DNA of 64,000 bases from an uncultured Alphaproteobacteria bacterium. GTDB lineage: Bacteria; Pseudomonadota; Alphaproteobacteria; RF32; CAG-239. The DNA is taken from positions 47,115-111,114 of the forward strand of contig CALXPT010000001.1 in NCBI GenBank assembly GCA_944390355.1. Direction: 5' to 3'. A program made the translations under genes and the position numbers. Under the pieces are notes generated by a model, which had not been told where the DNA came from, made no database searches, and worked only from the letters and a program-made list of their open reading frames with translations. Positions within the stretch are counted from its first letter, which is position 1; each line of letters opens with the position of its first letter. Below are positions 1 to 64,000 of this stretch, one piece after another.

Positions 1-306
1 GGGAATTTCTTGTGTCGGATTGCGATTGACGCTCAAAGCCAACTTTACCAAATGAACCAAATTTTGCGGAAGTTTGTCATACTCGACGGTTGCTTTTGCG
101 TTGGTTTGTTTTATTAAATTGTATATTAACGCAACCAAGGTCGAATCCCATGCTTCTAGCTCTGCTCCTTCTATGCGAATCTTGGTTATGTTTTGGGCTC
201 GGGCATCCGCATACAGTCCGGTTCTTTTGGCATCGTTATCCTCATTTTTTATATTTCCGGACAACTGAAGAGTCAGCGTATTTTGTTCTATTTGATATTC
301 TAACAA
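1..306 (-). CDS. Partial CDS (5' end in window, continues past position 1); hypothetical, possibly STAS-like
   Basis: Manual reverse-strand translation gives 102 codons without a stop from a TTG at ~306 that follows an in-frame stop; GAAGGGG Shine-Dalgarno upstream. The peptide ...LTLQLSGNIKNEDNDAKRTGLYADARAQNITKIRIEGAELEAWDSTLVALIYNLIKQ... resembles a STAS domain. It is absent from the ORF track because it is truncated by the window edge. Confidence 0.35.
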   Translation of the reverse strand, partial: MLEYQIEQNTLTLQLSGNIKNEDNDAKRTGLYADARAQNITKIRIEGAELEAWDSTLVALIYNLIKQTNAKATVEYDKLPQNLVHLVKLALSVNRNPTQEIP

Positions 307-407
307 AAAAAATGCCCCTTCTCTAAATTCTTATTTTTAATTAATATAATATGTTCTTCAGATTATTCAACTTATTTTCATTTGCTTTACAAGTTGGTAT
401 GTATATC

Positions 408-1976
408 TTAGTCTCGACCGCCGCGACCATGCTTTTTGAGCTCTTCTGCGACCATGTAACTCATGCTGTCAGAATTGCCCCTTATGTTCGGGTTCGTGAT
501 ACTAGCTTGGTTATTTATGAAAACGCGGCAATCCCTGTTATGCTCATTATCCAATACATCCAGTTTTTCCGCTACGATTATGCAGCCTTGTCTTTGGTTT
601 ATATCTCTTTCCGAACTGCTTAAGGATATCAACCACGGGTCGCTTTTAAATTTTTTATCAAGATTTATCATTAACAAATCTTTGTTATCGCCCATGTGTT
701 CTCTTTGGTGATTGCGGCCGACCGAGGCGCCTTGGGCTATGCGGTCATCTTCTATCAAGACTAAATTCGAGGCGTCATTAGAACCGCCGAATGTTACATT
801 ATCTTTATGATGGACGCTGACATAACTCGGAACATAGCCATCATATTTTTTATCGGCAAATCTTGGATTGTTCCGAATATCCGGCTCGCCTTCTTTCATG
901 CTCTCAACCCAATCATTGAGGTATTCATCCGAGCTGCCGGCTTGTTTTTTGGCCTGCAAAATTTGTTCCAAAGTTTTTTTATCCGCAACCAGCTTTTGGC
1001 AAAACTCTTTGCGCGGCGTGTTGGTATTTTTGGTGTATTCCGAAAACTCTATAACCCTTTCCGGACGATACGCCGCCGCTAATATATCGGCAAAATCGTA
1101 GCTGTTCATTTGATTGGCCGTTTCATTGCTTATGCCCTTTTGCGCCAAGGCCTCTTGCAATACGCCCACCATTTGGCGCAGATTTAGGCTGTCCGCAAAT
1201 GTTTTTATCAACGGATTTTCTTCTAACAGATTATATTCCGACGCACTACGCCTTCTATCTATTCGGGCGAGGCGCGGGCCGTTGTTTGAGCGGTGCATTT
1301 CGCTTCTTTCTTCAAGATAGGCCGGCGTATAACAATTTATGGCGACTTTTTTATCCTCATCCTGTGGCAGATAAAATTTGGCGTCCATCACGCAGCGCGC
1401 CATTTGGTTTTCTTCCGGCGTTAATTTTATTTTATCCTTCCCTGCAACACCCACAATACGGCGGCTGATTTTGCGCCCGAAATGCGCCAAGGCTCGGTTG
1501 GTTAACACATACGCTTGGTCATTATACGCATTGTTGTGATAATCTTCTATGATTTTGCTTATTATCACATCTTTTTCCTGCGTATCAAACAAGCTTAGAT
1601 GCGCCTTGATGTCTTCTGCGCTCTTACTCTGATCCTGAAAATATTTGACCTCTTCTTCAAAGCGCATATTTTCACTCAATCTCATCGCCATGGCTTTGTC
1701 TGCTTTGGCGTCTTGCGCTTGGGTTGCCAAAAGCGAATCCTTAAACAAACCATAAATTTTGTGTGCTTTATGTTTTTCTTCATCCGGCAAAATTTGTTCC
1801 AACTGTCTGGTATATGGTTTTAGCATATCTAGGTTGGTGGATTTGTCTTTGATTAAATCTCTTATTCTTTTCAAGAGTTTGACTTTTTGCTCATCATATT
1901 TTACCGCCTTGATTCTCAGTCTTATTGCCGGTGCGTTTAATTGTTGTTCTATTGTTTGCTTTGTTTTTTCGTCCAT
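408..1976 (-). CDS. Hypothetical protein, 522 aa; soluble, charged, no recognisable domain
   Basis: Long ORF from the six-frame track with no motif I can place; possibly lineage-specific or effector-like. Confidence 0.5.
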   Translation of the reverse strand: MDEKTKQTIEQQLNAPAIRLRIKAVKYDEQKVKLLKRIRDLIKDKSTNLDMLKPYTRQLEQILPDEEKHKAHKIYGLFKDSLLATQAQDAKADKAMAMRLSENMRFEEEVKYFQDQSKSAEDIKAHLSLFDTQEKDVIISKIIEDYHNNAYNDQAYVLTNRALAHFGRKISRRIVGVAGKDKIKLTPEENQMARCVMDAKFYLPQDEDKKVAINCYTPAYLEERSEMHRSNNGPRLARIDRRRSASEYNLLEENPLIKTFADSLNLRQMVGVLQEALAQKGISNETANQMNSYDFADILAAAYRPERVIEFSEYTKNTNTPRKEFCQKLVADKKTLEQILQAKKQAGSSDEYLNDWVESMKEGEPDIRNNPRFADKKYDGYVPSYVSVHHKDNVTFGGSNDASNLVLIEDDRIAQGASVGRNHQREHMGDNKDLLMINLDKKFKSDPWLISLSSSERDINQRQGCIIVAEKLDVLDNEHNRDCRVFINNQASITNPNIRGNSDSMSYMVAEELKKHGRGGRD

Positions 1977-2133
1977 TGTTTTTTGCCTTACGTTAATTCT
2001 TTATTTTTTTTATTTTACTCTTTATTGGTTAATATTTAAATAATTATTTTTTGTCGAAACTCGATTTATCCTCTTGACTTATAGACAAAAATGTGCTATG
2101 TAGTTCTTGTTCATTTATTAAATAGATACAATT

Positions 2134-2490
2134 ATGGGAAAGATTAAATTTTGCTCCTTGGAGTTCTTTGCCAAGCATTTTAATGTGCCGGAAAAAGATC
2201 TTCAGTGGGGCTTTATAAAAAATGTCCTCCATACAGAGGAGGAACCTAAAATCGGAATTATCGTCAAAAACACAAATCTTGCCATTGATGTGCTCAAAGG
2301 CGAGTTTGTCAGCGAAATTCCCAATGAAGTTGTTTTCATCAAAGCGCGCGCCGTCCTTATCGGTGCTGTGCTGGTTATGAGAGCCCTTTCCGCCGATGGG
2401 CTGGAAGGTGAGATTTCGGAACATACGCTGTCCGTCGTGTATAGAAACCGATGGTATACACCGGAGCTCAACGGACAGGTTATCCTGTAA
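2134..2490 (+). CDS. Hypothetical protein, 118 aa
   Basis: ORF with TTGACT-17-TATGTA promoter-like sequence upstream, followed by a bidirectional terminator. Confidence 0.45.
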   Translation: MGKIKFCSLEFFAKHFNVPEKDLQWGFIKNVLHTEEEPKIGIIVKNTNLAIDVLKGEFVSEIPNEVVFIKARAVLIGAVLVMRALSADGLEGEISEHTLSVVYRNRWYTPELNGQVIL

Positions 2491-2508
2491 TAATACCTAC
2501 TTTTCGAA

Positions 2509-2545
2509 TAAAGCCTGTCGTGATGACAGGCTTTATTCTTTTTCT
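2509..2545. terminator. Bidirectional rho-independent terminator
   Basis: Hairpin aaagcctgtc-gtgatg-acaggcttt flanked by A-run and T-run, between convergent genes. Confidence 0.6.
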
Positions 2546-3541
2546 TTAAGCTTTGGAACTCGGCTTTTTGCCGGCGTCAAACATCTGTTTGATGCCATCA
2601 AGTGAACTTAATATGCCGGTCGCCTCATAGGGCATATAGACTACTTTATTGTTCTCTCCCTCCGTGATACCTTTTAGGGTTTCAAGATACTTCATCGCTA
2701 TGAGGTATTTATCCGGCTGGCCATGGTTTGCTATTGCCTCGGTTACCATGCGAATTGCATTAGCTTCGGCTTCGGCAGTTTTAATCCGTGCTTCCGCCTG
2801 ACCTTCCGCCTGCAAAATTGCCGACTTTTTGGCTCCTTCGGCTTTGTTTATTTCGGCTTCTTTCTGCCCTTCCGCTTTCAAAATCGATGACTTTTTCTCG
2901 CCTTCGGCTTCCAAAATCGCTGCTCGACGCTCTCGCTCGGCCTTCATTTGTTTTTCCATCGCCTGCTGTATGTCCGCCGGCGGAATGATGTCTTGCAATT
3001 CTACGCGGTTGACTTTTACACCCCATTTATTGGTCGCTTCATCCAAAATCGCGCGGAGCTCATGATTGATTTTGTCGCGCGAAACCAAGGTCTCATCCAA
3101 ATCTATTGCGCCGACTAAATTACGCAAGGTGGTTTGGGTTAATTTTTCTATGGCTTCCGGAAGATTTTGAATCTCGTATACGGCACTCTTGGCATCCACT
3201 ATTTGAAAATACAGCAATGCATTGATGCTTATCGTTACATTATCTTTCGTTATCACATTTTGGCGCGGAAAATCATATACTGCCTCGCGCAAATCAATCT
3301 TCAACCGCTCTTTGATATACGAATAACTCTCGCCATTGGGCAATTTGGTGGTCATTTTCCATGAAATATAGCGCGGGGATTCCAGAATCGGAAATATAAA
3401 GTTCAACCCCGGGCCTAATTCCTTTTCAAATTTTCCCAAACGTTCGACTATTACCGCTTCTGCCTGCTGGACAATAATCAATCCTTTTATAAAATAAATT
3501 ACCACTGCCGCGATTAAGATTACTTCAAGTGTTACGTTCAT
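2546..3541 (-). CDS. SPFH/band-7 (stomatin/HflC-like) membrane protein
   Basis: N-terminal TM, SPFH core, C-terminal AEGEK/AEGQKEAE coiled-coil repeats. Start placed at the third Met (MNVTLEV...) with AAAGGA Shine-Dalgarno, 1 nt after the nfeD stop. Confidence 0.8.
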   Translation of the reverse strand: MNVTLEVILIAAVVIYFIKGLIIVQQAEAVIVERLGKFEKELGPGLNFIFPILESPRYISWKMTTKLPNGESYSYIKERLKIDLREAVYDFPRQNVITKDNVTISINALLYFQIVDAKSAVYEIQNLPEAIEKLTQTTLRNLVGAIDLDETLVSRDKINHELRAILDEATNKWGVKVNRVELQDIIPPADIQQAMEKQMKAERERRAAILEAEGEKKSSILKAEGQKEAEINKAEGAKKSAILQAEGQAEARIKTAEAEANAIRMVTEAIANHGQPDKYLIAMKYLETLKGITEGENNKVVYMPYEATGILSSLDGIKQMFDAGKKPSSKA

Positions 3542-3542
3542 G

Positions 3543-3980
3543 TTAGTTTTCCTTTCTGACATATAATATGAGGTTTTCATTTTTTTCTATAATCACGGTT
3601 TCGCCAACCTTGATTTTTTCTCCGTTCGTACTTCTGGCGTTCCAGCGTTCATCAAATATACTCACGACGCCGCTGTCTTTTGAGACTTCTTTCAAAACTT
3701 TGGCTTTTGAACCAATGTACCTGCCTATGCCGGTTAAGGCTTGCTCCTTGCTGTTCCTTTTTACCAAAAGCGGACGAAATACAAATAATCCAATCAACGC
3801 GGTGATTACCCATACCCAGACCAAAATACTTGTGTTTGCAGTGAATAACGACACGCCCGCTGTTACAAAACTCGCTAAAGCCAAATTCAGAAAGAACATC
3901 CCTGGGGTCAACATCTCTAAAATAATCAACACTACACCGCTGATACATAGGTTTTGCCAGTTGGAAAAATCTTCTAACAT
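3543..3980 (-). CDS. NfeD-family membrane protein (stomatin operon partner)
   Basis: Three TM segments plus a C-terminal OB-like domain; immediately upstream of, and translationally coupled to, the SPFH gene, the classic nfeD-stomatin pair. Confidence 0.7.
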   Translation of the reverse strand: MLEDFSNWQNLCISGVVLIILEMLTPGMFFLNLALASFVTAGVSLFTANTSILVWVWVITALIGLFVFRPLLVKRNSKEQALTGIGRYIGSKAKVLKEVSKDSGVVSIFDERWNARSTNGEKIKVGETVIIEKNENLILYVRKEN

Positions 3981-3992
3981 CTTTTTATCTCC

Positions 3993-4394
3993 TCATCTTT
4001 TATTTTGCTTAAAATATTCTACCAACGCATTTAAAATCGGTTTATCGGCTGCGGCAAAATCATAGCTGTCCACATCTAAGGGATTAATCCATTTTATTTG
4101 CTCATGCGAATCCATATATTCTATCTTATCGCTCGGAGCTTCTACCCAAAAAGCATTGAGCGAAATGCTAAAGTCCGGATATTCATAACGGCTCTCCATG
4201 AAAAAATCTTTCACCTTCGAATCCATGTGAAATTCTTCCATTAACTCTCGGTGCAAGCATTCTTCCAAGCTCTCGCCTTCTTCAAGTTTGCCTCCGGGGA
4301 ATTCCCATTTGTATTCCAGACTTTTGCCTCGTTTCCTTTGGGCTATCAGCAATTTGTTTTGATACATTATCAGTCCAGCAGAAACGATTTTCAT
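3993..4394 (-). CDS. NUDIX hydrolase (MutT-like)
   Basis: Nudix box GKWEFPGGKLEEGESLEECLHRELMEE; start moved to the internal Met (MKIVSAG...) 6 nt after the upstream gene's stop. Confidence 0.75.
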   Translation of the reverse strand: MKIVSAGLIMYQNKLLIAQRKRGKSLEYKWEFPGGKLEEGESLEECLHRELMEEFHMDSKVKDFFMESRYEYPDFSISLNAFWVEAPSDKIEYMDSHEQIKWINPLDVDSYDFAAADKPILNALVEYFKQNKR

Positions 4395-4399
4395 GGCAC

Positions 4400-5062
4400 T
4401 TATCCTATTATGCGTTGCAACAGGGCAAAGGACTGTTCTCCGGCTGTTTCCCAAAAATGTTCGTATTGCGCCTCATGGTTGTCTACCCCAGGGGTGTCAC
4501 TTATAATTCTCAAGCTTAAAAACGGAACTTTATACATATAACAGACTTGGGCAATGGCGGTCGTTTCCATATCTACAACATCTGCACTCGGGTGAATGTC
4601 TAAAATGTGTTCAACTTCCGACTTTGTACTGACAAAGCGGTCGCCGCTGGTGATAAACGCACTTTGGGCTCCACATGATGCGGCTCGTTTTAACCAATTA
4701 TCATCAGGATAAAAGTAAAGCGGAAAATCCTGAACTCGTCCTTCTTCCTCACCGCAAAAAACATCGTAATATGCGCATTGCCGCCCCACAACAATATCCA
4801 TTACTTTTAGCTTGGGCGTTAAGCTGCCGGCAGCTCCCGTGTTGATTATAATATCGGGAGAAAAGCGGTGTATCAATTCTACGGTTGCCGTTGCCGCACA
4901 TACCTTCCCTATGCCGGATTGGGCTATTGTTAATTCGTCCGAATTGTGTTTCCCTGAAAAAATATGTATATTGCCGATGATTTCTTCTTTTTTATCTTGA
5001 AGGAGAGACGCCAAAAGAGCTATCTCTTTACTCATTGCGGCTATAATCACTATTTTTCGCAT
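4400..5062 (-). CDS. mtnN: 5'-methylthioadenosine/S-adenosylhomocysteine nucleosidase
   Basis: Pfs/MtnN family length and motifs (VDMETTAIAQV, SGIGKV). Confidence 0.75.
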   Translation of the reverse strand: MRKIVIIAAMSKEIALLASLLQDKKEEIIGNIHIFSGKHNSDELTIAQSGIGKVCAATATVELIHRFSPDIIINTGAAGSLTPKLKVMDIVVGRQCAYYDVFCGEEEGRVQDFPLYFYPDDNWLKRAASCGAQSAFITSGDRFVSTKSEVEHILDIHPSADVVDMETTAIAQVCYMYKVPFLSLRIISDTPGVDNHEAQYEHFWETAGEQSFALLQRIIG

Positions 5063-5073
5063 TTTGAAACTTT

Positions 5074-5724
5074 CTAATTATAGAAGAACGGTGAGAAACC
5101 TAAACGTACACCCAGCATAATTTCCTGCATTTTATCTATTCCGGGGACATCTATGAATACATAGCGAAACATTGCTCGGAATGATACATATTCATCTAAA
5201 TTAATTTGAATACCCGCTCCTACTCGAGGTGCTAAGCTATCTTCTTTATCGGTATATTTTCTGACCGGCGTGCCGCCGTTGGTGTATTTAAATTTGGTTT
5301 CAAACTCATATTGTCCGACACCGGCAGATAAAAGCCAATCTACTTTATCCGTGGAGCGTATGTAGGCAATAAAATCCAGCCCATAAGACTGATAACGAGT
5401 CTCCGATTTTAACTGGGAATTCATGCTATAGACATTATACATTTTATGATCTTTGCGCCCAGACATCTGGTAGGAAGCCTCAATTCCCAATCTTTCGCTA
5501 AAGTTATAGCCGACATTTATCGCTGCCGTCGGCATGTTCTTGGGATAATCTATCTCTTGTGTAACCTGCGGGTTGCTCATTTTAAATGTCGGACCACCGT
5601 TTACTTTGTTAAAGTCATAAATAAAGTCCGTTCCGATATAGTATTGATTGGGTACGGCCGATGCTTCTTCTATATACAGCATTGCCACCAATGGCATTAT
5701 CATATACCCCAACCGATGTTTCAT
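5074..5724 (-). CDS. Outer-membrane beta-barrel protein (OmpA-like/opacity family)
   Basis: Signal peptide MKHRLGYMIMPLVAMLY, alternating hydrophobic beta-strands, aromatic C-terminus; start taken at the internal Met. Confidence 0.6.
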   Translation of the reverse strand: MKHRLGYMIMPLVAMLYIEEASAVPNQYYIGTDFIYDFNKVNGGPTFKMSNPQVTQEIDYPKNMPTAAINVGYNFSERLGIEASYQMSGRKDHKMYNVYSMNSQLKSETRYQSYGLDFIAYIRSTDKVDWLLSAGVGQYEFETKFKYTNGGTPVRKYTDKEDSLAPRVGAGIQINLDEYVSFRAMFRYVFIDVPGIDKMQEIMLGVRLGFSPFFYN

Positions 5725-5906
5725 GTGCGTCCTCTCTTCATTCTTCCTTATACCGCTGGTTTTATTCTTAACGTATTTCCTTTCTTCTTGCAAGGTTTCT
5801 CTCTGATTTATCCTCTCTTTAAATTATTGAAGAGGATAAGCCTTAAATCTCTCTATTCTTTGGCAATTATTTGTTTTATACTTGCTCCTAATCGGAGTTC
5901 TAATAT

Positions 5907-6627
5907 GAAAGACAAATATTCAAGCATTGTTATCTTAACCGGTGCAGGTATTTCGGCCGAATCCGGTCTGGCTACGTTTCGAAGCTCAAACGGCTTGTGG
6001 AATAACCATAAAGTTGAAGATGTCGCTACCATTGAGGCTTTTCAACGAAACCCTGAATTTGTTCATGATTTCTATAATCAAATGAAACCTGAACTTCTCA
6101 GCGCGAAACCTAATCCCGCTCATTTGGCCATTACTAAACTCCAAGATAAATATCCGGCTCCAGTTGCCGTGATTACTCAGAATGTTGACACCTTACACGA
6201 AAAAGCCGGCAGTCGTAATATTTATCATATTCACGGGCAGATTAACCAAGCCGTTTGTCTCAATTGTTCCCATGTGCTGGAAACTTGGAATGATGTTACG
6301 ACCGAAACTATTTGCCCTAACTGCTCGGTTGCAGGTATGATGAAACCCAATATTGTCTTCTTTGGTGAGAATTTGCTCTATATGGATAAGGTGGAGCGTC
6401 TGCTCGCAGGTTGTGATTTGTTTTTATCCATCGGAACATCAGGCGTGGTTTTTCCTGCTGCCGCTTTTGTGCAAACTGCCAAACTCTATGGTGCAGTAAC
6501 CTATGAATTTAATTTGGAGCCGACTTCCAATAATTTTTATTTTGACCACCATATCATGGGAAAAGCCGGTGAAACTTTGCCTAAGTTTGTTGATGATTTG
6601 TTGGCTCTAAATGCTCAATCGTCCTAA
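5907..6627 (+). CDS. cobB: NAD-dependent protein deacylase (Sir2/CobB family)
   Basis: GAGISAESG(L)ATFR, Zn-Cys pairs CLNCS...CPNC, QNVDTLHE; real start is MKDKYSS, the upstream part of the track ORF is spurious. Confidence 0.85.
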
Positions 6628-6639
6628 ACAGATGTCGTC

Positions 6640-7554
6640 TCAGGCATTGAAATTTAAGCCCCATTCACTATAACGTGCGGGGTCGTTTCCCCAATCGGCG
6701 CGCACCTTTACAAACAAAAACAGGTGTACGCGCTCTTCCAATAAATCTTCTATTTCTTTTCGTGCCGCTTGCCCGATTTTTTTTATCATACTGCCATTTT
6801 TGCCCAGAACTATAATCTTGTGGCTATCTCTTTGTACATAAATCGTCATCTCGGCGCGAATCGAATTATCTTCTCTTCTTTGCCATAATTCCGGCTCTAC
6901 CGTTAACTCATAGGGGACTTCTTGCTGTAAGTACAAAAAAAGTTTTTCTCTTACGATTTCGGCGGCTAATAGCTTTAGGGGCATATCCGACATTTGCTCT
7001 TCGGGATAATACCATGGACTCTCCGGCAGATGCTCTGACAGATAGGCATAAAACTCTTCTATGTGTTCTCCGTTTTTGGCTGATATCATAAAAGTTTCAT
7101 CAAAGCGAAATTTTTCATTTAAGGCTGCACTTAATTCCAGCAGCTTTTCTTTTTTTAGCAAATCTATCTTATTGAGTACCAAAACCGCTTTTTGCTTGTT
7201 TTCTACTAATTTATTTATAATCTCATCAACTTGCGGGGTTATTCCCGAATGAGCGTCTACCACCAAAACCGTTATGTCGGCGTCTCCCGCTCCCGTCCAT
7301 GCGCTTGCGACCATGGCTCGGTCCAAGCGGCGTTTGGGCGTGAAAATCCCAGGGGTATCCAGAAAGATTATTTGTGTATTTTTATATATTCCTATCCCTT
7401 TTATTGTGGTTCTGGTTGTTTGCTCCTTCGGCGATACTATTGATACTTTTGAGCCGACAAAGTCATTGGTTATCGTGGATTTTCCGGCATTCGGCGCGCC
7501 TATTAAAGCTACAAATCCACAGCGTGAAATGTCCTGCATGGTATTATTTGACAT
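6640..7554 (-). CDS. era: GTPase Era
   Basis: G1 GAPNAGKST, G3 DTPG, G4 NKID, C-terminal KH domain; 11-nt overlap with rnc. Confidence 0.9.
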   Translation of the reverse strand: MSNNTMQDISRCGFVALIGAPNAGKSTITNDFVGSKVSIVSPKEQTTRTTIKGIGIYKNTQIIFLDTPGIFTPKRRLDRAMVASAWTGAGDADITVLVVDAHSGITPQVDEIINKLVENKQKAVLVLNKIDLLKKEKLLELSAALNEKFRFDETFMISAKNGEHIEEFYAYLSEHLPESPWYYPEEQMSDMPLKLLAAEIVREKLFLYLQQEVPYELTVEPELWQRREDNSIRAEMTIYVQRDSHKIIVLGKNGSMIKKIGQAARKEIEDLLEERVHLFLFVKVRADWGNDPARYSEWGLNFNA

Positions 7555-8224
7555 TTGTCGGTAGCTCCCTGATTTTTAAGAGCATTTTATGGGCGGCATC
7601 TTGCTCGGCCAGTTTTTTGTTGCGTCCCTGCCCGACTTCCGGAGATACTCCCTTGAGATTGACCGCTATGTGATACAGCGGATCATGCTCCGAACCTTCT
7701 CTTGAAACAACCTCATAACTCGGAACGCCTAATCCTTTGATATGTGAAACTTCCTGAAGAAGAGTTTTGCTGTCTTTGGGCGGGGTTATGCTTTTGTGTA
7801 ATAAGTCTTCCCAATTACGTTTAACATATGTCCATGCTTGTTCATAGCCGCCATCCAGATATATTGCGCCTATCACCGCCTCCCCAACATCGCACAAAAC
7901 ATTGTCATTTTCCCTTATGTCTTCGTTGGCAATGTGAACAAACTCATCTATCTTTAAGTTTCTTGAAACTTCCGCAACCGTCTCCTTGCAGACCAACAGC
8001 GTATGCCTTTGCGACAAGCTCCCCTCCGGCTCGTTTGAAAATGTTTGATAGAGCATTGTTGCTACACACAGGCCTAAAACCCTATCACCCAAAAACTCCA
8101 AACGTTCGTAATTCTCGGATATTTTGCCGGTACAACTTCCGTGTGTCAGTGCCTGTTCCAGAAGTTTTGTGTTCTTAAACTTATACTGCAGATGGTATTC
8201 CAATTCTTCGGGATTTTTTATCAT
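7544..8224 (-). CDS. rnc: Ribonuclease III
   Basis: RNase III signature ERLEFLGDRVL plus C-terminal dsRBD. Confidence 0.9.
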   Translation of the reverse strand: MIKNPEELEYHLQYKFKNTKLLEQALTHGSCTGKISENYERLEFLGDRVLGLCVATMLYQTFSNEPEGSLSQRHTLLVCKETVAEVSRNLKIDEFVHIANEDIRENDNVLCDVGEAVIGAIYLDGGYEQAWTYVKRNWEDLLHKSITPPKDSKTLLQEVSHIKGLGVPSYEVVSREGSEHDPLYHIAVNLKGVSPEVGQGRNKKLAEQDAAHKMLLKIRELPTNVK

Positions 8225-8232
8225 TGTTCCAC

Positions 8233-8953
8233 CTATTTGATTTTACTAAACAAGCGGCTCCAGCGAATCTGCCTCGGCAAATTCCATATTTGATACCATG
8301 GTTTATCACTACTCTCATACGAGAAAAATAATGCTCGCGCCTTACCGACCAAATTTTCGTAAGGAACAAAGCCAACGTTAACTCGGCTGTCATCCGAACG
8401 GTCGCGGTTATCGCCCATCATAAAGTAGTTTCCTTCCGGAATGGTGATTTCGGGTATGTTATCATAGACTTCCGAATCCGATATCTCAATTATTTTGTGC
8501 TTAACTCCTTCCGGCAAGGTTTCTATGTATTGATTGTATCTCTCTACGTTTCCGTATTTATCTCTTAACACAAAATCTTCAATCTGCTCTCTGGCTACTT
8601 GCTGTCCGTTAATATATAACCGGCCTTCTTCTAATTTGATTTTGTCTCCGGGGAGGCCTATCACTCTTTTTATGTAGTCTTTTTTATTATCCGCCGGATA
8701 TTTGAATACCACTACATCGCCACGCTCGGGCTCATCTGCCCAAATGCGCCCGTCAAACAGCGGAATGCTGAACGGAAATGAATGTTTTGAATAGCCGTAA
8801 GTATATTTTGAGACAAACAAAAAATCTCCAACATAAAGACTCGGGTACATCGAACCTGAGGGTATCTTAAAAGGTTCAAAGAAAAACGTGCGTATAAATA
8901 CGGCTATTAACACCGCATAGATTATCGTTTTTATCGTATCCCACAAACTTTCT
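8233..8953 (-). CDS. lepB: Signal peptidase I
   Basis: S26 motifs (SGSMYPSL, GDNRDRSDDSR); start at MDKEES with AGAGG Shine-Dalgarno after the acpS stop. Confidence 0.85.
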
Positions 8954-8975
8954 TCTTTATCCATTTTTGCCTCTA

Positions 8976-9383
8976 TTAATTTTCTTCTATAATCACGACG
9001 GCCTGCGCCCACGGATAGTCATCACTCAAACTGATGTGCAAGCTGATTTTTTTATCGGTCTTTTGCATTTTTTCAAACTGTTGTAATGCTCCACCCGAAA
9101 GCTTGAGTTCCGGTTTGCCGGCATTGTTGTGTATGGTTTGAATATCGCGGAGATAAATCCCGTTTCTAAAACCCGTGCCTAATGCTTTGGAGCACGCTTC
9201 TTTGGCCGCAAAGCGTTTTGCTACCGAGGCGGCGTATTCCTGCTTGGAAATAAAATCTTTTGCCGCCAGTTCTTTGATTTCATCTGCACCCAAGGCTCTG
9301 TCAATCAAGCGATGACCATACGCATCTATCGAACGTTCAAAACGTGAGATGTTTGTTATATCCGAGCCAATACCCAAAATCAT
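8976..9383 (-). CDS. acpS: Holo-[acyl-carrier-protein] synthase
   Basis: MILGIGSDI start, 4'-phosphopantetheinyl transferase fold, about 135 aa. Confidence 0.85.
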   Translation of the reverse strand: MILGIGSDITNISRFERSIDAYGHRLIDRALGADEIKELAAKDFISKQEYAASVAKRFAAKEACSKALGTGFRNGIYLRDIQTIHNNAGKPELKLSGGALQQFEKMQKTDKKISLHISLSDDYPWAQAVVIIEEN

Positions 9384-9399
9384 GTTTTCTTTTCCTTTC

Positions 9400-11547
9400 T
9401 TATTGTGCCGAACGCGCTACATAGCTGACTACTTTGCTTGCTTTAAGTGCCGTTATTATATCATTTAGGTGTTTGACATCCTTAACTTCAACATCAATTA
9501 ATATTTCAAAATAACTCACCGTGCGATAAATAATATTCAAATTGGCAATATTGCCGTTATTGCGGGCTACCAGATTTGATAAATCCGCTAATGCTCCAGG
9601 TTCGTTTGAAAGCATTATTTTTAATCTGCCGACATGGAGTTCGGATGAGGCATCATCCCCCCATGCGATATCCAGCCACCGCTCCGGTTCGTTTGAAAAT
9701 TTTTCAAGAACTTTGCAGTCTATGGTATGAACGGCAACGCCTTTGCCCGTGGTTACGATGCCGACTATTCTATCCCCAGGCAGTGGGTGGCAGCAGCCCG
9801 CAAAATGAACTGCCATTCCGGGGACCAGTCCCTTTATTTTCAAAGGCTCACTCTTGCTTTTCTTTTTCAAAACACTCTTTAGGCTCGGGACTTTTATCGC
9901 CTTGACGACTTTTTCTAATTTGGACTGTTTATAGGCCGGATATACCGCGCGCAAAACATCCCAACCGGTAATTAATCCTTCTCCGACTTTGGCATAGATG
10001 TCATCGATTGATTCCGCCTCAAAATTGGGCAAGACATTTACTAATCCTTTTTCGGAAAACTCCAAATTTTCCGACTTAAACTGCCGCTCTAAAATATCTC
10101 GTCCCAAGGCTATAAACTGGTCGCGCTTATGGGCTCTGACATAGCGTCTGATGGCCGCTTTGGCTTTGCCGGTTACAACAAAACGCTCCCACTCGGTTGA
10201 GGGGTGTTGGGCTTTGGAGGTTAAAACCTCTACTTGGTCTCCGTTTTGCAAAACCGTGCGCAACGGTTTAATCTCACCGTTAATTTTGGCGCCGACACAG
10301 GTATCTCCGACTGAAGAATGAACCGCATAGGCAAAGTCTACCGGCGTTGAGTTCACCGGCAAGCCAATCAGGTCTCCTTTAGGCGTGAAGCAAAATACTT
10401 GGTCATTATACATCTCAAGTTTGGTATTTTCCAAAAACTCTTCCGGATTTTGTGCCTGATCCAAAATCTCAAGCAACTCTCTAATCCAGCGGAAATTGCG
10501 TCCCTCAACTTTTTGCCCTTGCTTATAAGCCCAATGTGCGGCAACGCCCTTTTCGGCAACCTCATGCATTTCCGTCGTGCGAATTTGTATTTCTATTCTC
10601 GTGTTTTCCGGCCCGATAACTCCTGTGTGAATAGACTTATAGCCGTTGGGTTTCGGCGTCGAGATATAGTCCTTAAAACGGCGCGGAATCATGTGGTATT
10701 TGCTATGTATTACCCCTAATGCCTGATAGCAGGTACCGATATCGTCAACGCAAATTCGAAAGGCCATAATATCGGATAATTGTTCAAAGGAAGCATTCTT
10801 TTGCTGCATCTTGCGCCAAATTGAATATGGGGTCTTTTCTCGGCCGGTTATACTCGCCTTAATGCCGTTTTCTTCCATGTCTTTTTGCAGTTGTTCTATG
10901 ATTTTCGGAACAATGTTGCTGTCCTTTTCGCGCAAAAAGTTTAAACGGGCAACAATGGAATCGTGCGCCTCTTTATGCAGCTCGGCAAACGCTATTTCTT
11001 CCAGCTCGCTCTTGACTTCCTGCATACCGATACGCTCGGCCAAAGGCGCGTAAATGTCTAATGTTTCTTTGGCTATACGCGCACGTTTTTCGGGTTTGCA
11101 AAAGTGCAGAGTCCGCATATTGTGCAAGCGGTCTGCCAACTTTATTAACAAAACGCGGATATCATCCGACATGGCCAGCAAAAGTTTGCGAAAATTTTCG
11201 GCCTGTTTGCTGTTGACTGACTTTTGCTCAATCATTGCTAATTTGGTTAAACCATCAACGATTGATGCTACTTGTTCGCCAAAAAGAGAGCGTATTTCTT
11301 CAATCGTGGTGTCGGTGTCTTCAACCGTGTCATGCAAAAGTCCGGCAACTATTGAGCTACAGTCCAGTTTGAATTTGGTTAAAATACCGGCGACCTCTAT
11401 CGGATGCGAATAGTAGGGGTCGCCCGATTCACGAAGTTGGGCACCGTGTTTTTTCATAGCAAAGACATAGGCGCGGTTTAGAGCATCTTCATCTGCGTCG
11501 GGGTCATAGGATTTTACTAATTCAACAAGCTCATACTGTCTTAGCAT
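9400..11547 (-). CDS. spoT: Bifunctional (p)ppGpp synthetase/hydrolase (Rsh/SpoT)
   Basis: HD hydrolase domain (HDTVEDT), RelA/SpoT synthetase domain, TGS and ACT domains; 715 aa. Confidence 0.9.
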   Translation of the reverse strand: MLRQYELVELVKSYDPDADEDALNRAYVFAMKKHGAQLRESGDPYYSHPIEVAGILTKFKLDCSSIVAGLLHDTVEDTDTTIEEIRSLFGEQVASIVDGLTKLAMIEQKSVNSKQAENFRKLLLAMSDDIRVLLIKLADRLHNMRTLHFCKPEKRARIAKETLDIYAPLAERIGMQEVKSELEEIAFAELHKEAHDSIVARLNFLREKDSNIVPKIIEQLQKDMEENGIKASITGREKTPYSIWRKMQQKNASFEQLSDIMAFRICVDDIGTCYQALGVIHSKYHMIPRRFKDYISTPKPNGYKSIHTGVIGPENTRIEIQIRTTEMHEVAEKGVAAHWAYKQGQKVEGRNFRWIRELLEILDQAQNPEEFLENTKLEMYNDQVFCFTPKGDLIGLPVNSTPVDFAYAVHSSVGDTCVGAKINGEIKPLRTVLQNGDQVEVLTSKAQHPSTEWERFVVTGKAKAAIRRYVRAHKRDQFIALGRDILERQFKSENLEFSEKGLVNVLPNFEAESIDDIYAKVGEGLITGWDVLRAVYPAYKQSKLEKVVKAIKVPSLKSVLKKKSKSEPLKIKGLVPGMAVHFAGCCHPLPGDRIVGIVTTGKGVAVHTIDCKVLEKFSNEPERWLDIAWGDDASSELHVGRLKIMLSNEPGALADLSNLVARNNGNIANLNIIYRTVSYFEILIDVEVKDVKHLNDIITALKASKVVSYVARSAQ

Positions 11548-11696
11548 CTTTTCTCTCTAGTTCTTTTCTTATAACTTTTTAAACCATGCCTTTGTAAAGA
11601 CAAAAAATCCGGTTTACGACTGTTGCGATTCGCCAAAATTTATACTTGCAACAATTATAAACCGGAGAAAATTAAAAAATGCTGAATCGGAGATTA

Positions 11697-12167
11697 TTAT
11701 TCTTCGTCGTCGAAATCACCGCCCATATCATCTCCGAAATCATCATCTCTCAATTCCGAATCAAGGGAGATGTCATCTTCATCACCTTCCAAATCAATAT
11801 CTTCATCGGAATCGTGAATCTGCATCGTATCGTCAACATCCGCAACATCCAACTGGACGGCAGAAAACTGGTCATCCAACTCGGCCAATTCTTTTTCGGC
11901 GGCCATGATTTCAAGCTCTTCTTCCTCCGGTTCTTCAACCTCAACATATTTTTGCAAGCCCAAGACCAAAGATTTTTGCAACTCTTCAATATTAACGGTA
12001 TTTTCCGCAATCTCTCTTAAAGCAATTACCGGATTTTTGTCATTATCCTTAGAGACCGTAATCGGTGCTCCGGCGCTAATGTCTTTTGCTCTTTGAGCCG
12101 CTATCATCAGCAACTCATAGCGATTAGGGATTTTTTCAACACAATCTTCAACTGTAACGCGTGCCAT
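11697..12167 (-). CDS. rpoZ: RNA polymerase omega subunit with long acidic C-terminal extension
   Basis: N-terminus MARVTVEDCVEKIPNRYELLMIAAQRAKDI is the RpoZ signature; the C-terminal ~70 residues are D/E-rich (DDFGDDMGGDFDDEE). Confidence 0.85.
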   Translation of the reverse strand: MARVTVEDCVEKIPNRYELLMIAAQRAKDISAGAPITVSKDNDKNPVIALREIAENTVNIEELQKSLVLGLQKYVEVEEPEEEELEIMAAEKELAELDDQFSAVQLDVADVDDTMQIHDSDEDIDLEGDEDDISLDSELRDDDFGDDMGGDFDDEE

Positions 12168-12278
12168 TTTCTATAACCTTGTTAAAAAAAATTACAAATC
12201 TTGTTGCATAGTACACTATTTTTGATATGAATTGCAAGCATTATTTGAAAAAAAATATTTTTTTGGCAATTTATTTTT

Positions 12279-12312
12279 AAGCCCGCTCTGTTTTAATCAG
12301 CGCGGGCTTTAA
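12279..12312 (-). terminator. Rho-independent terminator downstream of the DUF1566 gene (copy 1)
   Basis: GC hairpin gcccgc...gcgggc with flanking T/A runs. Confidence 0.5.
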
Positions 12313-12331
12313 TGTTTTTATGGTCAAGAAC

Positions 12332-13189
12332 CTAAAAAGCTAGGACTGGACGAACGTAACCGCCATTGCTATTCTTACCGTAGCCGTACACACCACCATT
12401 ACTGAAGCTCAATCCCCAAGCATGGTAACTAGAATTCTCGGAAGAAGACCAATACCAATCTGTCCCCAATTTTGTTCCGCCGATTTTCCCTAAAGCCGTG
12501 TTCAAAACATCTTTATTTTGATATATGGCATTCAACTCTCCCATAGCTGGCAAATACCAATCTCCGGCTTTTGTTCCATCTGTTTTATAGCTATTCACAT
12601 ATTCAACTGCAGGACAACCTCTCACATTCGTCTTGCAATACTCCAACACCAAACGCGTATTATTTTTACCTTGCCAATCTGCTGTTGCCGCTGATGATGA
12701 ACTATAATTTGATAATGTCGGTACATCAAAATATTCATCCGACCATTCTTTCCTCTCTGTATCCAATCCTATCGCCAAATGGTTAGTCGTATCAAACACC
12801 ACACCGATTGGCTTTTTAGACGCTACAACATTCGGATCACAACTCTTATCCGAATACAAGATATCGCCGATTTGACAATTACTCGACGATGCTCCGTTTT
12901 CTATTGTTACAATTTTTTCCTCTATTGTTGTTATTTTATTAGTGATTTCCGTTATCTTATTCGTTTGTTCGGTTATTTTGTTAGTTAGCTCCGTTATTTG
13001 AGTGCTTAAATCGCTTGCTGTGCAGTTCCATGCATTGCCGAACGGGCATTTAATACCGCCGTTACATGATTGACTGGAAGTATACCCCAAACTTGAACAA
13101 CTCGGGGTTTGGATACAGGCAGCCTCCGCCACACCGCTCAACAAACCACTCACCATCAAAGCTGATGAATATAATAAAAACTTTCTCAT
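12332..13189 (-). CDS. Secreted DUF1566 (Lcl C-terminal-like) protein with NKIT heptad repeats, cassette copy 1
   Basis: Signal peptide MRKFLLYSSALMVSGLLSGVAEA, Cys-rich N-module, tandem ITE(L/Q/I)TNKIT repeats, C-terminal DUF1566-like motifs (GDWYLP..EL, DWYWSSSE, AWGLSFSNG). Start moved to the internal Met. Confidence 0.7.
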   Translation of the reverse strand: MRKFLLYSSALMVSGLLSGVAEAACIQTPSCSSLGYTSSQSCNGGIKCPFGNAWNCTASDLSTQITELTNKITEQTNKITEITNKITTIEEKIVTIENGASSSNCQIGDILYSDKSCDPNVVASKKPIGVVFDTTNHLAIGLDTERKEWSDEYFDVPTLSNYSSSSAATADWQGKNNTRLVLEYCKTNVRGCPAVEYVNSYKTDGTKAGDWYLPAMGELNAIYQNKDVLNTALGKIGGTKLGTDWYWSSSENSSYHAWGLSFSNGGVYGYGKNSNGGYVRPVLAF

Positions 13190-13296
13190 TTTCTTTCTCC
13201 TGTAGGCGGGGCCTACCGCCACCAATTTTGCATTGTGCCCAGACCACCGCATTGTTAATAATTATTGGTTATTTTTCCCTCTCTCTTGACTTTGAA

Positions 13297-14157
13297 CTAT
13301 TGTTCAAAAGCGCAATAGTCGCACCAGTCGGTGCAGCCGGTTGCGCAACCGGTTACAATATATAAACTCGAGCATTCCTCATAAGTGCAGACCGAACACG
13401 GCGGACATTCGCTCTCCGTGCCTAAGTTCGGGCAGGGCTCACATTCCGAACACAAGGTTGTATTACCTGTTCGACAAGTCGGTGTGCCTGCTTTGCACCC
13501 CATATCGCCGCAGTCCAAAAATCCCGAACAGTCTTTCTCTTTGATTTGGTACAAATCACCATCACAAGATTTACAAGGTTCTCCGTCCGCCTCATAACCG
13601 TCGGGAATAGAACCTAATGTGTATTTGTATTCTGCCGGACAAGTCGGCGTACAACAGTCTTTGTATAAACCATTGCCGCAGACCGTACCGACACCTTTTA
13701 ACGGAGCTTCGCAAGTTTTGTAATCACTCGGACAATCCGGAATACATTCGGCAAAATATTTGTTATTCAGCGGACAATATTTGTTGCCTTTATAGCCGCT
13801 TGGGCAAGAGGTTTTGTCATAGCCCATTTTGATACAGCTGTCGGCATCACCACCCCCTGGGGGAATAACTTCCGGTGTGCCGCTTTCTAAATCCGTGCCG
13901 ACAAAATCCGCGCCGCCGCAGTCTTCGGTATCGGTGATAAAGCACACCTGCGCAACTTTAACCTCCGGCCGCTCGCTAAAACTCGGCGAAGACAAATGTC
14001 GAGCCATGAGGTGTGAAGTGTGTGATGTGTGTAATTTAGCATAGCTCGGAACTGGAGGTGCTTTCAGATTAAAACCAATTGATGCTTGAGCTTGATTATC
14101 CAACCAAGCCAAGCTTAATGCTGTTGCACACAGCAAAAGGCAACCCTTTTTCATCAT
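13297..14157 (-). CDS. Secreted cysteine-rich protein (~40 Cys), cassette copy 1
   Basis: Signal peptide; CxxC and CPxxY-rich modules; ~80% identical to the 38965..39840 product. Confidence 0.7.
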   Translation of the reverse strand: MMKKGCLLLCATALSLAWLDNQAQASIGFNLKAPPVPSYAKLHTSHTSHLMARHLSSPSFSERPEVKVAQVCFITDTEDCGGADFVGTDLESGTPEVIPPGGGDADSCIKMGYDKTSCPSGYKGNKYCPLNNKYFAECIPDCPSDYKTCEAPLKGVGTVCGNGLYKDCCTPTCPAEYKYTLGSIPDGYEADGEPCKSCDGDLYQIKEKDCSGFLDCGDMGCKAGTPTCRTGNTTLCSECEPCPNLGTESECPPCSVCTYEECSSLYIVTGCATGCTDWCDYCAFEQ

Positions 14158-14346
14158 AATACACCTCGCATAAAGTTCTAATTACATTTGTCTTCACGAC
14201 TCGTATTATAACACAAAAGAAAATTCCTTTCAATAGAAATTTTCAAGGCTGGACAAGGGTTTGGGCGAAGTGTTTTGCATAAAAAATCTTTAATTCTTTA
14301 TTTACATTTTTTTGCTAGTATCCTTACAATCGACGATTAGGGAGGA

Positions 14347-14562
14347 ATGTTTATGAACGCTCGAAAATTTGAGAACTTTGATTGGTCGAAATACGGAAAG
14401 TCTTCTAATGTCCGCCGCGGCGATATTTCTATGATTGCTACCACTATTATTAAAAACGGCGAGATTGTTGCTTCGCCCTCCAGACAACGCTTCGTTTGGC
14501 CCAGCTCTTTTGAAGAAAGTGCTTCTAACTTTATTTCCAAACGCGTGCGGGGTCGTTTCTAG
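14347..14562 (+). CDS. Hypothetical small protein, 71 aa
   Basis: AGGGAGGA Shine-Dalgarno 7 nt upstream of the ATG; the next ORF follows 3 nt later. Confidence 0.45.
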   Translation: MFMNARKFENFDWSKYGKSSNVRRGDISMIATTIIKNGEIVASPSRQRFVWPSSFEESASNFISKRVRGRF

Positions 14563-14565
14563 TTC

Positions 14566-14883
14566 ATGATTAAAGGTTTAATCGCTCTTTTTGTCAGCGG
14601 AATTATTTTTAATCCGGTCGTATTGCTCGGCATTATTATCGGTGCGTTTTGTGCCGTAAGGTTTGATTTGGAACAAATATTTGCGATTTTTAGGTCTTTT
14701 TCTTTTTTGGGATTAGCAATCCTCGTTTCTTTAATCTATAATTTTACGTTAAACAAACGTTTTCAGGATGACGAAATCACTCCCGATTATAAGGAAATAT
14801 TAAAAAATACTTTGAAATCCGCCGCACTATTTTACATCGCAAGTGCTTGCGGTGCTTTGCTGATTAATTTTATTGTCATTTAG
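14566..14883 (+). CDS. Hypothetical membrane protein (3 TM), 105 aa
   Basis: Hydrophobic segments; operon-like with the preceding ORF. Confidence 0.45.
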   Translation: MIKGLIALFVSGIIFNPVVLLGIIIGAFCAVRFDLEQIFAIFRSFSFLGLAILVSLIYNFTLNKRFQDDEITPDYKEILKNTLKSAALFYIASACGALLINFIVI

Positions 14884-14900
14884 CCAGCGGACAAATATCT

Positions 14901-15074
14901 CTATAACGAAATATCCACATTTTTACCGACGGTTGATGAGGTCGGCACGCTTCTATCCGGATCAAGCAATGTTTCTATCATTTGTTGTTGGGCTTCTATT
15001 TGCTCTTTTATCAGAGACATTTGCATCTCTTGAACAGCAAGAGCGTATGAGCCCAATGCGCCTATTTCTGCCAT
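14901..15074 (-). CDS. YjfB-family putative motility protein, 57 aa (not in the ORF track)
   Basis: Manual translation gives MAEIGALGSYALAVQEMQMSLIKEQIEAQQQMIETLLDPDRSVPTSSTVGKNVDISL with GGAGA Shine-Dalgarno upstream. The C-terminal G(K/Q)N(V/I)DI motif and the Q-rich helix match the YjfB motility family. Confidence 0.5.
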   Translation of the reverse strand: MAEIGALGSYALAVQEMQMSLIKEQIEAQQQMIETLLDPDRSVPTSSTVGKNVDISL

Positions 15075-15270
15075 GACACATTATCTCCCTCTTATACTTT
15101 TGTTTTATTATAACATAAAAATCTTAATCATTCACTAAAAAAAATATGACAAAACTCGCCGTTTTGTCCGCCAGACATTTTATATTCGTCTTGTCTTTTT
15201 TTAAATTTTATTTGCGCTTATTTTATTTTGAGTCTATCTTAAGTTTTGAAAATGTTTTGGAGTACATAAG

Positions 15271-17076
15271 TTGCCTGATATTCGCCTAGGACTGGAAATA
15301 TTAAAAAAACATATTGCAATCGCTCCCGAAAAACCGGGGGTTTATCGCATGCTCGGCGATAATGATAAGGTCTTGTATGTCGGCAAGGCAAAAAATATTA
15401 AACGGAGAATCACCTCTTATTCTCATATCAACAAACTTCCCGTTCGTTTGCAACGTATGGTCTCCGAAATTAAACGCATGGAGTTCATCATTGTTGAAAA
15501 CGAAGCAAAAGCTTTGCTGGTCGAAAATGAACTGATTAAAAATCTTGAACCCAAATACAATATTTTACTCAAAGATGACAAGACCTTTCCGCATTTGGTG
15601 ATTGATGTTGCCTCCCCTTATCCGGCTCTGCGAAAATACCGCGGGGCTCGCAATGATAAAAGTAAATATTTCGGCCCGTTTGCCAGCATCGGTGCCGTTA
15701 ACTCGGTTTTAGACGTTATTCAAAAGGCTTTTTTGTTGCGCTCTTGCCGAGACAGTGTCTTTAATAACCGCGACAGGCCTTGTCTCCTCTATCAAATTAA
15801 ACGCTGCTCCGCTCCCTGCGTCGGAAAAATTTCGCAACTGGACTACCGAAAGCTCGTGGATGAGGCTGTAGCCTTTCTTGAAGGAAAAAACTCTAAAATT
15901 CAAGATGAGCTCGCCGTCTTGATGCAAAAGGCAAGTGATGACATGAATTTTGAACTTGCCATGATTTATCGCGACAGAATCCGCGCTCTGACCAATGTTC
16001 AAAGCGGAAATATGGTCGAATATGCAAATATTAAATCTTGCGATGTTATCGGAATGGTTCGCAAATCTAATTTGGTTTGTATTCAAGTGTTTTTTATCCG
16101 CGGCGGGCAAAACTGCGGGAATGCCCCCTATTTTCCCAAACAAACCGAAGGGGCGGAAGATAAAGAAATTTTGGAAGCATTTTTGAGTTCTTTTTACAAC
16201 AACCACATTCCGCCTAAAGAAATTGTTATTTCCGAAGAACTTGAAAACAAAGAGTTTTTTGAAGAGGCTCTCAATACGCACATCAACACCTATCAAAAAG
16301 GAAACAAGCACAAACTTATCGAGCGTGCGCTTGAAAATGCCGCCGCGGCCATTGACCGCAAAATTGCCCTTGAAGCATCCGTTTTGGAAAACCTCTCCGA
16401 AATGCAAAGAATTTTTAATTTGCCCTCCATTCCTCAACGTATTGAAGTTTATGACAACTCCCATATTCAAGGCAGTTATGCCATCGGTGCCATGATTGTT
16501 GCCACCCCTGAGGGGTTTGATAAAAAACAATATCGTACCTTTAACATTAAAAATCCTGACATTACCAATGATGACTTCGCCATGATGAAAGAAGTCCTTA
16601 CCCGTCGCTTTGAGCGAATGACGCCCGAAAACAAGCCCGATGTGATTTTGCTTGACGGCGGATTGGGGCAGTTGCATGCCGTGCATGAGGCCTTGAAAAA
16701 CTATGACCTTGCCGATATTGCCATCATCGCTATTTCCAAAGGACCGGACAGAAATGCCGGCAAAGAATTTTATCATCAGCTTGGCAAAGAAAGTTTCTCT
16801 CTGCCCTTCCAATCCCCCATCGCTTTTTATATGCAAAATATTCGTGATGAGGCTCATCGTTTTGCTATCGGGACGCATCGCAAAAAAAGAGAAAAATCAA
16901 TCACTAAATCACGCTTGGATGAAATCGATGGAATCGGGGCAAAAAGAAAACATGATTTACTCAATTTCTTCGGCTCCGTCGAAGAACTCTCCCAAGCCTC
17001 TCTCAAAGATATCGAAAAAGTTAGCGGTATCAGCAAAAAAACAGCGGAAAAAATTTTTAACTACTTCCATAGTTAA
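15271..17076 (+). CDS. uvrC: Excinuclease ABC subunit C
   Basis: GIY-YIG N-domain (GVYRMLGDNDKVLYVGKAKNIKRR), UvrBC domain, RNase H-like domain and C-terminal HhH; TTG start. Confidence 0.9.
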   Translation: MPDIRLGLEILKKHIAIAPEKPGVYRMLGDNDKVLYVGKAKNIKRRITSYSHINKLPVRLQRMVSEIKRMEFIIVENEAKALLVENELIKNLEPKYNILLKDDKTFPHLVIDVASPYPALRKYRGARNDKSKYFGPFASIGAVNSVLDVIQKAFLLRSCRDSVFNNRDRPCLLYQIKRCSAPCVGKISQLDYRKLVDEAVAFLEGKNSKIQDELAVLMQKASDDMNFELAMIYRDRIRALTNVQSGNMVEYANIKSCDVIGMVRKSNLVCIQVFFIRGGQNCGNAPYFPKQTEGAEDKEILEAFLSSFYNNHIPPKEIVISEELENKEFFEEALNTHINTYQKGNKHKLIERALENAAAAIDRKIALEASVLENLSEMQRIFNLPSIPQRIEVYDNSHIQGSYAIGAMIVATPEGFDKKQYRTFNIKNPDITNDDFAMMKEVLTRRFERMTPENKPDVILLDGGLGQLHAVHEALKNYDLADIAIIAISKGPDRNAGKEFYHQLGKESFSLPFQSPIAFYMQNIRDEAHRFAIGTHRKKREKSITKSRLDEIDGIGAKRKHDLLNFFGSVEELSQASLKDIEKVSGISKKTAEKIFNYFHS

Positions 17077-17140
17077 TTTTTTTGAATTATATTGTTTTTA
17101 GTTTTTGTTATCGTTAACCTTTTTTTGAGGACTGAATACC

Positions 17141-17842
17141 GTGTATAATCTTCCTAATTTGCTTACAATTTCTCGTATTGTCGTTATTCCGGTTATCTTT
17201 TTATCTATTTATATTCACTCTTTAGCGTGGTCCGTGTTTGCCGCAATCTTGTTTATCATTGCGTCCATTACCGATTATCTGGACGGGTATTTGGCACGCA
17301 GCCGTAATGAAACTTCTTCTTTCGGCCGATTGTTCGACCCGATTGCCGATAAACTCTTGGTCGTGTCGGCTCTGTTGATTATTGTTGCGAATCGATTGGT
17401 GCATGAAATCAGCTATATCCCCGTGGTGGTGATTTTGTGCCGTGAGGTGCTCGTTTCCGGCTTGAGAGAGTTCTTAGCCGAAGTTAAAGTCGGTTTGCCG
17501 GTTACCAGACTCGCCAAGTGGAAAACAGGGTTTCAAATGACGGCTCTTTCCTTGATTTTATTAGCCGGTGTAAGCTCCGTGTTTGCCATTATCGGTGAAG
17601 TTTTGCTCTGGGTGGCTGGTGCTTTGACTTTTATTACCGGTTATCAATATCTTGAAAAAGGTATGGAATATATTCGCGGCGAGGCGGCTTCTCAAACCAT
17701 TAAAAAGGAAGTTAAGGCTGCCACCCAAAAGGTCATTAAAGCGGCTAAAAATGTTAAGTCCGCCGTGGAAACTACCGCAAAAAAACACGCAATGAAAAAA
17801 CAGGCCAGAAAAGCTATTCAAAACAGCAAAAAAGCTAAGTAA
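17141..17842 (+). CDS. pgsA: CDP-diacylglycerol--glycerol-3-phosphate 3-phosphatidyltransferase with Lys/Ala-rich C-terminal tail
   Basis: CDP-alcohol phosphotransferase motif DYLDGYLAR...FGRLFDPIADK; an extra ~48-aa KA-rich tail (KKEVKAATQKVIKAAKNVK...). Confidence 0.85.
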   Translation: MYNLPNLLTISRIVVIPVIFLSIYIHSLAWSVFAAILFIIASITDYLDGYLARSRNETSSFGRLFDPIADKLLVVSALLIIVANRLVHEISYIPVVVILCREVLVSGLREFLAEVKVGLPVTRLAKWKTGFQMTALSLILLAGVSSVFAIIGEVLLWVAGALTFITGYQYLEKGMEYIRGEAASQTIKKEVKAATQKVIKAAKNVKSAVETTAKKHAMKKQARKAIQNSKKAK

Positions 17843-17865
17843 TTTCTATTTTTGAACGGCGACGG

Positions 17866-18555
17866 ATGGAAAAAGATATTCCGCATATTTTGGTTGTTGA
17901 TGATGATACAAGGCTGCGTTCCTTGTTGCAAAGATTTTTGCGGGAGAGTTCTTTTTTGGTCTCCTCCGCAAAAAATGCCGATGAAGCGCGCGAGCGTCTC
18001 AAGGAATATGTGTTTGATGTTTTGATTGTCGATATTATGATGCCTCATGAAAGCGGCCTTGAATTTTTAGAAAAACTACGGCAAGTCAGCGATGTTCCGG
18101 TTATTTTGTTGACCGCAATGGGAACACCCGATGACCGTATTACGGGCTTGGAAACAGGTGCCGATGATTATCTGCCCAAGCCTTTTGAACCCAAAGAACT
18201 TTTGCTCCGTATCAAAAATATTTTAAAACGCGTACCGCAGAAAGGTGCAAAAACTGCTGATACGCTTTCGTTAGGGCTTTGCTTATACAATGTTTGCAGC
18301 AAAGAGCTTTTAACCAAAGCAGGACAGATTATTCATATTACGCCGGTGGAGCAGACTCTTATGGCGGTTCTGGCTCAAAAACCAGGGCAGATTTTTTCGC
18401 GTGAAAGATTAGCGGAAATACTCGGGGCGGGGCAGAATCCGCGTTCTATTGACGTACAGATTACACGTCTACGCAAAAAGATTGAGAAAGACTCTAAAAA
18501 TCCACGCTTTTTACAGACCGTTCGCGGCAAAGGATATATGCTTCTGCCGGAATGA
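17866..18555 (+). CDS. OmpR-family response regulator (possibly CenR-like)
   Basis: REC domain (VVDDD, D at DIMMP, KPFEPKELLLRI) plus winged-helix (RLRKKIE...TVRGKGY); no adjacent kinase gene. Confidence 0.8.
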   Translation: MEKDIPHILVVDDDTRLRSLLQRFLRESSFLVSSAKNADEARERLKEYVFDVLIVDIMMPHESGLEFLEKLRQVSDVPVILLTAMGTPDDRITGLETGADDYLPKPFEPKELLLRIKNILKRVPQKGAKTADTLSLGLCLYNVCSKELLTKAGQIIHITPVEQTLMAVLAQKPGQIFSRERLAEILGAGQNPRSIDVQITRLRKKIEKDSKNPRFLQTVRGKGYMLLPE

Positions 18556-18609
18556 TTTGGAAGATATTTTCGGAGTGGGGTATTGGGAGGGGAAGCGAGT
18601 ATTCTCTCT

Positions 18610-19941
18610 TTAGGGCATAATCGTTATCGGTGCGCCGACAATCTTATAATCCAGTTTCTTAAATATCTTGGCTAATTCACGACGATTTTTTTTGACGGCC
18701 ATTACATCTCCGTATGGGGCGCGGTACATTTCCGGTACGGCTAACATTGTTATAACCTGCGTTCCCTTGAAGATGTCAGGCAACTTGCTTATCTCTTCTT
18801 TATAGGCATTGTTTTGTATATTAATAATTGACTGCAGGGTTGTGGCGGTTATTTTGCTTTTGCGGTAGGCTTTGATGGTTTTGTCGCAAGTATAGGCCCA
18901 CTCTTCTAATGAAAATCCTTGCTTGCCGACAATCTTTACAAATTCGGCATCCATTTTTAACAACTTTAATCGCTGTGCCAAGCGTTGGCAGGGATTGACC
19001 ATATCTTTCAAATTGTTTAACGGAAGTGATGTTCCCTGACTTTGTTCATAAGCGTTTATCAATACACGCGCTTCAACCAATTTTGTTTGTGTTTCCAAAT
19101 CTGAGGCAAAATCTTTCAAATCGGATAATGTCGAAATAAAGGCTTTTACGTCTGCCGAACTTAACGGAGATGTTTGAGTCGGCTCGATTGTGCGGAGTTT
19201 GTCCGCCAATTTCGGGGCGTAAGGATTTTGGCTCGGAAAATAATTTTCGGGCGGGACGAGTTTTTTTATTCGCTCCATAAACGACGCATCATATTTGGTT
19301 TGCGGCAAATTTACCTTGGGCTTCGGGTATTCTGTCGGAAATTTATACCCAGGCCAGACTTCCGGCATCAGCAAAAAATAAAGATACGGCGACAAAAACT
19401 CAATATTTGGTATGTTTTGCAACTGAGGCGCAATTCGCTCCGGAAATTTGTTTTTGGTTTCTTTTATCCCCGGCATTTGTAAAATCCGCTCCGACATATT
19501 CGGCACTTGGTGCAAATAGGGGCCAATGTAGGGATAAACCTCTTTCGGCAGCATTTTAATCATCGCATAAAAATAGTCTTCGCCCTGACGCTTTAGGCGT
19601 TTGTCGCTCATGCCGAAAGCGGCAATCTTGGCTTTGAAATCAGGTCGAAATTTTTGCCCGATATTCCATGTGAATTCGTAGCCGTAATCATAATATTTTT
19701 CTTTGGTATAGGCTTTATGCAAATCCTCATACTCCGGAAATTTGGCATTGATATCTACGGCAAACAACTCTGCATTATTCTTGTTCTTGGGGATTGCGTT
19801 TTGATTATCTTCTACATCGATAACCATTTGCGGCTCTTTTGACTTCATCGCAAAGGTTATGGGGGCAACTGAGGCCTCTGCTCCGACGGCCGCCCCCACA
19901 AAATACAACAAAGATAATATCGTTATCCTTTGTTTTTTCAT
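18610..19941 (-). CDS. Secreted hypothetical protein, 443 aa
   Basis: Signal peptide; 6 nt downstream of the preceding gene on the same strand, so likely an operon. Confidence 0.5.
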   Translation of the reverse strand: MKKQRITILSLLYFVGAAVGAEASVAPITFAMKSKEPQMVIDVEDNQNAIPKNKNNAELFAVDINAKFPEYEDLHKAYTKEKYYDYGYEFTWNIGQKFRPDFKAKIAAFGMSDKRLKRQGEDYFYAMIKMLPKEVYPYIGPYLHQVPNMSERILQMPGIKETKNKFPERIAPQLQNIPNIEFLSPYLYFLLMPEVWPGYKFPTEYPKPKVNLPQTKYDASFMERIKKLVPPENYFPSQNPYAPKLADKLRTIEPTQTSPLSSADVKAFISTLSDLKDFASDLETQTKLVEARVLINAYEQSQGTSLPLNNLKDMVNPCQRLAQRLKLLKMDAEFVKIVGKQGFSLEEWAYTCDKTIKAYRKSKITATTLQSIINIQNNAYKEEISKLPDIFKGTQVITMLAVPEMYRAPYGDVMAVKKNRRELAKIFKKLDYKIVGAPITIMP

Positions 19942-19947
19942 TTTACT

Positions 19948-21411
19948 CTATCTCAATGATGACTGCGCATTTACATTAGTTAATGTTACCTCATAGGTCA
20001 ATGTGGTCTCTCCCGATGCAGGAATTTTGACAAGCCAGTTCTGCTCACTGCTGTTTTTCTTTTCTCCTTTGAGATTTTCTTTGGTGATTTTCCACTCGGT
20101 ATTGCTTGCAAAGTTTTGTGTAAATTCAATTTCGACATCTTCGGTTTTGGCGTTTTTGAACGTATGTGCAACCGTGGCAATCAATTTGTCTTTAGAAATC
20201 GCTTTTATCTCATCTATTTTGCCGTCTATGGTGATGTCCGAGGCCGTGCCGATTGTGAGTTCGGCTTTTTCATTAACAGGGAGCATCGGCAACCTTGCTT
20301 CTCCGATAAATTGCTGACGGTCTTGCGAATCTTTGGCAAAAAAGCGTATCGTCCCTGTAGGCAACGGCGTACCCAGCCCGTTTTCCGCTTTATTTTCCAG
20401 CTTATAGACTATTTGCGGGTGCGCTTTTTCATATTTACCGTAATTTCTTGCGCTGTAACTCAAATATATCGGCGAATTTGACCGGTATTCTTTGGTATAT
20501 CGAACATTGTTTTTATCTATCAGACTAACCTGTTTGTTCTGCTTGTTTAACAGAGTTGTTTTTTCCGGCAATGTATAAAGATAATAATCGCTAAATGATT
20601 CTTGCGAAACCGCTGATTCTGCATTTAAACCGGCCGCAGAATCGTAACTTACGGTTTTGGCCGCACGCATCATCGGGGCTTGCGGGGCATAATTCGTAAA
20701 ATTACGAACATTGCCCGAAATTAGCTGTATCGACGCATCCTTATAATCTATACCAGATTCATTGGTTAAACTCACAAAACTTTTTAATTTTATATACTCA
20801 TCCGTTATCACATCCGCTACATAGTCCGCTTTCCATGACAGTCCTCTTGTCATGTAATCAAGCGTGAGGTCTTGTTGTCCTTGTTGTTGCGCGCGGACAT
20901 CTATGACTAATGTCGGTTCATTGCGCAAACCTGACGGAATTTCCTTGTATATTATACGGCCTGGGAATGCGGTTTCTATCCCGTAGCTAAAAGCCAGCAC
21001 GGGGTGGCTGTCGCCCGCATCCAAAATCAAGGCTTCATCGTATTTCGTTTCGCCCGTTTTTTCATCGTAAAGTGCTGTTTTTACTTTTTGACCAACCGAA
21101 TTTTGCAAAATGTTTTGCGGATTGATTAAGTTATAATTATAATTTTGCTCTAATACCTCTATGCCGTTGCCCTGCAACATTGCCGTTTCGGGCAGCAATG
21201 ATGATGAAACGCCCGCAAAGGCTATTTGATTTAGCCCTTTTTCTAAAGAAATTTCACGGCTATCACTTACAAAGGCTAAGTTTGAATTATAAATACTTAA
21301 ATGCAAGGCGTTTTGTGCCGATGTGTCTACTTTATTTTCCTTTGCCATGGCGGCTGCTGGAAGTGTTAAACCTATACATATTCCATACATGAAAATTTGC
21401 TTTAGTTTCAT
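19948..21411 (-). CDS. Secreted DUF4139/DUF4140-like (MuiA-like) protein, 487 aa
   Basis: Signal peptide; N-terminal pattern LSIYNSNLAFVSDSREISLEKGLNQIAFAGVSSSLLPETAMLQGNG resembles the DUF4140 N-domain. Confidence 0.45.
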   Translation of the reverse strand: MKLKQIFMYGICIGLTLPAAAMAKENKVDTSAQNALHLSIYNSNLAFVSDSREISLEKGLNQIAFAGVSSSLLPETAMLQGNGIEVLEQNYNYNLINPQNILQNSVGQKVKTALYDEKTGETKYDEALILDAGDSHPVLAFSYGIETAFPGRIIYKEIPSGLRNEPTLVIDVRAQQQGQQDLTLDYMTRGLSWKADYVADVITDEYIKLKSFVSLTNESGIDYKDASIQLISGNVRNFTNYAPQAPMMRAAKTVSYDSAAGLNAESAVSQESFSDYYLYTLPEKTTLLNKQNKQVSLIDKNNVRYTKEYRSNSPIYLSYSARNYGKYEKAHPQIVYKLENKAENGLGTPLPTGTIRFFAKDSQDRQQFIGEARLPMLPVNEKAELTIGTASDITIDGKIDEIKAISKDKLIATVAHTFKNAKTEDVEIEFTQNFASNTEWKITKENLKGEKKNSSEQNWLVKIPASGETTLTYEVTLTNVNAQSSLR

Positions 21412-21572
21412 TCTTTTTACTCCCTTTCGCGTTTTGTTTCGCTTAATGTAGCAATTTTTATCTTAAAAAATCATAAAAAAACTTTTTTCACGCAATAAAA
21501 TACTAGACTCGCGGAAAATATTTGCATAAAATGAGGCATATTTATTGTTGTTTTATTGTAAGGAGTTTGGTT

Positions 21573-22166
21573 ATGGCTTGGACAGACAAAATGGTTGAAG
21601 ACCTTAAGAGAATGTGGAAAGAAGGTCTCACAACAGGAGAAATCGGGCGTAGACTCGGAGTTTCTAAAAACTCTATCGTCGGCAAGGTTCACCGTTTGGG
21701 GTTATCCGGCCGCCCTTCTCCGATTAAGCGCAAAGGCAGCGACGCTGCCGCATCTGCCAAAGCCAATAAACCAACCGCTGCCAAGATTAAAAGCTCGTTC
21801 GACGACAAAGAATCGTCTTTAGCCGGTGCTAAAAATCAAAATAACGATACAGCTAAAGAATCGGCCTCCGAAAAAAAAGCTGCTCCGGAGGTGAAGACTG
21901 CTCCGGTATTCGAAAAAAAGTCTTTCCCGCTCTCAAAAGAAGGAAACTTTGTCAGCAACTTCTCGTTCAAAATCGACTACAAACAGGAAGATTTGAAAAG
22001 CGGCGTTACAAAACTCATCAATTTAGACAATCACACTTGCCGCTGGCCTATCGGCGATCCCAAAGACGAAAATTTTCATTTCTGTGGGAAAAAAGTCCGC
22101 ATGGGGCAGACTTATTGTGAGGAACATGCTGCTATCGCTTATGTTAAAGCTACTGCAAAAAAATAG
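21573..22166 (+). CDS. gcrA: Cell-cycle transcriptional regulator GcrA
   Basis: MAWTDKMVEDLKRMWKEGLTTGEIGRRLGVSKNSIVGKVHRLGL and C-terminal CRWPIGDP...FHFCG...YCEEH are GcrA hallmarks; start at the internal Met with AAGGAG Shine-Dalgarno. Confidence 0.85.
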   Translation: MAWTDKMVEDLKRMWKEGLTTGEIGRRLGVSKNSIVGKVHRLGLSGRPSPIKRKGSDAAASAKANKPTAAKIKSSFDDKESSLAGAKNQNNDTAKESASEKKAAPEVKTAPVFEKKSFPLSKEGNFVSNFSFKIDYKQEDLKSGVTKLINLDNHTCRWPIGDPKDENFHFCGKKVRMGQTYCEEHAAIAYVKATAKK

Positions 22167-22247
22167 GTTCTTTTTCATAAAATAACCTTTGGTTAACCTT
22201 TTTAGGGTTATAATAGTACCTGACTTGTAATTTGAGGATTTTTTCTG

Positions 22248-23066
22248 ATGTCGTTAGGTACTATTGTTGCTTTTATTTTAGGTATATGCACGGTTGTCGG
22301 CTCTATTGTATCTGCAACCGATCGCCCTATGGCTTTTATTGATATACCAAGTGTGATTATCGTTATCGGAGGTACTTTTGTTACCTGCTTTATTTCCTAT
22401 GAAACCAAAGTGGCTCTTCAAGCCGTTAAAACTCTTTTGCGCCCTTTTAAAAAATATAATGATATGAATGCTTCCCTTAAAGATGAAGTCGGTCGTATGA
22501 TTAAGTGGGGATATGTTGTTCAAAAAAACGGTTTACAAGGTTTGGAAAATGAGGTAACCGAACAAGTGCGGCAGGATAGTCCTTTCTTGGCTTATGGCGC
22601 GGATTTGGTGGTTACCGGTTATACGGGTGCTGAAATCAGACAAATCTTGGAACATATGATGGATGAAGAAGGTGCTCGTAATCGTATTGCTACCGGTGCT
22701 TTGATGAAAATGGGCGGCGATGCCCCCGCTTTTGGTATGCTTGGTACGCTTATCGGCTTGGTTATCATGCTTAGTAATATGAGCGGCGATCCGGCTTCTA
22801 TCGGACCTAGTATGGCCGTGGCTTTAATCACTACTTTTTACGGCGTTATTTTAGCCCGTCTTTTCTGTATACCTATGGCTACCAAAATGAATGCTCGTTT
22901 TGACAGAACCGAACTCATTAATAATATCCAAATGGACGGGCTGGTTCTGTTGGCCGAAAGAAAAAGCCCACGCTACATTCAAGATAAACTTAACTCTTAT
23001 GTCGATGTTAAAGACCAGTTCTTGATTGATAGGGATATGAATAAAGAATCTTCTGCCGCTAACTAA
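22248..23066 (+). CDS. motA: MotA/TolQ/ExbB-family proton channel (MotA-like stator)
   Basis: 4-TM topology with a cytoplasmic loop and a conserved C-terminal TM pair; 272 aa. Confidence 0.6.
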   Translation: MSLGTIVAFILGICTVVGSIVSATDRPMAFIDIPSVIIVIGGTFVTCFISYETKVALQAVKTLLRPFKKYNDMNASLKDEVGRMIKWGYVVQKNGLQGLENEVTEQVRQDSPFLAYGADLVVTGYTGAEIRQILEHMMDEEGARNRIATGALMKMGGDAPAFGMLGTLIGLVIMLSNMSGDPASIGPSMAVALITTFYGVILARLFCIPMATKMNARFDRTELINNIQMDGLVLLAERKSPRYIQDKLNSYVDVKDQFLIDRDMNKESSAAN

Positions 23067-23080
23067 ACGGGGTTAATTTC

Positions 23081-23737
23081 ATGAAAGAAAAAAAAGAAGT
23101 TCAAATTGACAGCTCTTGGCAAGATACCTATGGCGACATGGTTACTTTGCTGTTGTGCTTCTTTGTCATGATGGTGGCGGCATCAAGCGTCGATCAAGCC
23201 AAATATGAACAAATTCAAGCCGGCATGCAAGAGGGGCTCGGAAAAGCCGATGTTCAACGACCGATTGAAATGATGATGGTCGAATTGGCTGATGATATTC
23301 AATCTTTAGATGCCTCCGACAAGGTTTCTTTGGGGAGTGATACTCAAGGGGTGGTCTTGGAGTTTAACGGTGATACGTTTTTTGATACCGGTTCGGCCGA
23401 AATTAAACCATCTGCTTTTCCCGTATTGAAAAAAATTGCGGCTACGTTGCAATCTGACAGATATATGAAATTTGACTTTAGCATTGAGGGACACACGAGT
23501 AATCGCGCTTTTCAAAATGACAAATATCCTACGCATTGGGAGTTATCGGCTGCTCGTGCCGCTTCGGTTGCCAGATTTTTGCAAGATAGAGGTATCAGCC
23601 ATTCTAGAATGCGCATTACGGGTTTTGCCGATAATGTGCCTAAGCTGCCTAACTTAGACCCATTTAATGAGCCTATCCCGCAGAACCAAATTCAAAATCA
23701 GCGCGTTGTTATTCACATTGAGCCCAGAGTTTATTAG
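23081..23737 (+). CDS. motB: MotB/OmpA-family protein
   Basis: N-terminal TM carrying the conserved Asp (DTYGDMVTLLLCFF), C-terminal OmpA-like peptidoglycan-binding domain (IEGHTSN, LSAARAASV). Confidence 0.6.
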   Translation: MKEKKEVQIDSSWQDTYGDMVTLLLCFFVMMVAASSVDQAKYEQIQAGMQEGLGKADVQRPIEMMMVELADDIQSLDASDKVSLGSDTQGVVLEFNGDTFFDTGSAEIKPSAFPVLKKIAATLQSDRYMKFDFSIEGHTSNRAFQNDKYPTHWELSAARAASVARFLQDRGISHSRMRITGFADNVPKLPNLDPFNEPIPQNQIQNQRVVIHIEPRVY

Positions 23738-23784
23738 GTTGAGTGTTATTGATTGTGCTGAGTAACTGCTAAGTTGGTTTTTAT

Positions 23785-23815
23785 AAAAGGAGTAATCGTG
23801 ATTACTCCTTTTATT
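23785..23815. terminator. Bidirectional rho-independent terminator
   Basis: aaaaggagtaatc-gtg-attactcctttt hairpin followed by a T-run, between motB (+) and the XRE gene (-). Confidence 0.65.
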
Positions 23816-23865
23816 TTTGTTAATCAGCCAAAGAGGAGATGAGGTCTGGGAGAGCTGTTTTTCTT

Positions 23866-24306
23866 TTATTCCGTGAGGGTGTCTACAAGGGTGTAGAGAG
23901 CTTGTTTTAGGTTTGGATTTTTGATTTTGGCGATAGATTTGAGCATTGCAATATTTTGTTGGTCATAGAGCGGGTCGCCTTTGTCAAAAGGAAGCGGCGC
24001 GGATGAACTATAGAGTTGGCAAGGGCTTTGACTGGCGGTTTGTTCATCCATATCATCAAAGAAAAAAGTTACCGGAACGCGCAGGATTTTTGCAAAATCC
24101 CACAAGCGGCTGGCACTGACGCGGTTATGACCTTGTTCATATTTTTGCACTTGTTGGAAAGTAATGCCGAGTGTTTGGGCTAATTTTTCTTGTGATATTC
24201 TAAGCATGAGCCTACGCATACGGATACGGTTGCCGACATAAACATCAACAGGATTAGCCGAACCGTCGGCCAAAACCCCGCGTGATTTTTTGCGTTGTGA
24301 AATCAT
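23866..24306 (-). CDS. XRE-family helix-turn-helix transcriptional regulator
   Basis: Cro/C1-type HTH (RIRMRRLMLRISQEKLAQTLGITFQQVQKYEQGHNRVSASRL); ATG at 24306 with GGGGAG Shine-Dalgarno; the track's TTG at 24315 is less likely. Confidence 0.75.
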   Translation of the reverse strand: MISQRKKSRGVLADGSANPVDVYVGNRIRMRRLMLRISQEKLAQTLGITFQQVQKYEQGHNRVSASRLWDFAKILRVPVTFFFDDMDEQTASQSPCQLYSSSAPLPFDKGDPLYDQQNIAMLKSIAKIKNPNLKQALYTLVDTLTE

Positions 24307-24337
24307 ATTAATCAACTCCCCGTTTTATGAATTGTCC

Positions 24338-24364
24338 TAAAAAAGAAAGACCGCAAAAGCGGTC
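24338..24364 (-). terminator. Rho-independent terminator separating the upstream sRNA from the XRE gene
   Basis: On the minus strand, gaccgc-uuuu-gcggtc followed by TTTCTTTTTT, located 30 nt upstream of the XRE start codon. Confidence 0.6.
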
Positions 24365-24580
24365 GGGGAGTTCGTAAATCATGTTCTGTAAAATGATTCC
24401 TATGGTCTTTAAGGAGGAACCTCTGGACATACACCACAGGCTCCCCAACCATAAAAGATTGGAGATGGACGTGGTATATGAAATACCTTACGACATCATC
24501 CGTGTCGTACAGAACAAGAGCTTACGACAGCCCCGTGCCGTTTTATTCGGCACTAAGTACCGGCTATCTACCGATACCTA
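24338..24580 (-). ncRNA. Candidate cis-encoded structured sRNA upstream of the XRE regulator (Brt-like arrangement)
   Basis: Minus-strand promoter TTGAAA-16-TATATT (24587..24614), several hairpins, a covarying stem at 24399..24440 and the terminator at 24338..24364; no plausible ORF. Confidence 0.45.
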
Positions 24581-24586
24581 GCAACG

Positions 24587-24614
24587 AATATACCCGAACT
24601 TTCTTAAATTTCAA
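24587..24614 (-). promoter_or_regulatory. Sigma-70-like promoter for the Brt-like sRNA
   Basis: Minus strand TTGAAA, 16-nt spacer, TATATT. Confidence 0.4.
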
Positions 24615-24657
24615 CTAAAAAAATAACATCGCTGGCGGATGGGGCGGAGAAATGGTT

Positions 24658-24707
24658 GGGGTGGAGAGAGCTGTGGGGTGGAGAGAGCTGTGGGGTGGAG
24701 AGCGTTG
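24658..24707. repeat. Tandem 17-bp repeat (ggggtggagagagctgt, about 3 units) inside a ~260-bp G-rich island
   Basis: Direct inspection; 24633..24895 is strongly purine/G-skewed on the plus strand (local GC ~60% against ~40% for the genome). Confidence 0.7.
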
Positions 24708-24881
24708 CGGCGGGAAGTATGGGGGAACAAAAGGCTGGAGCAGGTGCCGGAGTGAACGGAGAAAGCGGTGGTTGGGCGTGGGACTGAGTGTGAGGGTGAG
24801 GTTTTGAGTGCGGCAGGTTTGGTGCGGAGCGCGGCGGCGGGGCGAGACGGTTGGCAAGGGGGTGCAGGTGGAGGAGCGTGT

Positions 24882-24947
24882 CTAGAAGAAAGTGAGAGCC
24901 GAACCGTCGGGCAAAACCCCGCGTGATTTTTTGCGTTGTGAAATCAT
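24882..24947 (-). pseudogene. Truncated 5' fragment of an XRE-family gene (first ~14 codons conserved with the 23866..24306 gene)
   Basis: Minus strand atgatttcacaacgcaaaaaatcacgcggggttttgcccgacggttcggc is nearly identical to the XRE gene start; the frame ends after 21 codons. Confidence 0.45.
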
Positions 24948-24978
24948 ATTAATCAACTCCCCGTTTTGTGAATTATCC

Positions 24979-25115
24979 TAAAAAAGAAAGACCGCTGAAA
25001 AGCGGTCGGGAAGTTGAACAATCATACTTATTGAAATGACTCTTGTGGCCTTTAAGACCGAGAACCTCTGGACATACGCCACAAGCCTCCCGACCCTAAA
25101 AAAGCTTGAGATAAG
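24979..25115 (-). ncRNA. Degenerate second copy of the Brt-like sRNA 3' portion with its own terminator
   Basis: ~210-bp direct repeat of 24253..24465: the first ~100 nt are nearly identical, the rest ~75% identical with compensatory stem changes; terminator hairpin gaccgc-tgaaaa-gcggtc at 24990..25007. Confidence 0.35.
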
Positions 25116-25175
25116 ATGTTAATATCATTATGACCTCATTCGTGTCAGACTTAGCAAAACTGTTCCTTGTTGTTT

Positions 25176-25904
25176 TTATGCTTCGGTTTCGGCATTCTCA
25201 GCGGCCGCCGCTTTATCTAACGCATAGCCTGTCGAACGTACCGTGCGGATATAATCCGGACCATGCTCGTTCAAAGATTTTCTTAACCTGCGGATGTGAA
25301 CATCTACCGTGCGGGATTCTACATATATATTATCTCCCCAGACGTTCTTTAGCAGACTCTCCCTCGAGTGGACTTTATTCGGCGTTTCCATTAACATCTT
25401 AAGCAGGCGAAATTCGGTCGGCCCTAAGTGAATGAATACCCCATTTCTGAAAACCTTTTTTTCTACCAAATCCATATGGATATCTTCAAAATCAAGCTCT
25501 TTGGCCGTGGTCGGCTCCGGTGCTCGTCTCAACTGCGCCTTTACTCGCGCGATTAATTCCGGTACCGAAAACGGCTTGGTTACATAGTCATCCGCGCCCG
25601 AACTTAACCCCTTTATTTTGTCTTGTTCTTCGCCCTTGGCCGTTAACATTATTATCGGAATGTTTTTGATGTCCGGTTTGGAGCGGATAAGTTTGCATAT
25701 CTCAACTCCCGACATCTCCGGCAACATCCAATCCAGTACAATTACCGATGGTTGGTTTTTCTCAATCTCTGCCAAAGCTATGCCACCGCGGTTTACATGC
25801 TGAACTTTGAAACCTTCTTTTTCAAGATTATATTTGAGTAAAAGCGCCAGTGCCTCTTCATCTTCAACCAACATTATCAGTTTTGCCATGATTTTCTTAT
25901 CCAT
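25176..25904 (-). CDS. phoB: Phosphate regulon response regulator PhoB
   Basis: Strong match to the alphaproteobacterial PhoB pattern (LVEDEEAL, VLDWMLP, IIMLTAKGEE, KPFSVPELIARV, GPTEFRLL, VWG, RTVDVHIRRLRK, RTVR..GY). Confidence 0.85.
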   Translation of the reverse strand: MDKKIMAKLIMLVEDEEALALLLKYNLEKEGFKVQHVNRGGIALAEIEKNQPSVIVLDWMLPEMSGVEICKLIRSKPDIKNIPIIMLTAKGEEQDKIKGLSSGADDYVTKPFSVPELIARVKAQLRRAPEPTTAKELDFEDIHMDLVEKKVFRNGVFIHLGPTEFRLLKMLMETPNKVHSRESLLKNVWGDNIYVESRTVDVHIRRLRKSLNEHGPDYIRTVRSTGYALDKAAAAENAETEA

Positions 25905-25953
25905 TCTAAAAAAATTCTTTTTATTGTCTTATCCTAGCATGCGGCCGTTAAAT

Positions 25954-26589
25954 TTATCTTAAAGCGTTGATATTATTTTGATATTCCCCCATGGCAAAAA
26001 TTGACGTGCCGGCCACCAAAATATCTGCTCCTGCTTTCTTGCATTGTTTTGCTGTTTGGGGATTTATGCCGCCGTCTACCTCTATTGCTATCTCTTTACC
26101 CTTAATCATTTGCTTTACTCGGGTTATCTTGTCTAGCTGGCTCTCGATAAAACTTTGTCCGCCAAACCCCGGGTTGACCGTCATTATTAAAATTAAATCT
26201 ACATTACCCAGCACATATTCTATCACATCTTCCGGCGTGGAGGGATTTAACGATACGCCAGCCTTGCAACCCAATTTGCGTATCTCGGACAAGGTTCGGT
26301 CAAGATGTGCCGCGGCTTCGGCATGCACCGTGATTATATCAGCCCCTGCTTTGGCCATGTCTGCCAAAAATGTTTCGGGATGCTCAACCATAAGATGCAC
26401 ATCAAAAGGCAACCGGCTATGCGGACGCAACTTCTTTATAACCGGTGCACCAAATGTTAAGTTGGGGACAAAGCTGCCATCCATTACATCCAGATGAATC
26501 ATGTCTGCCCCACTCTTCTCCAGCAATTTAAGCTCGTTTTCTAAATTCGCAAAATCCGCCGATAAAATGCTCGGAGCTATCTTTACCAT
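25954..26589 (-). CDS. rpe: Ribulose-phosphate 3-epimerase
   Basis: MVKIAPSILSADF...HLDVMDG...HLMV; 211 aa. Confidence 0.9.
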   Translation of the reverse strand: MVKIAPSILSADFANLENELKLLEKSGADMIHLDVMDGSFVPNLTFGAPVIKKLRPHSRLPFDVHLMVEHPETFLADMAKAGADIITVHAEAAAHLDRTLSEIRKLGCKAGVSLNPSTPEDVIEYVLGNVDLILIMTVNPGFGGQSFIESQLDKITRVKQMIKGKEIAIEVDGGINPQTAKQCKKAGADILVAGTSIFAMGEYQNNINALR

Positions 26590-26729
26590 TTCTTTTCTCC
26601 TTGTTTATTTGTTTTCAGCATAGTCTGGCTGCCGTTAAATTACCATTAAAATTTCTCGTCCTCGTTGATTTTTTGAAAACTTTGATTACCTCTGTGGTTG
26701 ATTTTTATTTTTTTAGAGGAGAAAAAATT

Positions 26730-27230
26730 ATGTCGCAAATGGCTATGAAAATTTCTAAACTTGATAACAAAAAATTGCTCGATTTGCTCAATGTGGCTTT
26801 TGCCGAAGAATGGTTGGCCTATTATCAATATTGGATCGGGGCTCATTTGGCCGAAGGGGTGCTTCGTCATGCCGTGGTGAAAGAATTTGAAGAACACGCT
26901 GCCGAAGAACTCGAACATGCCGAAAAGCTGGCTAAACGAATCGCAGAACTCGGCGGTACCCCGCTTACGAATCCGAATATGTTTGAAAAAGTTGCCGAAT
27001 GCAAATATGAAGAGCCGAAAAACCTGCATGTTTCTATTCTGCTGCAGCAAAATTTGGCTTCTGAGCGTTGCGCTGTTGCTCGCTATCAGCAAATTTGCGA
27101 AATGTGCGAGGGCAATGATTATATCACCTTTAACATGGCCAGAGAGATTTTGGCCGAGGAAGTGGAGCATGAGCAAGAAATCGACTCGTATCTTACCGAC
27201 ATTGAAGTTTTTCGCGAGCACTTCAAATAA
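26730..27230 (+). CDS. Ferritin-like diiron-carboxylate protein (Dps/ferritin superfamily)
   Basis: E..E/ExxH motif pairs (EEWLAY, EEHAAEELEHAEK, EEVEHEQE); start at MSQMAMK with AGAGGAG Shine-Dalgarno. The upstream part of the track ORF and the antisense ORF are spurious. Confidence 0.6.
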   Translation: MSQMAMKISKLDNKKLLDLLNVAFAEEWLAYYQYWIGAHLAEGVLRHAVVKEFEEHAAEELEHAEKLAKRIAELGGTPLTNPNMFEKVAECKYEEPKNLHVSILLQQNLASERCAVARYQQICEMCEGNDYITFNMAREILAEEVEHEQEIDSYLTDIEVFREHFK

Positions 27231-27333
27231 ATAGACCAAATTTATTTTAACCTTTTGTTAATAATTTCAAGCACTTAGAGAGTTTTTAGCCATTATTGTT
27301 GCTATATTACTCTCTTTTTTTTGCAAAAAGTTG

Positions 27334-27360
27334 TTGACAAAATATCTAAAAAGATATAAT
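27334..27360 (+). promoter_or_regulatory. Sigma-70-like promoter TTGACA-15-TATAAT
   Basis: Near-consensus hexamers in an intergenic region with no downstream ORF before the terminator. Confidence 0.45.
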
Positions 27361-27364
27361 TTTA

Positions 27365-27606
27365 TGTCGAATTGGATAAAACGGATTCACCCCATTCTCA
27401 AAGAAGCGGACCCATAGACCTCATATCTCTAAAGCTCCAAATAAAAAATGGTCTACCGCTTTATAGAGAAAGGCTGCTACGGTTTTAAACTCACCGACAG
27501 CCTTACTCGCAGAGGCCGGCTCCCCCTAAGGCCGGCCTCTTTACTCCCCATTTTAGGGATTAACTTCAGATTGTAAGCACGTTTTTAAACGTGCTTTTTT
27601 CTTTTC
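27365..27606 (+). ncRNA. Candidate ~240-nt small RNA between the ferritin-like gene and fba
   Basis: Consensus promoter, internal hairpins (ggctg..cagcc at 27470..27500; gaggccggc-tccccctaa-gccggcctc at 27513..27539) and an intrinsic terminator (agcacgttt-ttaa-aacgtgct plus T7) at 27576..27606; only a 17-codon ORF. Confidence 0.4.
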
Positions 27607-27618
27607 TCAAATCCTTTA

Positions 27619-27655
27619 CAAAAAAAAGAGACTGCTCTATCGCAATCTCTTTTCT
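27619..27655 (-). terminator. Rho-independent terminator of fba (hairpin usable in both directions)
   Basis: agagactgc-tctatc-gcaatctct flanked by A8 and T-runs, directly downstream of the fba stop. Confidence 0.6.
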
Positions 27656-27678
27656 GTTCTTAACCTACTCGCTCAAAC

Positions 27679-28728
27679 CTAAATTTCTCCGGCGGCGTAG
27701 CGTTTGGCCATTTCGGACATCGGAATGGCTCTAATCTTGTCAGCATGGCCGGCCGCGCCAAATGCAACATAGCGGGCTTCGCACACTTTTTGCATTTCTT
27801 CAATCGCTGGTTTGAGGTATTTGCGCGGGTCAAATTCTTTCGGATTTTCTTGGAATATCTTGCGAATCGCTCCCGTGATTGCCATACGGCAGTCCGTATC
27901 GACATTAACCTTACGAACACCGGATTTGATGCCCCTTACTATCTCTTCAACCGGAACACCGTAGGTCTGCGGAATTGCACCGCCGTATGCATTAATCAAA
28001 TCCTGCAATTCTTGCGGAACGGATGATGAACCATGCATAACCATATGTGTATTCGGCAGCTTTTTGTGAATCTTTTCAATCACGTCTATCGCCAAAATCT
28101 CGCCATCCGGCTTGCGCGTAAACTTATATGCTCCGTGTGATGTGCCGACGGCAACCGCCAATGCATCCAAATGGGTTTCCGCAACAAACTTAGCAGCTTC
28201 ATCCGGATCGGTTACCAAGCGTTTTTTATCAATCACTCCTTCTGCGCCGTGGCCGTCTTCTTTATCGCCCTTACCTGTTTCCAGAGAACCGATTACCCCC
28301 AACTCACCTTCAACCGACGCACCGACAGCGTGCGCTCTGGCGACAACCTCTTTGGTTACCTTCACGTTATATTCAAATGATGACGGGGTTTTGCCGTCTG
28401 CTTCCAATGAACCATCCATCATCACCGAAGAATAACCGTTAACAATCGCTGACTGACAGATATCTACCGATGAACCATGGTCTTGGTGAATACAAATCGG
28501 CAATTCCGGAAACATTTCTATTCCGGCCTGCACCATGTGGCGAATCATCGGGTCGCCGGCAAACTTTCTCGCTCCGGTCGAGGTTTGCAATATAACCGGC
28601 GCATTAACTTTTCTTGCGGCTTGCAACACCGCTATTACCTGTTCCATATCATTGATATTAAACGCCGGTACGCCGTAATTATTTTCTGCCGCGTGATCCA
28701 GAATCTGACGCATTGTTACTAAAGGCAT
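27679..28728 (-). CDS. fba: Fructose-bisphosphate aldolase, class II (CbbA/FbaA subtype)
   Basis: MPLVTMRQILDHAAENNYGVPAFNINDMEQ..., His-rich Zn site HQDHG, 349 aa. Confidence 0.85.
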   Translation of the reverse strand: MPLVTMRQILDHAAENNYGVPAFNINDMEQVIAVLQAARKVNAPVILQTSTGARKFAGDPMIRHMVQAGIEMFPELPICIHQDHGSSVDICQSAIVNGYSSVMMDGSLEADGKTPSSFEYNVKVTKEVVARAHAVGASVEGELGVIGSLETGKGDKEDGHGAEGVIDKKRLVTDPDEAAKFVAETHLDALAVAVGTSHGAYKFTRKPDGEILAIDVIEKIHKKLPNTHMVMHGSSSVPQELQDLINAYGGAIPQTYGVPVEEIVRGIKSGVRKVNVDTDCRMAITGAIRKIFQENPKEFDPRKYLKPAIEEMQKVCEARYVAFGAAGHADKIRAIPMSEMAKRYAAGEI

Positions 28729-28878
28729 TGTTTAACTCCTTTTCTAATTTGTTTATCTCTGTTGCGAATATATTATTTTCACCACGTTTTGCAAGTTTTT
28801 TTTATTTTTATGCATTTTTCATGCACAAAAGACTTGACTTTTTGACAAAATTAAATATTCTGTCAACGAAATTAATTT

Positions 28879-29274
28879 TTGTGTTTTATGGATATGTCTT
28901 TGTATTTCGTTTTGGCCGTTAGTCTTGCTATCGGCTTGGCTTATGTGTCGTTTATTTTTTACCGCGTCAGTCAAATTGCTCTCAGGAGTGTGTGGGCAAC
29001 CATTTTGGCCGGTGTTATCATTGTGTGGTACGGATGCGCTTATCCCAGTTATGCTTTCTATGCCTTTGGGTTTTATGCGGCTTATGTCTCAATCTCTTCT
29101 CTCCGGCAAATTCGGAAGCTGAAGTCTGATGAGAAGTTAATTAACCCGCAAACGCAAGCCAAACGTTTGGATTTATGCATCGCCAAGCAGAAAATGCTCC
29201 AGTATTGGTTTTTCTACATTTTTCTCGGCTGTGCTTTCTTCACTTGGTGGGCTTTACTCTTGTTTGTCCATTGA
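28879..29274 (+). CDS. Small membrane protein, 131 aa
   Basis: 2 TM, K/R-rich linker, 1 TM; followed by its own terminator hairpin at 29288..29327. Confidence 0.5.
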   Translation: MCFMDMSLYFVLAVSLAIGLAYVSFIFYRVSQIALRSVWATILAGVIIVWYGCAYPSYAFYAFGFYAAYVSISSLRQIRKLKSDEKLINPQTQAKRLDLCIAKQKMLQYWFFYIFLGCAFFTWWALLLFVH

Positions 29275-29409
29275 AGTTTGTTTGTTCAAGGGCTGTTTTT
29301 TCTCCCTAAAAACAGCCTTTTGTTTTATCTCCCTCGTGCTTTTTATCTTGATTTTTAGTCAAAAATTAAATATCCTCTCCTCAATGTTTAATTATTAATC
29401 TATTATCTT

Positions 29410-29835
29410 ATGGAATATGTCGTTTTTATTATTTTGATTGTAGCTGCGGTTGGTTGCGGCTGGCTTTCTTTTGGGATTTTTTACTCCATTAAGCAATTTG
29501 ACTTAAAGGCGCAACGCAATTCTTATGCTTTTAACAGCTTTTTGCCGGCTTGCGGTGCCGGTTGTTTTATTGCAGCTACCGCCCCTCTCTATCCTGACTG
29601 GGTTTATATCGGATTTGAGGTTTATTTGGCTATGGTCGGGCTTCCCGCTCTTTGGAAAATTCAAGTGCTTTCCGAACGTGCTAAAGAAAAGCAAAAGGAA
29701 ATTGAGGCCGGACTGCAAATATACCGCTCCAATCGGTTTGCTAAAAAAGAAAAAATCATCAGCTACTGGTTTTGGAGAGTCTTTGCGGTATGCTCCGTTT
29801 TTACTTATTTGGGAATTCGCTTGTTGCTTAAGTGA
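29410..29835 (+). CDS. Small membrane protein, 141 aa (same architecture as the preceding gene)
   Basis: Same TM-linker-TM layout; followed by a terminator at 29844..29875. Confidence 0.5.
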   Translation: MEYVVFIILIVAAVGCGWLSFGIFYSIKQFDLKAQRNSYAFNSFLPACGAGCFIAATAPLYPDWVYIGFEVYLAMVGLPALWKIQVLSERAKEKQKEIEAGLQIYRSNRFAKKEKIISYWFWRVFAVCSVFTYLGIRLLLK

Positions 29836-29876
29836 AAATTGTTAAGGTTGTTTCTCGTTAAACAACCTTTTTTTAT

Positions 29877-31211
29877 GTGTTTTTTAAGAATCTCTATCGT
29901 ATAATCTTTTCCATGATGAACAATTTGCTTAATTTTATCCGGCCCGTGGGGGCGATTGTGTCTCCTTTGTCAGCTTTCTTTTGCGGAACGCTGCTTACTT
30001 GTGTGGCCTTTGCTTTGCTGACATCCGAGCTCTCTTTGCTTATGAACAAGTTCGGCATATCTACCTCGGTTGTCGGTATTATTCTCTCTTTATACTATGT
30101 CGGATATATCTTTGCCTCTCTGACTTCGTTCAAAATCATAAACAAAGTCGGACATATTCGCGCTTTCTCCACCTATATATCCCTTTTCTCTGCTCTGGTC
30201 TTGCTCCATATCTTTTCTCATGATGCTTATTTTTGGGGAATCTTACGTTTGGTTGAAGGGTACTGTCTTGGCTCGGCTCTTTTGTGCTTGGAAAGCTGGC
30301 TCAATACTCGTGCCAATAACCAAAACCGTGGCCTTATCATGGCTCTTTATATGGTTACGACCTATCTCGGCTCCGGTTTGGGGCAACTCTTGCTCAATAT
30401 TCCAAGTTCCAACGGTATGGGGATTTTTGTTTTGGTTTCCATTATATTTTCCGTGGCTCTTATCCCGATTTCTCTTACGGCTCTTCCGACACCTCAAATC
30501 AACGTGGCCAAAAGCCTCAACCTCCGTGAACTTTATAAAATTTCTCCGGTCGGTGTCATCGGCTGTTTTGCCAGCGGTATTTTGGTCGGCGGATTTTATA
30601 CTCTTGGGCCTCTTTATGCAAAACTCGCCGGTTTGTCTCTTTCTCAAACCTCATTATTTATGTTTTGCGGTATCTTGGGCGGTATGTGCGCACAAATTCC
30701 TATCGGCAAAATTTCTGACCTTATGGATCGGCGTTTTGTCTTAATGTGGGCGGGCGGAGCTATGTTTTTAGTTGCTCCTTGGGTGCATTTTTTCCTTGAT
30801 TACGGAAATATTGTTCTTTGCTCTTCAGCCTTTGCTCTTGGTGCATGCACTTTTATTATGTATCCCATCAGTGTGTCTCACGTTAATGATTTGATTGATG
30901 ACAGCAAGCGTGTCTCTGCTAGCGGAATGCTCATTATGCTCCAGAGTGCAGGTATGGTTTTGGGGCCTATCATTATATCTTTTATGATGCAACATTTGGG
31001 GGCTATTTGGTTTTTGGTTTGTTTTTCCGTTGCTTCCGGTGCTTTTGTTCTATACGCATTCAAGCACATTGCCTTCCGTAACATTAAATATGTTGAGGTT
31101 ACGCCTACTTCTCCGCAACCGACATCTCCTACGCCCATTTATCAAAAAATTACACAAGATGATTCTCTTTTGGATAAAGCTAAAGGGTTGATTACTTCCA
31201 AAAAGCATTAA
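29877..31211 (+). CDS. MFS transporter
   Basis: 12 predicted TM segments with the MFS loop motif; the real start is probably the internal Met (MMNNLL). Confidence 0.7.
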   Translation: MFFKNLYRIIFSMMNNLLNFIRPVGAIVSPLSAFFCGTLLTCVAFALLTSELSLLMNKFGISTSVVGIILSLYYVGYIFASLTSFKIINKVGHIRAFSTYISLFSALVLLHIFSHDAYFWGILRLVEGYCLGSALLCLESWLNTRANNQNRGLIMALYMVTTYLGSGLGQLLLNIPSSNGMGIFVLVSIIFSVALIPISLTALPTPQINVAKSLNLRELYKISPVGVIGCFASGILVGGFYTLGPLYAKLAGLSLSQTSLFMFCGILGGMCAQIPIGKISDLMDRRFVLMWAGGAMFLVAPWVHFFLDYGNIVLCSSAFALGACTFIMYPISVSHVNDLIDDSKRVSASGMLIMLQSAGMVLGPIIISFMMQHLGAIWFLVCFSVASGAFVLYAFKHIAFRNIKYVEVTPTSPQPTSPTPIYQKITQDDSLLDKAKGLITSKKH

Positions 31212-31250
31212 AAAAAAGCCGTCTCCTTATCAGCGGAGGCAGCTTTGTTT

Positions 31251-31730
31251 TTAAAAATATTCTTTATACTCTTCTATAATCGGAGAAAAGCTTTCCCAAA
31301 AAGAACTCAGGCCTGCACTATCCTTTTTTCTTGCTTGGATACAATCGACGGCCATGCACCATAGCTTTAACAAGCTACGATATGTTCTTTCTATCTCATA
31401 CATTGCGCGTGATAAAAATATCGATGGTTCTCTCTTCAGCAAATGCATCAGATAAAACGTATCTTCACGATACTTTATAAACGCAAAGCGATAAAAATGA
31501 CTCAGATGGTCGGCTTGCAACTTGTCTCCATCCAAATAATTATCCGTCAGCAAATACCATTCAGATGCCGAAAAGCCAAAATCCATACTTATATGCTCGG
31601 CACATCCTCGCAGATATTTATCCAGCCTTTTATGGAAAAACTCCATATCCTCCGGTATTGCATTTTTACCTTCTTTGTTAAACATCTCAAAGATTTGGTC
31701 TTTGAACTCATAATCAATAACTTCATTCAT
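31251..31730 (-). CDS. Hypothetical protein, 159 aa
   Basis: ORF only. Confidence 0.4.
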   Translation of the reverse strand: MNEVIDYEFKDQIFEMFNKEGKNAIPEDMEFFHKRLDKYLRGCAEHISMDFGFSASEWYLLTDNYLDGDKLQADHLSHFYRFAFIKYREDTFYLMHLLKREPSIFLSRAMYEIERTYRSLLKLWCMAVDCIQARKKDSAGLSSFWESFSPIIEEYKEYF

Positions 31731-31885
31731 AATTATTTATTTTTTATATGTTTCTGTTTATGGTTATAAAACATTTTTGTTATCAAATCAATAGTTTTGT
31801 CTATTTTCTTTTAGTTTTATTTTCTTTATTAATCATAAGTCAACTTTTGTTCTTTATAATCTCTTTGTTATTTGGTGAGGATGAT

Positions 31886-32419
31886 ATGAAAAAAATTTTT
31901 TTATTAATTGCTTTTTTTCTATTTGCCTATCAGGCTCATGCACAATACATGAGCGGCTCTAATGTGTCTTATCAACGGGCGCAAAGCTCAACACCTTCCG
32001 AATCGGCTCTCGTTCCCAGCAAAGACGAACAAGATCTTGCGATTGTTGCACATGACCGCGCCAACCAAATTGTTGAAAATTGCTTGCGCAAGTTGCAAAA
32101 TTATACCAAAAATCCTCCGGTTGCTAAAGAAATTATTCAACTTGATAAAGAGGCTAATGCTTGTATTGAAAAGGCTTTAACCGACGAACTCAAAAAAGGT
32201 GTTGCTTCTCAATGGCTTCCGAGAACGGCTGAGGAACTCGAAAAAGCCAAAACATCTTTATTTAATTTATATTACATCATTTATAACTATGGACCCAAAT
32301 GCAACGGAAAATGTATCGACATGGCGCAGATTTCGGCTTACGGAGAGCAAGGTGTTGTTCTCAGTGATTTGCTTTCGGCTGCGATTTTTATGAATTTGTC
32401 GGCTGCTCAAAAAAAATAA
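31886..32419 (+). CDS. Secreted hypothetical protein, 177 aa
   Basis: Signal peptide MKKIFLLIAFFLFAYQAHA with GGTGAGGA Shine-Dalgarno. Confidence 0.55.
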   Translation: MKKIFLLIAFFLFAYQAHAQYMSGSNVSYQRAQSSTPSESALVPSKDEQDLAIVAHDRANQIVENCLRKLQNYTKNPPVAKEIIQLDKEANACIEKALTDELKKGVASQWLPRTAEELEKAKTSLFNLYYIIYNYGPKCNGKCIDMAQISAYGEQGVVLSDLLSAAIFMNLSAAQKK

Positions 32420-32553
32420 TCTTTGTTTTAATCTTTAGTTTACTTTTCCGATTCTCCCTTTGTTTTTTCTTATATAAAGACAAAATTTGACAAAGACTCT
32501 TTAAGGTGCTATAATTGTTTATCGTCAGTTTTTTACTTAGGGGAGATTGTATC

Positions 32554-33087
32554 ATGAAAAATTCTGAAAATGAAAATAAATCTGTTTTTCAACTCAATGA
32601 GTCTCAATTAAAAACAATTCTTTCTCGGCATATGTATTTTACGGCTCATAATTCTGACAGCGAATTTGAAAAACTGCCGGCTCATCTTCGCCGCGCAATT
32701 AACCGTGAGGCGGAATTTCATGTTAAAACCATGTCTCAAGTCGAAGGATTGTCCGAGATTTTGAATGATTCCAACCTTGAAAAAGCACAGGAAATGCACA
32801 ATGCTCTGTGCGAATACTTTGCTCACAAAGGAAATGAGGATGAAAAACACCATCCTAACCGTGATACAAATACTTTTGCGCAACTTCTCCGCCGCGACAG
32901 CGATGCTATTTATCTTAATCCTTATGAAGAGCAGAGACGCGAAACTTCTGATGACAAATCAAAACGCTTGGCTAAGAAAATTAACGAAAAGATTTCCGAA
33001 CGTAAGGAAAAAGGTTCTTTAACTTCAGCAAAAGAAACTTTTGACATCATTATGAACCATCTGCGGACAAACTCCGGCAGAAAATAA
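32554..33087 (+). CDS. Hypothetical charged soluble protein, 177 aa
   Basis: GGGGAG Shine-Dalgarno; terminator downstream. Confidence 0.5.
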   Translation: MKNSENENKSVFQLNESQLKTILSRHMYFTAHNSDSEFEKLPAHLRRAINREAEFHVKTMSQVEGLSEILNDSNLEKAQEMHNALCEYFAHKGNEDEKHHPNRDTNTFAQLLRRDSDAIYLNPYEEQRRETSDDKSKRLAKKINEKISERKEKGSLTSAKETFDIIMNHLRTNSGRK

Positions 33088-33105
33088 ACAAACCGCTTTT
33101 AACTT

Positions 33106-33132
33106 AAGGCTCGCTTTTGCGAGCCTTTTTTT
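33106..33132 (+). terminator. Rho-independent terminator
   Basis: aaggctcgc-ttttgc-gagcctt followed by T7. Confidence 0.65.
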
Positions 33133-33138
33133 GTTTAT

Positions 33139-33702
33139 CTAAAGCATTAACAACAAGGCTATCAACATACTGCCGTAAATGACAATTCCAGATAGGTACA
33201 TGCCTGCTATTTTTATATCTGCTCTTGAGGGAATTGCATTTTCAATTATTATGGTCTGCAACAATATATACGCAAGATAACCACAAAAACTATACGGAAC
33301 AAACGGCAACATATAGCGGTTTATACAAAAAGCTATCGGCAAAAGCAATAATGGCGCCATGCCTGCCGGAACGGCATTATAAAACGTGATATTTTTGAAA
33401 CTCACGCTCCCCAAAACATAGCCGCCGTTTAACAAATCTTTCTTGGGAAGAATGTTTAAATTTATCGGACGCGCATTCAGAAACAGACCAACCAGAAAAT
33501 GCATCAGCTCATGGAGAATCGTCCCCGGAATGTTACACAACGCACACAGCCACATCGAACGATAAACTGCGTATTTGCAACGCATTAACACAACAACCGC
33601 CAAAATTGTATAAAAACGATTGTTAAACAGCGTGGTTACAACTTCCTCTCGGTTAACAAAGTTAACCAAATTGTTGCAGGCTTGGTATAGTGTTTCTATC
33701 AT
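33139..33702 (-). CDS. Membrane protein with an HExxH motif (putative intramembrane metallopeptidase-like)
   Basis: Multi-TM; ILHELMHFLVGL lies within a hydrophobic segment. Confidence 0.35.
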   Translation of the reverse strand: MIETLYQACNNLVNFVNREEVVTTLFNNRFYTILAVVVLMRCKYAVYRSMWLCALCNIPGTILHELMHFLVGLFLNARPINLNILPKKDLLNGGYVLGSVSFKNITFYNAVPAGMAPLLLLPIAFCINRYMLPFVPYSFCGYLAYILLQTIIIENAIPSRADIKIAGMYLSGIVIYGSMLIALLLML

Positions 33703-33704
33703 CC

Positions 33705-34310
33705 CTAACCTTTTTTCAAAACGGCAAGTCCGGCAAGATAGGTGTTCAACATTAATTTACATAAGCTCTTTTTGTTGACCATTTTGAAGTCATCTATTAT
33801 CCTTGTCGTTAGAAATGAACTCAAGGCAAACAAGCTTAGCCACAAAACCTGACGAGCCACTTTGCGTTTGCGCGCGTTCATGTGCGTATAAAGTGCATCA
33901 AAAGAAGGCTGCCAGAGTTTCATCATTTTTATTATCATCGCTTTATAGGACAGAGGAAGTTTTTGCGTGTTGAGGTGGTAGTTATAAAGCATTAGCCACA
34001 AATTCGGATTACTTAAAACGTAGCCGACAAAAACATCTATATATGCATTTAAATTCTTATATGCCGAGCGTTCCGTTTTTACGCGCAACAACAAATTATA
34101 AAGTGATTTTAATGTCTCTATATTTATTTCGGTGATGAGCTTGTCCATTGCCGAAAACTGGTTATAAATCGTGCCGACCGAGCAACCCGACATCTCCGAG
34201 AGTTTGCGTGCGGTTAAAAATTCTTGCCCTTTTTCTTCTACCATCTTCCGCCCGACTTCTACCAGATAGCGGCGGATATTTTCTTTGTAATCTACCATTT
34301 TGTTTAACAA
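33705..34310 (-). CDS. TetR-family transcriptional regulator
   Basis: N-terminal HTH (LTARKLSEMSGCSVGTIYNQF); 3 nt upstream of the membrane protein gene. Confidence 0.75.
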   Translation of the reverse strand: MLNKMVDYKENIRRYLVEVGRKMVEEKGQEFLTARKLSEMSGCSVGTIYNQFSAMDKLITEINIETLKSLYNLLLRVKTERSAYKNLNAYIDVFVGYVLSNPNLWLMLYNYHLNTQKLPLSYKAMIIKMMKLWQPSFDALYTHMNARKRKVARQVLWLSLFALSSFLTTRIIDDFKMVNKKSLCKLMLNTYLAGLAVLKKG

Positions 34311-34391
34311 ATTGTTTGTAATTCGACACTATAGTATTTATATATAACAATATTTTGTCGTGTTCAATTTTTTTATTCGGGAGTTGAATAA

Positions 34392-35231
34392 ATGTTTGGA
34401 AAAAAATTTGTGCTTGCATCTTCCTTTTACCTTTTTTCTTTAACCTGCGTCTCGGCTCAGAATAACTCGGAAGAATTCTACCAAAATCTGCTGGTTTCTT
34501 CCGAACTGGAACAGCAAAGTGCAGAATCCGAGGCTAAAAATTCCGCATCCAAACTTCTTAATCGGCAGATTGAGGTTATCTCCCCAAATGTCTCGAACGA
34601 TGATGAAAACAGTATTCAAACCAGAAATCAGTTTTTTCAACAAATCAGCCAACAATACGGAAGTGCTCCTTTTGGTTTGATTTGGGGAGAATCGAGAAAA
34701 GATGCCGAGAAAATGGGCGTTCGTCTCATTCATGTCGAGGTTAAAGATTATCCCCAAGCCTATGAAGCGCAGAACCCTCCCATGCCCCTTAAGGATTTTC
34801 CAAAACTCACTTTGTTTTTCGGCGATAGTGACAAGTTGTTTCGAATCTTAGCCCAAAGTTCTTTTATTCAAGGTGATTTGCCAAAGGGCGAAAAAACCAT
34901 GCGACTCTATGATAAGTATTACAAATTGTTGGCTCAGAAATATAAAAACGCACAGCAATTTTATACGCCTGCCGTTCAAAATGTTGATGAATCTCTGCCT
35001 AATGACACACAATCATTAAACGCTGCTTCTCAAAATCCCAATGACAACCCGAATCTGTTGGCTGAGCTACAAAGCGGCAGTGCCGATTTGTATGCCACTT
35101 TTGACGGCGATAATGTCGGGGCGGCTCTTTCGGTTTCGGTCGACGGCGACGGACAATCTTATATTACGATTGATTACAGAAATTTAAAGATTCTTAAGGA
35201 AAATGAGTTAAATGTTTTAGAAGCGTTATAA
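34392..35231 (+). CDS. Secreted hypothetical protein, 279 aa
   Basis: Signal peptide MFGKKFVLASSFYLFSLTCVSAQ. Confidence 0.5.
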   Translation: MFGKKFVLASSFYLFSLTCVSAQNNSEEFYQNLLVSSELEQQSAESEAKNSASKLLNRQIEVISPNVSNDDENSIQTRNQFFQQISQQYGSAPFGLIWGESRKDAEKMGVRLIHVEVKDYPQAYEAQNPPMPLKDFPKLTLFFGDSDKLFRILAQSSFIQGDLPKGEKTMRLYDKYYKLLAQKYKNAQQFYTPAVQNVDESLPNDTQSLNAASQNPNDNPNLLAELQSGSADLYATFDGDNVGAALSVSVDGDGQSYITIDYRNLKILKENELNVLEAL

Positions 35232-35262
35232 TATTTTATTTTGTTTTTATGAAAAGGACTGT

Positions 35263-36657
35263 TTGATTATGAAAAAAGTTGCGTTTTGCGCCGTGTCCGG
35301 CAACGGAATGAGTCCGCTTGCCCAGATTTTGGTTAAAAGAGGTTATGATGTCAGAGGAAGCGATATCAGTTTTGATGCCGGAAGAGACCATGCGAATCTA
35401 AAAGCTATCAAAACCGCGGGGATTAAGGTTTTTCCGCAAGACGGGTCGATGATTGATGACGACTTGGAGTTCTTATGTGTGTCTTCCGCCATTACGGAGG
35501 ACAACCCCGACATTAAAGCCGCGCAAAGCAAGGGGCTTAAAATTATTAAACGTTCCGAACTCTTGGCGCAGATTTTTCATGAATACAAATACAACATTGC
35601 CGTCGGCGGTACGGCCGGAAAAACCACAACAACCGCTATGATCGGTTATATTCTTGATAAGCTCGGCAAAAAGCCCTGCATGATTGACGGCGGTATGCTC
35701 AAAAATTATGACAATCCTAACTTGTTGCCAAACTATATTTATAATGAAGGCGATATTTGCGTGGCCGAGGCTGATGAAAGCGACGGTTCCATCCGCTCTT
35801 ATCATCCGTATGTGGCGTTGGTAAACAATATTTCTCACGACCATGTGGAAATTCCGACTTTGGTGGAATATTTCAGCGAATTTGCTGCTCACGCCCGCCA
35901 TGCTTTGGTCGTGAATGGCGATTGTCCGCTTGCCTCCAAGCTCTCGCACAAAAACAAATTTGTTTTCTCGGTTCTGGACGCTCAAGCTGACTTATTTGCC
36001 TCAGACATTAAAACCGAAGATTATGGCGTCAGCTATCAAATTGAGGGCAAAAAGTTTAAGTTAAACATTATCGGCAAGTTTAATGTTTCTAACGCATTGG
36101 CCGCTATTGCCTGCTGTATGATGATTGGCGTGGACAAGTTTGAGGCGGCCAAGGCTTTGGAAGGATTTGTCGGTATCAAACGCCGTTTGGAAGTTGTCGG
36201 TACTTCTTTCAACGGAATTACCGTTATTGATGATTTTGCCCACAATGCCAGCAAAATCGAAGCATCTCTCTCCGCTGTCAAAGAACACAAAGGCCGCTTG
36301 ATTGTGATGTATCAATCGCACAAACCTTTTTCCGCGCGCACAACCGGTGAGGAAGACGGCGTGGTCTTTGGTAAAACACTTGATAAAGACGATATTTTGC
36401 TTATGCCCGAGATTTATATGCGCGACCCTGTTCAAGACGCCGACATCTCCGGTGCCGACCTTGTGCGCTATGCGCAAAATAACGGCGTCAACGCTCTGTT
36501 TCTGGAAACAAAAGACAAGGTTAAACAATATATTATCGACCATGCGCAAACGGGCGACAGAATCGTGATTATGGGTGCTCGCGATAACTCTCTTCCCGAT
36601 TTTTGCAAGCAGATTTTGAAAGAGTTGGATGAAAAACCTTTGGCCGCTAATTTTTAA
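35263..36657 (+). CDS. mpl: Mur-ligase family protein, probably UDP-N-acetylmuramate:L-Ala-gamma-D-Glu-meso-DAP ligase (Mpl)
   Basis: Rossmann N-domain, ATP-binding GGTAGKTTTTAMI, Mur ligase C-domain; adjacent to an LD-carboxypeptidase gene (recycling pair). Confidence 0.6.
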   Translation: MIMKKVAFCAVSGNGMSPLAQILVKRGYDVRGSDISFDAGRDHANLKAIKTAGIKVFPQDGSMIDDDLEFLCVSSAITEDNPDIKAAQSKGLKIIKRSELLAQIFHEYKYNIAVGGTAGKTTTTAMIGYILDKLGKKPCMIDGGMLKNYDNPNLLPNYIYNEGDICVAEADESDGSIRSYHPYVALVNNISHDHVEIPTLVEYFSEFAAHARHALVVNGDCPLASKLSHKNKFVFSVLDAQADLFASDIKTEDYGVSYQIEGKKFKLNIIGKFNVSNALAAIACCMMIGVDKFEAAKALEGFVGIKRRLEVVGTSFNGITVIDDFAHNASKIEASLSAVKEHKGRLIVMYQSHKPFSARTTGEEDGVVFGKTLDKDDILLMPEIYMRDPVQDADISGADLVRYAQNNGVNALFLETKDKVKQYIIDHAQTGDRIVIMGARDNSLPDFCKQILKELDEKPLAANF

Positions 36658-36672
36658 GGAATAGGAAAACAA

Positions 36673-37566
36673 ATGTATTATCCTCTGCATAAAGGTGATA
36701 AAATCGGGCTGGTTTCGCCCTCGCGCTATGTAACCGAACAAGAAATCAGCAAGGGGGTCGAGTATCTGCGTTCGCTCGGTTTTAATCCCGTGATGGGCAA
36801 AAACGCGTTTAAGTCTTTTCGGTTTATGGCGGGAACACCCGAAGAACGCGCCGAGGATATTATGGGATTTTTCCTTGACCCCGAAATTAAGGCGATTTTT
36901 GCAACTTCGGGTGGCGACGGGAGCCAATATATTTTGCCGTTGCTGGATTTTGCAGCAATAAAACAAAACCCAAAACCGCTTTGGGGTTTTAGCGATACAA
37001 CCGCTTTGCAAAACGCTTTGGTGGAAAAATGCGGCTTAATCTGCCCGTATGGGTTGACGCTGAATTATGACTTTCGCTCGGGTGAGATTAATCCAACGCT
37101 CGGGAACAGCGTGTCAAACATGATTTTCGGCAATGAATTTTGCTATGCTTACGGGCAATCCGTTATCACCGGAACAGCGGAAGGAAAGCTGGTCGGCGGA
37201 TGTCTGAGCTTATTGCGCAACTTGTGTGGGACGCCTTATTTTCCGTCCCTTAACGGGGCAATCTTGCTGGTTGAAGATGAGCAGGAAACAACCTACAAAC
37301 TTGATTTGATGCTGCAACAAATTTCGCAATGCAAAGATTTTGACAAGCTCAGAGGTATTATCTTCGGGCGGTTCTTTGAATGTACCGTGCGGCGGGAAAG
37401 TGACGGAACAATTGATGATGTTATCGCTTATTTTGCCAAACAACTCTCTATTCCGGTGGTTAAAGATTTTCCGATGGGGCATGAATTTAAGCGCGTTATG
37501 CTGCCCTTGGGCGCAGATGTCAAAATCATCAGCTCCTCCCAAGGCTGTCAGGTTTGTTCCCTATAA
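36673..37566 (+). CDS. ldcA: LD-carboxypeptidase (S66 family, LdcA-like)
   Basis: S66 length and layout, GFSDTTAL nucleophile motif. Confidence 0.65.
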   Translation: MYYPLHKGDKIGLVSPSRYVTEQEISKGVEYLRSLGFNPVMGKNAFKSFRFMAGTPEERAEDIMGFFLDPEIKAIFATSGGDGSQYILPLLDFAAIKQNPKPLWGFSDTTALQNALVEKCGLICPYGLTLNYDFRSGEINPTLGNSVSNMIFGNEFCYAYGQSVITGTAEGKLVGGCLSLLRNLCGTPYFPSLNGAILLVEDEQETTYKLDLMLQQISQCKDFDKLRGIIFGRFFECTVRRESDGTIDDVIAYFAKQLSIPVVKDFPMGHEFKRVMLPLGADVKIISSSQGCQVCSL

Positions 37567-38016
37567 ACATTTACGCACAAAAAAAACAGAGAAACGTTTC
37601 TCAACGGTTCTCTGTTCAAGTTTAACCAAAAAAATAATCCATCTAAATGTCTTGAACACAAAGAGAAAGGAGGTGTTCAAGATTTAGAATCCACATAACT
37701 AATTGCTATGACTAAAACGGGGAAGGATGTTTCACAACATATTAATCTTCCCACCAGATCGCTATCTGTTCCACTTAAAATCTAAAACTATGGAATAAAA
37801 GCGTCTCACGACGGTTTGTCTTTAAGCCTAATCAGAGGAAACAAAAATTTCGTCCGTGAGGCTCTATATCTTTGGAAATTATAATCTAAATAATTAATTT
37901 GTGGTTTTCTTCTACTTTGTTTTCTTTATTTTGTCAACATATTTTTTTAAGCTTTTACTTTTTTGTTTTTTTATGCTAAAAATTTTTTATGTTTTGATTT
38001 TCAGAAAGGGATTTTG

Positions 38017-38790
38017 ATGTCTAAAGTTATTACAATGATTCCGGTGCGTATGGCCTCCACCCGCTTGCCGAACAAACCTTTACTTGACGTGAACGGCAAA
38101 AGTGTTTTGCAACGCGTGTATGAAAATGTTAAGGCCGTTGTCCCAGGGGATATTGTCATTGCCGCAGGAGACCAAATTTTGGTGGATGAAGCGCAAAAGT
38201 TCGGGGCAACCGCCATTTTGACCGATCCAAAGCTCCCAAGCGGAACAGATCGTATTGCCGCCGCTTTGCAACAAATTGACCCAGACGGCTCTAAATATGA
38301 CATCGTGGTTGATTTTCAAGGCGACGGGCTCAATGTTGACCCGAAAGTTAATCTCGGTTTGATTGAAATGATTGAACGAACCAACTGCGATATAGCAACC
38401 TGTGGCATGATTTTTAAAAATGAAAAAGATATTCATGACCCGACGATGGTTAAAATCTGCATGGGCTTGCGTGAGGGCGAGACGGAAGGCAGATGTTTGT
38501 ATTTTACACGCGCCGCCGCCCCTTATATTCGCAATCCCGAAAAATGCAAAAATCATGACTATTATCACCATATCGGGATTTATGTTTTCAAGGCCGAATC
38601 GCTGAAAAAAATTGTTTCTCTCCCCATGGGGGTGTTAGAAGAAAAAGAATCTCTCGAACAGCTCCGCGCCCTTGAAAACGGTATGACTATTCGCGCCAAG
38701 ATTATCAATAATATGAAGTTGGTTGATGAAGCTCCGGCGGATATTAACACACCTGAAGAATATGCCGAGGCTTGTAAGTGGATTAAATAA
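38017..38790 (+). CDS. kdsB: 3-deoxy-manno-octulosonate cytidylyltransferase
   Basis: IPVRMASTRLPNKPL signature; start at MSKVI with Shine-Dalgarno. Confidence 0.85.
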   Translation: MSKVITMIPVRMASTRLPNKPLLDVNGKSVLQRVYENVKAVVPGDIVIAAGDQILVDEAQKFGATAILTDPKLPSGTDRIAAALQQIDPDGSKYDIVVDFQGDGLNVDPKVNLGLIEMIERTNCDIATCGMIFKNEKDIHDPTMVKICMGLREGETEGRCLYFTRAAAPYIRNPEKCKNHDYYHHIGIYVFKAESLKKIVSLPMGVLEEKESLEQLRALENGMTIRAKIINNMKLVDEAPADINTPEEYAEACKWIK

Positions 38791-38964
38791 ATTTTTATCG
38801 CTTAAGTTTTGTTACGCCTGAGTTTAGAACTCGGGCGTTTTTTTGTAAAAAGAATTCGTGCAAACCCTTGTCCAGCCCCGAAAATTTCTATTGAAAGGAT
38901 TTTTTTCTTGTGGTATAATACGAGTCGTGAAGACAAGTGTAATTTAGAAATTTTGAGGTGTATT

Positions 38965-39840
38965 ATGATGAAAAATGGTTACCTATTGCTGTGTGCAACA
39001 GCATTAAGCTTGGCTTGTGTATCTAATCAAGCTCAAGCATCAATTAATTTTAATCTCAAAGCACCTCCGATTCTAAATGTGGTTGACAGACACACACAAC
39101 ACACACCGAATTTATCAGCCCGAAGCTTGTCTTCCCCCTTTTCTAAAGAAAGAGAATTTAAGGTTGCGCAAGTTTGTTGGATAACCGATACGGATGACTG
39201 CGGCGGGGCGGATTTTGTCGGTACGGATTTAGAAAGCGGCACACCGGAAGTTATTCCCCCTGGGGGCGGAGATGCCGAAAGCTGTATCCGAATGGGGTAT
39301 GATAAAACCTCGTGTCCGAGCGGCTATAAGGGCAACAAATATTGCCCGCTCAATAATGCCTATTTTGCCGAATGTATTCCGGATTGTCCGAGCAGTTACG
39401 TAACTTGTCAATCGCCACAGCAAGGCGTTGGAGAGGTTTGCGGCAACGGGTTATACAAAGACTGCTGTATGCCGACGTGTTCGTCAGATTATAAATATAC
39501 GCTGGGTTCAATTCCCGACGGTTATGAGGCGGACGGCGAGCCCTGTATGGAATGCGACGAGGGCGGATTGAAAATCAAAGAAAAATACAAAATCAAAGAG
39601 AAAGACTGTTCTGGCTTTATAGATTGCGGCGATATGGGATGCAAGGCCGGAGCGACGACGTGTCAAAGCGGAAGTCAGGTTAAGTGTTCGGAATGTGAAC
39701 CCTGCCCGAATCTTGGCACGGAGAGCGAATGTCCGCCGTGCTCGGTTTGCACTTATGAAGAATGCTCGAATTTATATGTTGTAACCGGTTGTGCAACCGG
39801 CTGCACCGACTGGTGCGACTATTGCGCGTTTGAACAATAA
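38965..39840 (+). CDS. Secreted cysteine-rich protein, cassette copy 2
   Basis: ~80% identical to the 13297..14157 product (same signal peptide, same Cys framework, identical C-terminus GCATGCTDWCDYCAFEQ). Confidence 0.7.
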   Translation: MMKNGYLLLCATALSLACVSNQAQASINFNLKAPPILNVVDRHTQHTPNLSARSLSSPFSKEREFKVAQVCWITDTDDCGGADFVGTDLESGTPEVIPPGGGDAESCIRMGYDKTSCPSGYKGNKYCPLNNAYFAECIPDCPSSYVTCQSPQQGVGEVCGNGLYKDCCMPTCSSDYKYTLGSIPDGYEADGEPCMECDEGGLKIKEKYKIKEKDCSGFIDCGDMGCKAGATTCQSGSQVKCSECEPCPNLGTESECPPCSVCTYEECSNLYVVTGCATGCTDWCDYCAFEQ

Positions 39841-39874
39841 CTTAGAACTGAAATTATTATCAAGGAGATGTGTT

Positions 39875-40789
39875 ATGCAAAAATTTTTATTATATTCATC
39901 AGCTTTGTTTCTATTGAGCGGTGCTGCGGAAGCAGCCTGTATTCAAACCCCGACTTGTTCAAGCTTGGGATATACCTCGAGTTCATCCTGCAACGGCGGA
40001 ATCAAATGCCCGTTCGGCAATGCATGGAATTGTACAATCATAGATAAAATCACGGAAATCACGAATAAGATTACAACCATTGAAGAAAAAATAACCGTGA
40101 TAGAAGAGAACGGTGGCAGCAGCTCTACGCCTGATTACAGTAATTGCAAAATCGGATCTATCTTGTATTCGGATTTTAGCTGTAACGAAAATGTTGTTTA
40201 TACTAAAGAACCAATCGGCGTGGTGTTTGATGAGGTAAACCATTTGGCTGTTGCTTTGGAGGAAAAAGAAAATGTTGCGTGGTCAACGACTGCTTTTGAT
40301 ATTCCAGGGCTCGATTTGCACCCAAGTGATGCTGAATATGATGGATGGGGAAAAAAGAACACTCGTGTAATTTATGAATATTGCAAAGCAAACGGCAAAA
40401 GCTGTCCGGCAGTGGAATATGCCTATGAATACACAACCGCCGGTACAAGTGCCGGTGATTGGCATTTGCCATCTTATGTGGAGTTTGACTATATTAGCAC
40501 TAACACGAGTACCATCAATGATACTATTAAGAAAATAAATAAAAAGCCTCTTTATGATTATTCAAATTACCATGGAAACATGCAGCAACATGTTTATTAC
40601 GTCTATTATTGGACTTCAACAGCGATAGATAAACAAAATGTTTATACATTCGGGGGTGATTATTATGGCGATAGGCGTATTATAGAAAAAACATTAATAA
40701 ATCATACAGATACCGGAAGTAGTATTTATGATGGATTTACTGGTTATTATCATTATGTTTACATATCTCGTCCAGTCATTGCTTTCTAA
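39875..40789 (+). CDS. Secreted DUF1566 (Lcl-like) protein with a shorter NKIT repeat tract, cassette copy 2
   Basis: N-terminal ~55 aa nearly identical to copy 1, fewer heptad repeats, diverged DUF1566-like C-domain (GDWHLP, YWTST). Confidence 0.65.
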   Translation: MQKFLLYSSALFLLSGAAEAACIQTPTCSSLGYTSSSSCNGGIKCPFGNAWNCTIIDKITEITNKITTIEEKITVIEENGGSSSTPDYSNCKIGSILYSDFSCNENVVYTKEPIGVVFDEVNHLAVALEEKENVAWSTTAFDIPGLDLHPSDAEYDGWGKKNTRVIYEYCKANGKSCPAVEYAYEYTTAGTSAGDWHLPSYVEFDYISTNTSTINDTIKKINKKPLYDYSNYHGNMQQHVYYVYYWTSTAIDKQNVYTFGGDYYGDRRIIEKTLINHTDTGSSIYDGFTGYYHYVYISRPVIAF

Positions 40790-40797
40790 AAAAAATA

Positions 40798-40833
40798 AAG
40801 GCTGTTGGGGAAGCAACAGCCTTTATTTTTTAT
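40798..40833. terminator. Bidirectional terminator
   Basis: aaaggctgttg-gggaag-caacagccttt followed by a T-run. Confidence 0.65.
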
Positions 40834-41495
40834 TCTCTTGTGGTGTTGGCGAGTAGCCAGTTTTTAAATTCTACAACATCCCTCACCTCGGGAATCCAGT
40901 TTAAGTCCGTCGGCAGGTCGGTGGTGAACTCGCTCCGCATTCTGACCGGATGCGCCCCGACGTTTATGGCGGCGTACTGATTGTATATTCGGTCATCAAC
41001 CAAAACGGTTTCTTCCGCCTTTAGGCCATATTTTTCAAAGCAAGCTTTCAACATATCTTCTTTGGCCGTGTCGTGCATAAATTTGCCGTGCTGAACGCAT
41101 TCTATGGTCAAAAAATCACTCACGTCTTTTAACAAATGGTTTAATAATTTTTTCTTGGTTTCAACATCAAAAGTTGCCGACATGGTAAACTGTTTGTACC
41201 CCAAGTTATGCAATTCTTTCAATGTTTCAATCACATTCGGGTATAGCGGGCGGTTGGAAAAAAACTCATAACTGCTACAAAAGTCCTTATCCATCTCCAC
41301 GCCCAAGCTCGGATGGGTTTTCAACTCCAAGGCTCCGTATTTTTCCTCAACAGGCAGCACCTTGGGCAAGTCCGACCACTCTATGTCCTTATACAGCGGC
41401 GCATATTTGGGATGCTTGGTTAAAAAATTATAGTACGCGTAATTTAAATTAGCCAAAACCCCGTCTACATCCCAGAATATGTTTTTGATTATCAT
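40830..41495 (-). CDS. HAD-family hydrolase (5'(3')-deoxyribonucleotidase-like)
   Basis: Motif I FWDVDGVL. Confidence 0.5.
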   Translation of the reverse strand: MIIKNIFWDVDGVLANLNYAYYNFLTKHPKYAPLYKDIEWSDLPKVLPVEEKYGALELKTHPSLGVEMDKDFCSSYEFFSNRPLYPNVIETLKELHNLGYKQFTMSATFDVETKKKLLNHLLKDVSDFLTIECVQHGKFMHDTAKEDMLKACFEKYGLKAEETVLVDDRIYNQYAAINVGAHPVRMRSEFTTDLPTDLNWIPEVRDVVEFKNWLLANTTRE

Positions 41496-41583
41496 TCTAT
41501 CCTCTTTTGATTTGATTTATTTTTTATTCTGCGCTATTTTATCTTCCATGCTCTTATTATTCAACCGATTTCTTTGGAATACA

Positions 41584-42330
41584 ATGCAAAATTACACTCA
41601 AGATTATTTGCTCGATAAGCAGGTCAAAATTTTTCAACCGATTAACGGATACCGCGCCTCAACCGATGCCGTGTTCTTATCCGCTATGGTTTCCTCCGTT
41701 AGAAACGGTGATAAAATTTTGGATGTCGGCTCCGGTACGGGGGCTGTTTCTCTTTGCTTGGCGGAGAGATTCAAACATCTGCAAATTTCTATCAACGGTT
41801 TTGAAATTCAACCCGAACTTGCCGAGCTTGCAAACTTAAGTGCTAAAGAAAACGGTTTTGATTTTCTTAAATTTATTAATACCGACATTGCCTCTCCCTT
41901 GCCCGATGGACTCCGATTTTGCAGCTTTAATCATGTGGTTTCGAATCCCCCCTATGCGCTGAAAGATTTGCCCTCTCCCAACAAAAGCAAAGCTACCGCT
42001 CATAACCTAAATCATATGACCTTAACCCAATGGATTAACTTTTGTATCAAAATGACGGCTCCCAAAGGTTTTATCTACCTTGTTAATCGGGCTGAGGCTC
42101 TGGATGAAATTTTATTTGCTTTATACCCTAAAACCGGAAATATTCATATTTTGCCGCTCTTTTCCAAACAGGGGCAAGAAGCCAAGCGCGTGCTTGTTTC
42201 CGCACAAAAGGACTCTAAAGCTCCTCTTATCCTGCATGAGGGAATTGTTGTTCATGATGAAAACGGGGCATACTCTCCCGCGGCTGAAAAAATTCTGCGA
42301 GCCGGCAAGGCTTTTAGTCTGTCCTACTAG
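41584..42330 (+). CDS. N6-adenine methyltransferase, TrmN6/YfiC-like (tRNA m6A37)
   Basis: SAM motif VLDVGSGTG and catalytic NPPY (VVSNPPYA); start chosen at the internal Met, giving ~248 aa. Confidence 0.65.
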   Translation: MQNYTQDYLLDKQVKIFQPINGYRASTDAVFLSAMVSSVRNGDKILDVGSGTGAVSLCLAERFKHLQISINGFEIQPELAELANLSAKENGFDFLKFINTDIASPLPDGLRFCSFNHVVSNPPYALKDLPSPNKSKATAHNLNHMTLTQWINFCIKMTAPKGFIYLVNRAEALDEILFALYPKTGNIHILPLFSKQGQEAKRVLVSAQKDSKAPLILHEGIVVHDENGAYSPAAEKILRAGKAFSLSY

Positions 42331-43549
42331 TCCCGAAGTATGCTATCGGCTTATCGTTCATTGTTGCACTTTCTAATGCCTGATAGGCTTCGCTTAGAAG
42401 TTTTTTATAAGAATCGGCCGGCTCCGGATATGTGCATACGCCAAAACGGCTCTTGATTTGGTATGTTGTAAAATTATCTTCCAACGGAGCTTCTAAAGTT
42501 GATTTAATTTGGGATATTTTGGCGGTAAGCTTTTCTTCCGAATCTATTTGCGGTATGAGCAAGCAATACTCGTTTTCTTTTGAGCCATGCGCCAACGTAT
42601 AATTGCTTTCAAAACAAGTCAGCACTCGTGCCAAAATTTTTTTAAATGCCTGCTTATCCTCTCTCTTTTCAAAAATCGACGGATTTTCTATTCTGAAATA
42701 ACCTACCGCACTTTGCTCTCTGCCAAAACTAATCATGCTACTGCCTGACGGGTGGGTGCGTAATGCAACCTTTACTCTGTCTTCAAATAGCTGGTATATC
42801 GGTAATCCCGTTTCCGAATTGTAAAGTGAAACCTTGTTCTCTCCGATCATCGGGGATGTTCCAAGCAATATAAAACTAAAAGAATGGTCGTCCGGTATAT
42901 ATATTCCCTCAAAATCGACCTTTATCACGTCTCCGTTTTTGTTTTTTAAGCCTATGGGTATAACTTGTCCTTCTGTTAATACGCCGCCTATTCCAACGGA
43001 TACTTTGTCCCAATATTCCGAGGATACATACTGAAAAAAGTTGTTATCTATTACATCAAATTCGTTTTCATAACCGATTTGTTTTAAAAAAGTTGCGTTT
43101 ACATATACTATTTTATCATCACTAATTATTGCTACCAAGCGAGGAGATTTGGCAAAAACTTTGAGAATTAAGTCCCTTAGTGAAAGTGTGATATTTTCCA
43201 GATTGCTTTTCACCTCCGGTTCTTGCCTATTATGACTTTCTTTTGAAATATACTCTCTTTCTATTTCTTCCGTATCTTCTTGTGCTGCGTACGGCGGCAG
43301 TTCCGGTATCGCTTCCAATTTCATTGACTGTGCCGCCGTAGGCTGAGAAGCCTTTATTGCTTTTGGGGGATTATTATTTTCCGGCTTTCTATCTTCTTCT
43401 CCATCCAACGCTTCCAACTTGTCCAACAACACGTTGTAATCTTTTGCTTTAGCTAAAATAGAGGTATCTATCTCTTTTAGCGAATTATCGTTGCTAATTG
43501 TTTCCAAATATTCCAAAGACGAAAAATCTTCTATCGGATTTTGCATCAT
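42314..43549 (-). CDS. PAS plus degenerate GGDEF-domain protein with acidic N-terminus
   Basis: PAS-like segment followed by a GGDEF-like domain in which the GG(D/E)EF site reads GSKENEY; C-terminal GGDEF elements (SRFGVCTYP, AYQALESA) are retained. Confidence 0.5.
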   Translation of the reverse strand: MMQNPIEDFSSLEYLETISNDNSLKEIDTSILAKAKDYNVLLDKLEALDGEEDRKPENNNPPKAIKASQPTAAQSMKLEAIPELPPYAAQEDTEEIEREYISKESHNRQEPEVKSNLENITLSLRDLILKVFAKSPRLVAIISDDKIVYVNATFLKQIGYENEFDVIDNNFFQYVSSEYWDKVSVGIGGVLTEGQVIPIGLKNKNGDVIKVDFEGIYIPDDHSFSFILLGTSPMIGENKVSLYNSETGLPIYQLFEDRVKVALRTHPSGSSMISFGREQSAVGYFRIENPSIFEKREDKQAFKKILARVLTCFESNYTLAHGSKENEYCLLIPQIDSEEKLTAKISQIKSTLEAPLEDNFTTYQIKSRFGVCTYPEPADSYKKLLSEAYQALESATMNDKPIAYFGTSRTD

Positions 43550-43687
43550 CTATATTCTCCGTTATTTCCTTTTCTATATAGATTAATATTTATTAAAAAA
43601 AATGCAATTAGTTAAATTTTTGCTGTTTATTAATAAATTTGTTTTATTTTAACTTATAAGTATTTAGTTTTTTTAGAGAATATTCAT

Positions 43688-45763
43688 ATGAGTGAAGAAG
43701 AGCTTTTAACACAGCATATTAATCAGGAGACAGAAAGTACTCCACAAACAGATGCTCAAGAAACTGTTTTGGGGATGCCGCTTTCTAAAGAAACTTTTAA
43801 AAAAGTTTTAATCAAAGATCGTTTTGAGATTAATTTTGATGCTTCTATCCCTTGGTTAAATAATAATGGGGCTACCGCCTATGCCGTTTCGGATAGAATC
43901 GACACGGCTCGCAAACTTTTTGCTCTTGTGTGTGATGGTGAGACTTCTCCCAGACTTTCTATTCTACCATATCTTAAATCTATTGATAATCCGGCTCTCT
44001 TAAAACTTGTCGAATTCGGAACGGTTTGTTTGCCCGAAACAAAAAAGCATCGTATGGTTCTTATTTATGAGATGCCTTTGGGTGGAAAAGTTTTTGAAAA
44101 TGGAGTTTGTACCCTTGATTTTAAAAACAATCATGAGAAATTTAAAAATGTTATTTTAAGTTTTTTGGTTTTGTCTGAAACGCTTAAGAGCATGAACATT
44201 ACTCATCGCGCTATTCGCCCCGATAACCTCTATTTTATTGATGAAAACAAAAGCGAGATTGTTATTGGTGATTGTATTGCCGCTTTTCCTGCTTATTATC
44301 AACCTGCTGTTTATGAGGCTATTGACAGTCTATATGCTGACAAATTAGCAAGAGGAAACGGCAATGAGAAAAATGATATTTATTCTATCGGTATGACTGC
44401 TCTCGCTCTTTATGTCGGACACGAAATTTCTACCAATATTACTGATGCTGAGACCCTAAGATTGAAAATTCGTAAAAGTTCTTTTTCTTTTATTTCTAGT
44501 GTCGAAAAAATTCCTACTGATTTTAGCTCTTTATTTAAAGGTATGTTAAATGATGACAGCGGATTGCGCTGGGGCTATTCTCAGGTTTTGAGTTTTTTTT
44601 CCGGAAAACAAGTCAGCTTGGGAAATAACTCAAGTTCCGAGCGTCCCAAAAGAGCCTTAAACATTGATGGAGAAAAAGTCTATATGCCAAGAGATGTGGT
44701 ATATAGCATGCATAATAATATTTCTGAAGCTTATGATTTGATTATCCGCGGAAAACTTTCTGATTGGGCTAAAAACGGTTTGGAAAACGAAAAACTCGCA
44801 TCTCAAATCGATGCCATCGTCAAACAAGAGTTATCTTCGGCAGGAAATAAGGATTTAACTATCGCTCGCATCTCTATACTTATTGACCATTCTTTGCCTA
44901 TTCGCTATCGAAATATCTCTTTCTTTCCTGACGGTATTGCCAAAGCCGTTTTCCATGAAATGAAAAATAAAAAATCTATTAAAGATTATAACGATATTTT
45001 TTCTACCGATTTGATTAAACTTTGGTATCAGATGCAGGAAAGTTTACGCGCTCCCGGAAATATTACTGAATTTCGGGTCTATATCATGCGATCTGAAATC
45101 GGATATGGTATTGAACGTATTATTTATGATATTGACAATGATTTACCTTGCATCAGCTCATTATTTGAAAACGAATTCGTTTCTAGTGCTCCTCAGGTCT
45201 TGAAAGCATTAAATGCATCTTTTGAGCAAACAAATATTACCTCTCAACCGTATGACAGATCAATTATTGCCTTTCTTAGATGCAAAATGGGCAAGAAAAT
45301 CGACAATTATTTGGCAGGATTATATTCAAATCGCAGTGAAATTAAAGCTTCTGCTATCTTGCAACTCTATTCCATGATGCAAACTAAATTCGGCCCTTCC
45401 GAACTTGTTAATTTGGCTCGGTGGTTGGTTAATTATTGTAAACCGATGATTTTGGTCTATCATAATAAAAAATACCAAAAATATTTAGAAAAAGAGCTTG
45501 TTAAGATTTATCAACATGGAAAATTATATGAAATTTTGAATTTACTTGAAAATGAAGCTGCTTTGGAAAAAGACAGAAATGATTTTGCGGCTATCCTTAA
45601 CGAAGTTAATCTTTTGCTCCTTGAAAAAAATAAAATTTCTGATTATATGGCAAAACTTGGAGAATCCGCTCGAGCTTCAGCTCTCAAACTGGCTTCTTTC
45701 GTTTCTGTTTTAGTTATGATTGCTTCTTTTGCCTACAATCTTATCTCTTGGGTGTTAAATTAA
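43688..45763 (+). CDS. Protein-kinase-like fold protein (probable pseudokinase) with C-terminal TM anchor, 691 aa
   Basis: Subdomain VIb-like HRAIRPDN (catalytic Asp replaced by Ala), VII-like IGDCIAA, IX-like DIYSIGMTALAL; C-terminal hydrophobic tail; AT-rich gene. Confidence 0.45.
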   Translation: MSEEELLTQHINQETESTPQTDAQETVLGMPLSKETFKKVLIKDRFEINFDASIPWLNNNGATAYAVSDRIDTARKLFALVCDGETSPRLSILPYLKSIDNPALLKLVEFGTVCLPETKKHRMVLIYEMPLGGKVFENGVCTLDFKNNHEKFKNVILSFLVLSETLKSMNITHRAIRPDNLYFIDENKSEIVIGDCIAAFPAYYQPAVYEAIDSLYADKLARGNGNEKNDIYSIGMTALALYVGHEISTNITDAETLRLKIRKSSFSFISSVEKIPTDFSSLFKGMLNDDSGLRWGYSQVLSFFSGKQVSLGNNSSSERPKRALNIDGEKVYMPRDVVYSMHNNISEAYDLIIRGKLSDWAKNGLENEKLASQIDAIVKQELSSAGNKDLTIARISILIDHSLPIRYRNISFFPDGIAKAVFHEMKNKKSIKDYNDIFSTDLIKLWYQMQESLRAPGNITEFRVYIMRSEIGYGIERIIYDIDNDLPCISSLFENEFVSSAPQVLKALNASFEQTNITSQPYDRSIIAFLRCKMGKKIDNYLAGLYSNRSEIKASAILQLYSMMQTKFGPSELVNLARWLVNYCKPMILVYHNKKYQKYLEKELVKIYQHGKLYEILNLLENEAALEKDRNDFAAILNEVNLLLLEKNKISDYMAKLGESARASALKLASFVSVLVMIASFAYNLISWVLN

Positions 45764-46263
45764 TGATGGACTCTAATAAAAAATCTGGATTTAATCTTAT
45801 AAAGGCTGTTAAAGGGTTTTCTTTGCTGCAGAAAGTTTTGCTTGCCTTTTTCTTAGTTATTTTAACCATCGTTTCTTTCCCGATTGTTTTTATTTTGATA
45901 TTTGGTTTGTTACCGACTATTACCGTGATGTATACTGCTCCTGATAATTATGATAAGCAGCTTATTATCGGTTGTTTTAATATTTCCGGCGTATTCTTTT
46001 ATTTGTTTGGGTTGCTTGCCGGTTTTGGAGAAGGCGTTACCAATGGCATTGCTGATAATATATTCATGATTATTGTCATGCTCTCTACGGCAGCTATTGG
46101 TGTTATTGTCTATTCCGAGCTTCCTAATCTTTATGCTTATATTTATAAAATTTCAGCACAAAAACGCATTGAAAAAATTAATGCCCGTTTAGAAAAACTT
46201 AGAGAAGAATGGGGCGAAGAACTTGTTCAGCGTACCAAAAGTCAAAATGAAAAAGGAAATTAA
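45763..46263 (+). CDS. Membrane protein (4 TM), translationally coupled to the kinase-like gene
   Basis: ATG overlaps the upstream stop (TAATG). Confidence 0.5.
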   Translation: MMDSNKKSGFNLIKAVKGFSLLQKVLLAFFLVILTIVSFPIVFILIFGLLPTITVMYTAPDNYDKQLIIGCFNISGVFFYLFGLLAGFGEGVTNGIADNIFMIIVMLSTAAIGVIVYSELPNLYAYIYKISAQKRIEKINARLEKLREEWGEELVQRTKSQNEKGN

Positions 46264-46350
46264 TTGTCATTAACTCAAGGCTGAAGTTGACTCTTTTATT
46301 TCTTCTTGCTATTTTTTTTATGGGTTAGGTCGTTTTGTTTTGAGGGGCTT

Positions 46351-47409
46351 ATGTGGCAGTATATTAACGCGCTGATTGATCGTATTGTGTTGAAAATTAA
46401 ACCTCATGCATCTAAAATCGAAAGGTTTTATAAAAAGCATTATAGTAAAAAATTATCGGCTTGCTCTCAGAGTTTTTTGAAACTTTGTGAGCCTTTTCTG
46501 AAAACATCTCTTAAAAGCAGAAAAAAAATTCTTGAAAATAATCTGTTTGAAAAAATCAGGCTTCTCTGCGTGCTGGTTGTTGTGTTTTTTTCTGCCGTGC
46601 TTGTTTATTCCGGCTCGTGCTGTTTGCTTTTGGCTTTGTTCTTAAATTCTTTGGTTATTTGGTTCTTGTTCCGTGGTTACAGAGCGGCTTATTTATGCGC
46701 CTTGGTTTGTTTTTTGTTTGAGCTTGCATTGGCTTTTAATTGGGTAGTGCTATCGGTTTTCGTTATTGCAGCTGCCGTTCTGTCTTGGGGATTTAGAATC
46801 GAAAATACACGTATCTCCTTAGAAAAATCTTTTCAATTACGTCGGACTTATTTTGATATTTTGAGAGATTGCGTTGCCGCTTCCTTGCTTGCTCTTTTTG
46901 TGTTGCTTGTCGGATTTATTCTGTTTTGGATTTCCGGTGAATCCGCTCAGGAAAAAGAGGCTCAGCTTGTCAAACAGCAACAGCTCGGTATCGTTGCCGG
47001 AACGGCGGCTAGGCATTTGTTCGGTTATGAGGATTTTTGCAAAAATCAGGGATATGTTTTGAAAAACTATCCGGTGGTGTTTGCTAAATTTTTTGCTCCC
47101 GAAATTTCTAAAATCGATACTGCTTTGAAAAAACAAGGCAGCAGTTTGCAAATCTTTTATCAAAATGCCAAAGATGCTTTCGGGCGTCGCCTTTATAACA
47201 GTATTGCCGAAGAAATTGAGACCATTCGTCAACAGGCCATTGTTGAAATGGTTTCATTAAAGAAGAACGTTAATCCTCAAGATGTTTTGTGGGACAGCGA
47301 TATTGACGGTATGATTTCAACAACAGAGGCTTGCGTGCTCTTTGATGAAATGGCCGAAAGCATTTTGTTGCGCCCTAATGCCTCCTTTGATGAAATGAAG
47401 AAATTTTGA
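46351..47409 (+). CDS. Polytopic membrane protein, hypothetical
   Basis: GAGGGG Shine-Dalgarno before MWQY; multiple TM segments; 4-nt overlap with the next gene. Confidence 0.45.
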   Translation: MWQYINALIDRIVLKIKPHASKIERFYKKHYSKKLSACSQSFLKLCEPFLKTSLKSRKKILENNLFEKIRLLCVLVVVFFSAVLVYSGSCCLLLALFLNSLVIWFLFRGYRAAYLCALVCFLFELALAFNWVVLSVFVIAAAVLSWGFRIENTRISLEKSFQLRRTYFDILRDCVAASLLALFVLLVGFILFWISGESAQEKEAQLVKQQQLGIVAGTAARHLFGYEDFCKNQGYVLKNYPVVFAKFFAPEISKIDTALKKQGSSLQIFYQNAKDAFGRRLYNSIAEEIETIRQQAIVEMVSLKKNVNPQDVLWDSDIDGMISTTEACVLFDEMAESILLRPNASFDEMKKF

Positions 47410-48629
47410 TGTTGAATTTTATTTGGGCAGGTTTCTTTATCGTTGGTTTTGTTGCGGCTTGCCTGCAATCTTTTGTTGACGGGGCGGTATGGAATAACAT
47501 TAGTATGGGAATATTTGAAGCCGCCAAAACAGGTTTTCGCATTTCTATTAATTTAACCGGTTTGTTATGCTTATGGATGGGTATTCTGAAAATTGCCGAA
47601 TCGGTTGGCATCACTGAATTTTTGGCAAAGCTTCTCAGGCCTTTGTTTGCTAAAATTTTTCCCGATGTGCCGCAAAATTCTCCCGCCTTTGGCTCGATTA
47701 TCATGAATATTGCCGCTAATATGCTCGGCTTAGATAATGCCGCTACACCTATGGGGTTAAAAGCCATGGAACAGCTCCAAGAAATTAATCCTCATAAATC
47801 TCGTGCTTCCAATGCTCAGGTGCTGTTTATCGTCTTAAATTCTTCGGCTCTGACTATCATTCCGATTGCAATTTTAATGTATCGTATGGAATTGGGCGCG
47901 GCGAATCCGAGTGCCGTTTTTATTCCGATTTTGATTGCTACTTCCGTTTCAACATTGGTGGCTTTTCTTTCGGTGGCTTTGCTACAAAAACTTAATATTT
48001 TTAACCGCGTCGTTTTAGCTTATTTAGCTGTTTTTCTTTGTTTTATTGCCTTTTTGACTTATGGTTTTTCTTTATTGCCGGCAGACAAAAAGCTCTCCTT
48101 ATCTACCGAAATCAGCAATTTTATTTTAATTGCCGTTATTGTCTTGTTTATTTCTCTCGGTTTATTAAAAAAAATAAATGTCTATGAGACTTTTATTGTG
48201 GGGGCTAAAGAAGGTTTTGACGTTGCAGTTAAAATTATTCCTTATCTTGTTGCCATGCTTTGTGCCATAAGCGTGTTCAGAGCCTCCGGTGCTTTTGATT
48301 TGTTGATTGCGGCTTTAGATAAATGTTTTAGTTGGCTGGGGATGGATACCGATTTTGTTCCGGCTTTGCCTACCGCTTTTATGAAGCCCTTATCCGGCAG
48401 CGGCGCGCGTGCCATGATGATTGAAACCATGCAAAATTTCGGACCTGATTCTTTTCCGGCTTTTGTTTCTTGTATCGTTCAGGGGGCTTCCGAAACAACC
48501 TTTTATGTTTTCGCAGTTTATTTCGGGGCAGTGCGTATCTCCAAAACAGGTTCTGCACTCGGGTGCGCTCTTTTGGCCGATTTAGCCGGTATTATCTCAG
48601 CTATTTGGGCTGCTTATTTGTTCTATTAA
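47406..48629 (+). CDS. Nucleoside-recognition (Gate) domain membrane protein (SpmA/SpmB/YjiH-like)
   Basis: Two Gate-domain halves. Confidence 0.55.
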   Translation: MMLNFIWAGFFIVGFVAACLQSFVDGAVWNNISMGIFEAAKTGFRISINLTGLLCLWMGILKIAESVGITEFLAKLLRPLFAKIFPDVPQNSPAFGSIIMNIAANMLGLDNAATPMGLKAMEQLQEINPHKSRASNAQVLFIVLNSSALTIIPIAILMYRMELGAANPSAVFIPILIATSVSTLVAFLSVALLQKLNIFNRVVLAYLAVFLCFIAFLTYGFSLLPADKKLSLSTEISNFILIAVIVLFISLGLLKKINVYETFIVGAKEGFDVAVKIIPYLVAMLCAISVFRASGAFDLLIAALDKCFSWLGMDTDFVPALPTAFMKPLSGSGARAMMIETMQNFGPDSFPAFVSCIVQGASETTFYVFAVYFGAVRISKTGSALGCALLADLAGIISAIWAAYLFY

Positions 48630-48651
48630 TCTTTCCTTATTCCTGCTTTAA

Positions 48652-49650
48652 TTACAGCCACTTCAGCCGCTTCATTAAAAAGACAAGCATTCCGCAGAGT
48701 ATGAGCATGACGGCGCAGACCGTGGCAAAGGCGTAGGGCTTTTCCGCATAAGGGATTCCTTCGACATTCATCCCAAGCAAACCGGTCAGCATGGTCAGCG
48801 GCGTAAAAATTACGGTTACCAATGAAATCGTATACATGATTCTGGTCATACTAATACTAACCTTGCTTTGCATCTCTTCACTAAAAACGCTCATTTGCTC
48901 TCGGCAATAGTCCAAATCTTCTACGGCTTTGGTGATATCGTTGTATATCTCTCGGATATCTTCCCTGTCTTCTTCCGTCAGTGCATCCCATTTGTCATTT
49001 TGCAGCTGGATAAATATTTCTCGCTGCGGAGCGGCGTAGCGTCTTATGGCGATGATGTCTCGACGCATATTTGAAATTTTATCTCTCAAATTCAAATCAC
49101 TTAATGAATCCGCATCCAATATTTTTTCTTCAACATCTGCCGTTTCATCCAGCATGTCTATTATCGTGTCATTAATGCTGTCTGACATATTTTGAGCCAA
49201 TAGCAAAAACAACTGCATGGGGGATGTCGGCAGACCTTCCGCACTTGAGATTAGTTCCCTCAAATCACTAACCGCTTTTAACGAATTATGCGATAAGGTG
49301 ATGATTTTGTTTTGTTCTACCCATACGCGCAAAGAAACCATATCTTCCATGGCAGCATTCGGATTATAATTTATGCCGCGCAAAATCAGCACTATTCCTT
49401 TTTTATGATGAAAATAACGCGGGCGCGTGCTTATATCACATAATGCCTCGGCAACATCGGAGGAAATGCCATAGTGCTTTGTTAAAATTTTTTTGGCTTC
49501 GGGGTTTTGATAATCCATATGCCGCCAGAAAAATTTGTCTTCCGTATTGTAGGCTATGGGCTTTTTGCTCAATGTAATTTTCGGGGCTTGGCCGTCTATA
49601 AAATCGACTAAAAACGAATCGGTTATGCCAGTAGAATTTTTGTTTTGCAA
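48652..49650 (-). CDS. corA: Magnesium/cobalt transporter CorA
   Basis: Two C-terminal TM segments with the GMN motif (LLGMNVEGIPY). Confidence 0.8.
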   Translation of the reverse strand: MQNKNSTGITDSFLVDFIDGQAPKITLSKKPIAYNTEDKFFWRHMDYQNPEAKKILTKHYGISSDVAEALCDISTRPRYFHHKKGIVLILRGINYNPNAAMEDMVSLRVWVEQNKIITLSHNSLKAVSDLRELISSAEGLPTSPMQLFLLLAQNMSDSINDTIIDMLDETADVEEKILDADSLSDLNLRDKISNMRRDIIAIRRYAAPQREIFIQLQNDKWDALTEEDREDIREIYNDITKAVEDLDYCREQMSVFSEEMQSKVSISMTRIMYTISLVTVIFTPLTMLTGLLGMNVEGIPYAEKPYAFATVCAVMLILCGMLVFLMKRLKWL

Positions 49651-49662
49651 TGTTTTATTCCT

Positions 49663-50928
49663 TTAATTTTTTAGGTATCTAAACGTACATTTTTTATTTA
49701 AATACGGGTCTTCTTTGATATTGGCTATTCCTTTAGATATGATTTCTATTACCCGCGGGTCATTATCGTATTCCGTATGGGCCGTTACCGGATTTACGAC
49801 GCCTACTCCGAATGCTGATATAATATCTGCTATGTTAATATCAATATTTGTTACCGACGGGCAGATACGAGAATCGATATAATTATTCACAAAATCCTGC
49901 GTAATGCCATAGCTTAACAAGTCATTCGGGTCTGAAAATGCTATAATTTTGGTTTCTTTAAAAACTCTGTCCTGATTTTTTTCGCCCTTCGCCGTACAAT
50001 AATTTTTTATTTGGTTGGTTACTTTTGGTGCCGGTCGGCCGATTTGCAACAAAGGCAACTGATTGGCCAGCATAAAAACGGTTATTTCTTTTTGTTTTAA
50101 TAGATTTATGATTTGTTCCGCCTCATGTCTGTTTTCTTTATTTGACGGCGGAAGAGTTTTTATTGTGGCGATTTCATCGGCTACACCGCTGACACTATCA
50201 AGTAAAATGCGGCTTCCCAAAGAGTGCGTGATAAAGATTATGTTTTCTTTACTCAAGTCCTTTATTTGATTGTATGATGAAACTTGGCAGAGTGATGTAT
50301 CATTATCCTCTAAATCTTCCCAACTGCGGCTTAGCATCCAGCAAGTTGCCTCTTTGGTGGCATTTAGAATTTGCGTTTTATCATCAACCAAATACATCAT
50401 CGGGTCCGGCAAAACATCATTTAAAAATGTTTTCATCGTATTATTAAATGCGGCTCGCTTATATGTATATGTGCCCGATGTATCATAATCCAGCACGCGT
50501 TTGGCTTCATCGGTGATATTTGACCAATTCAACTCATAGAAAATAACCGTCTTTTTCTCATCTTCACTTTGCATTCTGGTTACGCGCAAATTACCGATAT
50601 TTGTTTTTTTATCATGCGGGCTGACTAATGTCAGATTTTTATCTTCCTTAGACCATGTGGTCAGATTTAACGATCTGGCTAAATTTTCTTTAATGCGGCT
50701 CGAATATCCGGGGACATGTGAACCTACTCCGTGTATCATCATTACTTTTACGATATCTCCTTGCGACAGATAATCTTCTATTCCAAAAAAAGAATCGCCT
50801 GAGATTTCACATATTTTTTTATCCTCAGCACTATTATTTTCAATTATGGCCTGCGCTACTCCTTTTCCGAATGATTCACATCCCGATACGAATATGACAA
50901 GAGCTAATACCGCCAAAATTTTTTGCAT
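49663..50928 (-). CDS. Lipoprotein with alpha/beta-hydrolase (lipase/esterase) GxSxG motif
   Basis: Lipobox LVIFVSGC; nucleophile elbow ITHSLGS. Confidence 0.5.
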   Translation of the reverse strand: MQKILAVLALVIFVSGCESFGKGVAQAIIENNSAEDKKICEISGDSFFGIEDYLSQGDIVKVMMIHGVGSHVPGYSSRIKENLARSLNLTTWSKEDKNLTLVSPHDKKTNIGNLRVTRMQSEDEKKTVIFYELNWSNITDEAKRVLDYDTSGTYTYKRAAFNNTMKTFLNDVLPDPMMYLVDDKTQILNATKEATCWMLSRSWEDLEDNDTSLCQVSSYNQIKDLSKENIIFITHSLGSRILLDSVSGVADEIATIKTLPPSNKENRHEAEQIINLLKQKEITVFMLANQLPLLQIGRPAPKVTNQIKNYCTAKGEKNQDRVFKETKIIAFSDPNDLLSYGITQDFVNNYIDSRICPSVTNIDINIADIISAFGVGVVNPVTAHTEYDNDPRVIEIISKGIANIKEDPYLNKKCTFRYLKN

Positions 50929-51021
50929 CTTAATTATCCTTTAGCTATTTTTTTGTATCTTATCTTTATGAAGAAAATCTTGCAACTAATATCTCATTAA
51001 TTCTATGAAAGGTAGGCTTAT

Positions 51022-51477
51022 ATGAAAGCACTTGTTCAACGCGTTACCGAGGCTTCGGTTGCCATTGCGGGAGATGTTTATTCTCAAATCGGACAAGGCT
51101 ATTTGGTTTTACTCGGCGTTGAGCGTGATGACAGCTCTCTTGAAGCAGATTATTTGGCTAAAAAAATTGTTAATTTGAGAATTTTTGAAGATGAAAACGG
51201 AAAAATGAATCTTTCTATTGCCGACATTAAAGGGAGTATTCTCATTGTCTCTCAATTTACTTTGGCCGGTGATACTTCCCGCGGAAACAGGCCGGGATTT
51301 GAAACAGCCGCAAAACCCGAAACCGCTAAGCCTTTATACGAATATATGATTCAAAAACTCAGAGCGTATAATGTTGAAGTTAAAACCGGCATTTTCCAAG
51401 CGGAAATGAAAGTTAAGCTTATTAATGACGGGCCGGCGACTTTTATGCTTGAGAAAAAAGGAGCTATGCATGGTTAA
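51022..51477 (+). CDS. dtd: D-aminoacyl-tRNA deacylase
   Basis: [13 protein letters not shown]...SQFTLAGDT...NDGPATF; 151 aa. Confidence 0.85.
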
Positions 51478-52261
51478 TGATTCTGACTTTCAAAACGAAG
51501 ATTATGAAGAGCCTCTTTCCCCTTTGGATATTGAAGTTTTATGGAATCGACTCAAAAGTTTGGAATATAATAATATGGTCGGAATCATCCAACTTGAACA
51601 GGATTTGTATTCGGCCATAAAGCAATTTCCTCTCATTAACGATTATTCCATTTTAATGCTCCATTTACAACTTATGAAAGGACAAATTGAGCGCGCTAAC
51701 GTAATGGCCTATAAAATCTGGGAAAAAGGCGGCGATATTCGTACCGAACCCTATCTCCTTTATTTGCAAGATTTAGTCGCTTTGAACTTGCGGGAAATGG
51801 CTAGTGAAATTTGCGAAAGTTTTATTTCCGAACTGGATGACCTACCCGAAGAGTTGTTTGTTCCTTTATTTAACTTTGCCTTTGCTCAGGCCGATGCCGA
51901 TTTGATTTTGAGTTTGGCTGCCCGTATGCGGGAAGATGTTTTTGAAGTTATTCAAAACATCATTCAATCTTATCAGGAATCCGGCGCTTGGGATATTTTT
52001 GCAGATTTTCAAGATATTATTTTTACCAAAACCTCGCATCAGCTTTGTGATTATAATATTGAATTTAATGCAGCGGGTGAATATCCTGTCTTGATTATTA
52101 ATCTCTATGTTTCTACCCTCAAAAATCAAGAAAACGACATTATCATTGCCCTACAACAATACTGTGCGGAAAATATGTTGGCGTTTCCTAATAATTTGGA
52201 AGTCAAGGTCTTAGCTATTCAGTCGCATTTGCCGGTGGAGCGTAGTCTCTTACCGGTGTGA
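51470..52261 (+). CDS. Hypothetical protein, 263 aa
   Basis: Start overlaps the dtd stop (ATGGTTAA). Confidence 0.45.
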
Positions 52262-53336
52262 TAATTGAAGGCAAAACATCTCTGCCCCAGTTTTCTTCCT
52301 GTTTATCCTTTAGGTATTTGACCATTCCGTAAGACAACTGTTCGCATGAATTATCAAAAAGTTTTTGCATTAATTCAAAGGCAACTTCTTGTTCGTTGTC
52401 TTTGGTTTGATATAGCACAAAGCGGTTTTGGTGGTCGGTATAGGTTTTGTTCTGCCCGACATATGTTACATCAACCGATGTTACCATTTGCAAACGATTA
52501 TTTTCGTGATTAACGGCATCTACTTTGGCTCGCAAAATTTTGGGAGATACAATAAATTCAGCTAGTCTCTTGTCTCCCGTTAACAAAAAATACGGACTGT
52601 TGCGAAACCAATCGCGCAGCAAATCTGCATAGCCGTCCGAGCTCGAACCATCAAAAAACGCCATCGGTTCAACATAAACTAAGCCTTGTTTTTTTAATGT
52701 GCCGGTTAATTGCTGCGACGACTTGTCTTCTTGAACGGACTGTGTTTCATCTTCAAAAACATTTTGCTTTGTTTTCGAATCCTGTGATGTTTTTTCCGTA
52801 TTGCCTATTATTATCTCTTTTGTTGCCAATTCGGCTTCCTGTTCGGCTTGTTGCGCTTGTACGGCCTTATTTAACTCTTTTGTTAACTCATCGGAAAGTT
52901 CGGCTGTTTTTTCGCTGATATCCTCATTTATTTCTTCGGGTTGAGACTGGCGGTTGAATACTTCATCTATCGCCTGAGCGATATTGGTTTCGGCGACGTA
53001 TCCCGAAATATCCACGCAGATTTTTTCTTCATCCTGAAAAGATGTTTTCATGTTCATGTCTTCAACATAATTGTCTACGATTTGGTAGACCATGACGTTG
53101 AAATCGTGTTCATCCAACTCCGTTTTAAATCGGCTGAGGGATGACATATTGCTTATGGCATTAAAGGCGGCGGCGTCGCTTGCTCTTACCCTCGCCGTTG
53201 ATTTGGTTTCATCGCCCTTTATGATTTCACAGGCACTGCCTTGGATTAAAACCGTATTATCTTCCGCAAAGCTCGCTATCGGAAGAAACATGGTTGATGC
53301 AATGACTGTCCATATACTGATTTTTTGTATTCTCAT
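52215..53336 (-). CDS. Secreted hypothetical protein, 373 aa
   Basis: Signal peptide, acidic Q/E-rich middle region. Confidence 0.5.
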   Translation of the reverse strand: MRIQKISIWTVIASTMFLPIASFAEDNTVLIQGSACEIIKGDETKSTARVRASDAAAFNAISNMSSLSRFKTELDEHDFNVMVYQIVDNYVEDMNMKTSFQDEEKICVDISGYVAETNIAQAIDEVFNRQSQPEEINEDISEKTAELSDELTKELNKAVQAQQAEQEAELATKEIIIGNTEKTSQDSKTKQNVFEDETQSVQEDKSSQQLTGTLKKQGLVYVEPMAFFDGSSSDGYADLLRDWFRNSPYFLLTGDKRLAEFIVSPKILRAKVDAVNHENNRLQMVTSVDVTYVGQNKTYTDHQNRFVLYQTKDNEQEVAFELMQKLFDNSCEQLSYGMVKYLKDKQEENWGRDVLPSIITPVRDYAPPANATE

Positions 53337-53454
53337 GTGTGCAGATTATAGTTTTTTTTCAAAAATCTCACCTGTTTTTTTGCACTTATTCACTTATTGA
53401 TTTTTTTAGTATTTATGTTATGGTGTTGCAAAATTTATTTGATGAGGAAATCTT

Positions 53455-53892
53455 ATGGTTATTACTTTTTCGGCAATTTTGTTCGGTATGCTCTTTTTAT
53501 TCAAGCCCCTGCAAAAAAATGCTTTTTACATTCTTCATGCTGCGATTGTCATCTTGGCGGCTTATTATGTTGAAACGCATTATTTTCGGGCTCCGATTTT
53601 CGGGCATAAAACATTTTTGCTGTTTTTAATCTTCCATCTTATTTCTATTAATCTCGTTACGATTTTTGCTTATTGGAAAGATAAAAAAGCGGCTATGCGC
53701 GGAAATTGGCGCGTACCGGAAATGCAACTCCACACATTGGAGCTTTTGGGCGGTTGGTGCGGGGCTTATATGGCTCAAAAAATGTTTCGACACAAGACAA
53801 AGAAAAAAAGCTTTCGCGCCATGTTTTGGTTGATGCTTGTTTTTCAAGTTGCTTTTATTTGGATTGCTCTGAAATATCTGCGTCTGATTTAG
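53455..53892 (+). CDS. DUF1294-family membrane protein
   Basis: KDKKAAMRGNWRVPEMQLHTLELLGGWCGAYMAQKMFRHKTKKKSF matches the DUF1294 consensus. Confidence 0.6.
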   Translation: MVITFSAILFGMLFLFKPLQKNAFYILHAAIVILAAYYVETHYFRAPIFGHKTFLLFLIFHLISINLVTIFAYWKDKKAAMRGNWRVPEMQLHTLELLGGWCGAYMAQKMFRHKTKKKSFRAMFWLMLVFQVAFIWIALKYLRLI

Positions 53893-53922
53893 TTCAAAAG
53901 CACCCTGCTCGGGTGCTTTCCG

Positions 53923-54798
53923 TTATTTCAAACAAGCTAATTCTCCAACTGCCTTTTGTAATTTGCGAATCGAGTTTAGTTCTATTTGCCGCACGCGTTC
54001 TTTCGAAATGCTGTATGCCCGACTCAGGTCATCTAATGTCAGAACTTTTTCCGACAAACGTCTCTTGAAAAGTATGTCTTTTTCTCTTTCGTTGAGGCAT
54101 GACAGGGCTTTGGTGAACAGTTTTTTGCGATATTGATAGGTTTCGGAATAGCCTAACTGTTCTTCTTGGTTGGGTTTTTTGTCCGCTATAAAATCCTGCC
54201 ATTCACGGCTATTGTCCGAAGAATCGACAACCATGTTGAGTGAGCCATCGTGCGCGGACATACGATTATTCATTTCCGTTACTTCTTGCACACTTACATC
54301 CAATGAATGCGCTATATCGGCCAATATTTCATTGCTGAGTTCCTTATCCTCCATTAACCGGAGGTTGTTCTTGACTTTTCGCAAATTAAAAAACAGCTTC
54401 TTCTGCGCCGCAGTTGTTCCGATTTTGACCAATGACCATGAATTCAGAATATATTTTTGAATTGAGGCTTTTATCCACCACAAGGCATAGGTTGAAAATC
54501 TAAATCCTTTATCCGGATCAAATTTTGCAACCGCATACATCAGCCCGATGTTTCCCTCGGATATCATTTCACTCAACGGTAGGCCGTACCCCTTGTATTT
54601 GGACACAACCTTTACTACCAAGCGCAAATGCGGCATTATCAGCTGATAAGCTATCTTTTCATCATGACTTGCCTGATAGGCCTTGGCGAGTTTATATTCT
54701 TCTTTCACATCCAGTATCGGATACTTTCGAATGCTTTGCAGATATCTTGCTAGATTAAGTTCGGGTGAGAATTCAAGTCCAATAAGAGTGTCTGCCAT
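53923..54798 (-). CDS. rpoH: RNA polymerase sigma-32 factor RpoH
   Basis: Region 2 and the RpoH box (TAAQKKLFFNLRK), regions 3 and 4. Confidence 0.85.
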   Translation of the reverse strand: MADTLIGLEFSPELNLARYLQSIRKYPILDVKEEYKLAKAYQASHDEKIAYQLIMPHLRLVVKVVSKYKGYGLPLSEMISEGNIGLMYAVAKFDPDKGFRFSTYALWWIKASIQKYILNSWSLVKIGTTAAQKKLFFNLRKVKNNLRLMEDKELSNEILADIAHSLDVSVQEVTEMNNRMSAHDGSLNMVVDSSDNSREWQDFIADKKPNQEEQLGYSETYQYRKKLFTKALSCLNEREKDILFKRRLSEKVLTLDDLSRAYSISKERVRQIELNSIRKLQKAVGELACLK

Positions 54799-54889
54799 TT
54801 TCTTAAGTCTCCCTTAAATGAACTTTTACAACTTTATATTGTATTAAGAATATTTGCAAGCTATTCTTTAGTATAGATTACAGAAAAAT

Positions 54890-55867
54890 TCAGAATCCGG
54901 TTTGCAATATTTTTATCAAGTTCTGCATATCTTGCGGGAGTTCGGCGGTAAATGATATAAATTGTTGTGTTCGCGGATGAATGAAACCTAAAGTTGCAGC
55001 ATGCAGGGCTTGGCGCGGAAAATCGTTCACTTCATTTTTTATTTCCGTCGGCAGTGCTACTGTTGTTTTGTGATTTTTTACATAAACCTTATCCCCGATT
55101 AAATTGCAACCTCGAGATGACAGATGTACTCTGATTTGATGCGTGCGACCGGTCTCAAGACGGCATTCTACCATGGAGGCGGCATTGTGAAATATCTTGA
55201 GCGTTTTATAATTTGTTATCGCATGTTTTCCGCCTGATTTTAACACAGCCATTTTCTTGCGGTCATAGGGGCTTCGGCCGATATTGGTTTCAATCTTTCC
55301 TTCTAAGGGCTGCATTACACCGTAAACTACCGCATAATATGTTCGCTCTATGGAATGTTGGGCAAACTGCAGGCTTAAACCATGGTGTGCCATGTCGTTT
55401 TTGGCAACGACCAGCAAGCCGCTGGTTTCTTTATCTATTCGGTGCACTATTCCGGGGCGTTTCACTCCTCCTATGCCTGATAAGCGTCCCTGACAATGAA
55501 AAAGAAGTGCGTTCACAAGTGTATGTTCATAAGCTCCGGGGGCCGGATGAACCGTCATTCCCGCCGGTTTGTTAACAACCAAAATATCTTCATCTTCATA
55601 GACTATCTCTAAGGGGATGTTTTCGGGAAGCGGCGTCGGTTCTTTTGCCTCCGGAATAACTATTTGAAAGCTGTCATCTAATCTTACTTTATATGAATTA
55701 TCGGTTATAATCGTATCTTCAAGAGAAACAGCTCCTTCTGCTATCAGCCGTTGTATTTGTGAGCGCGAAATCTCGGGTATACTTGAGGCTAAAAATTTGT
55801 CCAGCCGCTCTCCTTTGGTCGTTTCATCTACTTCCGGTGTTGTGTATGTTTGTGTTTCATTATCCAT
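54890..55867 (-). CDS. rluD: 23S rRNA pseudouridine synthase (RluD family)
   Basis: S4 domain followed by the RluA catalytic motif HRIDKETSGLLVVAK. Confidence 0.8.
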   Translation of the reverse strand: MDNETQTYTTPEVDETTKGERLDKFLASSIPEISRSQIQRLIAEGAVSLEDTIITDNSYKVRLDDSFQIVIPEAKEPTPLPENIPLEIVYEDEDILVVNKPAGMTVHPAPGAYEHTLVNALLFHCQGRLSGIGGVKRPGIVHRIDKETSGLLVVAKNDMAHHGLSLQFAQHSIERTYYAVVYGVMQPLEGKIETNIGRSPYDRKKMAVLKSGGKHAITNYKTLKIFHNAASMVECRLETGRTHQIRVHLSSRGCNLIGDKVYVKNHKTTVALPTEIKNEVNDFPRQALHAATLGFIHPRTQQFISFTAELPQDMQNLIKILQTGF

Positions 55868-55938
55868 TTACAATTCCTATTTTTTCTTATATCATTAGTG
55901 TTACTCTTTGTTCTAACCTTTTGCAAGGAAAATGATTC

Positions 55939-56232
55939 ATGGATAAACTCAAACTTGTTAAAGCTTTGGTCGCCTTATTGAGTTTTTTACTCGTGTTCGG
56001 TATTTTGACCGCAGCTACACTCATCTACAAAAAAATTAATGCTAGAAATAATCCTAATCAAAATACCATACAAACCATTCATTTAAACGAGCCTTTCGGC
56101 AGTTCCATTAACGCAATGTTAGAAAATAACGGGTATATTTACCTTCTCGTTAAAGACGGCGGCATAGCTGACCGAATTATTGTTCTGGATGCCGAGAAGC
56201 TCTCTAAAACCGCAAAAATTGTCTTGGAGTAG
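55939..56232 (+). CDS. Small membrane-anchored protein, 97 aa
   Basis: Single N-terminal TM. Confidence 0.4.
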   Translation: MDKLKLVKALVALLSFLLVFGILTAATLIYKKINARNNPNQNTIQTIHLNEPFGSSINAMLENNGYIYLLVKDGGIADRIIVLDAEKLSKTAKIVLE

Positions 56233-56251
56233 ATTGTGAAAGAGGTTTGAT

Positions 56252-57136
56252 ATGGCTGATGCTAACAGCGATGATGAATTTGAAAAATTATTAAATGATT
56301 TTATTTCGACTCAGCTCGAAGATGTCGACCTTGATAAGGTTTCTTCCGTTACCAAGGAAGCTGCCATTAACAACGTTTCCGACGTTGAAGTTCCCTCTTT
56401 GAACAAGTCTCATCCTACTTCGGAACAAGATGATGATGATGAGTTGGCTGCGCTTAAAGAAGGTGAAAAAGCTTTATTTAAAGCCTATCATAACTTTAAG
56501 GATGCCATTGATATGATGGCCGAAGAAAACAAGCTGCCTCCGATTGCGTTTAGAGTTCAGCCGGATAAACTTGTCCCTCACTATAAACCGTCTGTCGGAA
56601 AACTCATTGCCGAAGATACTCTTGCCGGTTGGGATGTCATGATTCAATGCGACCCTGATACGTTTGTTCAAATCCGTCATGACATGACAGACGAACAGCT
56701 ACTCGATTTTGCCGAAAAAACTAATGATGATGTCGTCCAATTCGCTTTGATTTCTTATGTCGAAATTTTGATTGAAATGGAAGGATGCGAAATTTCTTAT
56801 AAAGAACGCAAACTTAAACGCGAAAAGAAAAAACTCGAACGCAAAATTTATGAAGACCATCAACGCCGGATTGAATTGATTAACCGCTACATTAAAGCCG
56901 TGCAGGAAAAAAACTTTCCCATTGATGCCGAAAGGCTTGTTAAAAACTATTTTAAAACCGCTAAAAAAGACCCCGACGGCGCTTATAAAGTTTTAACACA
57001 GAATCCCGCCGTCTATGCTCCGATTCAAGTCGATAAAATTAAACCAAGGTTCTTCGGCCTTTTGAAAGTTAAGCCTCAGGACGGTATTCGGATGAACAAA
57101 CTTATCGGGGAATTTTTGAAAAAGCTAAAAGCATAA
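56252..57136 (+). CDS. Acidic hypothetical protein, 294 aa
   Basis: N-terminus MADANSDDEF, similar to the start of the next gene (MADENDKF). Confidence 0.45.
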   Translation: MADANSDDEFEKLLNDFISTQLEDVDLDKVSSVTKEAAINNVSDVEVPSLNKSHPTSEQDDDDELAALKEGEKALFKAYHNFKDAIDMMAEENKLPPIAFRVQPDKLVPHYKPSVGKLIAEDTLAGWDVMIQCDPDTFVQIRHDMTDEQLLDFAEKTNDDVVQFALISYVEILIEMEGCEISYKERKLKREKKKLERKIYEDHQRRIELINRYIKAVQEKNFPIDAERLVKNYFKTAKKDPDGAYKVLTQNPAVYAPIQVDKIKPRFFGLLKVKPQDGIRMNKLIGEFLKKLKA

Positions 57137-57228
57137 TTATTTTGCGGAAAATAATAGACAAAAACTAAAAATTGTGTTAAAGTAGTATTCAGATAAGAAA
57201 GCATATTTTGATTTAAGGTAGAATAAAA

Positions 57229-58875
57229 ATGGCTGATGAAAACGATAAATTTCCGGTTCACGTCAACAATAACAACGGCAACTCAAACTCTGCCGTGCGA
57301 CCTACGGAGCGCAATGGTGCAACACCCAATACACCTATGCCGACACGGACAAACGCAACGCCGAACACGCCTATGCCGACACGGCCGTCCATGACACCAA
57401 ATACGCCGGCTACATCTCGGCCGTCCATGACGCCGAACACACCTATGCCCGTGCAACACAATATGCCGCAACCCGTACAGCATCAAACACCGAATCTTCC
57501 GCAAAAATTTGCTCAGGAAGATGAGAACTCGTTGACCGTTGATGAAATCAAAGAAACCGACGTCAACGAAAAAGAAGATACCTTAACCGTTGATGAATCT
57601 AAAGAAACCGATGTTCATGAGGCCGAAGACACTCTTGTTGTTGATGAAGCAAACACGGCAACCGTTCATCAAGCCGAAAATGAACAACCACAAACACCGG
57701 TTGAACCCGAAAACGAAAATACAGATGATCAAACCGGTGAAGCGGAAAGACGTCCAGATGAGCCGGCCAACACCGATTTGGACAGCGACAAAAAAGGTCC
57801 GTTTGCTCCCAAAGACATTATCGAATATATGTTTAATGACTGGCTCATCGGCGGAATGAATGAAGCTTGGTGCTGGCTCTCAAAAAAAACCGACCTTGCC
57901 TATTATCGCGACAGATATGAAAAACGCCGTAAAGCCAATAATAAGGTCGAAGCCAAAGAGGTGAAGGAACACCAGACCTTTAAGGATATGGAAACTCTTG
58001 ATAAAATGGCCAATGATGACATCGCCAAAAAGAGCGAAAGCATCGGTCGATATAACAGCTTGGTTGAAACGGCAGATAAAATCCGTGAAGGCAAAATTGA
58101 TGAAACTAACCTCAGCCCCGAGGCTAAAGCCGATTTGAAAGCTGCCGATCAACAAAAATTGCAACAATTTTTGAACCCGCAGAGTATTCAAAAGGCTCAA
58201 GAAAATATGAAAATGACCTTGGAGGCGGCGGCGGTTTTTTCCAACAACTATGCTTTGTTGATGGCGATGGATGCCAAAATGCAAAATTCTTCGGCCGAAG
58301 ACCTCAAAGATATGAAAAAAGCTTTTGCCAAATATCAGGCCGAAGGTTTTAAGTTTTATGCCAAAGCTATCGGTGATGCCGTTCGCAGCGGGCAAGACCC
58401 CAATCAGGTCAACCAGCAACTCATGAACATTGTTAATCAAGGTATCGATAAAATGCATAAAGACGTTACCAAAGGAAACTTTGACGGGTGCAACAAGAAG
58501 AGACTTATCGGACATAAAAAAGGAAAATACAAAGGAAATGAGTTTGTTGATAAGTTAAATGCTTTGCGCAACGGCGTGGATTTGGACAACTATCAGCCCA
58601 TGTCTTTCCGCGAGGCGGTGGTTATGTCTCAGGCTTATGATACGCAATCGCAATACAAGCTTGATGAGTTGGCTCTGAGTTCGGCTCGCGCGGCTAACGA
58701 CAACCGCCGCAACAGCGCACATCAAGCGATTGATAATATGAATAATCCTTACTATAATAATTCCCGCGGAAATACGCAGACTCAAAATCAGCAGCAGTCT
58801 CAATCCCATTCGCAAACGCAACAAAATCAACAAGTGCCGCCGATTAATCCTAATTTCAGAGACGGGGGCAGATAG
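57229..58875 (+). CDS. Repeat-containing protein: Pro/Thr-rich N-repeats, acidic 16-aa repeats, Q-rich C-tail; 548 aa
   Basis: Tandem nucleotide and amino-acid repeats (TPNTPMPTR; EDTLTVDE.KETDV); no TM. Confidence 0.5.
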   Translation: MADENDKFPVHVNNNNGNSNSAVRPTERNGATPNTPMPTRTNATPNTPMPTRPSMTPNTPATSRPSMTPNTPMPVQHNMPQPVQHQTPNLPQKFAQEDENSLTVDEIKETDVNEKEDTLTVDESKETDVHEAEDTLVVDEANTATVHQAENEQPQTPVEPENENTDDQTGEAERRPDEPANTDLDSDKKGPFAPKDIIEYMFNDWLIGGMNEAWCWLSKKTDLAYYRDRYEKRRKANNKVEAKEVKEHQTFKDMETLDKMANDDIAKKSESIGRYNSLVETADKIREGKIDETNLSPEAKADLKAADQQKLQQFLNPQSIQKAQENMKMTLEAAAVFSNNYALLMAMDAKMQNSSAEDLKDMKKAFAKYQAEGFKFYAKAIGDAVRSGQDPNQVNQQLMNIVNQGIDKMHKDVTKGNFDGCNKKRLIGHKKGKYKGNEFVDKLNALRNGVDLDNYQPMSFREAVVMSQAYDTQSQYKLDELALSSARAANDNRRNSAHQAIDNMNNPYYNNSRGNTQTQNQQQSQSHSQTQQNQQVPPINPNFRDGGR

Positions 58876-58893
58876 TTTGGAGATTTTACCGGC

Positions 58894-59376
58894 ATGAAAA
58901 AAACTCTTAAATTCTGTTTTGTCGGCGTGGTTTGGTCCGCTCTTTTCTTGGGCGGTATGAACCTCTTGTTCATGCTGCTTTGGAATTTTAATCTGTTCCA
59001 CTGGTCTGACTGGAAAATTATTGCTCTTTTCTGGAATAGCGGCGGGGTTATTCGTTCCGCTTCCGATTTTGCGTTTTTGCTCCTCTTAGTACTGTGTTTT
59101 ACCATATGGATTTGGGGTTGGAAAAAAGCCCTCAAAATTAATGTTCTCGCTATTTTGATGAAGCCTTTGGAATATTATCGCAAATATGAGCTTAAAAAAT
59201 ACGGCGAATCGTCAAGAATTGTCTTGAAAAACATCGGCTTTTCGGCTAAAACTGGTAGTGATGACGAGATTATTAAAACCGAGCTGAAAAAAATCGCAAA
59301 AGAAATCGATGATTCTAAAGAAGTTCCCAAAATAAGAGAAGTTGTTAACGAAAGAATCAGCGATATCAAAAAATAA
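58894..59376 (+). CDS. Membrane protein, 160 aa (N-domain paralogous to the next gene)
   Basis: Shares a W-rich TM layout with the 59433..60842 N-terminus. Confidence 0.45.
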   Translation: MKKTLKFCFVGVVWSALFLGGMNLLFMLLWNFNLFHWSDWKIIALFWNSGGVIRSASDFAFLLLLVLCFTIWIWGWKKALKINVLAILMKPLEYYRKYELKKYGESSRIVLKNIGFSAKTGSDDEIIKTELKKIAKEIDDSKEVPKIREVVNERISDIKK

Positions 59377-59432
59377 TCTCTTGTTAACTTATGTATGCTA
59401 GCATATTCTATCTGTTATGAGGATTTTGTGCA

Positions 59433-60842
59433 TTGAAACCTTTGGTTATTTTAACGAGAATCTTATGTGTCGGCCTCTTTTGGAGCTTGTTCTTCATTGA
59501 AGGCGTCAGAGTGATTATGCTCCGTAACTGGCATTTTGATATCTTTCAGACTGCACACTGGAATCATGCTTGGAATCTTTGGCTCTCCGGTTGGGTTATT
59601 CGTACCCCTAAGGAATGGGCCTTCGTTCTTATCATTTTGACTTTTATTCCCCTCTGGTTGTGCGGATGGTCCGCTCTGAGTTTAATCAAATGGGAAAAAA
59701 TCGCCGTTAAAGCTGCTGATTTTCCTGTCATTTTGTTCCGCAAATTCTTCTTTCGTCCGGTTAAAATCATTACAACTTCGGGCGGGATGAAAAACATCAA
59801 AAAGAAAAAATCTTACAAAGAAGTCCGCCCCAAAAGTTTGCGCTTGCCTCTTGATGAACGCCCCGATGTTATGCCAAGCAATTTGTTACAATCTCCTCGT
59901 GCAAAGTTCTCTGCCCCGCAAAGTGTTGCAAACTTCGGTGCTACTCCGGTTGGACAGACAAATCCGACACCGGCTCCTACTCCTAAATTTCTCGAAACTC
60001 CGGTTTCTTCCGAGCCTAAGCAGTTTAGCCATTCTTTGTTTGATATGGACAGCAAAGATGATGATTTTGATTTCAATATCGATGATTTTGATTTAACCGA
60101 ATCCGATAACAAAAAATCATCTCCCGAAGAAGCTCCGCGTAAAAACCTTCCGCAAAAAAGAGATAATCAACGCGAGATGCGCGATAACTCTCCTAAGGAT
60201 AATTCTTCAAGGGATAATGCTCCCAGAGAACGTAACGGCAAAAAAAATCGTGATAATAATGCCAATTTACCCGCAACCGCCCGCCATAATAACCAGCCGG
60301 CAAATACAAAACAAGCTAATCTGCCGTCTCAACCCAAAGGCAGCGGAAACTCCGTTTTGGATGTTATTAAACAGCATGGGTTTGATGTTATTGCCGGTGC
60401 GACCATTAAAAACAACCTTATTGATTTTATCGGTGTGGCTCAAAACCAAATCGTCCTTTGTCTGATTGATAAAGAAACAGGAGATTGGCTCGCCGATGAA
60501 GAGCGTTTTAATGATGAAGAGCCTTTATGGTTTTCGGAAAGCAGCCACCGAATTTCTCCGGTCAGAAAAGTAGACATTGCGCGGAAAGTGCTTACGGAAA
60601 CTCTTGATACTCAAGGATTGCGCTTTGAGGTTAAGCCCTTTGTCATCGTTTCTATCGGAAATATTATTAATGCGGAAGATATGTTTGACATTTGGGATGA
60701 TTTAGGTGTCAATGTTACGCGTATTGACCGCGGAACGCCCAAAGAAATTAAACTTTTTGCCAGAACTCTGCCTGATGCTCGAGAGCCTATCGGCAAAGGG
60801 GATTTTGAAAATATTAAGAAAATTATTCATAACATTGCATAA
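59433..60842 (+). CDS. Membrane protein with disordered linker and a C-terminal globular domain (possible PD-(D/E)xK/NERD-like)
   Basis: TTG start; C-domain contains D...CLIDKE...EVK; ends 18 nt before the coupling-protein gene. Confidence 0.4.
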   Translation: MKPLVILTRILCVGLFWSLFFIEGVRVIMLRNWHFDIFQTAHWNHAWNLWLSGWVIRTPKEWAFVLIILTFIPLWLCGWSALSLIKWEKIAVKAADFPVILFRKFFFRPVKIITTSGGMKNIKKKKSYKEVRPKSLRLPLDERPDVMPSNLLQSPRAKFSAPQSVANFGATPVGQTNPTPAPTPKFLETPVSSEPKQFSHSLFDMDSKDDDFDFNIDDFDLTESDNKKSSPEEAPRKNLPQKRDNQREMRDNSPKDNSSRDNAPRERNGKKNRDNNANLPATARHNNQPANTKQANLPSQPKGSGNSVLDVIKQHGFDVIAGATIKNNLIDFIGVAQNQIVLCLIDKETGDWLADEERFNDEEPLWFSESSHRISPVRKVDIARKVLTETLDTQGLRFEVKPFVIVSIGNIINAEDMFDIWDDLGVNVTRIDRGTPKEIKLFARTLPDAREPIGKGDFENIKKIIHNIA

Positions 60843-60860
60843 GCTGTTTAAGGAGTTGAT

Positions 60861-63053
60861 ATGTCTGAGAGCCGTGGTGAAGAATGGGAAGAATATGATA
60901 AAGCCGTCAAATGGATGATGGTTACTTTTATCGTTACTCTCGCCGTTACGATTTTTTTTGCTTTGTTTTCCTTGCCGCTCGGCTATCTTATCGGCGCAGG
61001 TGTGTCTAAAGGAAGTATGGCGGTTACGGGACAATTTTTGCAAGCCGTGTTTTCCGACCCGTCTTATCTGATTTCCAGATACGGTAGTTGGTTCAGGCAG
61101 CTCGCCGCTTATAACGGTTCTTTTTCCGCCAGTTTATGGCTTCCGATTATTCCGTTTATTTCTCTGCCTGTCGGTATTACCATCGGCTATCTGACAAATC
61201 CGTATCGTTTTCAATCAAATATTCATGGTGCGGCTCGTTTGGCTACAGAAAAAGATATTCGCAAAATGCCGCTGCTCGGGTTTGACGGCTTTTGTCAGGT
61301 GGTCGGAAAGTTTAACGGCAAAATGCTTATGCTTAAGGAAACTCTCGCTACCCTTTGCTGCGCTCCTCCGGGTACCGGTAAAACTGCCGGCGTGGTTATT
61401 CCTACCATTTTTAATTCTCATGGGTTGAGTATTATCGTTAATGACCCAAAACCTGAGTTGTGTTATTCTACAACCGGAGCCAGAGCTAAAGACGGCCCAG
61501 TGTTTGTTATTAACTGGGGTGCTGAAGACAACCCTGCCGAAGGTATTTATTATCCGAGCTGGAATCCTCTTTCACCAAACGCTTTGCCCGCTCCGGGGCC
61601 GGACAGAGACATGTATATCGACTCTATGTGCAATATCTTGGTGGAAGACCCTAAAGGCGGTGCCGACCCTCACTGGTCGACAACCGGTCGTGCCGCACTA
61701 ACCGGATTCATCCATTTTGTGTCTTTTAAATGCGAAAAAGCTCGCGCCAATGACTATTTTATCGGGCGAATCTATGAAGGCAAAATGGATGAAGAAGATA
61801 AACGCGTGCTGGAAGGATATTATCTTGAAATGCATGACCCGCTTGCGGCTAAGGCTATTCAAGATTTGCGCTCCGGCAACCTCACGATTGACAACTATTT
61901 GCCGATTGGTTCTTGGGCTCTGCTACCGGAAAAATGGATTGGACACGAGTCTTGCCTCGCGATGATTTTGGAATGGATTACCGAAGCGCAGATTAAGCAA
62001 TCTGAAGAAATTAAACGTCGCTTGGAAGAAGGCGACCAGATGGCGGCCATGGCTGATCCAATGCGAAATATGCTTGAAGAAGCAATCGATGAAGCCAGAA
62101 AATACGGTTATTCTCAACGCTGTATCGTCGAACTCAGCCAGCTCAGCGCAATGCCGGATAAAGAGCGCGGTTCCGTGTTGTCTACAGGTTTGGCCGGTAT
62201 CGGTATTTTCAAAAACGCGGCCGTGGTTTCGCGCACGAGTTTTTCGGATTTGCAATTTAAGGATTTGCGCGGTATGAAGGATCCGGTTACCGGTGAGTGG
62301 AAGCCGATTTCGGTTTATTTGTCCGTTAACCAAGTTGATGCGCGCGCGTTGAACATTATTTCAGGTACATTTATCGAGTTAATGTCATCTTATTTGATTG
62401 CGAATCCGCCTAAATTCAAAAATAAAACCGACGGTGTTATGGGACCGTTTCCAGCTTTGTTCGTACTCGATGAGTTTCCGCAAATGCCTAAGCTTAAAGC
62501 TATTATCGACGGACCTGCCGTCGGTCGTGGTCAGAAAGTGTCTTATCTGCTCATCGGGCAAGATTTGGGGCAAATCTCCGGAAAATACGGAAAGGACGAT
62601 TTGGAAACGGTTATTTCTACAACGGCTTGCAAAGTTATTCTTTCTCAAAACAATGAGGTTACCGCTCAGCGTTTCTCTAAGATGATTGGCAACAAGACCG
62701 TACAGACAACCTCTTTTTCTAAAACTGAAGGGTTGGGCAAAGGGGCGAATCCGTTCTCCAAAAACGTGTCTTATCAGCTGCAGGGAACGTCGGTTATTTC
62801 AACGACGCAGTTGTTGAGTTTGCCGATGCTTAAACAGGTGGTATTGATGCAAGGGTCTATTGACCGGCCGATTATGGCTGATTCTCCTCGTTGGTATTTG
62901 GACAAGAAGATGAAGGCATTGGCGGCTTTGCCTCCTTCTCCTTGGGTGCCGGATTGGATTGTGGCGCAACGTGAAGATATTAATGATGATATGTTAGCCA
63001 AACTTGCCGAACCGGAGGCTCTCAGTGATGAAGACTTGGAGGATGATGAATAA
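60861..63053 (+). CDS. Type IV secretion coupling protein (VirD4/TraG family)
   Basis: N-terminal TMs, HGAARLATEKDI (HGSARWA-like), Walker A APPGTGKT, NDPKPEL (DPKGE-like), Walker B FVLDEFPQMPKL; acidic C-tail EDLEDDE. Confidence 0.8.
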   Translation: MSESRGEEWEEYDKAVKWMMVTFIVTLAVTIFFALFSLPLGYLIGAGVSKGSMAVTGQFLQAVFSDPSYLISRYGSWFRQLAAYNGSFSASLWLPIIPFISLPVGITIGYLTNPYRFQSNIHGAARLATEKDIRKMPLLGFDGFCQVVGKFNGKMLMLKETLATLCCAPPGTGKTAGVVIPTIFNSHGLSIIVNDPKPELCYSTTGARAKDGPVFVINWGAEDNPAEGIYYPSWNPLSPNALPAPGPDRDMYIDSMCNILVEDPKGGADPHWSTTGRAALTGFIHFVSFKCEKARANDYFIGRIYEGKMDEEDKRVLEGYYLEMHDPLAAKAIQDLRSGNLTIDNYLPIGSWALLPEKWIGHESCLAMILEWITEAQIKQSEEIKRRLEEGDQMAAMADPMRNMLEEAIDEARKYGYSQRCIVELSQLSAMPDKERGSVLSTGLAGIGIFKNAAVVSRTSFSDLQFKDLRGMKDPVTGEWKPISVYLSVNQVDARALNIISGTFIELMSSYLIANPPKFKNKTDGVMGPFPALFVLDEFPQMPKLKAIIDGPAVGRGQKVSYLLIGQDLGQISGKYGKDDLETVISTTACKVILSQNNEVTAQRFSKMIGNKTVQTTSFSKTEGLGKGANPFSKNVSYQLQGTSVISTTQLLSLPMLKQVVLMQGSIDRPIMADSPRWYLDKKMKALAALPPSPWVPDWIVAQREDINDDMLAKLAEPEALSDEDLEDDE

Positions 63054-63080
63054 TTTTATCCTTTGATTTTGGTTATAAAT

Positions 63081-63113
63081 AAAGCCCGCTCTTTAAGAAC
63101 GGGCTTTTGTTTA
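63081..63113. terminator. Bidirectional terminator
   Basis: aaagcccg-ctctttaagaa-cgggcttt followed by a T-run. Confidence 0.6.
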
Positions 63114-63145
63114 TGGTTATATTTTTTTTTACTAGAACTGTACCT

Positions 63146-64000
63146 CTAAAGCTTTGTCCATATCTCTACCTCTAAAGCACTGTCCATAGTGGTCTCACCT
63201 GCAAATATTGTATAACACGTTTGTCCATCGCCTTCAGTTATTGTCTTAACTTCATTCGTTAAAAAGTTATAGCATTTGTAGCTGTTTGAACCTACTTTTT
63301 CAGCAAAATAAAACCGATTTAATATATCATCTGAATAAGCTTTTCTTAAAGTGCTCAAATTATCACCATATACACTTGAATCTGAAAATCCATTAACATC
63401 ATTTGAGCCGTCAGTTAGTTCTACAAGAAATTCTTCCCAACGAACCTGATACGCACATGCCTTCTCTGATTCATAGTAATCTACACCGGCCAAACCATCA
63501 GGATAGTCGCCAAGACACATATATTTATATGCTCGAAATCCATTTGCTGAACTCCGCTTTGGCTTTGTTGCTTCTACTGAATTACTTAAATCAACAATTC
63601 TGTCTCTTATTAGGCTAGAAGAATCATCCCAATTATATTTATATCCAATAATTACGCCGACTAATTTACCATATCCACTCTGTATTGACTTAAAACAGTC
63701 TCCGCTACCATACAAATAACCTCTAAAATTACATCTCTTTCTCGGACAATGTTTATAAGTTCCTCCACATCCATTATCATCGGTAACATAACTATTGGGA
63801 CAAGAACGCAAATTGCCATCTTGTCTTGGAGTACATTTTTTACAAACTGTTCTTGCTCCGCCACATCCATCATCTACTGCTACCGTTCCATTAGGACAAT
63901 TTGTCTCACTTGGTAATGGCGTACAACTACAGGCCCATTTTTCTCCAAACGGACATTTGAGACATCCTCCTGTATTGGTACTGCTATTATATCCTAATGT
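63146..64000 (-). CDS. Cysteine-rich secreted-type protein, 5' end beyond the window
   Basis: The reading frame stays open upstream of the track's TTG at 63811 (no stop to the window edge; repeated ...DDGCGG...CKKCTP...RSCPNSY... modules). Confidence 0.5.
   Translation of the reverse strand, partial: TLGYNSSTNTGGCLKCPFGEKWACSCTPLPSETNCPNGTVAVDDGCGGARTVCKKCTPRQDGNLRSCPNSYVTDDNGCGGTYKHCPRKRCNFRGYLYGSGDCFKSIQSGYGKLVGVIIGYKYNWDDSSSLIRDRIVDLSNSVEATKPKRSSANGFRAYKYMCLGDYPDGLAGVDYYESEKACAYQVRWEEFLVELTDGSNDVNGFSDSSVYGDNLSTLRKAYSDDILNRFYFAEKVGSNSYKCYNFLTNEVKTITEGDGQTCYTIFAGETTMDSALEVEIWTKL

Follow-up and report, generated by a model that had tools for sequence, protein, structure and literature searches.

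Two adjacent genes were identified in a 64,000-nucleotide stretch of DNA from an uncultured Alphaproteobacteria bacterium (the whole stretch being referred to here as the window) that probably, at a likelihood we put near 0.6, form a vertically inherited chromosomal operon found across Rhodospirillales-type Alphaproteobacteria. The first gene would encode a tail-anchored Hanks-type pseudokinase and the second a protein with four transmembrane (TM) segments, the pair serving at the membrane as a scaffold or switch without catalytic function. This role is argued from the loss of the residues needed for catalysis.

Domain layout, kinase fold and catalytic motifs

The pseudokinase gene (43688-45763; features lie on the forward strand unless stated otherwise) encodes 691 residues. 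It is not a chance ORF, as 189 full-length homologues of its product were found (43-99% identity among the matches listed), and the same 691-, 166-, 352- and 406-residue genes were called independently on two metagenome contigs with a 99%-identical protein (P0001). Residues 1-37 (43688-43798) form an acidic, poorly conserved N-terminus with variable alignment columns that is predicted to be disordered (pLDDT of 28-30 at residues 1-30 and below 50 at residues 1-35 in the AF2 model). Residues 38-305 (43799-44602) make up the pseudokinase domain, a bilobal protein kinase fold devoid of catalytic machinery, and residues 320-650 (44645-45637) a conserved domain, largely of helices but including two beta-hairpins, for which no relative, structural or otherwise, could be recognised. 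The latter carries the motifs FPDG, WYQEQ, GYGIERIxYDxDxDLPCxS, LRCKMGKK and YHN and matches no curated family in Pfam, NCBIfam or PADLOC; its homologues comprise 1259 cluster representatives at 50% identity, mostly of the same architecture among the matches listed. A hairpin-plus-three-helices unit appears twice within it in the AF2 model, an internal duplication that found no support in sequence when the two halves were compared by hhalign (E=0.39, probability 0.15). A long helix (residues 623-652 of the model) precedes a single C-terminal TM helix at residues 661-690 (45668-45757), identified from hydropathy and model helices and kept in all aligned relatives. This helix corresponds to the hydrophobic tail that the sequence-only reading had described, and as the sole hydrophobic segment by Kyte-Doolittle analysis, lying at the very C-terminal end, it indicates that the protein is tail-anchored.

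The same reading had proposed a kinase-like fold, and several lines of analysis agree. The window protein matches Pfam Pkinase (PF00069) with E=3e-7 and 30.5 bits, just below the gathering score of 31.7, while 26 of 33 relatives also match this family (best E=5.7e-13). The family profile matched PDB kinase sequences with E=3e-13, aligning the catalytic loop and the DFG motif. Structure prediction against kinase folds, a check named beforehand, gave an AF2 model (pLDDT 86, pTM 0.79) for which Foldseek returned WNK3, Rad53 and CDPK1 at TM-scores of about 0.7; the AF2 models rest on alignments of 33 and 18 sequences. The predicted bilobal fold and the significant profile match place the protein in the protein kinase-like superfamily (Hanks-type).

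Residues at the catalytic positions were counted in 369 family sequences. The catalytic loop reads HRAIRPDN (residues 173-180, 44204-44227, located by alignment), with Ala175 in place of the catalytic Asp and with Asn180 retained; HRD occurs in none of the 369 sequences, 351 of which have A, S, N or G at the Asp position, so that the missing catalytic Asp noted earlier is a property of the whole family. At the VAIK position of strand beta3, HMM alignment to CDPK placed FALVC (residues 78-82, 43919-43933), in which residue 81, the counterpart of the Lys, is Val in the window protein, I, V or L in 348 of 369 sequences and Lys in none. The DFG motif is replaced by GDC (residues 194-196, 44267-44275, by alignment), which keeps an acidic residue and continues as GDC-I (residues 194-197, 44267-44278); like HRAIRPDN, the DCI listed in the sequence-only reading is present. 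This acidic residue (D195) does not vary within the gut clade; of the 369 sequences, 241 have D and 123 have E there. DIYSIGMTALAL begins at residue 230, and a DIYSIG motif is present as well. The Gly-rich loop GxGxxG is missing, the beta1-beta2 loop reading IPWLNNNGATAY, and the alphaC Glu could not be aligned in the family profile against kinases. Among the best-conserved stretches is the activation segment (GDCxAxFPAxxQPxxxETIESxxAxxxxRGNG); almost no variation is seen in the family at His173, Arg177, Asn180 or the acidic DFG-position residue. Of the features on which catalytic competence was judged, the two metal-binding residues, the catalytic-loop Asn and the acidic residue of DFG, are retained, and the HRD Asp, a beta3 or compensating Lys and the Gly-rich loop are absent from the window protein. 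As judged from the alignments, this loss of catalytic residues is a family-wide pseudokinase signature. Degradation extends beyond the Asp reported earlier, with the beta3 Lys, alphaC Glu and Gly-rich loop also missing family-wide. Family members are annotated in public genomes as 'serine/threonine protein kinase' or 'hypothetical protein'; the former label is misleading, as catalytic residues are missing throughout the family.

The coupled partner gene and its surroundings

A gene of 166 codons (45763-46263) follows directly. The TAA stop codon of the pseudokinase gene (45761-45763) shares a nucleotide with the ATG of this partner at 45763, and the translational coupling (TAATG) proposed from the sequence alone is therefore real here; it is also conserved. 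A four-TM protein gene (~160 residues) lies directly 3' of the pseudokinase gene in 79 of 80 loci, and in all 79 its start overlaps or abuts the stop codon (4 nt overlap in 48 loci, 1 nt in 16), with a gap never exceeding 1 nt. The partner protein of the window crosses the membrane about four times, and its C-terminal helix (AQKRIEK...EEWG) is basic; it has conserved motifs GLLPT, G(C)xN and ELPN and belongs to no family in Pfam, NCBIfam or PADLOC. A gene for a protein of 159-169 residues lacking Pfam domains also follows the pseudokinase gene in all five distant genomes (Azospirillum, Thalassobaculum, Nisaea, Magnetospirillum and Stellaceae). In these distant genera the two genes are adjacent without overlap, at gaps of 3-63 nt, and the partner motifs are visible in the two proteins aligned, those of Azospirillum and Thalassobaculum. 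Homologues of the partner number 605, all of ~150-175 residues, lacking any Pfam domain and from the same taxa as the pseudokinase.

The earlier description of coupling to membrane protein genes, in the plural, holds for the 166-residue gene but not for the third ORF. This ORF encodes a polytopic membrane protein of 352 residues (46351-47409) without a Pfam, NCBIfam or PADLOC family. Its ATG (46351) is separated from the partner gene by a gap, of 43-88 nt, and its end overlaps a Gate-domain gene (47409-48629) through TGATG at 47407-47411. As it occurs, together with the Gate gene, in only 6 of 80 loci and is coupled to that gene instead, it was rejected as a member of the operon and is regarded as a lineage-specific neighbour outside the conserved module.

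On the reverse strand, a divergently transcribed gene (42314-43549) encodes 411 residues with an acidic N-terminal region, a PAS domain and a degenerate GGDEF domain, as assigned from Pfam and NCBIfam (Pfam GGDEF 27.8 bits over the second half of the domain only, weak Pfam PAS matches and an NCBIfam PAS S-box match). The GG[DE]EF motif is replaced by GSKENEY in the window protein and by RGLK.YQF in the consensus of 77 sequences. A gene of this type lies upstream of the pseudokinase gene in 77 of 80 gut-lineage loci and is absent from the matching position in Azospirillum, Thalassobaculum, Nisaea, Magnetospirillum and Stellaceae, so the association is limited to the gut lineage. The pseudokinase locus was also seen beside rpoH in many genera.

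The two divergent genes would share a promoter region (43550-43687), for which 14 upstream regions were aligned. It contains a conserved -35-like block, TTGCTGTTTATTAA, at 43620-43633 and, at 43583-43596, an eroded box in which the window reads TTAA-N6-TTAA. For the window sequence a CtrA box was rejected, since AAAA-N7-TTAG stands in the aligned columns and the nearby TTAA pair is spaced by N6. A perfect TTAA-N7-TTAA occurs in 20 of 78 related loci, in most of which it begins 87-92 nt ahead of the start codon; the counts for other spacings are 0-11 loci. No perfect box was found in the Azospirillum or Thalassobaculum upstream regions. The TTAA-N7-TTAA box may have a regulatory meaning, and a candidate CtrA box is a lead for a subclade only.

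Inheritance and alternative readings

Relatives of the pseudokinase were identified in 122 species-level genomes of the same gut alphaproteobacterial lineage and also in genera that live freely in soil, freshwater or the sea, namely Azospirillum, Thalassobaculum, Nisaea and Magnetospirillum. The neighbouring genes are kept, with synteny in 77-79 of 80 loci, and the flanks are of a housekeeping nature (an mpl-type Mur ligase, an LD-carboxypeptidase, a KdsB-type cytidylyltransferase and CorA, with a methyltransferase nearby). Neither tRNA nor mobile-element genes were found in the window. Compared with locus L001, the pseudokinase gene shows 67% identity and the flanking genes 72-75%. Base composition is low in GC at this locus, the pseudokinase gene having a GC content of 0.350 (GC3 0.289) and the partner 0.335, against a mean of 0.421 +/- 0.033 (GC3 0.427 +/- 0.059) for 33 window ORFs, which places the pair about 2.1-2.3 SD low. 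The local AT richness reported earlier is thus confirmed, these being the two most AT-rich of the 33 ORFs; across 70 related loci, however, there is no GC deficit relative to the flanks (mean difference -0.003).

These data bear directly on the view of the sequence-only reading, that the gene is horizontally acquired and encodes a eukaryote-like kinase-fold effector delivered to a host. The composition (about 2 SD under the mean), the gut habitat of the organism and the best sequence and structure matches, all to eukaryotic kinases (CDPK, CaMK and WNK), are in its favour. The low GC is real here but is not shared by the 70 related loci, while synteny and a divergence similar to that of the flanks fit vertical descent, and horizontal transfer was therefore rejected. 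The presence/absence comparison in related genomes, proposed beforehand as a check, came out against it, the same architecture and partner recurring in free-living genera, and the housekeeping flanks and lack of mobile-element or tRNA genes in the window point the same way. Nor does the protein resemble a secreted effector: it has a C-terminal membrane anchor and no signal peptide, its tail-anchored bulk would face the cytoplasm and its co-translated partner is polytopic. The acquired-effector view, which appears largely refuted by phyletic distribution and synteny, is very improbable. A role in anti-phage defence, as the kinase of a system such as MAD6 or PD-T4-6, is more improbable still. 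It was suggested by matches to NCBIfam MAD6 (E=3e-8) and PADLOC PD-T4-6 (E=2e-4), but these reach 32.6 bits where the cutoff is 460 and 14-18 bits, respectively, with PADLOC matches overall at 12-18 bits, and cover the generic kinase C-lobe only. Other genes of such systems are not nearby, and neighbouring genes have no PADLOC matches. Defence islands are patchy, whereas the pseudokinase gene, present as one copy, behaves like a core gene and keeps its synteny throughout an order; the defence-system assignment was rejected as resting on weak generic kinase matches.

Considerably less remote than either of these, though unlikely, is an atypical active enzyme, in which the kinase fold would transfer phosphate or another group by means of non-canonical residues and either the helical domain or the partner protein would be its substrate or regulator. 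Kinase folds with other chemistry exist (AMPylation by SelO, glutamylation by SidJ; PMC12599244). Weighing against the scaffold-or-switch reading, the near-invariance of His173, Arg177, Asn180 and the acidic residue might stem from binding of a nucleotide or metal, or from an unconventional reaction. A WNK-like rescue was rejected, since the WNK-type beta2 Lys position (residue 63), although Lys in the family consensus, is K in 135 of 369 members (37%) and Thr in the window protein, leaving no compensating Lys. The catalytic-base position is without an acidic residue in 363 of 369 sequences, Asp195 is exchanged for Glu in one third of the family, and neither IPWLNNNGATAY in place of the Gly-rich loop nor the unalignable alphaC Glu favours catalysis.

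Proposed role and relation to known systems

In the preferred reading of a membrane scaffold or switch, the C-terminal anchor would tether the product of the first gene to the inner membrane on its cytoplasmic side. Along its length this product has a disordered acidic N-terminus, a bilobal dead kinase fold, a ~330-residue helical domain, a long helix and the TM helix. The second gene would supply a ~160-residue protein with four TM segments, whose basic C-terminal helix would lie in the cytoplasm. Both proteins may be made in fixed proportion and may join in a single membrane complex by way of TM and juxtamembrane helices, and the dead kinase domain would serve for binding without catalysis or as a conformational switch, not as a phosphotransferase. 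In the gut lineage, the module may be co-regulated with the divergent PAS/degenerate-GGDEF sensor-like protein. More tentatively, and at somewhat less than even odds, the family could constitute an eighth pseudokinase family, ancient and restricted to Rhodospirillales-type bacteria, in which a dead kinase and a helical domain of new fold, tail-anchored, form an obligate complex with a four-TM protein in core envelope, polarity or stress control, possibly under a CtrA-type box in part of the gut lineage. To our knowledge, the cataloguing of bacterial pseudokinases has barely begun, and a function is known for hardly any of them. The deep conservation of a non-enzyme suggests an important membrane-associated regulatory role. 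The pair is conserved across an entire order that includes the genetically tractable Azospirillum and Magnetospirillum as well as abundant uncultured gut Alphaproteobacteria, and as a fixed two-gene unit it offers a clear experimental starting point. The finding also corrects a tempting misreading, in which AT richness together with a eukaryote-like fold is taken as proof that a gene encodes an effector.

Full-text searches gave no paper on this pseudokinase family. Seven bacterial Hanks-type pseudokinase families have been published (ActPs1-3, GLW, CP1, DYD and DLHK), most of them of unknown function according to the main texts (10.1101/2025.01.12.632604; PMC12599244), which make no mention of Alphaproteobacteria or an HRA motif. 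The window family has in common with them a kinase fold with conserved degradation of catalytic motifs. Set against their descriptions in these texts, it matches none of the seven: its motifs differ (HR[A/S/N/G]IRxxN, G[D/E]C for DFG and FAL[I/V]C at beta3), as do its distribution in Rhodospirillales-type Alphaproteobacteria, the helical domain of ~330 residues that separates the kinase domain from the TM helix, and the obligately adjacent four-TM gene. In GLW pseudokinases, as described there, GLW replaces HRD and a poly-Leu/Trp motif replaces the beta3 Lys (PMC12599244), whereas the window protein has THRAIR and LFALVC at those positions. It shares a TM helix with GLW (here at 661-690), but this feature is reported for 25 of 42 bSTK families (10.1101/2025.01.12.632604) and so does not discriminate. 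WNK1 and WNK3, the closest solved structures, retain HRD and DFG and use a beta2 Lys, whereas the window family has lost HRD and has Thr at the beta2 position here.

Two described systems link a pseudokinase to membrane proteins. ActPs3 of Mycobacterium tuberculosis (MviN/MurJ-linked) is described as an intracellular pseudokinase tied to a polytopic protein that it regulates without catalysis (PMC12599244). It is fused to a 14-TM flippase, unlike the separate tail-anchored protein and small four-TM partner found here, and no relationship to MurJ was detectable for the 166-residue partner. In the type VIIb secretion system of Firmicutes, EssB/YukC is described as monotopic, with a cytoplasmic N-terminal pseudokinase whose Gly loop and motifs are degraded, and as a scaffold recruiting membrane machinery (PMC12599244). 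No YukC/EssB Pfam match at E<=1 was obtained for the 691-residue protein, which ends one residue after its TM helix where EssB extends outside the membrane, and the host is Gram-negative with no T7SS genes nearby. For the mechanism proposed here, a pseudokinase scaffold of the EssB/YukC kind would nonetheless provide the best functional analogy.

Fold, anchor and active site of the 691-residue protein

The gene at 43688-45763 (+) encodes a 691-aa protein carrying the motifs ITHRAIRPDN (H173-N180), VIGDCIAAF (G194-D195-C196) and NDIYSIGMTALAL. The kinase motifs with HRA, the hydrophobic C-terminal tail and the TAATG junction to the next gene, as claimed by the sequence-only reading, are all present. 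Independent gene calls on metagenome contigs bearing P0001, a 99%-identical relative, gave the same four genes (691, 166, 352 and 406 aa). Residues 661-690 are the only hydrophobic stretch by hydropathy, so the protein is predicted to terminate one residue past a single transmembrane helix, into which a long helix (residues 623-652; AF2 model and hydropathy) runs. Residues 1-35 are acidic, variable and modelled at pLDDT <50. Given the C-terminal anchor and lack of a signal peptide, most of the protein is expected to lie in the cytoplasm.

Residues 38-305 form a kinase fold, as had been proposed with profile and structure comparison as the check; both matched kinases. The Pfam Pkinase match (residues 101-301; E=3e-7) scores 30.5 bits against a gathering score of 31.7, and matches occur in 26 of 33 relatives (best 5.7e-13). 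At E=3e-13, a 33-member family profile matched PDB sequences of calcium-dependent protein kinases, placing hrairadN opposite HRDLKPEN and lGDCaa opposite vDFGls. Foldseek comparison of the AF2 model (33-sequence alignment; mean pLDDT 86, pTM 0.79) with the PDB returned kinases only (WNK3, Rad53, CDPK1, CaMKI, GCN2, PAK1 and PknB; target TM-scores ~0.65-0.73).

The catalytic residues were examined in an alignment of this protein with 368 family members of 600-800 aa; identity to the window protein is 40% or more for 121 of these and lower for 247. The catalytic base position (residue 175) is A in 241, S in 49, N in 31 and G in 30 of the 369 sequences, and HRD occurs in none. The missing catalytic Asp noticed earlier is therefore a family trait, and the loss extends further: the beta3 Lys position (residue 81) is I, V or L in 348/369 and Lys in none, the glycine-rich loop position between beta1 and beta2 reads IPWLNNNGATAY in the window protein, and the alphaC Glu lacks a counterpart in the HMM alignment. 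Since WNK kinases were the top structural matches, the position of their compensating beta2 Lys (residue 63) was also considered; rescue of this type was rejected, with K in only 135/369 and Thr in the window protein. Retained in the family are His173, Arg177 (where the catalytic loop normally has Lys), Asn180, Gly194 and, at position 195, an acidic residue (D 241, E 123), and the activation segment and P+1 region are strikingly conserved (P201, Q205, E210, R222-G-x-G225, D230, Y232). This pattern points to a long-established pseudokinase whose surfaces, rather than its chemistry, would be under selection.

Conservation over residues 320-650 equals that of the kinase domain; the motifs are FPDG, WYQEQ, GYGIERIxYDxDxDLPCxS, PYDR, LRCKMGKK, GP and YHN, and neither Pfam nor NCBIfam gave a match. 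An apparent internal duplication here (a hairpin and three helices, seen twice) found no support in profile comparison (E=0.39).

The partner gene and its surroundings

The pseudokinase TAA (45761-45763) shares its final base with the ATG of a 166-aa ORF (45763-46263, +), which is present in 79/80 gut-lineage loci. The pseudokinase stop and the start of this ORF overlap by 4 nt in 48 loci and by 1 nt in 16, and a gap above 1 nt occurs in none of the gut-lineage loci. Coupling to membrane protein genes, in the plural, had been suggested; it holds for this gene and fails for the 352-aa ORF, which lies 43-88 nt away from it. In Azospirillum, Thalassobaculum, Nisaea, a Magnetospirillum MAG and a Stellaceae MAG, a 159-169-aa gene without a Pfam domain follows 3-63 nt after the pseudokinase gene. 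The Azospirillum and Thalassobaculum products are ~20% identical to the window protein and share with it LP, G..PT, G..N..G, M.GAA..G..Y and EWG; one Thalassobaculaceae pair has consecutive locus tags (P1U88_22735, P1U88_22740). A profile of the small protein found 605 proteins; the matches listed are ~150-175 aa, come from the pseudokinase family's taxa, and are all unnamed and without a Pfam domain. Hydropathy segments at residues 15-60 (the length of two helices), 66-89 and 95-121, with a Lys-rich N-terminus and a basic C-terminal helix, indicate that the protein probably has four transmembrane helices and cytoplasmic termini.

As the partner is constant and other neighbours vary, the conserved unit is this two-gene pair. 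A divergent PAS/GGDEF-like gene (42314-43549, -) lies upstream in 77/80 gut-lineage loci, an association restricted to that lineage; elsewhere the upstream neighbour is variable (purA, HU or AnmK). The product of the PAS/GGDEF-like gene matches PAS weakly and GGDEF over the domain's second half only, and is unlikely to make c-di-GMP because the GG[DE]EF signature is degenerate (GSKENEY here, RGLK.YQF in the 77-sequence consensus). A methyltransferase gene is nearby in 38/80 loci. After the pair, a convergent rpoH-like (sigma-32-like) gene and an rluD-type pseudouridine synthase gene occur in 4/5 distant genomes and one gut locus (among them gut locus L043, 10439-12407; Thalassobaculum L084, 8589-10621; Nisaea L087, 7580-9589; Stellaceae L089, 7539-9505). 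This arrangement is deeply conserved, yet is interrupted in the window by the 352-aa gene, the Gate gene and CorA. The 352-aa polytopic membrane protein (ATG 46351, end 47409, +) has no family match, and its ORF overlaps, via TGATG at 47407-47411, the Gate gene (47409-48629), whose 406-aa product has two Gate/nucleoside-recognition domains. Because the two co-occur in only 6/80 gut-lineage loci, they look like a lineage-specific insertion (46351-48629) separating the pair from the CorA gene.

In the DNA preceding the pseudokinase start codon, a perfect TTAA-N7-TTAA, the CtrA-box consensus, occurs in 20/78 related regions (4.3 predicted by shuffling; other spacings, 0-11 regions each), including loci L001-L006, L011-L015, L019, L027, L037, L039-L041, L053 and L077. 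It mostly starts 87-92 nt ahead of the ATG, beside a conserved TTGC(G/T)NTTT(A/G)TTAA block. In the window (43583-43650) the box is eroded, with TTAA-N6-TTAA at 43583-43596 and AAAA-N7-TTAG in the aligned columns, and no perfect copy was found in the Azospirillum and Thalassobaculum upstream regions.

Further out, a HAD-family hydrolase gene (40830-41495, -) shows 96% protein identity to its counterpart in L001, the locus of the closest species genome, versus 41-75% for neighbouring genes; in three other loci the identity is 78-85%. Either unusual constraint or a recent exchange would explain this. Two ORFs of below-average GC without Pfam matches were also seen: 39791-40789 (+; 332 aa, Cys-rich, signal-peptide-like N-terminus, GC 0.383) and 49663-50928 (-; 421 aa, lipoprotein-like N-terminus LVIFVSGC, GC 0.374).

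Distribution and inheritance

An initial protein search gave 189 full-length relatives (43-99% identity among the matches listed), and a scan with one representative genome for every GTDB species gave 122 loci, all in gut or rumen alphaproteobacterial MAGs such as Candidatus Scatocola and 'uncultured Azospirillum sp. UMGS'. Although the window protein conforms to the scan patterns, its best match in this set is only 67% identical. P0001 is recorded on metagenome contigs only (one from sample BRZ_QP), so the window's species appears to be missing from the representative set. When the C-terminal domain by itself was made into a profile and searched against 1.84 billion cluster representatives, 1259 proteins matched at E<=1e-3, of which 445 reached E<=1e-30. 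Among the 150 listed, most have a length of ~600-790 aa and carry the domain at the C-terminal end; some are shorter partial sequences. Elstera, Azospirillum, Niveispirillum, Thalassobaculum, Nisaea, Magnetospirillum and Stellaceae supply the named members, whose annotation reads 'serine/threonine protein kinase' or 'hypothetical protein'. Together with the gut and rumen loci, they show that the family covers Rhodospirillales sensu lato, including free-living soil, freshwater and marine genera.

The raised AT content reported previously was confirmed in this genome (GC 0.350, GC3 0.289 for the pseudokinase gene and GC 0.335 for the 166-aa ORF; means over 33 window ORFs, GC 0.421 +/- 0.033 and GC3 0.427 +/- 0.059). 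Its interpretation as acquired, effector-like content was supported neither by GC comparison nor by presence in related genomes. Across 70 related loci the GC of the pseudokinase gene differs from that of its flanks by -0.003 +/- 0.014; relative to L001, the pseudokinase is 67% and the partner 69% identical, and the products of the flanking methyltransferase, Gate and CorA genes are 72-75% identical; the window contains no tRNA genes; and housekeeping genes surround the locus (Mur ligase, LD-carboxypeptidase, cytidylyltransferase, HAD hydrolase, methyltransferase, CorA). With the order-wide distribution and fixed synteny, these results rule out recent acquisition, and weak codon bias in this genome is the better explanation of the local AT-richness.

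Possible role and relation to known pseudokinases

The protein is a membrane-tethered kinase fold without catalytic residues, and both it and its partner are deeply conserved. The polytopic partner is dedicated to the pseudokinase and would be stoichiometrically coupled to it. Taken jointly, these features would fit two proteins complexed at the inner membrane, with the pseudokinase and helical domains acting as binding or switch modules (probability about 0.6). An unconventional enzyme is an unlikely but reasonable competitor: the retained Asn and acidic pair may leave room for nucleotide or metal binding or an unusual reaction, and basic residues are also kept, in a family that has lost HRD and the beta3 Lys throughout. 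A secreted effector is very improbable for a family of flank-like GC in related loci and order-wide distribution, and a defence-system kinase slightly more so, its matches falling far under the family cutoffs.

The text of a bacterial STK atlas sorts ~300,000 sequences into 35 canonical and seven pseudokinase families, the latter being ActPs1-3, GLW, CP1, DYD and DLHK (10.1101/2025.01.12.632604), with their motifs given in a companion review (PMC12599244). HR[A/S/N/G]IRxxN with G[D/E]C belongs to none of the seven as described there, and neither text mentions Alphaproteobacteria (10.1101/2025.01.12.632604, PMC12599244). A full-text literature search found no paper on this family, which is probably undescribed, being set apart from the seven by their text descriptions. 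GLW is the proteobacterial family that likewise has a C-terminal transmembrane helix, but its replacement of HRD by GLW and its poly-Leu at beta3 are both absent here. Bacterial membrane-anchored pseudokinases are an already recognised class, to which the motif set, accessory domain and apparently obligate partner gene would be new; the pair is unstudied, conserved order-wide and present in tractable genera. For a pseudokinase and partner complexed at the inner membrane, analogies are offered by EssB/YukC, a scaffold for the type VIIb secretion machine, and by the MviN pseudokinase domain, which regulates a flippase (PMC12599244).

Follow-up and report, generated by a model that had tools for sequence, protein, structure and literature searches.

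The stretch of DNA analysed here (64 kb; hereafter the window) carries a six-gene operon that ends in a type IV coupling protein (T4CP) and that is, on the evidence of sequence comparison, a vertically inherited core locus of the chromosome and not a mobile element. We draw this conclusion because the gene order is fixed in 80 species and the T4CP is better conserved than RpoH in 73 of 73 species. What is understood of T4CPs concerns almost exclusively genes that close a conjugation or effector-secretion cluster; this one has parted from its cluster, has gained five partner proteins of unknown families, and now ranks among the best-conserved proteins in a widespread bacterial group of the human and animal gut. 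The host and its relatives are uncultured gut Alphaproteobacteria of the RF32 type (the 'Azospirillum sp. CAG:260' group). The reading that we tentatively favour is that the operon encodes an inner-membrane type IV coupling complex specific to this lineage, which would feed a channel encoded elsewhere.

Operon structure and genomic context

Six ORFs on the + strand span positions 55939-63053 of the window: g97 (55939..56232, 97 aa), g294 (56252..57136, 294 aa), g548 (57229..58875, 548 aa), g160 (58894..59376, 160 aa), g469 (59433..60842, 469 aa, TTG start) and, last, the T4CP gene (60861..63053, 730 aa). The intergenic gaps measure 18-92 nt, and gene calls made independently on six metagenome contigs yielded identical genes. 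An earlier reading of the window, made from the sequence only (hereafter the sequence-only reading), had placed the upstream genes in the same orientation with short gaps, as the ORF coordinates bear out; the span that it gave, 55939-63113, starts correctly and ends 60 nt beyond the stop codon (63053). A sigma-70-like promoter candidate (TTTACA-17-TATCAT, 55867..55895, + strand), found by scan only with 10 of 12 consensus matches, lies in the 72 nt that separate the divergently oriented rluD and g97 and is, judging from that scan, the likely start of the operon. The six genes are treated as one operon because of these short gaps and the single promoter-like site. On the - strand, Pfam annotation identified rluD (54890-55867) and rpoH (53923-54798); this divergent flank (53923..55867) serves as a synteny anchor and does not belong functionally to the module. 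The GC content of the operon, 41-44%, is the same as that of the remaining window.

Identity and conservation of the coupling protein

The 730-aa protein is, by its domains and motifs, a bona fide VirD4/TraG-family T4CP (VirD4/TraG/TrwB; Pfam models PF02534, PF10412 and PF12696), as the sequence-only reading had proposed. It matched the Pfam families T4SS-DNA_transf (E 1.2e-56), TraG-D_C (1.4e-22) and TrwB_AAD_bind (1.1e-16), with all scores above the curated thresholds (193, 80.4 and 61.1 bits against cut-offs of 20.1, 22 and 20.5). Hydropathy places two N-terminal TM helices at approximately residues 14-49 and 88-112, and the translation carries the motifs IHGAARLA, APPGTGKT, NDPKPE and LDEFPQ as well as an acidic C-terminal tail, EPEALSDEDLEDDE, with a net charge of -11 across the last 30 residues; the quoted motifs and the acidic tail had also been noted in that reading. 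Walker A (APPGTGKT) is intact in 88 of 88 RF32 T4CP proteins, and Walker B reads LFVLDEF or a close variant in this same set, so that the protein is predicted from its motifs to be ATPase-competent. It nonetheless fell far below every cut-off of the NCBIfam VirD4/TraG/TraD equivalog models (PRK13897, PRK13850, PRK13876, TIGR02767, TIGR02759 and others): the best score was 140 bits against a cut-off of 250 (conju_CD1115), and the VirD4 model PRK13897 gave 117 bits against 728.

A search of the PDB with the single T4CP sequence returned no match, whereas the family profile matched Cag5/Cag-beta at E 1e-12, TrwB at 3.5e-4 and DotL (6SZ9) at 1e-3. The best of these solved structures, Helicobacter pylori Cag-beta (Cag5, PDB 8DOL) and R388 TrwB (PDB 1E9R), match in the C-terminal half of the nucleotide-binding domain; in contrast to both, the T4CP has a family-specific insert of ∼160 residues (approximately residues 271-430, motif E[QRK]AxANDYF) that is without a solved counterpart.

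Identity of the T4CP across species was 76-93%, and its median among species representatives (80%) exceeded those of RpoH (71%) and RluD (63%). By region, identity was 85-90% in the nucleotide-binding domain, 83% in the insert and 46-62% in the TM helices and periplasmic loop. These sequence comparisons show very strong purifying selection on the T4CP motor, stronger than that on RpoH.

Distribution and ancestry

A genome scan yielded close relatives only, and outgroup contexts were recovered by scanning metagenomes with a peptide specific to the outgroup. Every sufficiently long locus among the 80 species representatives has the gene order rpoH-rluD / g97-g294-g548-g160-g469-T4CP, and the outer flanks differ among RF32 loci while the six-gene order holds. 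In the synteny comparison that the sequence-only reading had proposed, the upstream genes are thus co-conserved with the T4CP in 80 species; the T4CP is, moreover, neither truncated nor degenerate in relatives. Because the module is co-conserved and its T4CP intact, the reading survives on both points. In outgroup II, the T4CP stands alone without g469, its motifs intact, with an rpoH gene within 3.5-6 kb. Outgroup I and 32 of the 80 species encode, 3' of the T4CP, an HNH-like protein and a weak SUKH-like protein. The HNH-like protein, d204, has an invariant signature; its HNH match (E 0.8) and the SUKH match are both below significance, and on sequence the two genes resemble a toxin-immunity pair. 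This pair is not present in the window's own species.

The nearest annotated relatives of the T4CP (33% identity, the alignment covering residues 10-686) are each the last gene of canonical MobA-VirB2-B4-B8-B9-B10-B11-VirD4 plasmid operons, and in a neighbor-joining tree these plasmid VirD4s are sister to the entire orphan T4CP clade. The phylogeny shows that the T4CP, as judged from these sequences, descends from conjugative VirD4s of alphaproteobacterial VirB/D4 systems. With the T4CPs of alphaproteobacterial VirB/D4 (MPF-T) plasmids (Sphingosinicella sp. BN140058 p1, Erythrobacter aureus YH-07), it shares its Pfam domains, its Walker motifs and the presence of two TM helices. The plasmid proteins, however, end a MobA-VirB operon, whereas the orphan T4CP is chromosomal, with five unrelated genes on its 5' side and no vir or mob gene nearby, and is far more conserved than expected of mobile-element T4CPs.

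Orphan T4CPs occur in mobilisable elements, and the conjugative ancestry of this one would also suit a remnant or hitch-hiker of such an element. On that account an integrative mobilisable element would carry the T4CP only, g469 would be an unusual relaxase and the channel would be borrowed from a conjugative element resident in the same cell (on orphan T4CPs in mobilisable elements, see also PMC7563491). We consider this very improbable and largely refuted: the place of the operon next to rluD-rpoH does not vary across 80 species, divergence tracks that of host genes, the T4CP is under stronger selection than RpoH, and there is no integrase, relaxase, flanking repeat or GC shift at the locus and no tRNA in the 64 kb. 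A mobile island was rejected on the same features and the fixed position. Neither g469 nor g294 had a tblastn match in 72,556 plasmids, and a plasmid origin of the partners was likewise rejected. A defence system or prophage was also considered and set aside, the six proteins being without PADLOC or PHROGs matches.

Membrane partners and the PD-(D/E)xK-fold domain

The most tightly linked partner of the T4CP is g469, which adjoins its 5' side always, outgroup I included. The protein begins with a 2-TM anchor (residues 1-106) and a basic juxtamembrane KKKKSYKEIRPRS stretch, continues through a disordered linker of ∼190 aa that holds the conserved acidic-aromatic motif FDHSLF.FDD.DDDFDFNFDAFD, and ends in a PD-(D/E)xK-fold domain (residues 305-469) with the alpha-beta-beta-beta-alpha-beta core of that fold; the positive-inside rule places this domain in the cytoplasm. 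Within it lie the conserved Asp331 and Asp346 and an invariant loop, GDWLADEERFNDEEPLWFSESSHRISPVRK; the invariant acidic loop, a 30-residue insertion following beta-3, is the best-conserved element of g469 and is disordered in the model. The domain lacks sequence-level membership of the PD-(D/E)xK superfamily (Can2/Card1 nuclease domain, VC1899/DUF1887, NucS, AF1548), from which it differs in its membrane tether, its inserted acidic loop and a lysine that is non-canonical and unconserved in the outgroup.

This fold raises the question of DNA handling. The g469 domain could cut or hold DNA at the membrane, in the manner of a MOBC-type relaxase or a competence nuclease, while the T4CP pumps it, so that the machine would serve chromosomal DNA export, uptake or transfer, with d204 adding to it in many relatives. 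The fold with its two conserved aspartates, the ancestry of T4CPs as DNA translocases (here with descent from a conjugative operon) and the invariant signature of the HNH-like protein all speak for such a role. We nevertheless judge it quite unlikely, since the lysine directly after Asp346 (Lys347) is out of the (D/E)xK register and in outgroup I gives way to S, D, A or Q, the top-conserved element is a disordered acidic loop and not a catalytic motif, and g469 does not match any nuclease family significantly by sequence. In addition, no HUH, MOB or Rep protein or oriT-like repeat was seen, and the HNH assignment comes from the non-significant match given above.

The second membrane partner, g160, is a 2-TM inner-membrane protein by TM scan; it corresponds to the N-terminal domain of g469, of which it is a short paralogue (BLASTP, 33% identity across 67 aa, E 2e-12), and was found in 78 of the 80 loci. 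The sequence-only reading had recognized two membrane proteins with paralogous N-domains, which these two proteins are. It had also pointed to a small TM protein upstream, which is g97. This protein has one TM helix and a marginal match to DUF6476 (PF20082; 24.9 bits against a cut-off of 24), and was seen at the same position in 68 of the 80 species loci and not in outgroup loci. Its gene is the first of the operon, and its part in T4CP function is uncertain.

Soluble partners

In the soluble protein g294, a conserved, acidic helix at the N-terminus (DDEFE.LLN.FI) is followed by a disordered linker (residues 25-59) and then by an all-alpha bundle (60-294); the C-terminus is basic and likewise conserved. 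Its fold matches are generic helical bundles only, including in the comparison with DotN, IcmS, IcmW and LvgA that had been suggested for it, and it is a novel helical bundle. From its composition and evolutionary rate, we regard g294 as a candidate soluble adaptor.

The 548-aa repeat protein of the sequence-only reading, g548, indeed contains a tandem repeat (36-nt x 3.6, positions 57322-57449) that encodes a Pro/Thr-rich 12-aa repeat. The protein is soluble, with an acidic region, a helical C-terminal half, a net-positive C-terminus and one conserved hydrophobic motif (DII.YM...W.L..A.W, residues 196-214), and had no known-family match in Pfam, NCBIfam, PADLOC or PHROGs. Exactly one + strand ORF of 437-755 aa occupies its position in 80 of 80 loci; these ORFs are fast-evolving, with homology detectable by iterated HMM only. 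Across g548 orthologues, the median net charge of the last 40 residues is +4, and GGR or GRE ends are frequent. A basic C-terminal signal is the consensus of VirB/D4 substrates, as in Agrobacterium, and the g548 C-terminus resembles it. Composition and evolutionary rate thus make g548 the leading candidate for a translocated substrate. The shared start MAD(A/E)N.D to which the sequence-only reading drew attention is real in g294 and g548 and trivial: the proteins are otherwise unrelated and g548 orthologues begin differently, and a common signal was therefore rejected.

Search for channel and relaxase genes

No VirB, Tra, Dot or relaxase gene was found in the 64-kb window by Pfam annotation, which returned just housekeeping or unknown genes, and a tblastn search of the window with the full VirB2-B11/MobA query set gave the T4CP as sole match; the lack of such genes in the window had been noted before and is confirmed. 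Across 90 RF32 and 80 outgroup loci, homologues were likewise absent within ∼10 kb of the T4CP, and neither the 1.73 Mb of RF32 loci nor the 80 outgroup loci yielded an Mpf/VirB component. The T4CP thus adjoins a vir gene in none of ∼170 related loci, a count that concerns linkage only. In Rickettsiales, by comparison, T4SS genes are scattered and virD4 is still kept beside virB8-11. The idea that the five upstream genes are a cryptic divergent VirB operon was rejected, as they include no ATPase, gave no VirB2-B11 tblastn match and misfit in sizes and topologies.

These results bear on the possibility that no channel is involved. The T4CP would then have been kept as a core gene after loss of an ancestral VirB channel, and the domesticated VirD4 hexamer with g160 and g469 would form a self-sufficient inner-membrane machine, either a translocase that moves a protein such as g548, or nucleic acid, across the membrane or along it, or a remodeller of its substrate. 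Several observations are consistent with this: the T4CP is unlinked to vir in several lineages, is a slow-evolving core gene in small genomes (∼2 Mb), has its own clade-specific membrane partners, and persists solo with intact motifs in outgroup II; constraint also falls on the cytoplasmic motor and insert, not on the TM and periplasmic portion. However, the periplasmic loops of ordinary T4CPs are likewise poorly conserved, the T4SS absence covers the sampled neighbourhoods only, and we know of no T4CP that works without an Mpf channel. We hold this reading to be doubtful. Were it correct, this would be the first T4CP shown to act without a channel and would bear on the role of T4CPs alone at the inner membrane.

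A putative lineage-specific coupling complex

Under the coupling-complex reading, the six products would associate physically around an ATPase-competent VirD4-family hexamer as motor. The paralogous 2-TM proteins g160 and g469 would join it in the membrane, the long flexible tether of g469 would hold the PD-(D/E)xK domain and acidic loop in the cytoplasm near the motor, g294 would act as soluble adaptor, and g548, disordered, repeat-bearing and positively charged at its C-terminus, would be the substrate. The complex would pick this substrate and energise its transfer into a channel not encoded at the locus, most probably a T4SS elsewhere in the genome. The coupling or effector-recruitment module first suggested from the sequence fits this anatomy, in which the T4CP has an acidic tail, soluble partners and, encoded on its immediate 5' side, a membrane-tethered cytoplasmic partner. 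Against it stand the lack of any Mpf/VirB component in the window, RF32 or outgroup loci, and outgroup II, in which the motor is retained without g469. The literature yielded nothing linking RF32 or 'Azospirillum sp. CAG' with secretion. If a T4SS is encoded elsewhere, the locus would represent a second, independently evolved accessory-rich coupling complex and would be a sign of secretion, possibly of toxins into other bacteria, in a common uncultured gut lineage; in either case, the locus adds four or five new protein families whose genomic association is clear.

The first such accessory-rich complex is that of Legionella, comprising DotL, DotM, DotN, IcmS, IcmW and LvgA (PMC7280309, PMC5802825). 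The two agree in concept, a T4CP with dedicated membrane and soluble partners for substrate recruitment, and also in a partner gene on the 5' side and an acidic or extended T4CP tail. True homology would make g469, with its membrane anchor and cytoplasmic domain, the counterpart of DotM (PMC5802825), to which the sequence-only reading had likened the gene at this position. The position 5' of the T4CP holds, but the g469 cytoplasmic domain is alpha/beta, whereas that of DotM is all-alpha (PMC5802825). The T4CP profile is also of VirD4/Cag-beta and not DotL type, g294 has no IcmS, IcmW, LvgA or DotN match, and no Dot/Icm match was obtained in Pfam or NCBIfam. With no homologous component found by fold and profile searches, common descent with the type IVB complex has almost no probability and is refuted at the homology level.

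In the X-T4SS of Xanthomonas and Stenotrophomonas, which kills bacteria, VirD4 recruits XVIPCD effectors paired with cognate immunity proteins (PMC6759196, PMC8740702). The toxin-immunity-like pair 3' of the T4CP in RF32 relatives and outgroup I recalls this arrangement, although the pair is absent from the window, no XVIPCD domain was identified and there is no adjacent virB cluster. For the coupling complex, the pair in relatives hints at export of toxic cargo. The acidic tail of the T4CP is most pronounced where extra partner genes are present.

Putative operon structure and coupling protein

Six ORFs on the + strand occupy window positions 55939-63053: five genes named here by the length of their products in amino acids, g97 (55939-56232), g294 (56252-57136), g548 (57229-58875), g160 (58894-59376) and g469 (59433-60842; TTG start), followed by a 730-aa VirD4/TraG-family type IV coupling protein (T4CP; 60861-63053). 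Spacing between the ORFs was 18–92 nt, and the same six genes were called on 6 independent metagenome contigs carrying an identical T4CP. Based on these short gaps, a candidate sigma-70-like promoter (TTTACA-17-TATCAT; 55867-55895, + strand) in the divergent gap between g97 and rluD, and the lack of a convincing + strand terminator inside the block, g97 through T4CP was treated as one operon and putative transcription unit. Operon GC content (41–44%) was like that of its surroundings.

The T4CP matched the Pfam families T4SS-DNA_transf (E = 1.2e-56), TraG-D_C and TrwB_AAD_bind, and contained two N-terminal transmembrane (TM) helices and Walker A (APPGTGKT) and Walker B (LFVLDEF) motifs, and ended in a tail with a net charge of −11, in agreement with the sequence-only reading of a bona fide coupling protein. 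It scored far below threshold against all curated VirD4, TraG and TraD models (best 140 bits vs 250), and a PDB search with the single sequence gave no match. The family profile matched Cag-beta (8DOL; 1e-12), TrwB (3.5e-4) and DotL (1e-3) in the PDB, with all three matches confined to the C-terminal half of the ATPase domain. An insert of ∼160 residues (about 271–430) carried family-specific motifs, e.g. E[QRK]AxANDYF. The 730-aa protein is a genuine but divergent coupling protein.

The remainder of the window was housekeeping in nature (relA/spoT, rnc, era, uvrC, gcrA, motAB, fba, rpe, mur ligase, corA, dtd, rpoH, rluD) together with ORFs without a family match, and gltX, recN, bamD, lpxC and mraZ lay beyond it. 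No tRNA genes were found in the 64-kb window, nor any Rfam family at gathering threshold. Between rpoZ and uvrC, two neighboring proteins of ∼286–306 aa and unknown role were encoded (12332-13252 and 13297-14157, both − strand), one of which has an Lcl_C (Legionella collagen-like protein C-terminal) domain.

Conservation across relatives

Homologues originated from human and animal gut metagenomes under the names ‘Azospirillum sp. CAG:260’, ‘Azospirillum sp. 47_25’, ‘Candidatus Scatocola’, ‘Proteobacteria bacterium CAG:495’ and ‘uncultured Alphaproteobacteria’, a lineage which we assign provisionally to RF32/CAG-239. When one genome per GTDB species was scanned, 449 relatives emerged, and the best 80 of them were fetched. 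Among these, tblastn recovered the order rpoH(−) rluD(−) g97 g294 [one ORF] g160 g469 T4CP in every locus that was long enough, so that the upstream genes are co-conserved with the T4CP; genes beyond the rpoH-to-T4CP block varied from species to species. An ORF of 437–755 aa filled the g548 position in 80/80 of these loci; homology among these ORFs emerged only when HMM searches were iterated, and they conserve one short motif.

Median identity of the relatives' proteins to those of the window was 80% for the T4CP (range 76–93%), 71% for RpoH, 63% for RluD, 50% for g469, 48% for g294, 43% for g97, 37% for g160 and, where detectable, 29% for g548. The T4CP was more conserved than RpoH in all 73 species compared (73/73, from the best 80 of 449 relatives). 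Within it, identity was 85–90% in the ATPase domain and 83% in the insert, and just 46–62% in the TM helices and periplasmic loop. Fixed gene order and identity above that of RpoH mark the T4CP as a core gene that is inherited vertically and is under strong purifying selection, unlike a mobile-element gene; a mobile-element remnant is very improbable and effectively excluded.

Several differences were noted around the block. In the window, ∼10 kb separates rpoH from the genes for a GGDEF protein and for a 691-aa protein that has a weak protein-kinase domain (42314-45763), whereas their counterparts directly adjoin rpoH in a CAG:260-type genome (L007:1-2633); the conserved block therefore has its left edge at rpoH. 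In a strain with an identical T4CP (L004:14356-22193), the DNA 3′ of the T4CP joins genes of window ∼31–38.8 kb (31000-38800; CTP_transf_3, Peptidase_S66, Mur ligase, MFS) in place of gltX-recN-bamD-lpxC, an arrangement that reads as a strain-level inversion or rearrangement with its breakpoint just beyond the operon. Two Cys-rich proteins without a family match are encoded on the opposite strand 3′ of the operon, at 63146-63811 (− strand) and, as the following gene outside the window, at L001:12269-14143. In strains with 100% identical T4CPs, the former differed in sequence (73–100% identity) and length (306–314 aa); it is therefore strain-variable and may be surface-exposed or secreted.

Partner proteins

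None of the five partners had a significant match in Pfam, NCBIfam, PADLOC or PHROG, except for a marginal DUF6476 match of g97; neither PDB sequences nor plasmids contained a homologue of the g469 or g294 family. The N-terminal 2-TM domains of g469 and g160 are paralogous (E = 2e-12). In g469 this domain is followed by a basic juxtamembrane stretch and then by a disordered segment of about 190 residues, in which the acidic-aromatic motif FDHSLF.FDD.DDDFDFNFDAFD is conserved. The C-terminal domain of g469, residues 305–469 and of PD-(D/E)xK fold, is predicted to be cytoplasmic by the positive-inside rule. Both Asp331 and Asp346 are retained; the lysine lies out of canonical register and is unconserved in outgroup I, the nearer set of more distant loci. 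An acidic loop of 30 residues (GDWLADEERFNDEEPLWFSESSHRISPVRK) shows virtually no variation. Catalytic competence is therefore putative, and the acidic loop appears to be the functional element.

The g294 protein opens with a conserved acidic helix, continues through a disordered linker into an all-alpha bundle that is predicted with confidence (pLDDT 86) and resembles generic helical bundles only, and closes with a conserved C-terminus of net charge +8. The soluble g548 protein, half of it disordered, carries a 12-aa repeat and an acidic block. Substrates of VirB/D4 systems share a C-terminal signal consensus; the last 40 residues of g548 orthologues are net positive, with a frequent GGR or GRE ending.

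Ancestry of the coupling protein and separation from vir genes

When representatives of 50%-identity clusters were searched exhaustively, full-length T4CP relatives appeared, graded from 52% to about 28% identity, one annotated from a ‘Rickettsiales bacterium’ MAG. The closest annotated relatives (33% identity) were on megaplasmids of Sphingosinicella, Erythrobacter and Microvirga. On the first two, the relative is the last gene of a canonical conjugation operon beside a MobA/MobL relaxase, unlike the gene studied here; the Erythrobacter record holds the full VirB2, VirB4, VirB8, VirB9, VirB10, VirB11 and VirD4 series, and the Sphingosinicella layout is alike.

Metagenomes scanned with a peptide that is specific to the nearer outgroups yielded 80 further loci. 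Outgroup I T4CPs were 53–63% identical to that of the window, with a g469-like gene of about 370 aa immediately 5′ and two small genes 3′. Outgroup II T4CPs (43–50% identical) lacked the partner genes and sat between rRNA-modification genes and two lipoprotein genes, with rpoH 3.5–6 kb away. In one such locus (L138:8567-12789; alike in L131, L154, L156 and L160), a T4CP with intact Walker motifs and no g469 is followed after 13 nt by two lipoproteins, one TPR-like (420 aa) and one of the LpoB family (246 aa), with divergent rsmE-like and rsuA-like genes on its 5′ side. A neighbor-joining distance tree, built without support values, grouped RF32 with outgroup I, then outgroup II, with plasmid VirD4s sister to the whole orphan clade.

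The earlier observation that the window lacks VirB, Tra, Dot and relaxase genes held: none of these families occurred in its annotation, and tblastn with Erythrobacter VirB2-B11 and MobA matched only the T4CP in the window, in 1.73 Mb of RF32 loci and in the 80 outgroup loci. It follows that separation of the T4CP from vir clusters is old and general. To our knowledge, all T4CPs studied to date pass substrate to an Mpf channel, and for this reason a channel encoded elsewhere in the genome is the most economical reading, at slightly under an even chance. Since the T4CP adjoins a vir gene in 0 of about 170 loci and is kept alone in outgroup II, two other roles are viable: one independent of any channel, which we consider unlikely, and DNA handling by the nuclease-fold domain of g469, which appears doubtful.

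A candidate recruitment platform

The operon would combine a membrane motor, the T4CP, with two paralogous membrane partners, one of which may tether a cytoplasmic domain next to the motor; soluble proteins with charged linear motifs would complete the assembly. This anatomy looks like that of a substrate-recruitment platform, with contacts and substrate status predicted from sequence, and the acidic T4CP tail is strongest in the lineage with extra partners. The earlier proposal of a coupling or effector-recruitment module fits this anatomy. The Legionella DotL-DotM-DotN-IcmSW-LvgA complex (PMC7280309, PMC5802825) is an analogue with zero homologous components, and true Dot/Icm homology is effectively excluded, its probability being minute. 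A literature search found no description of this locus, a weak indication that it is undescribed.

Two extra same-strand genes follow the T4CP in 32/80 RF32 species (best 80 of 449) and in outgroup I (d204 and d150; L007:12237-13284, also L099:10802-11905, on the T4CP strand); the window, like its own species, has no counterpart. In the d204 protein (∼200 aa), P-E-N..H...N...H...H is invariant, a pattern characteristic of HNH nucleases; its sole PDB match is a non-significant one to pyocin AP41 DNase (E = 0.8), and d150 (∼150 aa) has SUKH/SMI1_KNR4 matches below threshold. With assignments this weak, the two resemble a toxin-immunity pair, and T4CP-dependent toxin export would fit their presence in these relatives.
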